DNA of 50,475 nucleotides from assembly GCA_002783405.1 (NCBI GenBank), contig PFGG01000053.1, forward strand, positions 1-50,475, given 5' to 3'. Source of the stretch: a bacterium (Candidatus Blackallbacteria) CG13_big_fil_rev_8_21_14_2_50_49_14 (GTDB taxonomy: Bacteria > Cyanobacteriota > Sericytochromatia > UBA7694). Shown piece after piece: positions 1 to 50,475 of the stretch. The notes under the pieces were generated by a model. It was given only the letters and a program-made list of their open reading frames with translations, ran no database searches and was not told the origin of the DNA. Both the position numbers and the translations under genes were made by a program. Position 1 is the stretch's first letter. Each line of letters starts with the position of its first letter.

Positions 1-408
1 AATAGTTTAGTCACTTTACAGAGTACGCCCACTTCTTTGGAATTTCAAAATCTCCGAAACTACAGTTTTTCTATCGAAAGAGAGGTGGTTCAAAAGGGAA
101 AGCAGAGTTACCAGAAGGTCTATGGTCTGACTAACTTATCCCCTCAAGAAGCTGATGCGCAAAAGATTTTATCGCTAAATCGAGGCCATTGGAGTGTGGA
201 AAACAAATCTCATTGGGTCAGAGATGTCGTGTATCGAGAAGATCATAGCCAAATTCGTGTAGGGGTTTTGCCTCAAGTGATGGCTATTTTCAGAAATTTG
301 GCTATTGCCCTCATCAAAACCTCTGGACAGTCCGTTACAAAGGCAAATCGATTGTATGCCACCAATCACTGCCTTTCTCTTGAACTTTTATTCCAGAGAA
401 TTAAATAG
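1..408 (+). mobile_element. 3' portion of an ISAs1-family (H-repeat-associated) DDE transposase gene; the ORF is open to the window edge, so the element continues upstream of the window
   Basis: Translation RGHWSVENKSHWVRDVVYREDHSQIR ... AIALIK matches the conserved C-terminal HWxVEN / LHWxLDV block of ISAs1-family transposases. Frame 1 is open from position 1. Confidence 0.75.
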
Positions 409-1046
409 CCCGTCTTTTCCTTATGATATTCAGAACCTTGTTTAAATAAAATATAATCTCGTCTCAATAGATTTTGAATCTTAGGTGGAAAAACACTCAG
501 AAATCTTTCAATCTCATTGGGGGAAACCGAACTGCCCCAAAGCAAGCTCATTTTCCAAAATCCAACTTCTTGAAAATTTACAAAAGGAAATACAGGCTCC
601 ATTTGAGCAAGCGATAATTCCAAATTAAGATGGTATTTCATTTCGTCTGAAAAAGGGATGCCCCTTGAAATGAGAAACTGAAGAGGAGAATTAGAATGAC
701 TAAAAAAAGCTTCAGAATACAACAAAAAAATATCTAAATCAGTAAGGGAATTTTGAAAAAAAATAAAATAGTCTTCAAAACTATCGGGAGCAGAATGAAT
801 GGTTTTAAATAGAAAATCGTAGTGTAGTTTACGCTCAGAAGTTTTTTTTGGAAATTGATGGGCATCAAACTCCTTTTTAAGATCTTCTAAATAAACCTGT
901 TTTAAACTTTTTTTAGAATTTGAAACATCTGAAGCTTGAGTTTGACCGCTTGGTATGAGTGAAAGTAAACTATTGGATAAATAGGGAAGATCATCACCAC
1001 AGGCACTGAGCAGAAAAATAGTAAAACCAAGAAGTGTTTTTTTCAT
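366..1046 (-). CDS. Hypothetical lipoprotein (about 226 aa) encoded in the AT-rich island. Its last ~14 codons overlap the IS transposase 3' end
   Basis: Six-frame ORF 366..1076 on the minus strand. The preferred start is the ATG at 1046, preceded by AGGAGA. The N-terminus MKKTLLGFTIFLLSACGDD is a lipoprotein signal with a lipobox Cys. Strong AT-rich codon usage. Confidence 0.55.
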   Translation of the reverse strand: MKKTLLGFTIFLLSACGDDLPYLSNSLLSLIPSGQTQASDVSNSKKSLKQVYLEDLKKEFDAHQFPKKTSERKLHYDFLFKTIHSAPDSFEDYFIFFQNSLTDLDIFLLYSEAFFSHSNSPLQFLISRGIPFSDEMKYHLNLELSLAQMEPVFPFVNFQEVGFWKMSLLWGSSVSPNEIERFLSVFPPKIQNLLRRDYILFKQGSEYHKEKTGYLILWNKSSRERQ

Positions 1047-1072
1047 AATTTCTCCTGAAAAAACTTGAATTT

Positions 1073-3163
1073 TCATGGCGTCCTATTTTCAGTTTTGATA
1101 CGACCATAACGAATAGTATTCTTTGTAAAATCTGGGATAAAAAAATAAGGAAAACTCAACAATTGCTCATTAAGGTTTAGCCAAAAATGATGTACAAGCT
1201 GAGGAAACTTAGGATTCGAAATATCCAGCTCGTAATAAATTCCACCATAATGGTTAGAATCCACTGATAAAACAAAAAGTTTTTGATTAAAAAATTGAAT
1301 TTTTGCAGAAAAATATTTATTTGTTGACTTTTCTTTTTTATCTCTTAGAGTAAAGTTCTCGATCGACCATCGGGAAAGTAATTTTGGATTTGAGTAATTT
1401 TCAAGCGAATAAATTTCGAGAAAACCTTGGTTGATATTGTATAATAAATTCGAATAAATTATAGCAGCTTGGCTTTTAATTTTTTTATCAAACTTTATAA
1501 ATTGATTATTTTTAAGCAATGCTATCAAATATGGAACCGCATATCTTGTCTCATATTCTTCTAATAAAACCGCCTCTTTAGCATTTATTAAAACTAAATT
1601 ATTTGATTTTTGCGTAAGATTAAATTCTTGAGTGGGTTCATTGGTCTCAATATTTTGAAAGGACAGCTTATCTTCTGAGATTATCCGATACAAGTAAGGA
1701 TAGAAAAAAATTGAGTCACCCTGAATATCCCAACTGAAAATATACATATTCGTATCAAATTCTTTGATAGAATCCAGTTGATTAGCATTTATCTTATATA
1801 AATTGATTTTTTTTTGATTCTTAATCGTCAAAAGATAGGGTTTACTCCAATAAAGTGCATCAACGCTTTCTGAAAAATGATGTTTAAGGTATAGAGAAGG
1901 AGAAGGGCTCTCAGGAGATAAGGAATAAAACTGAACTTGCTTATCTGAAAGAAGAATGAGATCATCATCATATAGAATGCGCTTAAAGGGTTCATCCTGA
2001 TAAACCACAAAGGGCTCAGTTTCCCCTGGCTTTTGATGATTCAACAGAACCGCTTTCATCTGATTCTCAGGGGTAATATAATAAAAGCCATTTGGCAAAG
2101 AAAAACTATCAATCCCAAAATCTTTTTGAGGAATCGTCTGCTCCCATAAAATTTTATCCTCAAAGGAATCCACCTTAAGAAAAACACGCTTATCATCTTC
2201 ATTTCTTGAAACCAGTAATGAATGATTGTTTAATTTCATTCGAAGGGGAGATTTCAGTGGAATTGAACTTTTCTTAATATAATTTGAGTTCGCATTGAGA
2301 TCACTCTTTACATAGATAGAGAGTTCCGTATCCCCAAGTTGAAATATATGATCTTGATCCACTAGAACGTTATATTTCCAATCATTCGCAAACTCTTTAC
2401 CACCATCATTAGAATTACCACCATTTTCAAAACGAATAATTTCTTGAGGAGAATTACCAAAAATATCAAAAAAATTTGCTTTATCTGAATATTTAAAATT
2501 ATTTTTCCAAAGTTCGAGCTTATTATCTAAGTAATAAAAGAAAACAAATTGTTCATTTACACTGAGATATAGACAATTTTGAGCAGGAAATTCATCAACA
2601 AAACGCAATTTTCCCGAAACAAAAATAGAAAGATATTGTTTACTATCAATAATATGCAAAACATAGACGGTTTTATCATAGGCTGCCCAAGAAAGCGTAG
2701 AAGTAGGAAGCGCTTGCTGCATTTCAAGTTCAAGTTTTCCAGACGCATTTTTATGATAGCTGGAAATAAATTCCTGTTTGTCAACTCCAGTTTTAAGTCG
2801 AACATAAATATTTTGATTCAAAATACGAATTTCAACAGGTTCACCAGATAAGGAATGTATCTCTTTCGGAAGCTTTTCAAACTCAAGTACGTCACGCTGA
2901 AATGCATCGACAGGAAAAACCCACAATTTATTGTTTCGATCACCCAGATACAAATGCGTATCATCTACAGCAGAAGTTGAAAATCTGGGTGACAATGAAA
3001 CAAATTCCAAAGTACTGGATTCATCTAAAGAACTAAAATTTGTTTGAAAATGAACTGTGCAAGCCAGCAAAAAACAAAATAACAGGAGTAAAAAAAAGAC
3101 ATATTTTGTTTTTTTGATTAAATTAAATAGATTTATATTCATTATTATCAGGTATAAATTCAA
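1073..3163 (-). CDS. Hypothetical large lipoprotein or secreted protein (696 aa), AT-rich island
   Basis: Long uninterrupted ORF. The N-terminus has a hydrophobic segment followed by LLAC (a lipobox-like Cys). No recognisable catalytic motif. GC is much lower than the window average. Confidence 0.6.
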   Translation of the reverse strand: MNLYLIIMNINLFNLIKKTKYVFFLLLLFCFLLACTVHFQTNFSSLDESSTLEFVSLSPRFSTSAVDDTHLYLGDRNNKLWVFPVDAFQRDVLEFEKLPKEIHSLSGEPVEIRILNQNIYVRLKTGVDKQEFISSYHKNASGKLELEMQQALPTSTLSWAAYDKTVYVLHIIDSKQYLSIFVSGKLRFVDEFPAQNCLYLSVNEQFVFFYYLDNKLELWKNNFKYSDKANFFDIFGNSPQEIIRFENGGNSNDGGKEFANDWKYNVLVDQDHIFQLGDTELSIYVKSDLNANSNYIKKSSIPLKSPLRMKLNNHSLLVSRNEDDKRVFLKVDSFEDKILWEQTIPQKDFGIDSFSLPNGFYYITPENQMKAVLLNHQKPGETEPFVVYQDEPFKRILYDDDLILLSDKQVQFYSLSPESPSPSLYLKHHFSESVDALYWSKPYLLTIKNQKKINLYKINANQLDSIKEFDTNMYIFSWDIQGDSIFFYPYLYRIISEDKLSFQNIETNEPTQEFNLTQKSNNLVLINAKEAVLLEEYETRYAVPYLIALLKNNQFIKFDKKIKSQAAIIYSNLLYNINQGFLEIYSLENYSNPKLLSRWSIENFTLRDKKEKSTNKYFSAKIQFFNQKLFVLSVDSNHYGGIYYELDISNPKFPQLVHHFWLNLNEQLLSFPYFFIPDFTKNTIRYGRIKTENRTP

Positions 3164-3386
3164 AAATGAATTATTAAATATATTTCGTAAAAATAATTTC
3201 AGCAGCGAATATCTAGTAGAACAAAAAGGAAATAAGCGTCCCTTTCTTGTGGGCCAAAAACGGCTTCTGGACTTGCTAAAGGAGCCTGCATATCTGGACG
3301 GGAACTTCCACCGTATTGTACTAGCTTATAGGCATCAGCCCCTATAGTTTCTCATTCTTCTGAAAAAATGGCAATCAAAAGATCGG

Positions 3387-5573
3387 CTATATATTGGGCT
3401 TAACACGACTGACCGGTTTCCAACGGCGCAGGAGCAAGGCATTGCTGACCACACTCACACTGCTGAAAGCCATCGCCGCTCCCGCCAGCATGGGGTTGAG
3501 CAACCCGAGGGCGGCAAGTGGAATTCCCAGCAGATTATAGAAAAAGGCCCAGAAAAGATTCTGGCGAATTTTGGCATAGGTGCGCCGTGAAATATCCAAG
3601 GCATCGGGAATCAGAAGGGGCTCCCCACGCATCAGGGTCATGCCTGCGGTCTGCATCGCCACATCGGTGCCCGTTGCCATCGCCAGGGCAATATCGGCCT
3701 GGGCCAATGCCGGTGCATCGTTAATGCCATCGCCCACCATGGCCACCACTTCTTTTTGAGCTTGCAGGGCCTGAAGAATTTCAGACTTCTGACCAGGCAG
3801 CACCCCGGCATAAAACGTACTGATCCCCAGACTATCAGCCAGACTTTTCGCCGCTCCGGCATTGTCTCCGGTAATCAAGACCGTTTTGATGCCCAAACGC
3901 TTCAATTCAGCCAAGGTTTGGGCCGAACTGGGACGGGCCAAATCGGCAAAGCCCAAAATAGCAAAAACTTCACGCTGGCCTTCACAGGCCAGACCAGAGG
4001 TGCTCAACCCCTCAGCCTGCCAGCTTTCTAACTGGGTCTGAAAAGAGGAAAGCTCAAAACCAGATTCTTCAAGCCAGGCAGGATTGCCTAAAAACCAGTT
4101 CTGGCCCTTGATCTGACCGGATAAGCCTTTGCCGGCCTGGGTGCGAATCTGCTCAGCCTGGGGCAGATCCAACCCTTCAGCCCTGGCGCGCACGGCCTCG
4201 GCCAGCGGATGGGCGCTGCCCTGTTGCAAAGCTGCAGCCAGAGCCAAAATTTCAGATTCAGGTGCCTGGCCTGCAATCTGCGTCAATTGTGGGCGGCCTT
4301 CGGTCAGGGTGCCCGTTTTATCAAAGGCCATGACCGTGGCTTTGTGGGCGATTTCAAGGGCTTCAGCGTCTTTGATCAAAATTCCGGCTTGGGCCGCCAA
4401 CCCCGTCCCCACCATGATCGCGGTGGGGGTTGCCAAGCCCAATGAACAGGGACAGGCAATCACCAAAACAGAAACTGCGTGGATCATCGCCGTTTCAAAG
4501 GGAGCTCCCAAAAACAACCAGACCCCAAAGGTCAAGCCCGCTATGGCAAGCACAACCGGCACAAAAACAGCACTGATTTTATCCACCAAACGTTGAATCG
4601 GCGGTTTCACGGCCTGGGCATGCTCCACCATGGCAATAATTTTCGAGAGCAGGGTATCCTGGCCCAAAGCCGTGGTTCGGATCTCCAATAGCCCATCTAA
4701 ATTCATGGCCCCCCCTGTCAGCTTCTCTTCAGGGCCACGGGCCACAGGCATGGACTCGCCGGTAATCAAAGATTCATCGACCAGACTTTCCCCTTTGAGA
4801 ATCACGCCATCCACCGGAATCCGCTCGCCAGGGCGAACCAAAACGGCATCTCCCAAACGCACTTCGGCCAAAGGAATCACCGTTTCCACCCCCTTGCGCA
4901 AGACCCGTGCGGTATCTGGTCGCAAAGACTCAAGCGCCCGAATTGCATCGGTAGTTTGGCGTTTGGCTCGGGCTTCAAGGTGTTTTCCCAAGAGAATCAG
5001 GGTAATTACCACCGCCGAACTTTCAAAATAGAGATGATCCAGCTTGCCCTGCAAGAGTTCATACAGGCTCAAGCCCCAGGCGGCGGAGGTGCCCAAAGCC
5101 ACCAGCAGGTCCATATTGCCGGTACGGGATTTGAGCGCTTTATAGGCTCCCCGGTAAAAACGGGCCCCCAACCAGAATTGCACAGGGCTGGCCAAAAGCA
5201 ATTGCAGCCAACCGGGCAGCATCCAGTGTATCCCCAGCGGCATCAGCAGCATGGGCAGCATCAAAGGCAGACTGAAGGCGACCGCCAGCCAAAAGTGTAA
5301 GAAGGTGGGATCTTTTTTTTCGCTTCTGGGAACCGGCTTTTCAGGGTTCAAGCGTTGGGCGTCAAAGCCTGCGTCTTCTACGGCTTCAATCAAGAGAGCA
5401 GGGTCGAGCACCTGCGAGGTCATTACACGGGCTTTTTCAGTCGCCAGATTGACTTCCACGCTGACCACGCCCGGCACGCGCAAAATAGCTTTTTCGACAT
5501 TGAGGACACAGGAAGCACAGGTCATGCCCTCGATCGCAAGTTGGGTTTCAGACATCGTTTCCAGCTCAGACAT
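3387..5573 (-). CDS. copA: Copper-translocating P1B-type ATPase
   Basis: N-terminal HMA domain with GMTCASC. Also the CPC transmembrane metal site, the DKTGTLT phosphorylation motif, GDGINDAP, and the TGES-like actuator region. 728 aa. Confidence 0.95.
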   Translation of the reverse strand: MSELETMSETQLAIEGMTCASCVLNVEKAILRVPGVVSVEVNLATEKARVMTSQVLDPALLIEAVEDAGFDAQRLNPEKPVPRSEKKDPTFLHFWLAVAFSLPLMLPMLLMPLGIHWMLPGWLQLLLASPVQFWLGARFYRGAYKALKSRTGNMDLLVALGTSAAWGLSLYELLQGKLDHLYFESSAVVITLILLGKHLEARAKRQTTDAIRALESLRPDTARVLRKGVETVIPLAEVRLGDAVLVRPGERIPVDGVILKGESLVDESLITGESMPVARGPEEKLTGGAMNLDGLLEIRTTALGQDTLLSKIIAMVEHAQAVKPPIQRLVDKISAVFVPVVLAIAGLTFGVWLFLGAPFETAMIHAVSVLVIACPCSLGLATPTAIMVGTGLAAQAGILIKDAEALEIAHKATVMAFDKTGTLTEGRPQLTQIAGQAPESEILALAAALQQGSAHPLAEAVRARAEGLDLPQAEQIRTQAGKGLSGQIKGQNWFLGNPAWLEESGFELSSFQTQLESWQAEGLSTSGLACEGQREVFAILGFADLARPSSAQTLAELKRLGIKTVLITGDNAGAAKSLADSLGISTFYAGVLPGQKSEILQALQAQKEVVAMVGDGINDAPALAQADIALAMATGTDVAMQTAGMTLMRGEPLLIPDALDISRRTYAKIRQNLFWAFFYNLLGIPLAALGLLNPMLAGAAMAFSSVSVVSNALLLRRWKPVSRVKPNI

Positions 5574-5603
5574 CGTTTCCTCCAGAATTCAGTCCCCATC
5601 CAA

Positions 5604-5623
5604 TTATACCCTTGCGGGTATAA
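5604..5623. promoter_or_regulatory. Perfect palindrome TTATACCC-TTGC-GGGTATAA in the copA/copZ divergent intergenic region; candidate copper-repressor operator
   Basis: Two 8-bp inverted arms with a 4-bp spacer, 31 nt upstream of the copA start and about 100 nt upstream of the copZ-like start. The TACCC...GGGTA core resembles CsoR-type operators. Confidence 0.5.
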
Positions 5624-5724
5624 AGTCTGTCACCCATCCTATCGGCAGACACGCCCGCCTGTGCGAAAATAGGAACAGGGATGCGAACCATGCATTTCGA
5701 TTTCAAATCAGGAGCCTTACTCAC

Positions 5725-5934
5725 ATGAACGATTTGACTTTTGCCGTCAGTGGACTGACCTGTCAGGGTTGCGTGCGCTCGGTCACCAAAGCCATTCAGA
5801 AATCTGATCCCCAAGCCCAAGTCGAGGTCAATCTTGACGAAATGAAACTGAAAGCCCAGACCCAATTGAGTGCCGCCGAACTGCAGGCCCGGATCGAAGC
5901 AGCGGGTTTCAGCGGCCACGAGATTGCGGTTTAA
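5725..5934 (+). CDS. copZ: Small heavy-metal-associated (HMA) domain protein, a CopZ-like metallochaperone (69 aa)
   Basis: An internal ATG at 5725 is preceded by GGAG. The translation MNDLTFAVSGLTCQGCVRSV carries a GLTCxxC metal-binding motif. The longer upstream extension of ORF 5251..5934 is not supported. Confidence 0.8.
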   Translation: MNDLTFAVSGLTCQGCVRSVTKAIQKSDPQAQVEVNLDEMKLKAQTQLSAAELQARIEAAGFSGHEIAV

Positions 5935-5951
5935 ACAGAATTTTTTTAGTC

Positions 5952-7316
5952 TCATTCAAAATCCTCAATCTGGTTGAGTAAACTATCCAGTTCAATCCGC
6001 GCTTGCTGGTAAAAATACCAAGCCTCGAGCTGTTTCAATTGTCCCGCCTGAAAACGGGCGAGCGCATCCAGGGTTTCAAGCAGAATGCCCTTTCCATGGG
6101 CCAGACGCAGGCGCGAAATATCCACTTCTTCCTGCAGATTGGCAAGCATCTTGCCTGCCAGTTGCAAGTTCTCTGTCTGGGTGATCAGTTTTTGGCGCAA
6201 CTGCAGCGCCTGAGCCCGCAAACGGTTTTGTAAGTCTGTATATTCTGCCAGACGTTGTCGGGCCTCTGCTTGGTAATTCTGAACCTGGGCATCGCGCTTA
6301 AAGCCATCAAAAACAGGCAGGGCAATCAAGAGATCCAGGGCCCCACCCGACGTCATCTGCATGGCAGGGTTTTCAGGAATCCGCTGTTCATAGACAGCCG
6401 CCAGATAGACAAAGGGAAAATAACTGGCCTGGGCCAAGCTGACGCGGGTCTCTGCTTCCTTGAGACGGGTTGCACGCATGGCCAGCTCAGGGGCATGTTC
6501 AAAGACCCAGCTCACCAAAACTTCAGCCTCTGGGGCTGGTGGAATTTTTTGTGGCAAGGCCAGCCCAGTCTCTGGAAGAGAGTCGGCTCCCGGCAAAATT
6601 CTTTGCAATTCCAAATTCAATTGAATCCTGCGCTCCTGCAATTGATTCAACTCCATTTCCAGCCCCTGAAGATCGCTTTGGCTGCGCAAAAGCAGATAGC
6701 GGGGAATTTTACCCAGTCTGAACTGCTCCTCGCTGAGCTGGTGCATTTCATCATGCCAATTGAAAAAACGCCTCAAGACCGCTTGCTGGGAATGGTTCCA
6801 AGCCAATTCCAAGAGATTCTGACGGGCTTCTTTCCACAGTTGCAGTTTTTGCTGCTGTAGTTGAAGATCTGCATTGCGTAGCGCAATCCGGGCCAATTCT
6901 ACTTCTGCCTGAATCTGGCCACCAGTATAGACCGGATAAAGCGCGGTCAGATTGAGATTGGCGCTGGCACCACTGGGACGCATACTCATATTCATGGGGT
7001 CAACCCCTGGTACGGGCAGAGACATGCGCTGCACATTGCTGGCTGTCAGTTGACTGTTGAGACTGAGCTGAGGCCAAAGCCGGGCTTCACTGAGCTTTAA
7101 ACGGGCCTGGGCAGCTTGAACCTGCTCTTGGGCCGCCAGCCATTCAGGATTCCGCGCCAGGTAAGCAAGCAATTTTTCAGGATTAAATACCGGCGTATCG
7201 GGTGCCTGTACAGGGCTGGAATGTCCTGTATGGGCTGGGGCAGCTTCTTCAGGCAGAGTCTGTACTGAAACGGGCAAAGCCAAACCCAAACAAAGCAGAA
7301 CTGTCAAAACTTTCAT
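5952..7316 (-). CDS. TolC-family outer-membrane efflux protein (outer-membrane factor of the HME-RND system)
   Basis: 454 aa with a signal peptide and long coiled-coil/alpha-barrel repeat regions typical of outer-membrane factors. The ATGA start overlaps the RND gene stop (7313..7316), indicating an operon. Confidence 0.85.
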   Translation of the reverse strand: MKVLTVLLCLGLALPVSVQTLPEEAAPAHTGHSSPVQAPDTPVFNPEKLLAYLARNPEWLAAQEQVQAAQARLKLSEARLWPQLSLNSQLTASNVQRMSLPVPGVDPMNMSMRPSGASANLNLTALYPVYTGGQIQAEVELARIALRNADLQLQQQKLQLWKEARQNLLELAWNHSQQAVLRRFFNWHDEMHQLSEEQFRLGKIPRYLLLRSQSDLQGLEMELNQLQERRIQLNLELQRILPGADSLPETGLALPQKIPPAPEAEVLVSWVFEHAPELAMRATRLKEAETRVSLAQASYFPFVYLAAVYEQRIPENPAMQMTSGGALDLLIALPVFDGFKRDAQVQNYQAEARQRLAEYTDLQNRLRAQALQLRQKLITQTENLQLAGKMLANLQEEVDISRLRLAHGKGILLETLDALARFQAGQLKQLEAWYFYQQARIELDSLLNQIEDFE

Positions 7317-10300
7317 GATTTTCTCCTTTGCCAGCGGCTGTGCAAATCATCCACCAGGGTATGCATCATGGGAATATCCCAAAGACTGAGCAGGGTACCC
7401 GCTAAAAGCCCGCCAATCACAACGGTAGCCAAGGGGCTGTAAGCATCCAGCCCTGTAGGCGGGGCCAGCGCAATGCGGGTCATGACCGCAATCGTAATCA
7501 GAGAGGTCATCAAAATCGGGCGCAGACGTTCGGGACAGGCCTGAATAACCGCCTGATCGCGAGGAAGACCTGTCTGCCGGGTGCGCAAAATATGGTCAAT
7601 CAACAAAATCGCAGTGGTAATATCCATGCCCGTTAAAACGATCACCGCCATAATCGAGACCGAGGAAAAAGCCTGATGGGCCAGAAAAAGCGCAAGAAAA
7701 ACACCACTCAATTCCAAAGGCAGCGAAAAAACCATCTGCAATGGCTGCAAAAAGCCTTTAAACTGTGCCACCAGAATTAAGAAAATCAAGAGCAGCGAAA
7801 GCGCCAAGCCCTGAAAGAGACGGGCAAAACTGTCCATCATCTGGGTCATGTCGCCACGCATTTCAATGCCGTAGCCCGGAGGCCAGTTGAGTTGCCCCAT
7901 GGCTTTCATCAGCACTTCCATAGAGGCATCCATCGAAGGTTTTTCACCGGGTCGGTAATAGGCAAGCACGGTATTGCTGCGGCGAATACCGTCATGTTCA
8001 ATCAACGTGGGAGTTTGACTGGGAGCGAGACGGGCCAGGCTTTTCAAAGGTACCGGGCCAGAAGGGGTTGAAATTTCAAGATTTTCAAGGTCACCCAAAC
8101 TGCGCCGTTGATCGGCTTGCAAACGCAATTGCAGCGTATCCTGCCTTTGATTGCTGAGATAAAAATCTTCTTCGCTCAAACTGCCGCGCAACAAACTGTC
8201 GAGTTGCTCGCCCAAATCTTTGAGACTGATCCCCACTTCCTGCAAACGGCGTAAATCGGGGGTGAGTTCCCAGGTCGGTACGCCCAGCGTCCAGGAGGTT
8301 CCCACCTGGTACAAACCTTCTGTTTTTTTGGCAATTTCAGCCACTTCACGGGTCAGTTGATCGATAATTTTTAAATCTTTGCCTGTCACCAGAATCGAAA
8401 TCGGGGCCTGAGAAGAGGCCATGACATCGGAACCCATTTCTTTGATCTGCAAACGGCGAATGCCTGGCACGGTCGCGAGTGCCCGTTCTTGAACCTCATC
8501 CATAATCTGCCAGATACTGCGCTGGCGCGTATCCTTATCGCTGAAGGTCAACATGATTGACGCGCCATTGACCCGGTTCATGGCATAGCCTGTAAAAAAG
8601 GTGCCTCCCGGTTCAGCCCCCAATTCCACAGAGGCTTTTTCAATTTCAGGATACTCCGCCAGAATTTCCTCAAAGGCCCGCACGATTTGCTCAGTACGTT
8701 CAAAAGAGGTTCCTGGCTGGGTTTCAAGCACCCCATAGGCCTGCCCCACATCTGCCAGTGGCATCATTTCACCGCCGATAAAAAAGAAAAAACCAAAACC
8801 GATCACGAGTGTTGCCAGCACGCGAATCAGATTGGAAAAACGGTGTTTGAGCAACCAGGCAATCCAAACAGCATAGCGTTTTTCTAAGCCATTCAGAAAA
8901 CGGTCAAAGGGATAGACCCCATAGCGATAAACAGGATGACGGGAAGGCGTCTCGGGTTCAGGTTTTAGCAGCTTATCGGCAAGAACCGCTGTCAGCGTCA
9001 TGGATACCAGAAATGAAATACTGACCCCGGTGACAATCGGCCAGACCAGCCCCTCAAACATGATCTGGACAATGCCCCCACAAAAAAGCAGGGGCAAAAG
9101 CCCGACAATCAAAACCAGGGTTGAAGCAGCCACAGACAAACGCACTTCGGAAATGCCATCAATCGTCGCTTCGCGCACGTTTTTGCCCAAGCGCAGGTGT
9201 TTCTGAATGGCATGGATATCAATGATCGCATCGTCTACCAGGCGGCCAATCGCCACCAAAAATCCGATCAGGGTTGAACTGTTCAGACTCATGCCCATGG
9301 GCACCATCACCAGAATCGAAAAGGCCAGCGAAATGGGCAGGGTGAGTATCGCAATGCCTGTGGCCTGTAAATTGCCATGCAGGAAAAAAAACACGGCAAG
9401 CGCTGTCAGCAGAATCCCAAGGATCAGTTCTTCCCCCATATTCTCCATCAGGATATTCACGAAATGGGCATTGTCATAGGCGGTTTCAAAACGCAGACTG
9501 GGATACTCCTGCTGCATAAGCTTCAGTTCTTTTTCAACCGCTGCAATCACCTTTGGCGAGCTGGCAGCAGGGTTTTGCACAATCTGAAGGGCCACTGCAT
9601 CTTCATAACGCTGGCCATTTTTAAGGAAATGAAAGGCACTGCGCTGCTCTCGCGCCGTATCTTTGACCTCTGCCAGATCTGCCAAAGTCAGCATTTGCTC
9701 GCCTTGCCCTTTGATCGGAAGTTTTAAGAGATCTTCTGGGCGCGAAACATGGTTTTGAATGCGAATCGGCGTTTCATGGGTGGGGGTATTGATTCGCCCC
9801 CCCGAAAGGGAAAGATTGTTGCGATCCAGAATAGCTTTCAATTCAGGGGCAGAGAGTTGGGCTGCCGCCAGTTTATGGCGGTCCAGCACAATCTGCATCT
9901 GGCGTTTTTTTCCCCCATAGGGATAAACCGATTGAATATCGGGGAGGCGTTTAAGGCGGTTGACCATTTCATTTTCAGCAAATTCACGCAGTGCAACGGC
10001 ATTCCAGTCGGGAGCCCGTATCGCCACGGTCAACACGGGAATATTCAAAGGGTCAATCGGAACGACCCAAGAGGGCTTGCGATTGGCCCCCGTGCCCGGT
10101 AAATCGGCCTGAACCACCTGCATTAAAGCCTGTACATCTGTCAGGGCTTTCTGCATATTCGTCCCATAGGGAAACTCCAAGGATACGATTGAAAACCCCT
10201 CCTGCGAACTTGAGCGGATATAGCGCACTTTGGGGATCACGGTCATGCGCTCTTCAATCGGTTTGGAGTAATACTGTTCGATTTCAAGCGCAGATAAGCC

Positions 10301-10486
10301 TGGGGCTTCAGTCACAATCCCCAAAATCGGACTTTCGATATAGGGCATCATGCGGCGGGGCAGAACCTGGGTCAGGGCAATTCCACAGGCCAAAAGAATC
10401 GCCAGATAAAAACTGATCACCAAATAAGGGTGCCGAATTGACCAGGCGGGTAAATTCCAGACAGAGGCTTTTTCTTCAGTTTTCAC
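7313..10486 (-). CDS. Heavy-metal-efflux RND inner-membrane transporter (CusA/CzcA family)
   Basis: 1057 aa. It has a 12-TM RND architecture with two large periplasmic loops and HME-RND-type N-terminal and C-terminal sequence. It is translationally coupled to both neighbours by 4-bp overlaps. Confidence 0.93.
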   Translation of the reverse strand: MKTEEKASVWNLPAWSIRHPYLVISFYLAILLACGIALTQVLPRRMMPYIESPILGIVTEAPGLSALEIEQYYSKPIEERMTVIPKVRYIRSSSQEGFSIVSLEFPYGTNMQKALTDVQALMQVVQADLPGTGANRKPSWVVPIDPLNIPVLTVAIRAPDWNAVALREFAENEMVNRLKRLPDIQSVYPYGGKKRQMQIVLDRHKLAAAQLSAPELKAILDRNNLSLSGGRINTPTHETPIRIQNHVSRPEDLLKLPIKGQGEQMLTLADLAEVKDTAREQRSAFHFLKNGQRYEDAVALQIVQNPAASSPKVIAAVEKELKLMQQEYPSLRFETAYDNAHFVNILMENMGEELILGILLTALAVFFFLHGNLQATGIAILTLPISLAFSILVMVPMGMSLNSSTLIGFLVAIGRLVDDAIIDIHAIQKHLRLGKNVREATIDGISEVRLSVAASTLVLIVGLLPLLFCGGIVQIMFEGLVWPIVTGVSISFLVSMTLTAVLADKLLKPEPETPSRHPVYRYGVYPFDRFLNGLEKRYAVWIAWLLKHRFSNLIRVLATLVIGFGFFFFIGGEMMPLADVGQAYGVLETQPGTSFERTEQIVRAFEEILAEYPEIEKASVELGAEPGGTFFTGYAMNRVNGASIMLTFSDKDTRQRSIWQIMDEVQERALATVPGIRRLQIKEMGSDVMASSQAPISILVTGKDLKIIDQLTREVAEIAKKTEGLYQVGTSWTLGVPTWELTPDLRRLQEVGISLKDLGEQLDSLLRGSLSEEDFYLSNQRQDTLQLRLQADQRRSLGDLENLEISTPSGPVPLKSLARLAPSQTPTLIEHDGIRRSNTVLAYYRPGEKPSMDASMEVLMKAMGQLNWPPGYGIEMRGDMTQMMDSFARLFQGLALSLLLIFLILVAQFKGFLQPLQMVFSLPLELSGVFLALFLAHQAFSSVSIMAVIVLTGMDITTAILLIDHILRTRQTGLPRDQAVIQACPERLRPILMTSLITIAVMTRIALAPPTGLDAYSPLATVVIGGLLAGTLLSLWDIPMMHTLVDDLHSRWQRRKS

Positions 10487-12213
10487 GGCAGATTAAACTC
10501 GAAACTGATCGGTTTCAAACGTTTGCCCTGGGTCTCGACCTGAAGACGAACACGCCACAAACCGCTCATACCGTTGAATTCTGCAGAATATTTGCCCTGC
10601 CCCAGATTTTTTGCTGTCAAAGCAGGGCCGGCCATATTCATGGCGGGCATCGAGGTTTCAAGTGAAAGTTTCACAGAATCCTGCGTTTGACCGGCCTGCA
10701 GCCATTTGAATTCAAGCTTGACGTGATCATTTTGGGGAGGTTTGGGAAAGAGGTTTATTTCAAGCACCTGATTTTCGGGTTGTTTGAGGCTTAAATGCCA
10801 TTGATTTGAAGCTGCCAGACGTTGCTCACCCCCGGGCTCAGGCAAACGTTCAGGGCCCTCCGCTCCCCATTGAACAGGAACCACCGCCATGCCCTCTTGC
10901 AGATCGGCATAGCCCTCGGTAATCACAGGATCTTCCGTGGGCAGATCTTCCAGGCTGACCTCTTCGGCATTTTGCGCCAAAACTTCAACGGCCTGATGAT
11001 GGGCCCGTTTCGCACGCATCACCCAGACATAATCCTGCCCCTTGAGCTGGTGCAAAGCCTGCACAGGAACGGTGGGATGGGGCAGGGAATCACCGGGAAC
11101 CTGAAGTCGGGCTTTGACATATTGGCCGGGCAGTAATTGACCGTCTGGATTGGGCAAAAGCGCTTCCAGAAGCTGAGTCCGGGTTCCTGCTTTGACCTGG
11201 GGCGTTACCGAGCTGATCCGTGCTTCAATTTCATCATCAGGAGCGGCCCCCGTGGAGAAGGTCAAAAGGGTGCCACGGGGAAAGCGATGGGCCTCCTGTT
11301 CTGGCACAGGAATTTGAACCCGAATCGGATCAATCGCCAATAATTTAAGCAGGGGGGTTCCGGCAGGGATCACGGATCCCGGTGCCATCAGCCGTTCACT
11401 GATCAGGCCCGAAAAGGGGGCTCTGATTTCGGTAAAACTTTGAATGATCTGATTTTCACGCACTTCAGCCTGAGATTTACTGACCCCCGACTGTGAAATT
11501 CCCTGACGAATCCGGTTCTCATTCAAAAGCGCTCTGCGGGCCTGGCTGTTCCGCCGCGAGCCAAGCAAACGGGCCTGGGCACTTTTGAAAGCCTGTTCCG
11601 CCGAACGGGCATCTGCCTGATAGCGCTGAAGTTCTTCAAGTGCGATCGCACCGGCTTCATAGAGTGCTTTTTCGCGCGGCAACCGTTCCTGCCAAACGCC
11701 CCAATCGGCCTGGGCCGATTTGACTTCAGCCTGGGCGCTTGCAATTTCAGCCTCGCTGGACTCTGCTTCAGCCTTGAGCCGAACCGACTCCGCCTGCATC
11801 AAGCGAAGTTCTTGCTGTGCCTGGTTCTGGCTGCGTCGCGTGATCTCGGTGCGGGCTTGAAGTTCAGGCGCAGAAATCTGAGCCAATAATTGGCCTTTGC
11901 TTACCCGTGAACCATTGTAAACAGAAACCGAACTGAGTGTGCCATCTACACGGGAGGCTATCATAATTTCATTTTCGGCCTGAAGCGACCCGGTGAAACT
12001 CATCTCTGAAGAGATGGTTTTCAAAAGCACAGCTTGGGTCGCCACAGGAACAGCACCGGGTTCAGGTTTCATGGCATTCATATCCATCGCCAGAGACTCG
12101 ATCAAATTGGATTGCCCTGCTTTGCGAAAATGGGCAACCCCCCAGCCTGTCAGGCCGATCACGCCCAGCAGAAAGAGCAGGCCAGGAATTTTAGACGCAA
12201 ATTTCATTGCCAC
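10483..12213 (-). CDS. RND efflux periplasmic adaptor (membrane fusion protein, CusB-like) with an N-terminal Met-rich motif and a C-terminal FixH/YtkA-like Met-motif domain
   Basis: 576 aa with an N-terminal TM anchor, then MDMNAM (a CusB-like N-terminal metal site), then the biotinyl/lipoyl-like, beta-barrel and coiled-coil membrane-fusion-protein core. The C-terminal ~100 aa (SMPAMNMAG...GKYSAEFNGMSGLWRVRLQ) resemble the small downstream protein. Confidence 0.88.
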   Translation of the reverse strand: MAMKFASKIPGLLFLLGVIGLTGWGVAHFRKAGQSNLIESLAMDMNAMKPEPGAVPVATQAVLLKTISSEMSFTGSLQAENEIMIASRVDGTLSSVSVYNGSRVSKGQLLAQISAPELQARTEITRRSQNQAQQELRLMQAESVRLKAEAESSEAEIASAQAEVKSAQADWGVWQERLPREKALYEAGAIALEELQRYQADARSAEQAFKSAQARLLGSRRNSQARRALLNENRIRQGISQSGVSKSQAEVRENQIIQSFTEIRAPFSGLISERLMAPGSVIPAGTPLLKLLAIDPIRVQIPVPEQEAHRFPRGTLLTFSTGAAPDDEIEARISSVTPQVKAGTRTQLLEALLPNPDGQLLPGQYVKARLQVPGDSLPHPTVPVQALHQLKGQDYVWVMRAKRAHHQAVEVLAQNAEEVSLEDLPTEDPVITEGYADLQEGMAVVPVQWGAEGPERLPEPGGEQRLAASNQWHLSLKQPENQVLEINLFPKPPQNDHVKLEFKWLQAGQTQDSVKLSLETSMPAMNMAGPALTAKNLGQGKYSAEFNGMSGLWRVRLQVETQGKRLKPISFEFNLP

Positions 12214-12218
12214 AGCCC

Positions 12219-12617
12219 TTAGTGGGAGTGCCCGCCAGCCACTTTCAGCTCAAAAGCAAGCTCTGCTTTAAAGGGGGCTGACTGTTGAAGTTTGAGCTGC
12301 CAATCCCCGCCCATTTTAAAATGGGCTTCCAGGTCATATTCACCCGTTTTCAGGGGCGTGATTTTAACCGTTTCTTTCATGCCATCTGACATGCTGATTT
12401 CAGCTTTCAGTTTCGCTCCAGCAACCCCTTGACCCGCTTTCATGATTTTTAAATTCAGGTGTTGCTTACCCATCATCAACGACTTGGGCAAGGTCAGTTT
12501 ATAGCTCGCACCGGCTGCGGATTTGGTCATGCTGCGCATACTTCCAGCCAGGCAAGGCAAGGCAATAAGAGAAGCACCCAAGGCCCATACGATCGAAAGT
12601 TTAGAAACCTTTTGCAT
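12219..12617 (-). CDS. Small periplasmic Met-motif protein (FixH/YtkA-like copper-binding domain), the first cistron of the efflux operon and a possible CusF-type functional analogue
   Basis: 132 aa with a signal peptide. SMSDGMKETVKITPLKTGEYDLEAHFKMGGDWQLKLQ aligns to the C-terminal extension of the adjacent adaptor protein. Only a 5-nt gap separates it from the adaptor gene. Confidence 0.6.
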   Translation of the reverse strand: MQKVSKLSIVWALGASLIALPCLAGSMRSMTKSAAGASYKLTLPKSLMMGKQHLNLKIMKAGQGVAGAKLKAEISMSDGMKETVKITPLKTGEYDLEAHFKMGGDWQLKLQQSAPFKAELAFELKVAGGHSH

Positions 12618-12688
12618 AAAAAAATCCTCCGTAGACTGATATTCTCAGCCTAACAGAGGATTCTTTGAATTTCCTTTGAAACGAAAGT

Positions 12689-13357
12689 TTACTGAACTTT
12701 CTGCCAGGTCATGGTCTGTCCATTGGCTGTGGAAACAATGCGTATCATCCGACCGCTGCCTGGATCTACCTGGCAGGTATACACATCGCTGATACTGGGG
12801 ATATTAAACGTAAAGGCATGTTGTGCAAGCCAATATCCGCCCCCATCATACATCGTGCCATCAGCCGTCTGAATTTTGACAAAAATCTGACTGCCCTGAA
12901 TTGAAATGCGGGCATGGGTTCCAGACCCATCTGTCCACAGACCATTCAGATTCCAATGCTGAGGAGTCTGCTGCTGAGGGGGGGGCTGTTGCGGCGCCTG
13001 TTGTTGGTACATGGGTTGTTGCTGCTGGGGCGCGCGGGGAAGTTTTCCGCGCACCCAAACGGTCACCCCTCCTTTTGCATCACGTACCAAAATTTTATTG
13101 GGGTCTGAAAAACTGACCTGGTAAGAACCATAACCAGGCACACTGTAGACAAAAGCGTCACTGAAACGGGTCCAATACCCTTGATATTTCTTGGGTTGGC
13201 CCTGACGGGGATGAACGGTTACAAAAACCTGTTCCATATTGGCCCACAATTGAATATAAGAGCCTGTTGACGAGGTCCACCAGCCATTGGGATCACTTGC
13301 AAAAGCAGGAAAAACCATGCCAAAAGCAAGCATTAAAGCCAGAAAAATTTGGCGCAT
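12689..13357 (-). CDS. Secreted hypothetical protein with two related ~75-aa beta-rich modules separated by a Pro/Gln-rich linker
   Basis: Signal peptide MRQIFLALMLAFGMVFPAFA. A low-complexity linker PQQQQPMYQQQAPQQPPPQQQTPQ. The two flanking domains share the W/Y-rich pattern (GYWTRF... / GGYWLAQ...). Confidence 0.55.
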   Translation of the reverse strand: MRQIFLALMLAFGMVFPAFASDPNGWWTSSTGSYIQLWANMEQVFVTVHPRQGQPKKYQGYWTRFSDAFVYSVPGYGSYQVSFSDPNKILVRDAKGGVTVWVRGKLPRAPQQQQPMYQQQAPQQPPPQQQTPQHWNLNGLWTDGSGTHARISIQGSQIFVKIQTADGTMYDGGGYWLAQHAFTFNIPSISDVYTCQVDPGSGRMIRIVSTANGQTMTWQKVQ

Positions 13358-13397
13358 TCAAAAATTTCCCTTCATATGATTTCAAAACTTAAAACAG

Positions 13398-13426
13398 GAT
13401 TGATTATAGCAAAATTATTATCAATC
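13398..13426. promoter_or_regulatory. Inverted repeat GATTGAT-N15-ATCAATC in the divergent promoter region between the efflux operon and the sensor kinase gene
   Basis: Seen directly: 7-bp perfect arms at 13398-13404 and 13420-13426. It is a candidate response-regulator binding site. Confidence 0.3.
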
Positions 13427-13490
13427 TGTAGAAAAAAATTGAATTCTAACCAGCCCATGGCTGCCCTGAAATTCTGCTAAAGTAGAGGCC

Positions 13491-14897
13491 ATGCAAACAG
13501 ATGTTTTTAAGTCTCACCGCTCGTTTATTCTGGAACTGACGCTCCGCTATTGCCTGTCATTTACCGTCCTGCTGCTTCTTTTGGGGGGCTTAAGCTATTT
13601 CAGCCTGCGTCGGGTTCTCTATGAAAATCTGGATCAGGGTCTGCAGGTCATCGGACGCAGCGAGGCTGATTTTGCAAGCAAAGGCCAGCATTTACACCTG
13701 CACCCCACTGCCAATGTGAATCCGGGCTCAGATACGCATACCCTGCCCCGCTATGTTCAGATCGTAAACCCAGAGGGGCAGATCCTGGCAGTAAACTTCG
13801 CACACCAAACAGCCCCACTCCCACTCGAATTGAAACGTTTGCATTCCAACAACAAACAAGCACAATACCTAACTGTTCATTATCAAAAGGCCGACTTTCG
13901 CCAGCTTTATCTTCCCTTTTCATACCAAAATCAAGTTTATTTTTTGATCGTGGTCAGCCCCTTGAGGCCCTTACAAAGCACCTTAGACTCTGTCTTCAAT
14001 GCCTATTTCTGGCTTTCAACCCTGCTGCTCTGTCTGGCAGGCATCATGGGCTGGCTTTTGGCCCATGATGCTGTCAAACCTTTGCATCGCATCACCCTGA
14101 CGGCCCAGGCAATTGGCGTGGGTCAACTTTCCGAACGCATTCCCATCGCCCCCGATACGCCACGAGAATTTGCAGAATTAACAGCAGTGCTCAATCAAAT
14201 GTTGGCACGTCTCGAAAACGCCGTACAAAATTTAAAACAATTCAGTGCAGATGCTTCTCACGAACTCAAAACACCGCTCAGTGTTTTAAAAGGGGAATTA
14301 CAGGTGGCCCTGCGCAGAGAACGCAATCCCCAGGAATACCAAGCCCTTTTAAACAGCAATCTTGAAGAGGTGAACCGCTTAATTGCGCTCACCGAAGGTC
14401 TATTGGCACTCAGTCGCTGGGAACAGGAAGAACCTCAAAAAGGGGAAAGCAATCTTCAGGCACTTTTCAAAGAGCTTCAGGCACGTTACGCGGATCTTGC
14501 CCAGAAACAGAAAATTGACTTGAAAATCGAAGTTCCTGAAAAAAATCTCCATTGCCCAGTGGCCCGACTGTATCTGAGCCAAATTCTCAGCAATCTGCTC
14601 GACAATGCTCTGCGTTTTTCTCAAGCCCAACAAACAGTATGGCTGCGGGCCGGAGAAACAAAGGAGCAGGTCTGGATTCAAGTTCAGGATCAGGGGCCCG
14701 GCATTGCCCCTGATGAACAGAAAAAGATTTTTGAGCGTTTCTACCAGATTGAAGCTTCACGCAGCGAAAATCGCAGCCACTTCGGCATCGGTTTGAGTTT
14801 GTCCAAAGCCATTACCGAAGCACACCAGGGCCAAATCAAGGTGGTTTCAAGCCCTCGCCAAGGCGCGTGTTTTGAAGTGCGCTTTCCCAAAAGCTAA
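13491..14897 (+). CDS. Two-component sensor histidine kinase (CusS/CopS-like heavy-metal sensor)
   Basis: Two TM segments flank a ~150-aa periplasmic domain. This is followed by a HAMP domain, then a HisKA domain (SADASHELKTPLSVLKGELQVAL), then an HATPase_c domain (N, G1, G2 boxes: DQGPGIAPDEQKKIFERFYQ, GIGLSLSKA). RBS AGAGG upstream. Confidence 0.9.
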   Translation: MQTDVFKSHRSFILELTLRYCLSFTVLLLLLGGLSYFSLRRVLYENLDQGLQVIGRSEADFASKGQHLHLHPTANVNPGSDTHTLPRYVQIVNPEGQILAVNFAHQTAPLPLELKRLHSNNKQAQYLTVHYQKADFRQLYLPFSYQNQVYFLIVVSPLRPLQSTLDSVFNAYFWLSTLLLCLAGIMGWLLAHDAVKPLHRITLTAQAIGVGQLSERIPIAPDTPREFAELTAVLNQMLARLENAVQNLKQFSADASHELKTPLSVLKGELQVALRRERNPQEYQALLNSNLEEVNRLIALTEGLLALSRWEQEEPQKGESNLQALFKELQARYADLAQKQKIDLKIEVPEKNLHCPVARLYLSQILSNLLDNALRFSQAQQTVWLRAGETKEQVWIQVQDQGPGIAPDEQKKIFERFYQIEASRSENRSHFGIGLSLSKAITEAHQGQIKVVSSPRQGACFEVRFPKS

Positions 14898-14989
14898 CGA
14901 GCACCGCGACAAACGATCTGCACGCCCCATCGAACATTAGCTCCCGCTCTCTCGCAGCAATTTTATTCTTTGTTTGACTTTGATTTGAA

Positions 14990-15085
14990 TATATTTAAAT
15001 CTCAATTAAATCAGTACCGATTAATTAATTCATTTATATTAATATATATAATAATAAAGATATTAATATTTAAATAAATGGGAGC
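14990..15085 (+). promoter_or_regulatory. Extremely AT-rich (>85% AT) promoter or UP region upstream of the 15091 operon, containing a repeated TATTAATAT motif
   Basis: Seen directly: TATTAATAT occurs at 15037-15045 and 15061-15069. The palindromic 14-mer TATATTAATATATA at 15035-15048 recurs at 39225-39238. Confidence 0.35.
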
Positions 15086-15090
15086 CCTCT

Positions 15091-17154
15091 ATGAGAATGC
15101 TTCAACCCCAGTTTTTATTCAGGTCACTTGGTTTTCTTCTCAGTGCTTTCATTCTCAACGCCTGTCAAATCACTTCGCCGTTTGAAAAATCTGCCTTGCC
15201 AGTCCAAACGCAGGCCGTTAAATCAGGGCAAATACTGAACCTCAAACTTCGCTTTGATAAAGGTTTTCAAACCCAATGCAGCCAATGTCGGGCAGAATAC
15301 GTCAAACTTGAAATCAAAGGGCCCGGTCATGTCAGCACGCCGCTCTATGCCTACGGTGCAGACGCCAATGGTTTTATCAAAGTCCTGAATGAAAATCCTC
15401 AACTCTCAGCGCAGGTACCAGCAGGCTCCAATTGGACGGCCATTGCAGGGCTTTATGCCAACAATAACCCAGATGCTGAACCGATACTGAAAGTAGGCGC
15501 GGCCTTCCATGTTCCCAATACGGATCCCCAGATCGAAATGGATCTTCGGGCCCTGCAAAGTGCAGAACTGATCAAAGCCCTGCATGAAATTGGCTCGAAC
15601 AAGGTCTTGACCCCACTTGACCTTGAAAAATACCAGGCCTTCAGCGACGCACTTTTGGGCGTGGTTCAAAACCCCGATGGTACCTATCAAATGAATCGGG
15701 TTCCAGCGGGTCAGGATCCAAGCAATTTTCTCGATGCCCGCAAAATTGCGGGTTTAATCGCACAGGACACCCTCTCAGAAATCAGTGAAAACGCAGGTCA
15801 AACACTCAATCCCAATCTACTCAGCTCGCTTCCCCAAGCCTTTCATACCTATCGTGCCAAAGAACTGACAGCCGGATTGACCCCCTTGAGCATGAATCCT
15901 GCGACAGGCCATCTTTTCAGTTTTGATATTCTGCAAAACACCAAACGGATCTATGGCCTCAGTTCTGCACTCGCAAATTTGCCCTTAAAGCCCGTCTTCA
16001 ATCCCGTCGAAGTCGGACGTCTTCAGAATATTTACCTTTCGCTCGGGCATGCCAATCCCAGTGGTACCCAACCCATACCTGTTATCTATTTGATGGAGTA
16101 TACAGGCCTGAACCGCATGAGCTTAAAAGCCCTGGATCAGCGATCCGGTGCCTTGGTCTGGAATTATAACTTTAACCAGACAGACAGTCTTGAAACACGC
16201 TTTGTACCTGTCAGCCAGACTGACAAGCGGGGAACAGCAAGCCCAGCTGATGATACGGATATTGTGTATACCACGCTTTTGGCCGATCACTGGAGTTTTC
16301 CAGGAACCCGTGGCGTCTATGCCCTCAGAGAGGGTCAGTTGGTTTGGCGCTATTCAGAGGACAGAGAATTCACGGGTTCGGGTGCGCTCTCCCCCGGGGG
16401 AGACAAGCTCTATCTGGTCACCCGTTCTGATCCCTTTAGCTCGGCGAAATTAATCGCCGTAAAAACACAACCGGCTGCGCCCCCCCAGGGGGAAAAAGCC
16501 TGGCTTCAGGAAGTGGATCTGGGAGAAGAAGCCTTTGATACAGCCACCCCTGTGGTGGGCACAGATGGCACAGTCTATGTCAATACGGTCAATACCGCCA
16601 ATCAACGACACTTTGTACAAATGCCAGGCCATTTACAAGCCATAGCAGCCAATGGCCAGCGCAAGTGGAAGGCTGCTTTGGCTGTTGCCTCATTTTTCCC
16701 ACCTGTGATTGGTCATCAAGGGGGTGAAGACATTCTTTACACCTCAACCGAAGGCGCAAAACTACATGCCATTCGTCAAAATGGCAGCGAAAAATGGCAG
16801 GTCACATTGCCTGGCACAGTGGGAGAAGGGCCCAGTGGCTCCCCCACTTTGGGTTTGAATCTGGCAGGAGAAACAGTTATTTATGTGCCCTGGGGCAATG
16901 GTCTGATCTATGCCATTCGGGATCAGGGGACAGAAGGAAAAGTACTCTGGGCACAAGCCCCCGGCGGTAAAAACAATCGTACCGTTTTACTGAAAGATGG
17001 CGTGCTCTATGCCACCACAATGGATGGTGGCGAAGGCCAATTTGTTCAAATTCGCTCCTTAAAAGTGAATACCCCCAATATGCCTCCCCAGGCTCCCTGG
17101 CCCATGCTGGGTGGAAATCTCATGGCCTCTGGCCGCAGTCAACTTCACGAATAA
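15091..17154 (+). CDS. Secreted protein or lipoprotein with a C-terminal PQQ-like (BamB-type) beta-propeller and an N-terminal ~330-aa domain of unknown function
   Basis: Signal peptide with ILNAC. The C-terminal half carries repeated LVW.Y / DG.LY..T / GTVYV blade motifs typical of PQQ-repeat propellers. The GGAG RBS is correctly spaced. Confidence 0.7.
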   Translation: MRMLQPQFLFRSLGFLLSAFILNACQITSPFEKSALPVQTQAVKSGQILNLKLRFDKGFQTQCSQCRAEYVKLEIKGPGHVSTPLYAYGADANGFIKVLNENPQLSAQVPAGSNWTAIAGLYANNNPDAEPILKVGAAFHVPNTDPQIEMDLRALQSAELIKALHEIGSNKVLTPLDLEKYQAFSDALLGVVQNPDGTYQMNRVPAGQDPSNFLDARKIAGLIAQDTLSEISENAGQTLNPNLLSSLPQAFHTYRAKELTAGLTPLSMNPATGHLFSFDILQNTKRIYGLSSALANLPLKPVFNPVEVGRLQNIYLSLGHANPSGTQPIPVIYLMEYTGLNRMSLKALDQRSGALVWNYNFNQTDSLETRFVPVSQTDKRGTASPADDTDIVYTTLLADHWSFPGTRGVYALREGQLVWRYSEDREFTGSGALSPGGDKLYLVTRSDPFSSAKLIAVKTQPAAPPQGEKAWLQEVDLGEEAFDTATPVVGTDGTVYVNTVNTANQRHFVQMPGHLQAIAANGQRKWKAALAVASFFPPVIGHQGGEDILYTSTEGAKLHAIRQNGSEKWQVTLPGTVGEGPSGSPTLGLNLAGETVIYVPWGNGLIYAIRDQGTEGKVLWAQAPGGKNNRTVLLKDGVLYATTMDGGEGQFVQIRSLKVNTPNMPPQAPWPMLGGNLMASGRSQLHE

Positions 17155-17175
17155 TCAGGAGAAAGGTTTTATTTC

Positions 17176-20100
17176 ATGAGTAGTATTTTCAGCAGCCGTC
17201 TCTATAGCCATCTGACTCAGGATCTGAATCAAACCCGTCTCGAAAATTATCAGGTCAATCGCTTTCAACGAACGGTTGAACAACAGGCCGCACAAGGCGA
17301 ACGAGAAAAACTCCTGCGTGAAGGACTCGAATACCATCAAGCCAAAATGGCGGATATGCAAACCCGTCTGAATGAGGTGCTTGAAAAACTGAACAATGCC
17401 TATCGCAGATATGTCGACAATAAAACCATGTACCGCAAGGTTGCCCAAGAAGAAAAGTATATGGGCACCAGCCAATTGCTCAATGATTTGCCCAATATTG
17501 ACAACCCCTCAGGACTGCCTGGGGTGTATCCCACAGGCCCGGCAGGAATTTTGCCCTTTGATGATCCAGGGAGAATCCGCAACTACAGCTACAACCCATT
17601 TTTTGGTTCAAAAGCAATTGATGAAAGCGATAAAACCCTGAATCGAACACATTGGCAGGTTCCCAATGAAATACTTGAAAAATCCTATACCGAAAATGGA
17701 GCTTTTTGGTCAAGTATCGCCTATCTCTGGGGTTGGGATCTTGATCGCATCAATGCGGCCTATGCCACCACCAGCAATGCCAATAACCTTCAGGTCAATG
17801 TCACCGCTCTGCAGCCCAATAAGCCGCAATACCCCCCGCTGCGTCCGGGGGATCGTTTTCCTTTGAATTGGAGTGATGGGCCCAGTGGCACCCTCCAGGA
17901 TTATCCAGCCATCAATATTCGCGGGCTGCGGCCGGGGGGCGTTGATTATAGCCATGCCACCGATTCGCTGGGAACAGGGGGCGATGAACTGACGTATACA
18001 GCCAATATCATCGGCCCTCCCAGCGGCAATGGAGCAGGCACTCCCCCTTCGGGAGGCAATCCTTTTTACGTGGACAATGGCACCTTTCTGGCAGCCGGAG
18101 ATACGGTCACCATCAATAAGTCAGGCGGCGGAGACCCCAATCAGACCCTTTCGGCTGTGGTGCCCCTGGCACCAGGCGATCCCTTTTACGATCCCGCATT
18201 CCCCAACCGACGCAAAATCTATACCAATGGTCCGGCTTATGGCTCCCCGGTGGACTCTGGCAGCATTCAAAAAAGTGTTCCCAGCAGCACAGCCCATATG
18301 AATGTGGTCGGAAAAAACAGCGTAAATTGGGGCTGGGAATTTGATGATCTCCCCCTTTCACTTGAAGTCACTTCTGTTTCTACCCAACCGGATGGAAATA
18401 CGATTCCGACGGGCTATAAGGTCGTTTACGATATTCCGCCAACGCATCCCTTCTATGAAGAATTCAAGGTACTGAATGGAACTGAACCCAAAATAACCGA
18501 TGCGCCCACAGAAATGGTCAAAGAACGCTTAAATAACGCAGGCTTTGATTATACGGGCTCGGTCTATTTTCCGGGCTCCAATGTGGTGGGGTTTCAGGTC
18601 GGCCCGCTGTTTCGAACCAGCCGGGGGGCATGGGTGGTTTCACAACCCGGTGAAAATGAATACGCGGCCCCCGGTCACTATACCTTTGCAGATGGCCCGA
18701 TTGCAGCCTTTGATTTGATCACCTGTCTGCCTGGACTGAGTCTGACAGATGCGACCCAAGTTTCTTTCCGTTACCGCTACCGCGTGCACCAAAACTCTGC
18801 CCAATTTGGTTCTACCTGGGATGACAGTGGGCCAGGCGTGCCCTCTCGCTTTGGCTTTAGTCGCCACGACTGGTCAAGCAACCCGGCCCAGCCCGATGTC
18901 TACGGAGGGGGCAATACCTTTGGCACGCCCATGCCCTCGACCTATCGCACCATTACCAATGAATCGATTCAAACCGCAGGAGGGGCCCCGATCAATATCA
19001 GCTTGGGCAGCCCCAAGAACCCAAATACCTTTGGTTCAGATTACTTAAAAACCAGCGGTTATGAAGAATTGGTTGCCCAAATTGTTCCTGTTCCAGGACG
19101 TGATGATGCCGTTCGGGTTCAATTTCTGTTTGAAGGGGATTTAAATGCACTAGAAATTGAAATCACAGATTTTCAGATTGTCAGCTATGATGGCACGCTG
19201 AATACCTGGGAACAGGGCAAATATACGCCCGGCAACGTCAACCCGGTGATCTGGGAAGGGGATCCGCAAATTACCCAGGCCGATAGTCCTGAAGAAGTGA
19301 TTAGCAAATATGTTCCCAATACCTATCAATTTACCCAGTTCAACGATCAATATACGAATGCCTTCAATATCGCCGATCGCAATGATATTGTCCGCAGCCC
19401 CTGGGAATTTGGTCTGCTCAATATGGACTCTGGCTCAGGCCTGAGTGGAGAACTCTGGCTGGACTTGAACGGACGCAGACTGAATTTGGATCACGATGCC
19501 GTCGTGGATCAGATCAAAGTCTGGGATGAGAGCATCGCAGCCCCTGTTCAAGCCAATACCGATATTCTTGAATCCGCAGCCATCGCGAAAGCCTATGCCT
19601 TTATTCCAGTTGAACACCCTGATGACGATTGTGGCCCCAATCCGGAGATGGAAGTCATTGCAGGTTCGGGCCCAGGCAACCCCTTCAATGCAGATGCGCC
19701 CACAGGGGGCATCCGCGTCGATTCTGTGGCCGGATTTACAGTGGGTGATGCCATTCTGATCGGAGGAGCAGGCCCCTATACCATCACGGGTCTGGTCAAT
19801 GATGCAGGTTCACCTGCCACGTTGACAACAGATCCTGTCTTTGACAATCCCGCCATCCCCAGCTATGAATACCGCCCCCCCTTTGATAGCTTGCCCGCAG
19901 GCGATCGACTCGGAACGTCTCTGCCCGTGGATCCTTCCAGTGATTTCCCGCTGACCCTGGGCGGTACGACCTATACGACCTATGGGGAGTTGGCTGCCGC
20001 CTTCCCGCCTCCCGCCTGGCACCCGGCTGCAGGCAACCCTTTGGATCCCCTCTATTGGGTAGAATATACCCAGTCTACTTCGCCCGCAGTGCCTGGGAGA

Positions 20101-23100
20101 CAGGAAGTTTATATCCATACCCCCATTGCTCCCCCAAGCGCAGGCACCCTTATTACCCCCTTTGTCGTCACTCCGGCCCCCCCCCATGTGGCCCAATTTG
20201 CAGATTCTGATCCCCTCAGCAGTTTTGCGCAACGCGAGGAACTGATGGGAGATGAAATCTTGATCGGTGAATTGCCACGTGATCCCGCCAGCATTGGCAT
20301 TGCCCCCTTGGATCCGGGCCGAACAGCCAATCCAACCGCCACTGACCCCAATAACAACGGTTTTACCTGGGCAGATGCAGATTTTTATGCGAACTTTGGG
20401 GTCTCCACTGAACATTCACCCTTTCCAAGTGAAGCCTATACCGTCAACAATCCCAGTAATTTTATTACAGGGGTTTCCAATGATCGGGGGGTCACCACCA
20501 ATCCCGATACGGCAGCAGCGGGCATAGTGGGAACCGTGGATCGTGTCATGGGTTCAGATATGGATATTGAATACCGAATTTCGATACCCACCCATGATGT
20601 CAACGTCTTGAGAAAAGAAAATAATTTATTGTTTAATTTGGGTTCGATCGACGAAAGGGATTGGGGCCTGGCAGTTCGAAATCCCTATATGGAATTCAGA
20701 ACCTCACCGGGATATACCACAGTGCCCCGCTATCGGGTCGATGCAGGTGGAAATATCTACGATCTTTTTGGCAAAGGCCATTATGAAGACGATGCTGCCC
20801 GAACTGAATTCAGTGCCCTCGATCAGGATTCGGTTCAAAGAGTTTATACCACGGCAGGCGGGGCCACGCTCAATAACCAGGTCAGCAACAGTGACAAAAG
20901 CTATGATTACAGCAATTATGCGGCCTATAATGCCGGTGCAGCCAATTTTGAAGACTATATCACCGGCCACAACCGACTGTCATTAAATGGAGACGACTAC
21001 AATCTCTTTGACTATGTGCCCGATCTGAATCTGGTTCCCGGTGATACAGAAGGCCGCCGCTTTGGTGAAACCTATATCGGGGCACTGCCCAGTAATTTTT
21101 ACTATTACCGCGAAAATCTCGATCAGGGGGTTTCAGGCAGTGGCACGCCCTTTACGGTCGATCCTGAACGCGATGGGGCTTTGGCACGCCTCAATGGCGA
21201 CAGCATGGCCGCCTTGAATTTTAATGGCCGTTTACAAAATCCTTCTGGCCGTTATGACATCGCCGACACAACGGTGGTACACAATCCCAATATGCCAGCC
21301 TGGTCAAGTGTGGTGATTGGCATTGCAGAGCAGGATGCAAAATTGCACAATGCCGAAAGAACCACCTCCAGCGCTTTTTGGCGGGGATTTAAGGCAGATG
21401 TACCACTGGCTTATGCCAAAAATGTCAATTTGGGGCAGACCCAAAATGTTCTGGGGCCAGAAAGGGCTGTCGGCGCCTCCAATTCAGTCTTCGCCACGAT
21501 GCAGGCCGGGGGTTCCAGTATCAGTTTGGAAATGGGCTCTGAAATCAATCGCTCGGGCCATTTGCTCATGAATGAGTGGGTCAATGGAAACATGCAACCC
21601 CATGCCATTCCCCTGCCGCTTTTCGATACCAGTACCTTTCCGCTGAACACCCCAAGCAACTATACTTTTTCTGCCTATGGGCCGGAAACAGTAACCCGAA
21701 CGGGCAGCCAATATATAGCCAATTTTCAGACAGATGTGCTCGATGCCGTGGATGGGCGCAAAGACAGCGTCATAGATCCCAGCTGGGCAGGCACCTTGCT
21801 CACGAATGCAGGAGGAACCGTCTCCGTCAGCCATCCCCCTGCGACCTGGAACAACGGCCTGATTTTGCATGTCGATGACGCAGCCGCTTTCGATGTTGAA
21901 GGCCCCCGCAATGAAGTCACGCTGGGCACAGATACCGCCACCCGGTACCGGGTGGTGTATAAAAACCCCACGGCCAGCCCGCAAACCTTGTTTTTGGTTC
22001 CCATCGCAGGGAGCGTACCCGCAGCCTATCAGAATTTTGTGCATACCGATCTACAGGTACGTCAGATCGTCGGCGAATATACGGTCAGTGTCACAGATCC
22101 AGCGGGTATTCCCAGCGCTTCAGGCACGCATCTGAAAATCGACTATGATGATCGGGGAACGCAAACTCCCGGTCAATTGGTCTCTGTTGCACTTTCTGCC
22201 GAGATGGATCGGGTCGGCAGATTTGCGCTCGATGATCCACGGGTGCCTGGGGTAGAAAGCGATGATCCCGCCACCCCCAGCGTGAATGAAGGGCAGAGAA
22301 TTGCCCCTGAAATTTTCAACTCCCCCCGAGGCTATGTTCAAAGCGACGCCCAACTCAGTTTAAACCTGGTCAGTCAAGACAAAGACGGCAATCTGCGTCC
22401 GCGAAAACTGAAGTCTGTGCGGGTTGAAATAGAGCATGGGGAACAGCTGATTCCCCATCAGGTGGCACAAGCCTATACCACCACAGGCCCCTTTGATATC
22501 AACGGAGAATGGCCGATTGCGATTTTTGAAGGTGATACCCAACTCAATCCCTATGTCAGCACAGATCTGGGGATTTTAGTCGGTCATTATCAGGGCATCA
22601 GCGATGGCAGCAATGCCATGAACAGTGTCTCCCCTTCGCTTGAGCTGATCTCCACAGAGGGCTTTGCGGTCGGGCAGGAAATTTCAGTCAACGGCGAAAA
22701 ACGCCTGGTTGCTGGCATTTCAGGCAATACCCTGAGCTTGGACAGCCCCTTGAGCACCCTTCCCCAACCAGGGGATCGTCTCAATTTGGGCAATGGTCTG
22801 GGAACCCGTGAACTCTCACTTTTTCTCAACAAATCCTATGCTATGTCAGCCGGTGCCCCAATCCGTATCCATCTGGAATATGATGAATACGATGTGATCG
22901 GATTTCCTCCCCGAATAGATACCTCGGCTCCTGTACGCAGTACCCAGGAGACGATCGGATTCAGCGATCCCAATACCGCTCAGCGGATGCAGATTCTGGA
23001 ATCCAATACCGGCGATGGAAGTGCAGGCAGTCCCATCGCTGTTCAATCGACCCTGGGATTCAATCCCGGTGATGTGGTGAATATCAACAGTGTGACACGG

Positions 23101-23472
23101 CGAATTACAGCCCTTGATAATGTGGGCAATACCCTGACCCTGGATCGCCCCTTGACCACCTCACTGGGTCAAACCCTGAGCAGTGGCACCATTTACCGCA
23201 GCGACTACGAAGACTTCGTACAGGTCGGTCCTGGCCGTTCAGGGGGAAGTTTTGAAAACGACTTGACCCAAGAACTCAAACGGATCATCGACAATCCTGA
23301 ATACCAGGAACTCTTACGTTACGGTCTGATGAAAAATCTCTTTATCAGTGCAGCCAGCAATGATCCCTTCGGCAATCTGATCAGTTCAAAACTCTTTTTA
23401 AACTGGATGCGCAATAAACGTCAGATGGAAATCAGCCAAACATCTTTTATGGCCTATTATAAGTCCATTTGA
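17176..23472 (+). CDS. Giant hypothetical protein (2098 aa) with an N-terminal coiled coil and no signal peptide. It is Gly/Pro/Asp/Thr/Asn-rich and carries three copies of a ~40-aa F.VGD.I.I.G....IT.L....TL.LD.PL motif
   Basis: A single uninterrupted 6.3-kb ORF sits 22 nt after the propeller gene, with RBS CAGGAGAAAGG. The motif copies begin near aa 848 (GFTVGDAILIGGAGPYTITGL), aa 1833 (GFAVGQEISVNGEKRLVAGISGNTLSLDSPL) and aa 1957 (GFNPGDVVNINSVTRRITALDNVGNTLTLDRPL). No family could be assigned from the sequence alone. Confidence 0.8.
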   Translation: MSSIFSSRLYSHLTQDLNQTRLENYQVNRFQRTVEQQAAQGEREKLLREGLEYHQAKMADMQTRLNEVLEKLNNAYRRYVDNKTMYRKVAQEEKYMGTSQLLNDLPNIDNPSGLPGVYPTGPAGILPFDDPGRIRNYSYNPFFGSKAIDESDKTLNRTHWQVPNEILEKSYTENGAFWSSIAYLWGWDLDRINAAYATTSNANNLQVNVTALQPNKPQYPPLRPGDRFPLNWSDGPSGTLQDYPAINIRGLRPGGVDYSHATDSLGTGGDELTYTANIIGPPSGNGAGTPPSGGNPFYVDNGTFLAAGDTVTINKSGGGDPNQTLSAVVPLAPGDPFYDPAFPNRRKIYTNGPAYGSPVDSGSIQKSVPSSTAHMNVVGKNSVNWGWEFDDLPLSLEVTSVSTQPDGNTIPTGYKVVYDIPPTHPFYEEFKVLNGTEPKITDAPTEMVKERLNNAGFDYTGSVYFPGSNVVGFQVGPLFRTSRGAWVVSQPGENEYAAPGHYTFADGPIAAFDLITCLPGLSLTDATQVSFRYRYRVHQNSAQFGSTWDDSGPGVPSRFGFSRHDWSSNPAQPDVYGGGNTFGTPMPSTYRTITNESIQTAGGAPINISLGSPKNPNTFGSDYLKTSGYEELVAQIVPVPGRDDAVRVQFLFEGDLNALEIEITDFQIVSYDGTLNTWEQGKYTPGNVNPVIWEGDPQITQADSPEEVISKYVPNTYQFTQFNDQYTNAFNIADRNDIVRSPWEFGLLNMDSGSGLSGELWLDLNGRRLNLDHDAVVDQIKVWDESIAAPVQANTDILESAAIAKAYAFIPVEHPDDDCGPNPEMEVIAGSGPGNPFNADAPTGGIRVDSVAGFTVGDAILIGGAGPYTITGLVNDAGSPATLTTDPVFDNPAIPSYEYRPPFDSLPAGDRLGTSLPVDPSSDFPLTLGGTTYTTYGELAAAFPPPAWHPAAGNPLDPLYWVEYTQSTSPAVPGRQEVYIHTPIAPPSAGTLITPFVVTPAPPHVAQFADSDPLSSFAQREELMGDEILIGELPRDPASIGIAPLDPGRTANPTATDPNNNGFTWADADFYANFGVSTEHSPFPSEAYTVNNPSNFITGVSNDRGVTTNPDTAAAGIVGTVDRVMGSDMDIEYRISIPTHDVNVLRKENNLLFNLGSIDERDWGLAVRNPYMEFRTSPGYTTVPRYRVDAGGNIYDLFGKGHYEDDAARTEFSALDQDSVQRVYTTAGGATLNNQVSNSDKSYDYSNYAAYNAGAANFEDYITGHNRLSLNGDDYNLFDYVPDLNLVPGDTEGRRFGETYIGALPSNFYYYRENLDQGVSGSGTPFTVDPERDGALARLNGDSMAALNFNGRLQNPSGRYDIADTTVVHNPNMPAWSSVVIGIAEQDAKLHNAERTTSSAFWRGFKADVPLAYAKNVNLGQTQNVLGPERAVGASNSVFATMQAGGSSISLEMGSEINRSGHLLMNEWVNGNMQPHAIPLPLFDTSTFPLNTPSNYTFSAYGPETVTRTGSQYIANFQTDVLDAVDGRKDSVIDPSWAGTLLTNAGGTVSVSHPPATWNNGLILHVDDAAAFDVEGPRNEVTLGTDTATRYRVVYKNPTASPQTLFLVPIAGSVPAAYQNFVHTDLQVRQIVGEYTVSVTDPAGIPSASGTHLKIDYDDRGTQTPGQLVSVALSAEMDRVGRFALDDPRVPGVESDDPATPSVNEGQRIAPEIFNSPRGYVQSDAQLSLNLVSQDKDGNLRPRKLKSVRVEIEHGEQLIPHQVAQAYTTTGPFDINGEWPIAIFEGDTQLNPYVSTDLGILVGHYQGISDGSNAMNSVSPSLELISTEGFAVGQEISVNGEKRLVAGISGNTLSLDSPLSTLPQPGDRLNLGNGLGTRELSLFLNKSYAMSAGAPIRIHLEYDEYDVIGFPPRIDTSAPVRSTQETIGFSDPNTAQRMQILESNTGDGSAGSPIAVQSTLGFNPGDVVNINSVTRRITALDNVGNTLTLDRPLTTSLGQTLSSGTIYRSDYEDFVQVGPGRSGGSFENDLTQELKRIIDNPEYQELLRYGLMKNLFISAASNDPFGNLISSKLFLNWMRNKRQMEISQTSFMAYYKSI

Positions 23473-24143
23473 GTTTCGGGGCTGACCAGACGGTAGCCCA
23501 AGCCCCGAACGGTTTGAATCAGATGGGTACCAAAAGGTTTGTCTATTTTTTGACGCAGATACGAAATATAGACATCAATCGTCGCAGGCGCAACCTCGGG
23601 ATCTTCCCACACCCTTTCAGCCAGTTGCAGTCGGCTGAGTATCTGCCCCTGGTGTTGAAGCAGATATTCCAATAAGCGGTACTCCTGTTGGGTAAGCGGG
23701 ATTTCAACCCCTTCATGCGTCAGGCGATGGGCCTGTAAATCCAATTTCAAAGTGCCCGTTTGCAGGGCCGTGCTTTTGGCTTTGCTCTGGCGTCTGAGCA
23801 AGGCCCTGACCCGCGCCAGCAGTTCATCAAACTCAAAGGGTTTGGCCAAATAATCATCTGCGCCTAAATTCAAGCCCTGGACACGATCCTGAACCTGCCC
23901 ACGCGCACTGAGCATCAGAATGGGCGTTTCCAACTTGGCTTCACGCAGTTTCCGACAGATTTGCAAGCCATCCAGGCCCGGCAGCATCAAATCGAGCAAA
24001 ATCAAATCATGCTCACCCATCAAGGCAGCATGGAATCCAGCCTTGCCGTCTTTAACGATTTCTACCCAATAGGACTCTTCTTCCAGGCCTTGGGCAATCA
24101 GGCGCGCAAGTTTCGGTTCATCTTCAATTAAGAGAATTCGCAT
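23457..24143 (-). CDS. OmpR/PhoB-family response regulator (CusR/CopR-like)
   Basis: The REC domain has D-D...D54-like LLDLMLPGLDG and the K of AKPF. The C-terminal winged-helix trans_reg_C domain carries TVRGLGYRL. It is convergent with the giant ORF and overlaps its end by 16 nt. Confidence 0.93.
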   Translation of the reverse strand: MRILLIEDEPKLARLIAQGLEEESYWVEIVKDGKAGFHAALMGEHDLILLDLMLPGLDGLQICRKLREAKLETPILMLSARGQVQDRVQGLNLGADDYLAKPFEFDELLARVRALLRRQSKAKSTALQTGTLKLDLQAHRLTHEGVEIPLTQQEYRLLEYLLQHQGQILSRLQLAERVWEDPEVAPATIDVYISYLRQKIDKPFGTHLIQTVRGLGYRLVSPETQMDL

Positions 24144-24422
24144 GCATCCTATCCTAACATTCCCTTGCGCTCAGTAAACTTTAAGTTTTCCTCAAGAAAG
24201 TATCAAGCTTGATTGCTGTTTAAGCATGCCCCTTATCTAGTTTGTATCAATTTAAAGCCCTCGCCCAGGACGGAGACTCCCTCTGCGCGAACAATCACTC
24301 AGTTCCCACAGCCCTTTTCTTGCTAGAATTTTCAGGTTAAACTAAACATATACTTCAGAATTCAATAATATCTGGCTATAACAATAACTCAATAACTTTG
24401 AGTCCAAAGGAAAATTTCGAGC

Positions 24423-25061
24423 ATGTCCGAATTGTCCATCCATCCCGCCATGATGGCCCTCAGCTACGACAGCAACCGCAACGGCAAGGTCAGCGACGAA
24501 CTTAAGGTCAAGCAAAACGCCGAGACCCTGCGCGCCATCGGTGGCGATGCCGAAGTTACCGTCATGGAGCTCGCCACCGCCCTCAGAAACGACAAGGTCG
24601 TCATCAATAACGGTGAGATTCAGGCCAAGTCCGGCCCCGTCCCGCGCGTCGCCCTATTCAACAACTACGGCAGTATCCAGGCTGAGGTTCAGAATATTCG
24701 TGACCAGCTGAGTAGCTCAGCCACAGCTCCCAAGGAACTCCCCCTTGAACCAGACTCAGATTCTGATCGTTTCAACCAGGAGCTCAGTGCTCTCGATAGC
24801 GATTACGAAAAGGTCTTTCAGGCCGCCAACGAGGGACATCTCAAACTTAAACAAAGCGCAGACAGCCTCAATGATCCTACCCTCAAGAGTCTGATCGCCA
24901 AAGGTGATCTCCTTTTCCGCTTCATGCCCAGCTTTCAGATTACCGAAGATCACGACTTCAGCCGTCTGATGTACGCCAAGCAGCAAGAACGCTTCATCCA
25001 CTCGACGCAAGACTATTTCAAGGCCATCGCCGATCATCTCAGCGAAGCCAATAAGTCCTGA
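24423..25061 (+). CDS. Hypothetical protein (212 aa) whose codon usage is sharply different from its neighbours
   Basis: A clean ORF with a 280-bp upstream non-coding region. The gene uses CTC, AAG, GTC and GAC heavily, while surrounding genes use CTG/TTG and AAA. No recognisable motif. Confidence 0.6.
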   Translation: MSELSIHPAMMALSYDSNRNGKVSDELKVKQNAETLRAIGGDAEVTVMELATALRNDKVVINNGEIQAKSGPVPRVALFNNYGSIQAEVQNIRDQLSSSATAPKELPLEPDSDSDRFNQELSALDSDYEKVFQAANEGHLKLKQSADSLNDPTLKSLIAKGDLLFRFMPSFQITEDHDFSRLMYAKQQERFIHSTQDYFKAIADHLSEANKS

Positions 25062-25109
25062 AATCAGCAATGACAAAAAAACGGGGGGCATGGGGCACTG
25101 GGATGGCTT

Positions 25110-28100
25110 CTAAAGCAAGGCTTCGGCGGCTTGTATTTCAGCCAACATGCCCAAACGTTTGGCCAATTTGATACTTTTTTTCCAATGGCTTCGGGCTGAA
25201 CTCAGTTGTTCCTGAAACTGCGCAATTTTTCCCTGATAGAGTTCAAAACGTGGGCCCGCCATGGGAAAACGATGGGCAAATTCCTGAAAGGCTTCCCGCA
25301 GTTCCAATACGCTTTGGGGCAAACAGGCCATTTCTCCTGCACCTTCACAGTGCAAAAGATATTCCATTTCGGCGGTAAAGACTTCAAGATCCGTCGCTGA
25401 AATCGCTTCCTGGCTATTGTCCTTCAGATCGACCAATTCCTGGGCCAGTCGATGGGCCTGTTGGAGATCTCCTGCTTTTAAAGCCAGGCGCAAGAGGATG
25501 GCCTGAGATTGCACCCTCAACCGGCCCCCCAGACTCTCCGCCAGGGCGCGCGATTGTTTGGCAAGAGAAAGTGCCAATTGAATTCTGTCCTGGAGCAAAT
25601 GCACGCGGGCCTGGGTTTCAAGTGAACGGGATTCCAACTCCTTGTCCCCCCTTTGGCGCGCCAATTGCGAAGATTGTTGTGAGAGTTCAAGGGCCCGCTC
25701 TATTTGGCCCTGATAAAAACGAACCTGCGCCAAAAGTCCCATGCTTTCATTGCAGTGGCGTAAATCCTTCTGGCGACGGTAGAGTTCGGTGGATTGAAAC
25801 AATCCGTACTCAGCCTGCTCCCATTGGGCCTGACCCAAACTGTATAAACCTGTCAGCTGAAAAACCCAGGCCCGGCTGGAAAGATCGTCCAAAACTTCGG
25901 CCTGTTGCAAGGCTTTGCGCGCAAAATATTCAGCAATCGGACGCTGCCCCAAAAAACCACAGATCAAGGCGATATTGGCATAGGCCCGCGCCAATTGGGG
26001 AGAGGGGCCAGCCTCTTCACAGAGATTGACAATCAAAAGTGCATTGTAAAGGCCCAAGGTCTTTTCGCCATTCAAATAATAAATTTGCCCCAGGCGCTCA
26101 CAGGTCTGAGCGGCTGCCAGAAGGCGCTTTTTTTCATCGGGATCAATCCAAACCTGTCCGGGTCGAATGCGGTGACGCAATTGCGTTAAAATCTGAGGCA
26201 AAAGTTGACGGGGAGCCAAATCTGCCGGAGGAGGCGGCCAACCGGAAAGCGTCAGAGATTTTTGCAGATGCCTTTGACTTTCGGTCAATTGACCCAATCC
26301 ATAATGGGCTTCGCCCAGACCTTGATGCACCGTCGCCATCCAGTCGTGGCTCATTTCAAAACCGGCATGCTGCAAACTTTGCAAGAGAAAGAAAATCGCC
26401 TGCTGGTACAAACCATCCTCCAAAGCTGACTGACCTGAAATCAAAAGATATTGACAAGACTTGACGGCAACACGGGCCTGGGTCCAGTGATAGGCCAAAA
26501 GCGTGGCATGGGCTGTGAGATCATCTTCAAATTCTTGCTCCAGCCAGGCCGCTACCTGCTGGTGAAGCTCCCGTCTCTGCTCTGAGAGCAAAAGACTGTA
26601 GATGGCCTGGTGAGTCAAATTGTGGCGAAAAACATAGGAAAGGCTCGGAAAAACCCCCACCAATTGAATCATATTGATATTTTCAAGTGCTCTGAGCGAA
26701 TCCAAGAGGCCTTCGCGATCCTGAACCAGGGGGTAAATATCATAGAGGGCCTTGAAATCAAATTGCCGGCCAATGACACTGGCGATTTTCATGGCCAACT
26801 GCTGAGTCGGTAAAAGCCGATCAAGACGGCTGACAATCGCCCCTTCGATTGAATTTGGCAATTGCAGCTGTCGCAGCTCTTCCGGACTCAAGGAGAGTTC
26901 ACATTGGCCCTGGTTGACCTTTAAATGTCCATTTTCACGCAAACTCAACGCCAATTCCTGGCTGAAAAAAGGGTGGCCTTCGGCACGTGAAGCAATCAAA
27001 TCCAAAACTGCTGCGGGCACGCTGTGAACCCCCAGCTTACTGGCCACCAGGGTCTCAATTTCTGCAGCAGGCATGCGACCCAAAATCATATGCTCTGCCA
27101 GAGGCGATTTCTGTAAATTTTCCCAGGCTCTCAGGCAGATCTGGGGAGTCTTATCGTCGGCATTGGCCAAAGGGCGACAAACGAGCACAACCATCAATCC
27201 GGGTACTTCATAGCGTACCTGTTCCACCAATTGCCACGACAGACTGTCTAACCACTGGCTGTCATCCAAGACCACGATCAAGGGTTCAACACTCACGGCA
27301 TCCTGCAAGACTGCCGTCAAAATATCCAAGGTGTTCTGAATCCGTGCTTCCCCCCGAAAAGAGAGGGTGGTGGCATTATCAGGAATTTCAAGATCTAAAA
27401 CCGGCCCCAAGAGCGGAATATATTCACTTAAATGGGGATAAAAACTCATATGTCCCCGCAACTGTTCAAGTCGCAGACGCGAAGGCAGATGAACAGAAAT
27501 CCCCAAAAGATCGCAAAACACACGCTGCCAGGCATACCAGGGCGTATGTTGCTGCAGGGCATCGGCCTCGGTCATCAGCAAGGCCGAACCTAAGCGCGCT
27601 GCTTCAGTCTGAAGATGGCGCACCAGCGTGGTTTTACCTACCCCCGCTTCACCCTCCAGAAAAACCAGGCTTGAACTGCGGTATTGACTGAGTTGGCGGG
27701 CTATCTCTAAAAGCTTCTCAGTTTCTGCCAAACGTCCGACTTGCGAATCATAGTGAAAATGGCGGGCCAGCGCCATGCGGGGAGAATAGATCTCAAGTGG
27801 CGTATTCTTGCCTTTGAGCAGAACAGGCGCCAGTTCATCAAATTCAAATTGGGACTGCGTTAAACTCCAAGTTTGACGATCGACGACAATCTTTTCTTTT
27901 GCAAACTGCATCAAACGTGCAGCCGTATTGACCGTATCCCCCAAAAGTGTATATTCCCGTCGCCAGTCGGAGCCCACTTCACCACAAAAAACACGACCAC
28001 TGGTAATGCCCATCGAGGCGGTTAACGAAAAACCTGCAAGCAAAGACTCCAATTCCAAGGCTGCAGTGACTGCGCGTTGTGCATTGTTTTCATGCGAAGC

Positions 28101-29036
28101 AGGCGGCAAGCCGAAGACAGACAGCAAGGAAAGCCCTTTTTCATCCAGATTGATTTTATTGACGGTTCCACCATGAAAGGAAATTTTTTCTTGAATCAAA
28201 GAAAGCCAACGGGGAAGTTGCTCTGGCGTTAAGGCTGGCAGTAAAAGGAAAAGTACTGAAACTGTGCGCAATTCAGCCAGCCAGTTTTGCTGCCCTGCAG
28301 CAAGCCGGTAGCGCACCACCTCAGGTAAATAATTTAAGAGCCAGGCATCGGGCAAGGCTGTTTCTTGAAAATAGGGCTCATTGGGTCGTGAAATATCGGG
28401 TAAGGTATGAAGAATGCCATAGTGTTCAGCTATCGCTTGATACCCAGTTTCCGGCGGGCACCAACTCAAGGCCTGGGGCCCCAAAACCACTTGGCCAGGC
28501 TGGGCCATACCTTCAGCGGCAAAAGCACTCGAAACCCCTGCGCCGGAAAGAATCAGCTCCCAGTGTTGGTGGCGGTTCTGTAAATGCAAAAAGAGCAAAT
28601 CACCCCATTCCAAACCAATCCGAATCTGAAGTGGCATGGGCATTTTCGTGCGCAAGCCCTGACTGAGCACCTGCATTTCAAGCGCACAGGCAGCGGCCCG
28701 AGAGATCAGCATGGCATTGGATTCAGGCACCAGCGATCGGCTCCAGACAGCCAGCAGCGCATCACCTGCAAACTTTATTACATCGCCATCCCAGGCGCGG
28801 ATACGCTCTAAAAGACCGCCAAAATACAAATTCAAGGTTTGACTCAGGGTTTCTATTCCCTCAGAACCTTCTTGTCCCAATTGTTCTGCAAGTCGTGTAA
28901 ATCCGGAAATATCCGCGAAAAGCACGATTCCTTGATCACTCCAAAGAAAAGGCAGCTGATCAGGCCCACGACTAAGACGTTGCCTGACAACCCGGGGAAC
29001 ATAACCAGAAAACAGAGATTCCAAGCTTGTTTGCAT
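25110..29036 (-). CDS. Signalling protein with tandem class III adenylate/guanylate cyclase domains, an AAA/STAND NTPase and TPR repeats
   Basis: Two cyclase homology domain blocks (FADISGFT ... FAGDALLAVW and FHGGTVNKI ... GDTVNTAARL). Then a Walker A motif GEAGVGKTTL. Then about 400 aa of TPR-like helical repeats. 1308 aa. Confidence 0.88.
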   Translation of the reverse strand: MQTSLESLFSGYVPRVVRQRLSRGPDQLPFLWSDQGIVLFADISGFTRLAEQLGQEGSEGIETLSQTLNLYFGGLLERIRAWDGDVIKFAGDALLAVWSRSLVPESNAMLISRAAACALEMQVLSQGLRTKMPMPLQIRIGLEWGDLLFLHLQNRHQHWELILSGAGVSSAFAAEGMAQPGQVVLGPQALSWCPPETGYQAIAEHYGILHTLPDISRPNEPYFQETALPDAWLLNYLPEVVRYRLAAGQQNWLAELRTVSVLFLLLPALTPEQLPRWLSLIQEKISFHGGTVNKINLDEKGLSLLSVFGLPPASHENNAQRAVTAALELESLLAGFSLTASMGITSGRVFCGEVGSDWRREYTLLGDTVNTAARLMQFAKEKIVVDRQTWSLTQSQFEFDELAPVLLKGKNTPLEIYSPRMALARHFHYDSQVGRLAETEKLLEIARQLSQYRSSSLVFLEGEAGVGKTTLVRHLQTEAARLGSALLMTEADALQQHTPWYAWQRVFCDLLGISVHLPSRLRLEQLRGHMSFYPHLSEYIPLLGPVLDLEIPDNATTLSFRGEARIQNTLDILTAVLQDAVSVEPLIVVLDDSQWLDSLSWQLVEQVRYEVPGLMVVLVCRPLANADDKTPQICLRAWENLQKSPLAEHMILGRMPAAEIETLVASKLGVHSVPAAVLDLIASRAEGHPFFSQELALSLRENGHLKVNQGQCELSLSPEELRQLQLPNSIEGAIVSRLDRLLPTQQLAMKIASVIGRQFDFKALYDIYPLVQDREGLLDSLRALENINMIQLVGVFPSLSYVFRHNLTHQAIYSLLLSEQRRELHQQVAAWLEQEFEDDLTAHATLLAYHWTQARVAVKSCQYLLISGQSALEDGLYQQAIFFLLQSLQHAGFEMSHDWMATVHQGLGEAHYGLGQLTESQRHLQKSLTLSGWPPPPADLAPRQLLPQILTQLRHRIRPGQVWIDPDEKKRLLAAAQTCERLGQIYYLNGEKTLGLYNALLIVNLCEEAGPSPQLARAYANIALICGFLGQRPIAEYFARKALQQAEVLDDLSSRAWVFQLTGLYSLGQAQWEQAEYGLFQSTELYRRQKDLRHCNESMGLLAQVRFYQGQIERALELSQQSSQLARQRGDKELESRSLETQARVHLLQDRIQLALSLAKQSRALAESLGGRLRVQSQAILLRLALKAGDLQQAHRLAQELVDLKDNSQEAISATDLEVFTAEMEYLLHCEGAGEMACLPQSVLELREAFQEFAHRFPMAGPRFELYQGKIAQFQEQLSSARSHWKKSIKLAKRLGMLAEIQAAEALL

Positions 29037-29264
29037 AATTTTTTACTGTCTGTTCTTAATTGTATCAAGAGCGTCTCAGCCCTGCGTGAATTATTTTGAA
29101 AATGAAAGGTTTTGCGAGAAAGTCGACATGGGCGGTCTGGGCATAAAATTAAGAAAAGTTTAAATTTTTTTGAGATTCACCCTCCTCAGCCTCTCTGCTT
29201 TCAGGTAAAATGAGAAACAGTGTGCTCATCTAGAGCATCTAATTGAACCCAGAAAGGTTACTAC

Positions 29265-29891
29265 ATGAGTCGTTATACAGGACCCAAAGAGCGGATCTCC
29301 CGTGCTCTGGGCCTCAACCTGTTTCTCAAAGGCAAACGCTATGAAGCAGGCAAGAGCGCCTTCCACAAGGGCCGGGGCCGTCCCGGACAGCATGGCCAAA
29401 GCCGGATTAAAGTTTCGGAATATGGTATGCGTCTGAAAGAAAAACAGAAACTTCGTTTTATGTACGGTGTTTCTGAAAAACAATTCCGTCGCTATTATGA
29501 TTTTGCAAACCAAAGCAAAGGCAGTACCGATGAGCGTTTCCTTCAATTCCTGGAAACCCGTCTGGACAACGTCGTCTATCGCATGAAATTTGCGACGACC
29601 CGTGCCCAAGCCCGTCAGTTCGTAAGCCACGGTCATATTCTCGTCAATGGCAAACGTGTCAACGTTGCTTCTTATAAAGTCAGAGCCAACGACAAAATTG
29701 AAGTTTTGGAAGCCAGCAAGAACTTTGTTCGCAACGCTGTCGAAGGTTTCGTAGGCGAAGTTGTTCCTGAGTGGATGACCTCTGATACCGAAGCCATGAC
29801 CGGTGAAGTTCTGCGCACACCTCTGCTCGACCAGATTGATACTGGCAAATTGATTCAAATCAACCTGATCATCGAGTTTTATTCTAAATAG
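29265..29891 (+). CDS. rpsD: 30S ribosomal protein S4
   Basis: Full-length match to the S4 architecture: MSRYTGPK...LSRA.G..LF, an S4 RNA-binding domain (RLDNVVYRMKFATTRAQARQFVSHGHILVNG), and the C-terminal INLIIEFYSK. Confidence 0.97.
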   Translation: MSRYTGPKERISRALGLNLFLKGKRYEAGKSAFHKGRGRPGQHGQSRIKVSEYGMRLKEKQKLRFMYGVSEKQFRRYYDFANQSKGSTDERFLQFLETRLDNVVYRMKFATTRAQARQFVSHGHILVNGKRVNVASYKVRANDKIEVLEASKNFVRNAVEGFVGEVVPEWMTSDTEAMTGEVLRTPLLDQIDTGKLIQINLIIEFYSK

Positions 29892-29961
29892 AGTGGTGCG
29901 ATGGGATTCAAAATCCCATGCCTGCGTGCTGGTTACAAGAATCAGGCACCATTCACAGGTA

Positions 29962-29992
29962 CCCTCCAGATCCTTTCTGGAGGGTTCTTTGT
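29962..29992 (+). terminator. Rho-independent terminator downstream of rpsD
   Basis: A 9-bp perfect stem CCCTCCAGA / TCTGGAGGG with a 5-nt loop, followed by TTCTTTGT. Confidence 0.6.
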
Positions 29993-30012
29993 ATCAAATT
30001 CAGGAGCCCATC

Positions 30013-30363
30013 ATGTCACTACAGCAATACGAATTTCTCGAAAAGATCGAGCACTATACGGGCCAGCAGGATCCCTATTCACTGCCTGACGATGTTCAAA
30101 ACTGGATTGTTCAGGAACTCGAAAAGCGCCTGCAGGTCATGCTGGAAAAATATCCTGAACTTCCGCTTGAAATATTTCGCACCCTGCGAACCTGGCAAAA
30201 TCTCCCAATTTTTATCATTGGGTTTCGTAAAGAGGATCAAACCTGGATCAAAGAAGCTTGGCATTACGGAATCAAGCCTGCTCCTGAAGGTGCAGCAGGT
30301 ATTCAATTGGTTTTGGATCGTGTACCCGTCAAACATTTTCAAGAGAACCCAGGTCATGTCTGA
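30013..30363 (+). CDS. Hypothetical protein (116 aa)
   Basis: An internal ATG with an AGGAG RBS 6 nt upstream, within the longer frame 29893..30363. No known motif. It overlaps the next gene by 8 nt. Confidence 0.5.
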   Translation: MSLQQYEFLEKIEHYTGQQDPYSLPDDVQNWIVQELEKRLQVMLEKYPELPLEIFRTLRTWQNLPIFIIGFRKEDQTWIKEAWHYGIKPAPEGAAGIQLVLDRVPVKHFQENPGHV

Positions 30364-30625
30364 GGCTCAGGAACCCAGTCGCAGCAAAAAACTGATCGCA
30401 GCTGGGCTTGGCATCTTGGCCTTGACCTATTTGCTCAACCCTGGAGCAGGTATTTTTGAAATCATTCCAGATAATCTACCGGTCTTGGGAAATCTGGATG
30501 AAGCAACAGCAGTGACCTTGCTCTTGACCTGCCTGCGTGTCTATGGATGGGATTTGACCGCCTGGTTGCCTGGCAAGAGGCAGAGACTTAAGGATTCTGA
30601 AACTGACAAGAAAAGCGCCCCCTAA
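30356..30625 (+). CDS. Small membrane protein of the DUF1232/YkvA type
   Basis: IIPDNLPVLGNLDEATAV matches the characteristic D-x-IP-x-LG-x-LDD motif of DUF1232. It has two predicted TM helices. Start chosen within the long frame 29918..30625. Confidence 0.6.
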   Translation: MSEAQEPSRSKKLIAAGLGILALTYLLNPGAGIFEIIPDNLPVLGNLDEATAVTLLLTCLRVYGWDLTAWLPGKRQRLKDSETDKKSAP

Positions 30626-30665
30626 AAGGCAGGGGCCCAAACAGCCTCTGTGCGCTTCAAATCAA

Positions 30666-32264
30666 TCAGACCTCTTCCCCCAATAAGGAAGTAAGACCTT
30701 CCCCCAGATTCAGTTGAATGGGTGCATCGTCGTTCCCAAAAAGCGAGGTCAACCCTTCTCCTAAATTGAGGTTCAGAGGCTGCTCTTCATCGCCAAACAG
30801 CGAGGTCAATCCCTCTGCGGAGTTTTCTAAAGGTGAAGGCTCTGGCGTGTCTTTGACAGGCAGGAAACGGGCAGCGCGAATCATCAGTTTATGGGGTTGG
30901 ATCTCAGACAGGGTATCTTTTGGAGGATCAAAGGAAGGATCTTCAAAGAAATCGCCATTTTCAATTGAAATAATCTTATAAAAAGCTTCTTCACCTTCCA
31001 AATCTTTGTACATTGCGTGCACAAAGCGTCCTCTGTCAATATATATTTTGGCATCGATATGGGTAGCCAAATCACGGATATGCAGTTTCTTGCGATCCAG
31101 GGCTGAAAGATTGAGTTGCACGAAATCAAAGACCCCAATCTGACTGAGAAATCCTTTGAAGCCCATTTGACTGATTTCAGCCAGCAATTGTTTGAGCTTA
31201 CGCAGATTGATCGGCTTTGCCAAGAGACGAATCTTACCAATATTGCCCATTTCTTCAAGCTCGTCTTCACTGACATTGACAATTGCCACAACCGGAGATT
31301 GAGGGTAATGCTGTTGAAGCCATTTTAAAAAGCTCTGCTGACTGAGGGTATCGGTAATGACCAGATCGACAGGCTCATCGTCCAAGGCCGCCATCGCTTC
31401 TTGAGGGGTTTTTAAAGAAATACAATTGAAACCCTCCGTAAACAGGGTTCGCTGAATAATCATCCGACTCATCGGATCGGTATCCACCAACAGAATATTG
31501 CGAACCGAAACCGGTCCCTGACTGGCAAAAGGATCCTGAGGATTGAGCAATTCGTCCATGGAGGTAGCGGCATTCATGGAGAGATTATCAAAAGGCATTT
31601 GAATGCTAATTTTACTGGGTTCCTGCCAGTTTTTCTCTTGAAATTCGCCATTTTTAAACTGAACAATTCGATTAAAAGCCTCGGCCCCTTCAGATTTCAA
31701 CTCACGTTCAAGCGTACGGGCATTGGTGACATAGAGTTCAGCATGAATGACTTCCCCCCCACGCAAATAGAGAATACCTTCTGTTCGCGTAAATTGGTCA
31801 TTAAACGTCACTAGGCACTGCGGCTTATTCATGCGCATGACTTGCAAAAGGTCAATTACGTTCATGCGTTGCACTTGGCCCACCAACCCCGTGTCCTGTT
31901 GATCGAGCATTTCCAAAAGTCTGCGGGTGGGCAAGGGCTTCGGCAAAAAACCCAAGACTGATTTGTGTTGTCTCAAATCATCAAGAACAGCCGAGAAATC
32001 CTCATCGGGATTGGCGATTAAAATGACTTTTCGTTTGGGATAATTTTCACAGACCCACAGGGCCAGTTCTTCCCCTTCTTCATCAGGCATGTCCAAACAG
32101 GCAATCACAAAGTCGAAGGGTCGGTTTTTGAAGCGTTGCGTGGCTTGGTAGAGTTCATCTTCAAAGACCAACTCCCATTCATCCGACGCAAGCATCTGCT
32201 GCAAATGCCTGCGGTGTGAAGGGTCTTCATCAAAAATTAGAATTCGCTTGCTCTTGGGGGACAT
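30666..32264 (-). CDS. Response-regulator-like protein with REC-DUF4388-REC-DUF4388 architecture and a C-terminal tandem (N)LGEGLTSLFG repeat
   Basis: The first REC-like domain has ILIFDEDP and CLDMPDEEG. Two DUF4388/PATAN-like blocks are present: MNVIDLLQVM...GGEVIHAE and IGVFDFVQLN...GRFVHAMY. The second receiver lacks the canonical D-MP. The C-terminus reads AEGLTSLFGDEEQPLNLNLGEGLTSLFGNDDAPIQLNLGEGLTSLLGEEV. Confidence 0.78.
   Translation of the reverse strand: MSPKSKRILIFDEDPSHRRHLQQMLASDEWELVFEDELYQATQRFKNRPFDFVIACLDMPDEEGEELALWVCENYPKRKVILIANPDEDFSAVLDDLRQHKSVLGFLPKPLPTRRLLEMLDQQDTGLVGQVQRMNVIDLLQVMRMNKPQCLVTFNDQFTRTEGILYLRGGEVIHAELYVTNARTLERELKSEGAEAFNRIVQFKNGEFQEKNWQEPSKISIQMPFDNLSMNAATSMDELLNPQDPFASQGPVSVRNILLVDTDPMSRMIIQRTLFTEGFNCISLKTPQEAMAALDDEPVDLVITDTLSQQSFLKWLQQHYPQSPVVAIVNVSEDELEEMGNIGKIRLLAKPINLRKLKQLLAEISQMGFKGFLSQIGVFDFVQLNLSALDRKKLHIRDLATHIDAKIYIDRGRFVHAMYKDLEGEEAFYKIISIENGDFFEDPSFDPPKDTLSEIQPHKLMIRAARFLPVKDTPEPSPLENSAEGLTSLFGDEEQPLNLNLGEGLTSLFGNDDAPIQLNLGEGLTSLLGEEV
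30686..30828 (-). repeat. About 2.5 copies of a 57-bp tandem repeat, all within the coding 3' end of the 30666..32264 gene
   Basis: Seen directly: the units aaaaagcgaggtcaacccttctcc... and aaacagcgaggtcaatccctctgc... plus a more diverged first copy. They encode the LNLGEGLTSLFG peptide repeats. Confidence 0.7.
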
Positions 32265-32439
32265 GAAAATAGCATACCTCTCTCAAAATGCATGAAACGA
32301 AGAGGCTGCTCAAAGCCTGATCAAAACCTAAAGTTTCATACCCAATAAACTAATTTTAACATAATAAGGCCCCAGAATGCGGCAGGGTTCAAGCACAGTA
32401 AAATACTAAATTTCTCCGGATTATAGCGTATTTTGTTGA

Positions 32440-34548
32440 CTAGGGTTTGAGTGGTTTGGCTTCAAAACTTCCATTGGGTTGAACAAAAATAACCCGTTTT
32501 AACCGTTCTGCCTGAAACTCAAAGCGCACCTGGTAGCCCTCAAGATCTTTCAATTTGAAAAGATCACGCTTGACCGCTTCCAGCACAAACGCAGGTTGGC
32601 CACTTGCACGGACCTGAAGATGCTCCCCTTTCAAGGAGATCTCAACCCGTATACCCGCCAGATCAAAAGCACCTTGATAGCGTTTGAGAAATGCTGGATT
32701 CAGCATTTCTGGAGGGGCCTGGCGTTCAAAGCGAATCGCTTCGGCCAGATTATCCAATTTAAGCTCTACACTTTGAATATCCCCCTCAAGATTGTTCAAA
32801 AAATGCACCCAAAGTTTATCCAAAATGGCATCGGGCTCTTTCACAACAAAGGTATCGTAATGCCAATGTTCGATTTTCCCCCCCAAATCCCGGTAGCCCA
32901 GTCTGAGCTTGCCCGCTTGAGATTCGAGTTTCAGTTCGCCATACGCAGGGTGATGATAAGTCCCCAGATAGTCCTGCAGTGGATGCGAAGGGTGGGTATT
33001 GGGAACACGCGTTCTTAAATCCTGACCCTTCACAATTTTTTCAGCCATTTCCATGCCCGGCTTGATGCGCGCACTCCAATCCAAAGGCTCAAGTTCCAGC
33101 AGCAAATCACTGAGTTCCATGCTCAAAAGTGAGGGCAAGGGATCATGTTCTTGATTGCTTAAAATGACCAAGCCTATTTTCTTTTCAGGCAAAAGGCTCA
33201 CCAAGGCTGAATAGCCATCAATATTGCCACCGTGAGAGATCATCTGGTGTCCCCGGTAGGGGTGAATCATCCAACCCATGCCATAAAGCGTATAGGGAAT
33301 TTCAGGATAACTGGCATGGCTGTTCATGATCACCTGGGGGCTGTGGAGTTCCTTTAAACTGCTTTCAGAAAGCAGGGGCTTCTCCTGCCAGTTGCCCTTG
33401 CCCAGGTTAAAAATGAGCCATTGCGCCATATCCCGCGCACTGGAATGGATTGCTCCCGCAGGCGCAGCCCCTGCCAAGCTGCGGTAGGGAATCCTTTTGA
33501 TTTGATTCTGACGTTTGGCATAGGGCAGAGCATGATCGGGTTCCTGCTGAAAAGCAGACAATGAAGTCAAACTGCGCTTCATGCCCAAAGGCTCAAACAA
33601 TTCAGTCTGAATTTGCTCCTCCCAGGAGTGTGCACCCAATTTTTCGGCCAAATACCCCGCTGTCATATACATCAGATTCTGATACTGAAATTGATTGCGA
33701 AAGTCCGCTGTAAAATCCAAATATTTCAAACGCTGGTAGAGAGCTTCCCGATCCAGTTCTGCTCCATACCAGACCAAATCATGGCGCGGCAGTCCTGAAC
33801 GGTGAGTCAGCAGATCACGGGTTGTTAAATGCTCACTGGCAAAGCTTTGTTTCAAACGAAAATCCGGCAGATAGGTTTGAATCGGGGCATCCCAATCCAG
33901 CTTTCCCTGATCCACCAAAATGCCCAAGAGTGAAGCTGTAAAGGCTTTGGTACAGGAGCCAATCGCAAAGAGCGTATCAGGCCCGACAGGCAGTTTTTTT
34001 TCAAGATTGCGTTGTCCAAAGCCCTCTGCAATTAATACCCGATCCCCTTTTACCAAGGCAACCCCCAAACCAGGGGTTTTCCACTCTTTGCGGCGCTGCT
34101 CAATTTTTTCACGCAAGGAGTCGATCAGGGCCTCTTCCTTGGCTGCGGCTTGAAGCTGAGCTTCGGCATTGGGGCGTTTCAGCGCAAACGCAAAAGTTTG
34201 CCCGCCCTGCGAAAATTGACCCTTCAGCTCGGATTCTTCAGGATTCAATTCCCCGTCAAAACTGGGGTTTCCAGGAATCCCGGCAATGCTGAAACGCATT
34301 TTCTGTTTATCCAGAACAATCGCAGACAGGGGAAGATTTTTTGAGTTTTGCGCGGGGATATCAATACTGCCTTGCCAAACGCCTTCAGCATTCTGGCGAA
34401 GATGTACGACCACCTCAAGGGCTTGTCCTGGGATCTGTATTGTCCCCTGCCATTCCCCTGTAGGCAGCGCAAATACGGGAGTAACCCACAGACAGGAACT
34501 CAAGCAAAATCCCACTAAAATGCTGCGCAAAATCTGGCTTTTTCTCAT
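32440..34548 (-). CDS. Secreted serine hydrolase of the beta-lactamase/transpeptidase fold (class C-like) with N-terminal and C-terminal accessory domains
   Basis: Signal peptide. An S-x-x-K active-site motif in LFAIGSCTKAFTASLLG. A Y-x-N-like motif. HGGNIDGYSALV matches the KTG/HxG box region. 702 aa. Confidence 0.82.
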   Translation of the reverse strand: MRKSQILRSILVGFCLSSCLWVTPVFALPTGEWQGTIQIPGQALEVVVHLRQNAEGVWQGSIDIPAQNSKNLPLSAIVLDKQKMRFSIAGIPGNPSFDGELNPEESELKGQFSQGGQTFAFALKRPNAEAQLQAAAKEEALIDSLREKIEQRRKEWKTPGLGVALVKGDRVLIAEGFGQRNLEKKLPVGPDTLFAIGSCTKAFTASLLGILVDQGKLDWDAPIQTYLPDFRLKQSFASEHLTTRDLLTHRSGLPRHDLVWYGAELDREALYQRLKYLDFTADFRNQFQYQNLMYMTAGYLAEKLGAHSWEEQIQTELFEPLGMKRSLTSLSAFQQEPDHALPYAKRQNQIKRIPYRSLAGAAPAGAIHSSARDMAQWLIFNLGKGNWQEKPLLSESSLKELHSPQVIMNSHASYPEIPYTLYGMGWMIHPYRGHQMISHGGNIDGYSALVSLLPEKKIGLVILSNQEHDPLPSLLSMELSDLLLELEPLDWSARIKPGMEMAEKIVKGQDLRTRVPNTHPSHPLQDYLGTYHHPAYGELKLESQAGKLRLGYRDLGGKIEHWHYDTFVVKEPDAILDKLWVHFLNNLEGDIQSVELKLDNLAEAIRFERQAPPEMLNPAFLKRYQGAFDLAGIRVEISLKGEHLQVRASGQPAFVLEAVKRDLFKLKDLEGYQVRFEFQAERLKRVIFVQPNGSFEAKPLKP

Positions 34549-34665
34549 CAGTCAAGAAACTCCCATAGTAAATTGCCTCTAATATAGCAAATCTCAACCT
34601 GGATTGCAGATTGTGGTCAATCAGCCTAAACTGAAAAGGTCAGACCAAGCAAAGGACACCGCACA

Positions 34666-35247
34666 ATGGATCGCATGACCGTTCTCTTCTGGTGTGTGAT
34701 GAGCCTGCTGATTGGCTCTTCAGTTTTCTATGGGGTTTCAGCAGAAAAACAACGACACACCCAATCAGCTAACGCTTCACCTTTAATCAGTGGCGATCTG
34801 GTCAAGCTTGAAAAACTAATCGATGGAGACTCACTCCTAGTTTCAAAAGCAGATCAGACGGGACTTCCTATCCGCCTGTTGGGTATCAAAGCATTCGATG
34901 CAAAAATTGAAAAGGCAGTTTACTCCTCTGTTGCAAGAGCGGGCCTGAAACATCTTGAAAGTTTAACCTCAGGTAAATTATTGCGTGTGCAGTTAAACAC
35001 CCAAGCAGAAAAAGATAAACATGATCGCTATCTTGCAACGCTCTACGCTGAAGATGAAGACGTTGCGCTCAACCTGATTCGGGAGGGATGGGTTCTGGTC
35101 TATACGGTCTATCCGTTTGGTGCTATGCAACTCTATCTCCATGAGCAAACCCTTGCAAAGCAGGCCAAACGGGGTCTTTGGGCAGATCCTCAGACGCAGG
35201 CCTATGCGCAGTCATTGATTCGATCCTGGCGCAACCAGACAGAATAG
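34666..35247 (+). CDS. Thermonuclease (staphylococcal nuclease, SNase-like) with an N-terminal membrane anchor or signal
   Basis: GDLVKLEKLIDGDSLLV, RLLGIKAFD, DKHDRYLATLYAEDEDVALNLIREGWV and LVYTVYP follow the SNase OB-fold pattern (DGDT...R.IG.DAPE...DRYGR.LA.V...G.D.N..LV..G.A). Confidence 0.78.
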   Translation: MDRMTVLFWCVMSLLIGSSVFYGVSAEKQRHTQSANASPLISGDLVKLEKLIDGDSLLVSKADQTGLPIRLLGIKAFDAKIEKAVYSSVARAGLKHLESLTSGKLLRVQLNTQAEKDKHDRYLATLYAEDEDVALNLIREGWVLVYTVYPFGAMQLYLHEQTLAKQAKRGLWADPQTQAYAQSLIRSWRNQTE

Positions 35248-35256
35248 GAGTTTTCT

Positions 35257-36300
35257 ATGCTGCAATACATGATGCAAATCTTTGACCGCAAGCTTTTGAG
35301 AAACCCGCCTCCCACGCTCCGGGTTTTGGGACTGATGGTGGCGATTTTGCTCTATGGAACCACCGGTTATCTTTATTTCGAGTTGCCAGCAAACCCTGAT
35401 TTAAATTGGTTCGATGCCTTCTGGTATACCCTCGTCACCATGACCACAGTAGGATACGGTGACTTCTTCCCCAAAAGCTTGGGCGGCCGATTTTTGGTAG
35501 GGGGGCCGATTATGATCTTTGGCATTGGTCTCTTGGGCTATGCCTTATCGCTGATCGCAGCCGCACTGATCACGTCTAAAACAAAGGAAATCAAGGGAAT
35601 GTCAACTTTTAAATTTAAAGAGCATTTAATTGTCTTCAACTATGCAGGTTTAGCAAAAATCATCCGTGTCTTGGACGAATTGGCCATCGATCCCTCCGTG
35701 GGTGAAATGCCCGTGATTTTAGTCGATGAATTTCTCGATGAATTGCCTGAAGAGCTGCAAAGAAAAGGTGTACATTATATCAAAGGCAATCCTACTCGGG
35801 ATCAGACCTTATCGCGGGCCAATATTGACTTCGCAAAGCACGCCATTGTGCTCACACGCAATTCCAATGATCCTGCTTCTGATCATCTCAATGTTTCGAT
35901 TGCGCTTGCCGTTGAAGGTCGCAACCGGGCCGTCAACAGTGTGGTCGAGTGTATCGATCCCAGTTTTGAAGAACTTTTGCGTAAAGCAGGCAGCGATCGG
36001 ATCGTCTGCAGCAGCCGTTTTGATGCCCATTTCTTAAGCCAGGAACTGCTAAACCCCGGAATTCAGGAAGTCTTGGGCCAATTACTCACCCTGACACGGG
36101 GCCAACAGTTTTATTTAATCCCAGCTTCAAATAATGCAAATTTTTCTGAGTTTGCAAACAGAGGCCAACGCCAGGGGCATATTGTACTGGGCATCTGTGA
36201 TCTCCAAAATCAGATTCTGCTCAATCCCCCCGCTGAACAAAGCGTATTGGCAGGCGATCGTGTGATTACGATTGGCGCAAATCGCCTGGAAAAGCTTTAA
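35257..36300 (+). CDS. Two-TM potassium channel with a cytoplasmic RCK/TrkA-like domain (MthK-like)
   Basis: K+ selectivity filter TTVGYGD between two TM helices, followed by a Rossmann-like RCK domain (HLIVFNYAGLAKIIRVLDE...). There is a 9-nt gap after the nuclease gene, indicating an operon. Confidence 0.85.
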   Translation: MLQYMMQIFDRKLLRNPPPTLRVLGLMVAILLYGTTGYLYFELPANPDLNWFDAFWYTLVTMTTVGYGDFFPKSLGGRFLVGGPIMIFGIGLLGYALSLIAAALITSKTKEIKGMSTFKFKEHLIVFNYAGLAKIIRVLDELAIDPSVGEMPVILVDEFLDELPEELQRKGVHYIKGNPTRDQTLSRANIDFAKHAIVLTRNSNDPASDHLNVSIALAVEGRNRAVNSVVECIDPSFEELLRKAGSDRIVCSSRFDAHFLSQELLNPGIQEVLGQLLTLTRGQQFYLIPASNNANFSEFANRGQRQGHIVLGICDLQNQILLNPPAEQSVLAGDRVITIGANRLEKL

Positions 36301-36310
36301 CAAGCAAGAA

Positions 36311-37180
36311 TCAATAGTATCCGCCCGTATCAGGGGGTTGGCTTGAAAAAGTCACTCCCACGGCAGTGACACACAGCAAAATAGCGCAAACCAGGGAAAG
36401 CCCCAGCCTCAAAACAGGTGATTTGTTTTTGAGTCCGGGCAGATAGCCGAGCCAGACAGTATGCGGTGCAAGCAGAGGGAGCAAAGCCCAAGCCGAGAGA
36501 TCTGCGAAAAAATAGCCACTGGCCAAAAGCAAACTTAAAACCAGACTGGCAAAGCCCCAAATACCCCGCCTTGAAAGCACCGGAAAAATAAGCCGCAAAA
36601 CAAAAACCGCTCCCAAGAGTACGGCCAAAATCAAAGCCTGCTGGCTTAAAACCACACTGTGCCCCAGCATCAACAGGGCACCTGAGGCTGCACTCACGCC
36701 AGAAAAGATCAGCAAAGAACTTTCATTATTTGCATCAAAGGCATCCAAATGGTCAAGCAATGACCATTGGATCAGCGCAAAACAAGCCAAAACCAAAGCC
36801 CACACAAGCCAAGCTTTTTGTCCCATACTCTCGCGCAAAGGGGTAAGTAAAAGCAAGAAACCCAGGCCAGACAAGAGCAAGCGAATTCCCATCTGCAAAA
36901 ACCGGGGCAGCTGAAATTGGGCTTGAAGCGCCCCCACCAAGATCAGCGGCAAGACCCCAAAATAGATCCATTGCGTGCTGTCTGATGGGGGAAAATCGGG
37001 CCAAGCTTTTTCAAACAAGCGGGCCCAACCCAGCAAAAACCCAAAACCCAAAGCCAAAGGGGGCAAAAAGGCTGGATAAGCTTTCTTTTTCCCCCTCAAG
37101 ACAAGGGGTAAAATCAAAAGGCCAGTGCTCAGCACAAGCGCAAAACTCAAAGACCAGAAGAGAGCTTGAACAATGGCCAT
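36311..37180 (-). CDS. Polytopic integral membrane protein (about 8 TM), function unknown
   Basis: 289 aa, dominated by hydrophobic helices, with no soluble domain. Confidence 0.55.
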   Translation of the reverse strand: MAIVQALFWSLSFALVLSTGLLILPLVLRGKKKAYPAFLPPLALGFGFLLGWARLFEKAWPDFPPSDSTQWIYFGVLPLILVGALQAQFQLPRFLQMGIRLLLSGLGFLLLLTPLRESMGQKAWLVWALVLACFALIQWSLLDHLDAFDANNESSLLIFSGVSAASGALLMLGHSVVLSQQALILAVLLGAVFVLRLIFPVLSRRGIWGFASLVLSLLLASGYFFADLSAWALLPLLAPHTVWLGYLPGLKNKSPVLRLGLSLVCAILLCVTAVGVTFSSQPPDTGGYY

Positions 37181-37189
37181 AGTGAGTGC

Positions 37190-37795
37190 TTACTTCTTGA
37201 TGCCTTCAAAACTGAGAATCAGCGTCACCTCATCGCTGAGGCCACCTTCTTTGATATAGGTGGTCATGCCAAATTGACTCCGTTTAAGCGTAATCATCGC
37301 TTCCCCGCCCATGCGGTATTCTCCCTGCATGCCCTTGCCTTCACCTGTCTTTTTAAAGGTAAAGCTGAGCGGTTTGCTAACACCGTGCAGGGTCAAAATA
37401 CCACTTACTTTGTATTGACCAGCGCCAGCACGTTCTACTTTACTGCTTTTAAAACTGAGCTGAGGAAACTGTTTGACATTGAAAAAATCAGGACTGCGCA
37501 AATGGTCATCACGTTTGCTGGCATTGGTATCCACGCTGGCAGCTTCTGCCTTAATTTCAACTTTGCTTTGAGCAGGATTTTTCTCATCTACCACCACCGT
37601 TCCGCTAAAACGGTTAAAACGACCATATTGGTAGCCGATATTCAAATGCTTGATTTTAAAAATCAGATGTGAATGGACAGGATCAATTTCATAGGTATTG
37701 GCAGCCAAAACAGGCTGGGCAAATCCTGCCAACAAGGCCAGGGAAAGAGTTGATTTCAGAAGATTTTTAAACAGGATCATCGCAGTGAACTCCAA
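37190..37795 (-). CDS. YceI-family periplasmic protein
   Basis: A signal peptide is followed by YEIDPVHSHLIFKIKHLNIGYQYGRFNRFSGTV, the YceI-like domain signature. Confidence 0.85.
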   Translation of the reverse strand: MEFTAMILFKNLLKSTLSLALLAGFAQPVLAANTYEIDPVHSHLIFKIKHLNIGYQYGRFNRFSGTVVVDEKNPAQSKVEIKAEAASVDTNASKRDDHLRSPDFFNVKQFPQLSFKSSKVERAGAGQYKVSGILTLHGVSKPLSFTFKKTGEGKGMQGEYRMGGEAMITLKRSQFGMTTYIKEGGLSDEVTLILSFEGIKK

Positions 37796-37870
37796 TTAAT
37801 TTAATATTATATGTTTCGATATTAAACTATTAATGCGATTCTGACAAGCAATAAAAGCTCAGCTTAATGA

Positions 37871-38977
37871 TTAAAGAACTTTGAGCAGATTGGTATAGAC
37901 CCAGTCTGCCACCAAATTATGGGGCAATACTCCCCAGGCATAAATATAGGCCAGAATCACCAGGCCCAAACTTGCAAATTTAAAAGCCTTGGTGCGCAGG
38001 ATCTGATCGTAGCCGATGACCAGGGCAAAAGGCGCTATCGGTAAAAGATAGCGGCTGAGATCCTCATGAAAAACAAAGAGATTAAAACCATAAAAAACGG
38101 CTGCATACCAAAAGAAGAGGGGGTACTGCCAGAGCAGCAAGACCCCCAGACCATAGAGCAAATACATTCCCAAATAAAACTCAGCAGCATGGGCATTGCC
38201 TGAACCGGCATAGCTTAAAAAGATATCCAGGGGACGGGCATGTATTAGCTTATTATTCCAATGAAAATACGCAAGAAAATCGCCATATTGAAAATGGTAA
38301 AAGCTGAAGGTTGCCAGCAAGGGCAGCGCAATCAACGCCAAAAGAGGAATGCGCAGCCAATTGCGTTCTCGCACCAGCAGGATCAGATAAACCAAACCCA
38401 AAAGAATCCCTGTGATTCGGGTAATTCCCGCCAAGCCGGCCACCACAAAAGCCCAGGTATAGTGTTTGCGTAAATACAAGAGCAGCGAGAGGCAAATCAG
38501 AAACAGAAAGGGGGCTTCAGTGGCACCTACACTGTGATAAATCAACCACCGGGCGGGCAAAAACAAAGAGATCAAAGCTGACCAAAAAGGGCTGGCAACA
38601 GCGCCACTTTCTTTCACAAGCTGATAAAACGTGAGCGTCGCCAAAACCGAAAACAAGACGGTCGTAAACAGCATGGCAACGGGATAGCCCATAAAAGAAA
38701 AAGCCCTGATGGCCAACGGGTAAAAAGGCAAATGACAGGCAAAATAGGCAGGCGTGGTTTTATAGGGAACAAAGGGGTGATCGACAGGAATCTGGTAGAG
38801 GGTTTTGGCAACATACATATAATTCGGCCCATCCCAAAAACGGGTAAGCACCGTTGCGTCACCCAAAAGAAAAGGCAGGTAAAGCAGCAATGAAGAAAGA
38901 ACCGCAGCACTACCCAGTAAAAGGAGATGGACGCGCGTCAAATTATAGCGTTGAACCAAATTGGAAAAGGAATTCAT
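37871..38977 (-). CDS. Polytopic membrane protein, possibly a GT-C-fold glycosyltransferase or mannosyltransferase-like
   Basis: 368 aa with about 10 TM helices. The N-terminal loop carries an Asp-containing motif (LGDATVLTRFWDGPNYMY). The family assignment is tentative. Confidence 0.5.
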   Translation of the reverse strand: MNSFSNLVQRYNLTRVHLLLLGSAAVLSSLLLYLPFLLGDATVLTRFWDGPNYMYVAKTLYQIPVDHPFVPYKTTPAYFACHLPFYPLAIRAFSFMGYPVAMLFTTVLFSVLATLTFYQLVKESGAVASPFWSALISLFLPARWLIYHSVGATEAPFLFLICLSLLLYLRKHYTWAFVVAGLAGITRITGILLGLVYLILLVRERNWLRIPLLALIALPLLATFSFYHFQYGDFLAYFHWNNKLIHARPLDIFLSYAGSGNAHAAEFYLGMYLLYGLGVLLLWQYPLFFWYAAVFYGFNLFVFHEDLSRYLLPIAPFALVIGYDQILRTKAFKFASLGLVILAYIYAWGVLPHNLVADWVYTNLLKVL

Positions 38978-39295
38978 CTTGACTGCTCATTTCCCTCCGT
39001 TAAATCATCATTCGAAAATCTTACTCAGGATACCTGATTTCTTGAATGAATGCGGAATCTTAGCGTACGCCACTATCCGCCTTTTGATTCCACTGATGCC
39101 AAGCGTCTTCTGAAGCCATTTTATGCGGGTCAAAATGCATGCATTCAGTTTTGCCCTGGGCATCATTCAAACGAGAGAAATGCTTAGCATAAATGCCATC
39201 AGGTGCTTGCTTAATTGATTAAAATATATTAATATATAAACAATTGACCCATTTGAAATGGTTTCACAAGACCCTTCAAATATCAACTACCCCTG

Positions 39296-39325
39296 AGTCT
39301 GGAGAGATCCAGACTTTTTTTCTTT
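39296..39325 (+). terminator. Strong intrinsic terminator hairpin 55 nt upstream of the helicase start codon. No protein gene lies upstream on that strand
   Basis: A 7-bp stem AGTCTGG / CCAGACT with a 6-nt loop, followed by TTTTTTTCTTTT. Confidence 0.6.
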
Positions 39326-39379
39326 TGAGACTACCCGTTCCCGGCACAACTTCACCAAGCGGCTTCAACTCAGATTAAA

Positions 39380-41839
39380 ATGAAGTTTATGTCTGAAATG
39401 AATCTCACCGAAGAACAAAGGGCCGTGGTCTGTCATGAAGAAGGCCCTGCCCTGGTCTTTGCTGTTGCGGGCGCAGGCAAAACCACCGCCATGGTTCACC
39501 GAATTGAACGTTTGGTCAGTCAAAAAGTATTTCCTGCCGAGCAAATTCTTGCCACCTCTTTCAGTCGTGCCACAGTCAATGATTTGCGGCAGGCCCTGCG
39601 CGTCTGGCCTGCCTGTCGCAGTGTACAAACCGCCACCCTTCATGCCGTGGGCTTTCGCATTGTACAAAAAGCGGTACGTGAAGGTTTAATCCCCGAAATC
39701 AGACTGCCCTCAGAAAATGGCCAAAGCCCCGATCGGATGCTTTTACAAAGAGCCTTGGGGCGCGCCCGCCAAGCACGACTTGAGATTCCACCCCATTTTG
39801 ATGAAACAGATTTTCTCAGTTATCTCAGTCTTTGCAAGGGGAATTTTCTCTATCCAGATACCTTTCCCGCCAAACTTCCAGCCCAGGCTTTGGCCTTGCT
39901 CAAATCAGCAGAAGCGCCCAGTGACTGGCCAGTCTATCTGGATTTATACCGGATTTATGAAGAACTCAGACAGGAAATGGGCATTCTGACCTTTGACGAT
40001 ATGTTGCTCTCTGCCTGGGAACTCTTGCAAATACATCCCGCTCTTCTGCGCTCAGTTCAAAACCGTTACCAGGCAGTTTTGGTCGACGAATTTCAGGATA
40101 TCAACCATGTACAGAGTGAAATTCTGGATCTCTTGGTAGCCCCCCACCACAATTATATGGCGATCGGGGATGATGATCAGACCATTTACGAATGGCGGGG
40201 AGCCAACCCACGCTTTATTCTTGAATTTGCCCAACGCTACCAGGCAAAGAAATACCTGCTTCGGGATAATTTTCGTTCCCGCGCTTCTCATTTGGCTTTG
40301 GCCAATGCAGTGATTTGCCACAACAGCAAACGGGAACCCAAGGCCTTACAGCTCACCCAAGGTTTTTCAGGGCTTACCCGCATTCACCGCAGTGTCAATG
40401 CCGAAAATCTAGCACGTGATTTGGTCAAAGAAGTACAGGCCGCTCAAGAGCGAGGCTATGGGCTCACACAAATGGCAGTATTGCTTCGTATTTATGCCCA
40501 AACTGCGTTTATTGAACAAGCCTTGCATGAAGCGGGCATTGCCTACCGAATCGATGGTTCTGTGCCCTTTTTTCAACGTTCTGAGGTTCAGGTCTTGCTG
40601 GCTTATCTGCGGCTGGCCCAATTGGAACTGCATCTCCAGCAGGGCCTTCAACCCACAGAATCAGAATATGCAGGCTTTGTGCAGGATTGGCGCCTGATCG
40701 TCAACCGGCCACTGCGCTATATCTCCGCCCAACAAAATGAAGACTTGATCCAGCGGGTTTATGCTGGTGAAAGTGTAACGGCAGCCCTACATGCAGTCGC
40801 AGCCGAAGCTGAAAGAGTCTATATTGCACGCAATCTGGAAAAGCTTGCAGATCTGCTGACCTGGTTGGGCATTCAAATTCAATTGGACCCCGCCGATTCC
40901 GTGCTCTGTTCCTTGGAACAAAAACTGGATTATTGTGCCTGGCTGAGAAAAAGCAGTGGTTTTCCTGAAAACGGAGAAGCCAAAGCCTCTACAGTAGAAG
41001 CACTTCTGGACTATGCCCAAGGGCGGGGACACGTACAACCCTTTTTAAATTATCTCGAAACCCTGGGCAGAGATACCGGGCAAAATAATCAAAGCCTGAT
41101 TTTGACCACGATTTACCGCGCCAAAGGATTGGAATGGCCCGTTGTTTTTGTGCCGCACTGTAACCAAGGGTTTTTACCCTATGGGCGCGGTGATGAACGC
41201 CTGGAAGAAGAACGCAGGCTGTTCTATGTGGCCGTCACCCGCCCCCGTGAAGAGCTGCATCTATTTTTGATGGAATCCTCCCCTGTTTCACGTTTTCTGA
41301 GAGAAGCAGGCTATCTGGAAACCCTTGAGGGGGTTCAAGAAATTCGCAAAACCCTGGCCCAAAAACCTGAAACCTGGAAAACCGCAGAGGTACTCGCCTT
41401 GGCACGCCATGCCAGCAGGCTGCATTTTGAACGCTATCTGCTGCATTGGTGGGATGCCCCCTCCAGCCGACAAATCGCAGCCCAACGAATTGCCAGCCTC
41501 TTGCATGCTGCTGAACAACAAGCACTCTTACAGGAGTTGGCACTGGACGCAGAGCCCTTAAAGCGTTGGAAAGGGGCGATCTCTCTCCCGCTTGAACCCG
41601 AGTTATTTGCAGATTTGGGTCAATTTTCAACAGAAAAATCCAGCACCAAGCGCAAATCCCTGCGCCAAACAGAAACCACTTTTTCAATTGGGCAAAGGGT
41701 GCGCAACCCCCAATTTGGCGAAGGGGAAATCGTACGCTTGGAACCCAATCTGCGCCAAGGGCTCATGCTTGAGATAGATTTTGACAAGGTCGGACGAAAA
41801 CGCCTGCTCTCCCGTTATGCCGACTTGCAAAGGGTTTAA
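39380..41839 (+). CDS. UvrD/PcrA/Rep-family ATP-dependent DNA helicase with a C-terminal Tudor-like domain
   Basis: Walker A motif AGAGKTT. Motif II is VLVDEFQDINHVQ. Motif III is GDDDQTIYEWRGA. Motif IV is R-containing, and motif VI is TIYRAKGLEWPVVF. The C-terminal QRVRNPQFGEGEIVRL...RYADLQRV resembles the PcrA/UvrD C-terminal domain. Confidence 0.9.
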   Translation: MKFMSEMNLTEEQRAVVCHEEGPALVFAVAGAGKTTAMVHRIERLVSQKVFPAEQILATSFSRATVNDLRQALRVWPACRSVQTATLHAVGFRIVQKAVREGLIPEIRLPSENGQSPDRMLLQRALGRARQARLEIPPHFDETDFLSYLSLCKGNFLYPDTFPAKLPAQALALLKSAEAPSDWPVYLDLYRIYEELRQEMGILTFDDMLLSAWELLQIHPALLRSVQNRYQAVLVDEFQDINHVQSEILDLLVAPHHNYMAIGDDDQTIYEWRGANPRFILEFAQRYQAKKYLLRDNFRSRASHLALANAVICHNSKREPKALQLTQGFSGLTRIHRSVNAENLARDLVKEVQAAQERGYGLTQMAVLLRIYAQTAFIEQALHEAGIAYRIDGSVPFFQRSEVQVLLAYLRLAQLELHLQQGLQPTESEYAGFVQDWRLIVNRPLRYISAQQNEDLIQRVYAGESVTAALHAVAAEAERVYIARNLEKLADLLTWLGIQIQLDPADSVLCSLEQKLDYCAWLRKSSGFPENGEAKASTVEALLDYAQGRGHVQPFLNYLETLGRDTGQNNQSLILTTIYRAKGLEWPVVFVPHCNQGFLPYGRGDERLEEERRLFYVAVTRPREELHLFLMESSPVSRFLREAGYLETLEGVQEIRKTLAQKPETWKTAEVLALARHASRLHFERYLLHWWDAPSSRQIAAQRIASLLHAAEQQALLQELALDAEPLKRWKGAISLPLEPELFADLGQFSTEKSSTKRKSLRQTETTFSIGQRVRNPQFGEGEIVRLEPNLRQGLMLEIDFDKVGRKRLLSRYADLQRV

Positions 41840-41926
41840 ACTTAGACTAAATTCAGGCAATCTCGGTTCAGTTCTGCACGCGAAAAGACCATAATTTGAA
41901 AAGAACCAATCAACTTGAGGATGTAC

Positions 41927-42970
41927 ATGGAGATTCAACCCACCCCCTTGAGTCAACCCCAAGTGGGCAGAACTCAACAAATACCTGCGGGTCTGCGCGT
42001 GGGCTCAGCTCCAGCCACTACACAAACACCTCAACCCCCTCAAGATCGACACACTGCAGCCTCAGTTTTACCCGGACAGGCAGCCCCCCAACTTTCTTTT
42101 ATTGAAAATACAGATCCCCCCAGTCGCGAAGAACTCAATTGGGCCTTGGAACTTGAGCAAAAAATCAAGCAGGGTTATGCCCCAAACAGCACAGAAACCA
42201 CACGTTATACTGAAATTTCAAATCGTTTACAAACCAGCCAGGATGCCTCAGATCCCAATTCAGTGACACAGGCAGAAGTCAATTGGGCGCTTGAACTTGA
42301 AAGCAAAACTCGCTCAGGACACCCCCCTTCAGCTCAGGAATTGAATTATTATCAGAGTATTGCCCAAAAGCGATTTCAAGCTGACCAAGAACCCAAAATA
42401 CCTGAATTAAAAACCGTTTCACCTCAAGAGCTGGATTGGGCTCAAGCCTTGATGAAACGAGTCAGCCAGATCGGCTATAAACCCAGTCAGCAAGAGATTG
42501 AGCACTATACCGATATCTATAACCGCTACCAGGCAGAACAAGCCCATTCCACCAGCAACGCTCCCAGCGCTGAAGAAATCCAATGGGCGCAAAGCCTGGC
42601 TCAAAAAATTCAAGCGGGTTATCCCCCCCTTGAAGCAGAAACTTCAAAATACATTGAGATTCAAACCCGTTTTGAAACCAACAAAGGTCAAGACAGCTTG
42701 TCCAAGTCTGAGATTCAATGGATGCTTGACTTCCGCCAAAAAGTAGCAGATAGTTATCAACCTTTAGAGGCTGAACTTGATAAATACAGTCAACTGCTCG
42801 ATCAGGCGATGGCCCAAGACGCCACACTGATTGATCCCGCCGAAGCTCCACTTACCCAGCATGAAATTGACTGGGCCAATCGGTTACAGGAAAAAGTCAA
42901 AGCAGGCTATGCACCACAACCTGGTGAAGAAGCGCGTTATCAGGAAATTTATTCACGCTTTGCTAAATGA
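41927..42970 (+). CDS. Hypothetical protein with a Pro/Gln/Thr-rich N-terminus followed by six tandem ~38-aa repeats with consensus E(I/L)xWA..L..K(I/V)..GY.P...E...Y.EI..RF
   Basis: Seen directly in the translation. Repeats start at EELNWALELEQK, AEVNWALELESK, QELDWAQALMKR, EEIQWAQSLAQK, SEIQWMLDFRQK and HEIDWANRLQEK. ATG 41927 is preferred because GAGGA lies 6 nt upstream. Confidence 0.7.
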   Translation: MEIQPTPLSQPQVGRTQQIPAGLRVGSAPATTQTPQPPQDRHTAASVLPGQAAPQLSFIENTDPPSREELNWALELEQKIKQGYAPNSTETTRYTEISNRLQTSQDASDPNSVTQAEVNWALELESKTRSGHPPSAQELNYYQSIAQKRFQADQEPKIPELKTVSPQELDWAQALMKRVSQIGYKPSQQEIEHYTDIYNRYQAEQAHSTSNAPSAEEIQWAQSLAQKIQAGYPPLEAETSKYIEIQTRFETNKGQDSLSKSEIQWMLDFRQKVADSYQPLEAELDKYSQLLDQAMAQDATLIDPAEAPLTQHEIDWANRLQEKVKAGYAPQPGEEARYQEIYSRFAK

Positions 42971-43187
42971 TCCTTGCTTGAGCCTGTCTTTGAAATTGCA
43001 ATGAAAATCAGAACAAAGTAATGCCTGATGGGGGAATCTCTCTACAGGAATATCACCGAAGCACTCATTTTCAGAAAATGTGCTATCTGATTCAAGTAAA
43101 CTTGCACAAACCCCAAGAAGTTGCTTAAGCTACTATTCTCATGGCATTCCTATTGCAATAAAATCAAGGAAACAAATTAAGCATTGA

Positions 43188-45248
43188 ATGCAAAATCAAA
43201 ATAGCTTTCAAATCGAACTCCAAATCGGGTTGAAATTTTTAAAAAATTTTTTCTTGCATCTATGTTCTGAAATATTTCTCATCATTTTTTTGCAAATACT
43301 TATTTGTATCGGTCTAAGTGGCTATTATTTCTTACTTGGAAGCTATTTTCATGAAGCATTTTTAAGCTATCTTCCCTTCGGAAATAGCTATTTGCTTGGA
43401 TTCATTGTTTTTTTAAGCCTGATAAGCAGCTTTTTACTTTCAGGTTGGCTCAGCCTTCGCTATATAGATCCCGAGCAGAGTCTGAAGCAACTCTACCAAA
43501 CCTTGCCTTTAAAAAATTATTTCCTGATCGCAGGGCTTATTGCCAGTTCCTGCGCAGCATTTTCAGAGTTCTTATTAAAAATTCCAGTTTTCAGAGAGAG
43601 CGTGTGGACACTGCTCTCTCTTTCTCCCAAAAGTATTTCTGCTTATATTATTGGGCTTATGGTCTGCTTGAATGCCATAAGTTGGGCTCTCATTCCTGGC
43701 TACACACTCGAACTCAGCTTTGAAGAGTTTCAATTTAAAAGTCAAATTTGGAAAAACAAAGAAAAACTCTTGATTTTGCTGCTGACTTACACTTTGCTCA
43801 ATCTGGGTCTCTTTTTTTGTTTCAGTCTTTGGAAAAGTCTTTTACTCACACAGTTAATAAGTTTATTGGTCAGTGCCGTTTGCTTACTTTTGTTCAGTAT
43901 TTTTTGGATTCAGATCCTGAAGCCAAATTCTCTGACACTGAAGCGTTCCCATCATCCTCGGCAATTTCTGAGTGTTCTGGTTCTCAGCAGCTTGGGCATT
44001 GGATGCTTCTTTTGGGCCCAGAGACATAACCAAGATCTCTTTGTTCAATACCAGAAACAGTATCTTGAGCAGGTAAAAATATGGGCTGATATGCGTATGC
44101 ATAGAAAAGCACTTTGGGGAAAGAGTCAGAAAGGGGATGGAAGAGATTATTACCAAGGTCTCATTCTAGAACCAATTCATGAACAAAATAAAATAGATTT
44201 TTCAGATATAAATAAAATTTTTCAACAAAATAAAATAGTTTCAAATAATTTATTTGATTTTGAAAACATTTACTCAGATAATCAAGAGGTGATTGCCAAA
44301 TATGCCCCACTTGTTTCCACGATTGAAAATGCTGTCAATAGTGAGACACTGAGTCCCTTACAAACTGAATTTCATCTCAAAGCACAACAACCTGTTTTTG
44401 CAAATATACAAAATCTAATGCGCATCTTGATCGTGACCACACACCATCAATTTGAGACCGGTCAAACACAGAAAGGTTTTACCAATCTCATCCTGTTGAT
44501 GCGTTTTGCACAGGATATTCGATACAATGGAACTTTGGTGTCAGATATGGTTGCTCTGGTGATGCAATCCACTGCTACTCAGGAATATTTGCGCGTAGCC
44601 AATCCCCAAACACTTGGTAAGCCCCTCTCAGAGAAGCTTCTTTTACAATGGCACTTGCTCTCAATAGATCAAAATCTTTTAGAAGGTACCTTTCTGAGAG
44701 AAATTCTATTCTTAAATGGAGTCTTGCTCGATGCAGATGATCTAAAAGACGAATTTGGAGAAGGCATTCTGCCTTCTCTGCTCAAACAAATAACTTTGCC
44801 CTATTTACTCTACACCCTTGAGCTCAGTCAACCATTGGCAAAAGAAATGGATCGAGTCATTCAAACCATGCCCTATAAGCTCTCCCATCAACTTTTGAAA
44901 AAACTTAAATCAGAATTGCCTCAAAAAAATATCATATTGAGATTAAGTTTGCCGACCATGTTAGGCGCTGAAGAAAAAAAATGGCTCAATAAAATCCGTT
45001 GGGATATGGCCTATTTAAAAACAGCTTTGATTGCTTGGAAACACAACCACAAAAACTACCCTGACAAACTTCAGGATTTGGTACCCGCAATCATTCCCAG
45101 CCTCCCTATCGACCCCTACTCAGGCAAATCTTATGGTTATACGCTTAGCAAAGATCGCTATGAACTTAAAAGCCAATACCAAGAATACATGGAAAAAGAA
45201 AATGCCGACACGAATGCTTCCCTCAGCATTTATAGACAGAAATTTTAG
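43188..45248 (+). CDS. Hypothetical polytopic membrane protein (about 7 N-terminal TM helices plus a ~400-aa soluble C-terminal domain), in an AT-rich island
   Basis: A long ORF with strongly AT-biased codon usage relative to the surrounding genes. The exact start is uncertain. Confidence 0.55.
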   Translation: MQNQNSFQIELQIGLKFLKNFFLHLCSEIFLIIFLQILICIGLSGYYFLLGSYFHEAFLSYLPFGNSYLLGFIVFLSLISSFLLSGWLSLRYIDPEQSLKQLYQTLPLKNYFLIAGLIASSCAAFSEFLLKIPVFRESVWTLLSLSPKSISAYIIGLMVCLNAISWALIPGYTLELSFEEFQFKSQIWKNKEKLLILLLTYTLLNLGLFFCFSLWKSLLLTQLISLLVSAVCLLLFSIFWIQILKPNSLTLKRSHHPRQFLSVLVLSSLGIGCFFWAQRHNQDLFVQYQKQYLEQVKIWADMRMHRKALWGKSQKGDGRDYYQGLILEPIHEQNKIDFSDINKIFQQNKIVSNNLFDFENIYSDNQEVIAKYAPLVSTIENAVNSETLSPLQTEFHLKAQQPVFANIQNLMRILIVTTHHQFETGQTQKGFTNLILLMRFAQDIRYNGTLVSDMVALVMQSTATQEYLRVANPQTLGKPLSEKLLLQWHLLSIDQNLLEGTFLREILFLNGVLLDADDLKDEFGEGILPSLLKQITLPYLLYTLELSQPLAKEMDRVIQTMPYKLSHQLLKKLKSELPQKNIILRLSLPTMLGAEEKKWLNKIRWDMAYLKTALIAWKHNHKNYPDKLQDLVPAIIPSLPIDPYSGKSYGYTLSKDRYELKSQYQEYMEKENADTNASLSIYRQKF

Positions 45249-45262
45249 TCAAAAAGATGAAC

Positions 45263-45739
45263 CTATTTAGATTTCTCAATCTTTAATTTCAAACTGGGCG
45301 GTTCGGTATTGCCTTTACCCGGATAGGGTTGAACTTCCAACAAAAACAAGCGATAGCGCCCCTCCAGAAAGGCAAGCCCCTCCTCATTTTTAGGCGGAAG
45401 TTTAAGCGCAAGGATCTCTTTTTTTGAGCCCAGGCGCAACTCCAGTTCAAGATTGACTTCTCCAGCCCAAACACAGACAACATCAGCAGGACAACGAGAA
45501 TCTTGGGCTGGTTTTTCCCAAAGAATGAGAAAGTCTTCACCCTCCAGCGTAAATTGGCCCTGAAAGGGCAAGCTAAAAGTCTGACCCAGACTGACTTTTT
45601 GCGGAAGCGAGGCAGAAGATTCACGCACTTGAGGACTGGCAGAAAACTCCGAGCGAGGAGATTGCTCCGCCAAGGAGCCAAAACAAGCTGTAAACAAACA
45701 TAAAGAGAACCCCATCCAGTATCCTTTTTTGAGTATCAC
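45263..45739 (-). CDS. Hypothetical lipoprotein (158 aa)
   Basis: Signal peptide with LFTAC lipobox. The ATGA overlap with the upstream ankyrin gene indicates co-transcription. Confidence 0.6.
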   Translation of the reverse strand: MILKKGYWMGFSLCLFTACFGSLAEQSPRSEFSASPQVRESSASLPQKVSLGQTFSLPFQGQFTLEGEDFLILWEKPAQDSRCPADVVCVWAGEVNLELELRLGSKKEILALKLPPKNEEGLAFLEGRYRLFLLEVQPYPGKGNTEPPSLKLKIEKSK

Positions 45740-47010
45740 TGGCCTGTTCTCACTTTCTCAACCACAGCAGTGGTCTGTTTTTTTCGCATGCGCCTGATTT
45801 TTTGAGCCAAAGTTTTTAAGCCTCTTTTATGCTGTGCAATCTCTTCGGGTAGATTTGCCCCCACTCCCTCAAGAGAGGCTCCAGCATCCAAAAGTTCTTC
45901 GAGAAATGCCGTTGAAATTTTTGGCGGGGCAGCTCGTTCATAGAGGTAACCGTCTTGAACCCCCAAAGCATATAGCAAAACAGTGCCATATTGATCGCGC
46001 GCAGAAAGATTGGCTCCTCTTTCAATCAAACGCCTGGCCAGCGCATATTGTCTGCGACTTAAGGCTTCCATCAAAGGGGTTGGCGTTTGATTCTTTTTTT
46101 CAGGCAAAGCACCCGCCTGAAGCAAATACTCAGCGAGTTCGGGATGTCCCGAACAAATGGCGGCCATCAAAGGCGAAAAACCTGCTACCGAAAGTCCATT
46201 GGGATCAGCCCCTGCTTTTAAGAGTGTTTTTAAAATTTCCAAATGACCGTTTTGTGCTGCCAAAGCCAATAATCCAAATTGATAACGATCTCGTTCATTT
46301 AAATTTGAACCAGCCTCAATCAAAGCTTGAACCAGTTCGGCCTGGTCCGAATATCCCTTACAGGCCAAAACCAAGGCTGTTTCTCCAGATTGGTTCCGCA
46401 GCTCAGGCAAGGCTCCAGCAGCCAATAAACGCTGGGTAATTCCCAAATGACCGCCTTGAGCAGCTCGCATCAACAAGCTCATTTTCCAGGGACCTGTATA
46501 ATTGGGATCTGCCCCCTGGGCAAGAAACAGAGCCAAAATCGCTTCACTGCTCGGGTGATAAACCCCCGAAACGACCCGCAACAAAGGACTCTCCCCACTG
46601 TCATTGCAGGCGAGAAAGTTTGCTCCTTGATTCAATAACCATTCCACAACGGCATAATGCCCTGCACAGACGGCCCAGAACAGGGGAGTTGCTCCAAATT
46701 GATCGCGCACCTGAATTTTCGCTCCAGCGTTTACCAAAAGCTTGGCTATTTCAAGATGGCCAAAAAAACAAGCTTGAGAAAAGGCTGTTTTCCCCCCTTT
46801 GCCATGCCGATCAATATTGGCACCTTGCTCAATTAAAAGCCTTACAATTTCTGTATAACCCCTTTCGGCAGCAATCATTAAGGGGAATTCATCGTTCTCA
46901 GGCCGGGTGAGTTCAGGGTCAGCACCCTTTTGAATTAAATCACGGGCCCTGTTCAGCGCTTTTCTTTTCAAAGCAGTGAGAAGATCCATTTCACTCGCTT
47001 TCACAAACAC
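45736..47010 (-). CDS. Ankyrin-repeat protein (about 10-11 ANK repeats)
   Basis: Repeated G.TPL..A...GH..VV..LL..GA motifs throughout the 424 aa. Confidence 0.9.
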   Translation of the reverse strand: MFVKASEMDLLTALKRKALNRARDLIQKGADPELTRPENDEFPLMIAAERGYTEIVRLLIEQGANIDRHGKGGKTAFSQACFFGHLEIAKLLVNAGAKIQVRDQFGATPLFWAVCAGHYAVVEWLLNQGANFLACNDSGESPLLRVVSGVYHPSSEAILALFLAQGADPNYTGPWKMSLLMRAAQGGHLGITQRLLAAGALPELRNQSGETALVLACKGYSDQAELVQALIEAGSNLNERDRYQFGLLALAAQNGHLEILKTLLKAGADPNGLSVAGFSPLMAAICSGHPELAEYLLQAGALPEKKNQTPTPLMEALSRRQYALARRLIERGANLSARDQYGTVLLYALGVQDGYLYERAAPPKISTAFLEELLDAGASLEGVGANLPEEIAQHKRGLKTLAQKIRRMRKKQTTAVVEKVRTGQ

Positions 47011-47154
47011 CCCCTTTTTTGAACACCGATGATTGAATCTGTGTCTTTATCATAGTTTATAAAGGAGTGATTGAGACAGCCTGATATTTGAATTTCAAAC
47101 ACTTCAATTCCTGATAAACTTAATTCAAATAAAACATATTAAAGGCTATAAATT

Positions 47155-47673
47155 ATGGATATAGAATTAATTTTAGCAAATTTATTAAGTTTTAAAGGCC
47201 CCTGGACCCAAACTACACTGAATGATTATTTAACTCAGATAGGCGCTGAAAAATCAGAACCAGCTGAGGCTTCTGATGATGAAGAAATTTGGTTTTTAAA
47301 TGGCTTACGCTTACATTTGAGTAGCGAAAATTCAGATCGAGGACTGCAACTGACGAGCTTGCTCAAATCCATTGAAGTGGAAAATCTTGATGAAGAGGAA
47401 TTTGATGCTGCAGATACTGAACTGGCAGATCAATACACGGCATTGATTGATGAGTTAAGCACGCGTTTGGATTCCCCCGTCTTTTCTGGTATCGTTTCCC
47501 AAAGCCCATTCACCCAAGAACAATACGGAGATCTGGGGGCCTGTTGGCTTCTTCCCGAGGCTCGTCTGATGCTCATCAGTGGGCAACAGGACACAGAATT
47601 GCCTCTGCAAATTCAATTGGTGATAGCCCCACTTCAAAGCCAAGTAAAACGTGAAGAACAAAATCGGTCTTGA
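47155..47673 (+). CDS. Hypothetical acidic protein (172 aa) immediately upstream of the vault-protein homolog
   Basis: A clean ORF with an Asp/Glu-rich centre. Its stop codon lies inside the -35 element of the downstream promoter. Confidence 0.55.
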   Translation: MDIELILANLLSFKGPWTQTTLNDYLTQIGAEKSEPAEASDDEEIWFLNGLRLHLSSENSDRGLQLTSLLKSIEVENLDEEEFDAADTELADQYTALIDELSTRLDSPVFSGIVSQSPFTQEQYGDLGACWLLPEARLMLISGQQDTELPLQIQLVIAPLQSQVKREEQNRS

Positions 47674-47696
47674 CAAGTAAATATAAAATGTATAAT
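47670..47696 (+). promoter_or_regulatory. Near-consensus sigma70-type promoter (TTGACA-15 nt-TATAAT) for the major vault protein homolog gene
   Basis: TTGACA at 47670-47675 and TATAAT at 47691-47696. An AAAGGAG RBS sits 7 nt before ATG 47733. Confidence 0.6.
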
Positions 47697-47732
47697 ATAC
47701 ACTTATAAAGCTTCCTAAAAGGAGAAAGTCCC

Positions 47733-50174
47733 ATGGGTGAATCAAGTAGAGAACGCGATCTGGTTCTGGCGCCAAATGAATATGCCTTTATCTCAGACCA
47801 AACCAAAGGCAATATCAATGTCTATGTGGGGCCCTATAAAACCTCTCTTGCCAATACCGACCAACCGGTGATCTTCAATGCCGATAACAAACGCTTTGAA
47901 AGGGTTTTGCTTGAGCAATCGATAGCGATTTTCGCCACAGCCCCCGAAGGCTGGTATTTGGTCATGAAAAATCCTCCCAAAGACGGCAATCAACCCAAAA
48001 ATGGGACCGTCAGCAACTTAACCGAGCTTGAAATTGGGCACAAGGTCAATACCCCAGGACCGATCTCCTTTGCGCTCTGGCCCGGCCAAATGAGCCGGGT
48101 CATCAAGGGGCATCACCTGCGTTCCAATCAATATTTACTGGTCAGGGTTTACGATGAAGAATCTGCACGTAAACATTGGAACAAAGCCGTGATCAAACCT
48201 CAGTCAGGCAGCGAAGAAGTTCCACTGACAGAACAGGAAATACCCGACTTGACCCTTGGAAATCTGCTCGTCATCAAAGGAACCGAAATCTCATTTTATA
48301 TTCCCCCTACAGGCATGGAGGTGGTAAGGGATAACCAAGGGCATTATGTGCGCGAAGCGGTTACCTTGGAAAGACTTGAGTACTGTATTCTGCTGGACGA
48401 AGATGGAAACAAGCGTTTTATTCAAGGGCCAGACGTGGTTTTCCCGAAACCAACTGAGACCTTTGTCGAGAAGCAGGGCACACGCAAATTCCGTGCCATC
48501 GAGATGAATGAGAACAGTGGCATCTATCTCAAAGTCATTGCCCCCTATGAAGAAAATGGCAAAAGCCATAAGGTCGGTGATGAAATCTTTGTCACCGGCA
48601 AAGAGCAGATGATTTATTTTCCCAGACCCGAACATGCGATTATCAAATACGGGGAACAGGAAATCCACTATGCCGTCGCCTTGCCTGCCGGTGAGGGTCG
48701 TTATGTCTTGGATCGCGCCAATGGCCAGGTCTTTCTTCAAAAAGGCCCCAGTATGTTTCTCCCGGATCCGCGTCACCAAGTAATTGTGCGTCGGGTTTTG
48801 GAACCCAATCAGGTTCAACTCTGGTTCCCTGGCAATCAAGAAGCTTTGGAATACAATCTACATCTCAAGGAAATGCTGCGTCAGGAGCGGGGAGAATACG
48901 CAACTGAGGCCCAGGTCATGCAACTCAAAGCTGAGAAAAGAACATTGCCGGCTCCTGCTCCAGCTCTTGCCGCAGAAGGATTTGCAGGGGATGATTTTTC
49001 ACGCAAAACCAAGTATACGCCCCCGCGAACAATTACCCTGGATACCAAATATGATGGAGCCGTGGCCATCGCCATTTGGACAGGCTATGCCGTACTGGTG
49101 GTGAGCAAAACGGGTGAGCGCAAAGTGATTGTTGGGCCCGCTACACATTTATTGGAATACGATGAATTTCTTGAACCCATGACTCTCTCAACAGGCACCC
49201 CCAAAACAGATTTAAAACCCCTTAAAACTGTCTATTTACGGGTCTTGCACAATAAAGTTTCGGATCAGGTCAGAGTGGAAACCTCGGATTTCTGTGAAGT
49301 GACCCTTGATCTCTCTTACCGCGTGAATTTCGAAGGCAATCCTGCGCTGTGGTTCAATGTAGAAAACTATGTCAAGTTTTTAACTGAACATCTGCGTTCG
49401 GTTTTGCGCAATGCGATCAAGCAATTGGGAATCGAGGCTTTTTACGCAGACTCCATTCGCCTGATTCGCGATACGATTCTGGGCCTGCCTGAAGAAGGCA
49501 AACGTCCCGGAAGGCATTTCGAAGAAAATGGCATGCAAATCTACGATGTTGAGGTTCTCAATGTGCGCATCACCGATGCCGAAATCGAGAAAATGTTGAT
49601 CAATGCCCAGCGCAAAGTGGTTGAACAGACGCTCGCACTTTCTTCTGAGCGCCGCAAACTCGAATTTGTAAGAGAAAATGAAGAAATTAAACGCCAGATC
49701 TCACGCTCACAGGCCGAAACACGCAAAGAAGAATTGCGGCTTCAAATTGAAGAACTGAGTACTGAACTGGAACTGAAACTGGCACGCCTGAGCAGCGAAA
49801 TTGAAACCGAACAAGCCAAACTTGAGGCCAAAATGGCCTCTCAGACCACACTGGGTAAAATAAACGCGGCAGAATTGGAACGTCAAAAAGCCAGCGCAGA
49901 ATTGGAGCTCGAAACTGCACGCCTGAGAATGGAACAAAGAATTTCCAATCTGCGTGCAGAAGTAGAAGCCATGGTTGCCAAAGCAGAAGCCATTTCACCC
50001 GATCTGATTGCCGCCCTACAAGCCTTTGGAGACAAGGCATTGGCAGAGCGCATGGCAGAATCCATGGCGCCTCTGGCTATTTTAGGTGGGCGCAGTGTAG
50101 CAGAAGTTCTCTCAGGGCTTCTGAAAGGCACCAAATTGGAAAATGTATTGCTCAAACAACCCCCAATGAATTAA
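47733..50174 (+). CDS. Bacterial homolog of the eukaryotic major vault protein (N-terminal MVP repeats, SPFH-like shoulder domain, long cap-helix coiled coil)
   Basis: The N-terminus LVLAPNEYAFISDQTKGNINVYVGPYKTSLANTDQPVIF parallels the MVP N-terminus (IPPYHYIHVLDQNSNV.RVEVGPKTY...ERVLF). Internal YCILLDEDGNKRFIQGPDVVFP matches the MVP repeat pattern YCVILDP.G. The shoulder region VRVETSDFCEVTLDLSYRVNFE matches MVP [21 protein letters not shown]. About 150 aa of heptad coiled coil then precede the C-terminal cap region. Confidence 0.88.
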   Translation: MGESSRERDLVLAPNEYAFISDQTKGNINVYVGPYKTSLANTDQPVIFNADNKRFERVLLEQSIAIFATAPEGWYLVMKNPPKDGNQPKNGTVSNLTELEIGHKVNTPGPISFALWPGQMSRVIKGHHLRSNQYLLVRVYDEESARKHWNKAVIKPQSGSEEVPLTEQEIPDLTLGNLLVIKGTEISFYIPPTGMEVVRDNQGHYVREAVTLERLEYCILLDEDGNKRFIQGPDVVFPKPTETFVEKQGTRKFRAIEMNENSGIYLKVIAPYEENGKSHKVGDEIFVTGKEQMIYFPRPEHAIIKYGEQEIHYAVALPAGEGRYVLDRANGQVFLQKGPSMFLPDPRHQVIVRRVLEPNQVQLWFPGNQEALEYNLHLKEMLRQERGEYATEAQVMQLKAEKRTLPAPAPALAAEGFAGDDFSRKTKYTPPRTITLDTKYDGAVAIAIWTGYAVLVVSKTGERKVIVGPATHLLEYDEFLEPMTLSTGTPKTDLKPLKTVYLRVLHNKVSDQVRVETSDFCEVTLDLSYRVNFEGNPALWFNVENYVKFLTEHLRSVLRNAIKQLGIEAFYADSIRLIRDTILGLPEEGKRPGRHFEENGMQIYDVEVLNVRITDAEIEKMLINAQRKVVEQTLALSSERRKLEFVRENEEIKRQISRSQAETRKEELRLQIEELSTELELKLARLSSEIETEQAKLEAKMASQTTLGKINAAELERQKASAELELETARLRMEQRISNLRAEVEAMVAKAEAISPDLIAALQAFGDKALAERMAESMAPLAILGGRSVAEVLSGLLKGTKLENVLLKQPPMN

Positions 50175-50188
50175 AGCTTAAAACCCAG

Positions 50189-50220
50189 AGAGAAGTCAGG
50201 CCTTTCAACCTGACTTCTCT
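50189..50220 (+). terminator. 12-bp perfect stem-loop after the vault-protein homolog gene. A probable transcription terminator, but it lacks a clear U-tract
   Basis: AGAGAAGTCAGG - 8-nt loop - CCTGACTTCTCT, 15 nt after the stop codon. Confidence 0.45.
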
Positions 50221-50475
50221 TCAGTTGAAAGCGCACTTTATTCACTGACAATAAGCAATACTTTCATTTGAAATAGATCGGAGGACAATGAACTACATCC
50301 CTCCAACCCGCATGGGTATGGAGGGAGTTTCGTGCTTCACAGAGAAAAGTTTCTCTCCACACAGGGCCGGTTCCCGACCCTTCATACTCTCTAATGCCCA
50401 GTTTAAGATCACACGTGCAGCATTCTGATCGCGACTCAAGGTTAAGCCACATGGACATGCGTGTTGCCTTTCGGA

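Follow-up and report, generated by a model that had tools for sequence, protein, structure and literature searches.

A major vault protein family member encoded by a Candidatus Blackallbacteria (Sericytochromatia) genome

The 813-amino-acid product of a gene from Candidatus Blackallbacteria (Sericytochromatia, non-photosynthetic Cyanobacteriota) almost certainly belongs to the major vault protein (MVP) family, because profile, pairwise and structural evidence agree. Taken as a whole, the data are best explained by a native bacterial MVP-family protein that probably forms a vault-like shell. As judged from its sequence and predicted fold, homology to MVP spans the whole length of the protein. 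Features of the gene and its surroundings within the window (i.e. the whole 50,475-nt stretch of DNA analysed) are collected in Table 1. The open reading frames named in a preliminary description of this DNA (the MVP-like gene, a gene for an acidic protein upstream of it and a divergent ankyrin-lipoprotein gene pair) were all located where that description had placed them.

Table 1. Features of the MVP-like gene, its product and its immediate neighbours (nucleotide positions in the window, except where given as amino acids, aa)
Feature	Position	Strand	Remarks
Lipoprotein-like gene	45263..45739	-	158 aa; lipobox, DSRCPxDVxCVWAGEV motif
Ankyrin-repeat protein gene	45736..47010	-	424 aa; Pfam Ank_2 5e-66; divergent from MVP side
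Acidic protein gene	47155..47673	+	172 aa; pI 4.05; GC3 0.35
Sigma-70-like promoter of MVP-like gene (candidate)	47670..47698	+	Consensus match; overlaps stop codon of upstream ORF
Shine-Dalgarno AAGGAG	47721..47726	+	6 nt 5' of ATG; kept in sister strain L088
MVP-like gene	47733..50174	+	813-aa ORF; product predicted soluble, without transmembrane segment
N-terminal MVP repeat region	47733..49247	+	aa 1-505
Seven predicted beta-repeat units	aa 9-49, 54-113, 120-190, 195-236, 242-288, 301-353, 445-499	+	Approximate bounds
Helical/disordered insertion	aa 358-440	+	~80 residues; within R8-equivalent repeat
Shoulder (SPFH-like) domain	49248..49577	+	aa 506-615; PF11978; pLDDT above 95
Cap-helix	49578..49985	+	aa 616-751; ~136 residues, single unbroken helix in AF2
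C-terminal helical region	49986..50174	+	aa 752-813; aligned to human cap-ring region
Perfect 14-bp inverted repeat	50189..50220	.	Starts 15 nt past stop codon of MVP-like gene

The Pfam MVP_shoulder profile (PF11978) was matched over positions 2-118 of 118 with 97.4 bits (cut-off 25; E 7e-28), and each of 30 relatives compared with Pfam matched both MVP_shoulder and Vault_3. In the 813-aa protein itself, Vault_3 recognized one repeat only (28.5 vs. a threshold of 28.8), and Band_7 was also matched (31.3 bits; cut-off 23.6). Since phmmer with the single protein did not find MVP in the PDB even at E<=10, a family profile was used for this search, and it matched both rat and human MVP (E 5e-25). 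BLASTP against human MVP, using a human sequence identical to PDB 11dr_A, gave 25% identity between aa 198-766 of the protein and human residues 253-814 (E 6e-24), while hhalign aligned aa 213-813 with human 274-866 (99.3% probability) and, at the N-terminus, aa 1-502 with human 1-517 (98.4% probability). An AF2 model of the monomer, built on a diverse 121-sequence alignment, reached a mean pLDDT of 84.8, and its best 16 Foldseek matches were vaults without exception (E 1e-35 to 1e-14), with other SPFH cages at 1e-7 or weaker; an AF2 model from a shallow set of 30 similar proteins (N-terminal pLDDT 50.7) was set aside. The resemblance to MVP in the N-terminal repeats, shoulder and cap-helix, originally noticed by eye, is therefore real and far above chance by profile, pairwise and structure comparison, and the same evidence sets the protein apart from generic band-7 proteins. 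None of the MVP-like, acidic and lipoprotein-like proteins had a match in NCBIfam, PADLOC or PHROGs.

According to sequence and model, the domain order of MVP appears complete, running from a beta-repeat stack through an SPFH-like shoulder and a cap-helix to a C-terminal helical region. The N-terminal region consists of stacked MVP repeat domains, each a small antiparallel beta unit, and is the best-conserved part of the protein among the 121 diverse relatives. AF2 strand groups and a recurring hairpin motif gave a count of seven units, and the family seems to have seven repeats instead of nine. One unit faces human R3-R5 and may correspond to any of these three, as hhalign left many gaps where protein residues 80-200 meet human residues 70-270. 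The cap-helix aligned with that of human MVP (BLASTP and hhalign) and with rat MVP (PDB profile search); its family-averaged 3.5-residue hydropathy periodicity was not significant (p 0.70), in a poorly aligned region. The C-terminal region, where hhalign reaches human residue 866, was modelled with a pLDDT of only 50-60 and carries a motif, SPDLIAALQAFGDKALAERMAESMAPLAILGG, conserved across the family (alignment A1).

No transmembrane segment or hydrophobic anchor was found in the protein (maximum KD19, i.e. Kyte-Doolittle over 19 residues, 1.46), and the product is predicted to be soluble and cytoplasmic. An SPFH domain is present, the MVP shoulder itself being an SPFH-type fold, and the product might be pictured, instead of as a free cytoplasmic vault, as an SPFH-type dome or ring associated with a membrane, as in flotillin, HflK/C, prohibitin or QmcA, where it would organize part of the membrane or enclose a membrane protease. 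We regard this as improbable, given the missing hydrophobic anchor and the N-terminal ~500 residues, which consist of MVP-type beta-repeats where SPFH scaffolds have their membrane anchor. Neither NfeD, FtsH nor any other membrane partner was conserved nearby in the window and 81 related loci, and in Foldseek the matches to SPFH proteins trailed those to MVP by 10 to 28 orders of magnitude.

The MVP-like gene is native to its bacterial host and strongly constrained, as its codon usage and GC3 (0.49) are typical of the host, the tree of MVP relatives is phylum-coherent and dN/dS against sister strain L088 is only 0.024. The window encodes common bacterial functions (RND efflux, P-type ATPase, two-component systems and UvrD) and gene order is identical across independent assemblies. 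Transfer from eukaryotes to bacteria was raised by Daly et al. (2013; PMC3762200) for bacterial MVPs, chiefly for Oscillatoriales proteins that are ~54% identical to eukaryotic MVP. For the present gene, however, either recent transfer from a eukaryote or eukaryotic contamination of the contig is scarcely credible in view of the bacterial genes in the window, the gene order repeated in independent assemblies, the host-like codons, the clustering of the proteins by bacterial phylum and an identity of 25% to human MVP vs. 60-87% to hundreds of bacterial proteins. We therefore rejected both and, in agreement with the preliminary description, take the contig to be bacterial; an ancient transfer, in either direction, is a separate matter.

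Prokaryotic MVP homologues had been described as rare and uncharacterized, and only the second half of this statement holds. At least 283 species-representative genomes carry a homologue, and at E<=1e-30 the N-terminal region alone retrieved at least 463 clusters, defined at 50% identity. Full-length relatives with 60-87% identity occur in hundreds of bacterial species from about ten phyla, cultured carriers being Enhygromyxa salina DSM 15201, Thermoflexibacter ruber DSM 9560 and Microscilla, and the 60-67% identity to distant phyla is spread across the whole repeat stack. On these comparisons the family is large and highly constrained, and its grouping by phylum speaks more for a long stay in bacteria than for recent transfer. 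The literature searched contained no experimental characterization of a bacterial MVP and no experimental report of bacterial vault particles. Three in silico studies have dealt with the bacterial class (Daly et al., 2013, PMC3762200; Sokolskyi, 2019, 10.1101/872010; Santos et al., 2023, 10.1101/2023.11.10.566534); its members were reported to pass the fold and docking criteria for vault formation of the first and were predicted to contain nucleotide-binding pockets in the second. The family has hence been known from the literature and database annotations since 2013, and what is new here is one more host lineage, the Sericytochromatia.

A near-consensus promoter and a strong ribosome-binding site had been proposed for the MVP-like gene, and both sequences were located before its ATG. 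The TTGACA at 47670-47675 overlaps the TGA stop of the 172-aa ORF, as previously remarked, and is followed by two candidate -10 elements, TATAAT at 47691-47696 (15-nt spacer) or TAATAT at 47693-47698 (17-nt spacer, 10/12 matches). This is the sole 10/12 match in the region and is kept at the same spacing in L088. Of the strong hairpin said to close the unit, the structure itself was confirmed (dG -26.9 kcal/mol, z -5.4; none of 200 shuffles folds as well) but it lacks a T-run on the + strand, with a weak one on the - strand; it is likely a transcript-end hairpin. With its own promoter-like site, ribosome-binding site and terminal hairpin, the MVP-like gene is thus predicted to stand alone.

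The preliminary description had also treated the locus as a compact, meaningful unit, and this did not survive comparison with relatives, where the synteny of the acidic and ankyrin genes is not kept. The MVP gene, the acidic protein gene and the ankyrin-lipoprotein operon (whose two genes overlap by 4 nt) could in principle constitute one functional module, e.g. a shell with its cargo or adaptor, as they are physically adjacent, the MVP promoter overlaps the acidic gene's stop codon, the ankyrin-acidic-MVP order is kept in L088, ankyrin, lipoprotein and MVP genes also occur together in L001, and the lipoprotein-like gene is kept beside the MVP gene in seven Sericytochromatia loci where other flanking genes vary. 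The missing synteny nevertheless largely refutes such a module, which we consider very unlikely. The acidic protein had three matches among 5.8 billion proteins and no homologue in 81 MVP loci, its sole distant relative sits in a context without an MVP gene, and it adjoins the MVP gene only in the host's species-level cluster; with a dN/dS of 0.38 and a 45-codon deletion in L088, it is, on this sequence record, a fast-evolving near-orphan, a neighbour but no conserved partner. The ankyrin gene adjoins the MVP gene only here (plus L086-L088, of the same species) and in L001, i.e. in two lineages; it is absent at L002-L005 and L085 despite 85-87% MVP identity, and was found beside the MVP gene in none of the other phyla among the related loci compared. 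Its product matches the PADLOC candidate PDC-M72A (4e-56), which we took as generic ankyrin-repeat similarity. Lipoprotein-like homologues divergently adjoin the MVP gene in L001-L005 and L085, but a profile search found no members beyond a Sericytochromatia subclade and none in other phyla, and the protein would be exported whereas the MVP-like product would be cytoplasmic. The families recovered by unbiased neighbour clustering over 82 loci were all generic (histidine kinase, ABC ATPase), present in at most 11 of the 82 and at variable distance, and a conserved operon around the MVP gene was rejected on this ground. The MVP-like gene thus appears to have no gene partner conserved across phyla, so that guilt-by-association will not reveal the function of bacterial MVP.

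An Rfam scan of the whole window gave no family at threshold, vault RNA included, no TEP1 or PARP4 equivalent was found near the MVP-like gene, and no TROVE, PARP or other conserved neighbour was found in the 82 loci; hence nothing at the locus suggests a ribonucleoprotein, and any shell would be protein-only. Eukaryotic MVP alone forms the vault shell, a 67-nm particle built as a closed barrel of 39-fold half-vaults (78 chains). By analogy, many MVP-like chains would pack side by side, with the repeats forming the wall and the cap-helices bundling at the pole, to give a hollow vault-like dome or barrel. We lean slightly towards the product self-assembling into a cage, and the most likely form by this analogy would be a vault-like shell shorter than the eukaryotic particle, since each chain has two fewer repeats. 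If its surfaces serve in packing, the repeat region would be expected to be the best-conserved part, as it is. The two fewer repeats and the 80-residue insertion relative to solved MVPs mean, however, that curvature or symmetry could differ, or that closed assembly might not occur.

The last of these outcomes would leave an MVP fold without a closed shell, i.e. an elongated soluble scaffold or a small oligomer whose shoulder, for example, binds nucleotides or ADP-ribose. Besides a repeat number and insertion unlike those of cage-forming MVPs, the nucleotide/ADP-ribose pocket in the human vault shoulder (10.64898/2026.05.01.722283; PDB 9mxj, 9mxv) and the pockets predicted by Sokolskyi (2019) speak for this arrangement. 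We nonetheless hold it unlikely: identities of 60-67% to distant phyla and a dN/dS of 0.024 exceed the usual constraint on a simple scaffold and fit multi-interface self-assembly, and every solved relative of the shoulder-plus-helix module is a closed oligomer.

Beyond our preferred reading, that of a native shell-forming protein, we put forward, as a possibility with somewhat less than even chances, that bacteria contain protein-only, seven-repeat, vault-like nanocompartments and that the bacterial family is the ancestral stock of the eukaryotic vault shell. For decades it has been asked what vaults do. A single-gene bacterial version, without nearby equivalents of TEP1, PARP4 or vault RNA, would be a tractable system for both the purpose and the origin of the shell, and the Sericytochromatia member would be one of many entry points to what a minimal vault encloses. 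Bacterial ancestry, if true, would reverse the eukaryote-to-bacterium transfer favoured in 2013.

Among known systems, the SPFH/band-7 cages (HflK/C, QmcA, flotillin, prohibitin, stomatin, erlin) share with the 813-aa protein a shoulder-like SPFH domain and, after it, a long helix, which in those cages bundles to close the dome, but they are membrane-anchored, lack the MVP repeat stack and are matched far less well by Foldseek (1e-7 or weaker vs. 1e-35 for MVP). The MVP homologues of the Caudoviricetes ctOa11 and ct2Ri15 are reportedly ~23% identical to human MVP and nest within bacterial MVPs (Santos et al., 2023); unlike these, the present gene is chromosomal, with no PHROGs match and no phage genes around it. 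MVP homologues of the Cyanobacteriota also include those of the Oscillatoriales (Moorea/Lyngbya F4Y3B4, Oscillatoria acuminata K9TKX8 and Microcoleus K9WB38), which fall within Amoebozoa and share only about 16% identity with the bacterial class of chemotroph type (Daly et al., 2013). In contrast, and despite its host belonging to a cyanobacterial sister lineage, the 813-aa protein is of the chemotroph type.

Eukaryotic MVP (rat 4V60/4HL8, human 9BW5/11DR), whose structures were the top structural matches, has the fold and domain order predicted for the bacterial protein and can be aligned co-linearly from residue 1 to about 810, although identity is only about 25%, the figure given for the bacterial class by Daly et al. 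(2013). Animal MVP has nine repeats vs. the seven units predicted here, with a single unit opposite R3-R5, and the helical/disordered insertion in the R8-equivalent repeat is longer in the bacterial protein. The eukaryotic vault also comprises TEP1, PARP4 and vault RNA, none of which was found near the bacterial gene. The closest counterparts are the bacterial MVP-like proteins, e.g. those of Microscilla marina (A1ZGE7), Saprospira grandis (H6L4P8), Enhygromyxa salina (A0A0C2D5V5), Plesiocystis pacifica, Corallococcus coralloides and Herpetosiphon aurantiacus, which belong to the same length class (about 820 aa) and in which Sokolskyi (2019) likewise saw an additional Band_7 match. The protein is of the same family and, over its full length, 60-62% identical to L065, L069 and L074, which are loci of Enhygromyxa salina and Microscilla; the sole difference is its host lineage, Sericytochromatia/Blackallbacteria, which is absent from the lineages named in the three in silico studies.

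The 813-aa protein belongs almost certainly to the MVP (major vault protein) family, the homology put forward in the preliminary description being borne out by Pfam, family-profile, BLASTP, hhalign and predicted-structure (AF2 and Foldseek) comparisons. In Pfam, the MVP shoulder domain scored 97.4 bits (cut-off 25), a weaker Band_7 match was also present, and the Vault_3 repeat fell just below its threshold (28.5 versus 28.8); MVP_shoulder and Vault_3 were both matched by all 30 of the 30 relatives tested. The single sequence gave no phmmer match in the PDB; the MVPs of rat and human were retrieved there once the family profile was used (E about 5e-25). BLASTP aligned residues 198–766 with human MVP 253–814 (25% identity, E 6e-24; all 893 residues of the human sequence are identical to PDB chain 11dr_A), hhalign paired residues 213–813 with human 274–866 (99.3% probability), and a 121-sequence profile placed the N-terminal region co-linear with the human protein (1–502 versus 1–517, 98.4% probability, E 5e-15). 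A first AF2 model, made from a shallow alignment, was unusable at the N-terminus, and a second was used instead (mean pLDDT 84.8, above 90 across the repeat region). Every one of its best 16 Foldseek matches was a vault structure, with E values from 1e-35 to 1e-14, the isolated murine R1–R7 fragment among them, whereas flotillin, HflK/C, prohibitin, stomatin and erlin matched at 1e-7 or weaker. Both profile and structure searches are thus at odds with a generic band-7 protein devoid of MVP repeats, the contrary case named in the preliminary description.

Prokaryotic homologues had been called rare, which is incorrect. At least 6705 significant matches came from a word-indexed search, the best 120 of which were all full-length, 62–87% identical and from many phyla; many of these matches already bear the JGI annotation 'major vault protein'. 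A search with just two peptide patterns picked up 283 species-representative genomes, including Myxococcota, Chloroflexota, Riflebacteria, Planctomycetota, Vulcanimicrobiota and Bacillota, as well as Bacteroidota (Cytophagales, Microscillaceae, Chitinophagales), Desulfonema, Moduliflexus and Sericytochromatia. An exhaustive search confined to the N-terminal 505 residues yielded 873 clusters (50% identity level) with a cut-off of E<=1e-3; at the stricter E<=1e-30 the number was 463. Bacterial proteins ~25% identical to eukaryotic MVP, which passed fold and docking criteria, were catalogued in Microscilla, Saprospira, Plesiocystis, Corallococcus, Flexibacter and Herpetosiphon (Daly et al., 2013; PMC3762200); bacterial MVP-like proteins, many of them carried by filamentous, gliding or predatory lineages, were analysed by Sokolskyi (2019; 10.1101/872010), and phage copies and AF2 models were added by Santos et al. 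(2023; 10.1101/2023.11.10.566534). The protein described here is one more member of this large, already reported family, which as a whole is a worthwhile experimental target; no experimental characterization of a bacterial MVP was found in the literature searched.

Contamination or recent transfer as the source of the gene is refuted. Its closest relatives (85% identity) lie in Candidatus Sericytochromatia/Blackallbacteria MAGs, and its GC3 and codon usage, for which the preliminary description had proposed a check, are typical of the host. The remaining window genes are ordinary bacterial content, and a bacterial host is confirmed by one such group, a metal-efflux cluster (3387–14897; heavy-metal P-type ATPase with HMA domain, outer-membrane factor, RND pump and membrane-fusion protein) adjoined by a histidine kinase. 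The 172-aa acidic protein was matched at 100% identity. Bacterial MVPs grouped mostly by phylum in a tree built by neighbour-joining and lacking support values, which also argues against recent transfer, and the window protein fell within a Sericytochromatia clade. Neighbour-joining also placed MVP-like proteins of Desulfonema (loci L016 and L030) inside a Chloroflexota-rich clade and one of Gemmatimonadaceae (L067) inside Polyangiaceae, which may reflect inter-phylum transfers or mis-binning.

Elsewhere in the window, two ORFs (236 and 696 aa; 366–3163, minus strand) with no Pfam, PADLOC or PHROGs match resemble an island of foreign DNA at the left margin (GC 0.31–0.32 and GC3 0.23–0.25, versus ~0.50 elsewhere). 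A 2098-aa acidic ORF (17176–23472, plus strand; pI 4.57; no Pfam/PHROGs match) immediately follows a PQQ_2/BamB-like beta-propeller gene. The guanylate-cyclase/AAA_16/TPR (STAND-like) architecture of a 1308-aa protein (25110–29036, minus strand) recurs at 22116–22445 of L001, another Sericytochromatia locus, ~10 kb from the MVP gene. The gene for a 686-aa hydrophobic protein (43188–45248, plus strand; GC only 0.376; no Pfam match) has no counterpart in any of the related MVP loci, but other assemblies of this organism carry it in identical form.

The physical layout of the locus (ORFs, RBS, promoter-like boxes, hairpin and divergent pair) had been described accurately.

Features of the MVP locus
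Feature	Position	Strand	Remarks
MVP gene	47733..50174	+	813-aa ORF
AAGGAG	47721-47726	+	ATG of MVP gene 6 nt further on
TTGACA	47670-47675	+	followed by TATAAT or TAATAT; shares bases with TGA stop of 172-aa ORF
Perfect 14-bp hairpin	50189-50220		downstream of MVP stop codon; dG -26.9 kcal/mol, z -5.4; no T-run on + strand
172-aa acidic ORF	47155..47673	+	pI 4.05
Ankyrin-repeat gene	45736..47010	-	divergent; Pfam Ank_2 5e-66
Lipoprotein-like gene	45263..45739	-	158 aa; lipobox; 4-nt overlap with ankyrin-repeat gene

The compact functional locus read into this layout is unsupported, and the MVP gene is a stand-alone unit. Across 82 loci, unbiased clustering of neighbours turned up no family shared by over 11 of them. 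That the MVP, acidic and ankyrin genes form one three-gene module is largely refuted: no homologue of the acidic protein was found in 81 MVP loci, and the ankyrin gene adjoins the MVP gene only in the window's species and L001, being absent from the related loci L002–L005 and L085. The acidic protein has only three matches in 5.8 billion proteins, and its sole distant relative has an unrelated gene neighbourhood. Relative to the sister strain, identity is 98.9% for MVP, 92.5% for the ankyrin protein and 87% for the acidic protein, whose gene there carries a 45-codon deletion (dN/dS 0.38). The lipoprotein-like gene accompanies the MVP gene throughout the Sericytochromatia subclade and, profile search included, was not found beside it outside. 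Its family, which has no counterpart in Pfam, shows a lipobox, a P/S/T-rich linker and a conserved motif, DSRCPxDVxCVWAGEV, and the gene stays next to and divergent from the MVP gene in L001–L005 and L085 while other flanking genes change. The ankyrin-repeat protein matched the PADLOC defence-candidate model PDC-M72A (4e-56) and, weakly, MzaA, probably through generic ankyrin similarity. An Rfam search found no RNA. The window and two independent assemblies of its organism all end 300–350 bp past the MVP stop (window-equivalent 50503–50525), which suggests an assembly-breaking repeat just downstream of the gene.

Besides its homology and predicted fold, the MVP protein is under very strong constraint (dN/dS 0.024 versus the sister strain), highest in the repeat stack. 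Eukaryotic MVP builds the vault shell by itself and, by analogy, the bacterial protein somewhat more probably than otherwise forms a cage, in which many chains would pack side by side laterally and their cap-helices would bundle, closing a hollow dome or barrel. A membrane-seated SPFH-type dome is disfavoured, no hydrophobic anchor being found in the 813 residues, and a non-cage scaffold appears unlikely.

Seven repeat hairpin motifs (Y-x-h-h ... G-x-x-x-h-h-x-GP) are present, as against nine in human MVP, a count based on strand groups in the AF2 model and recurrence of the motif; as each chain has two repeats fewer, the particle would not reach the length of the eukaryotic vault. Segment profiles matched R1, R2, R6, an R3/R7-type unit, R8 and R9, and ~120 residues (80–200) stand opposite ~200 in human MVP (70–270). 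A further difference from animal MVP is an insertion of ~80 residues, helical and disordered, in the R8-equivalent repeat (aa 358–440), the length of which differs between family members.
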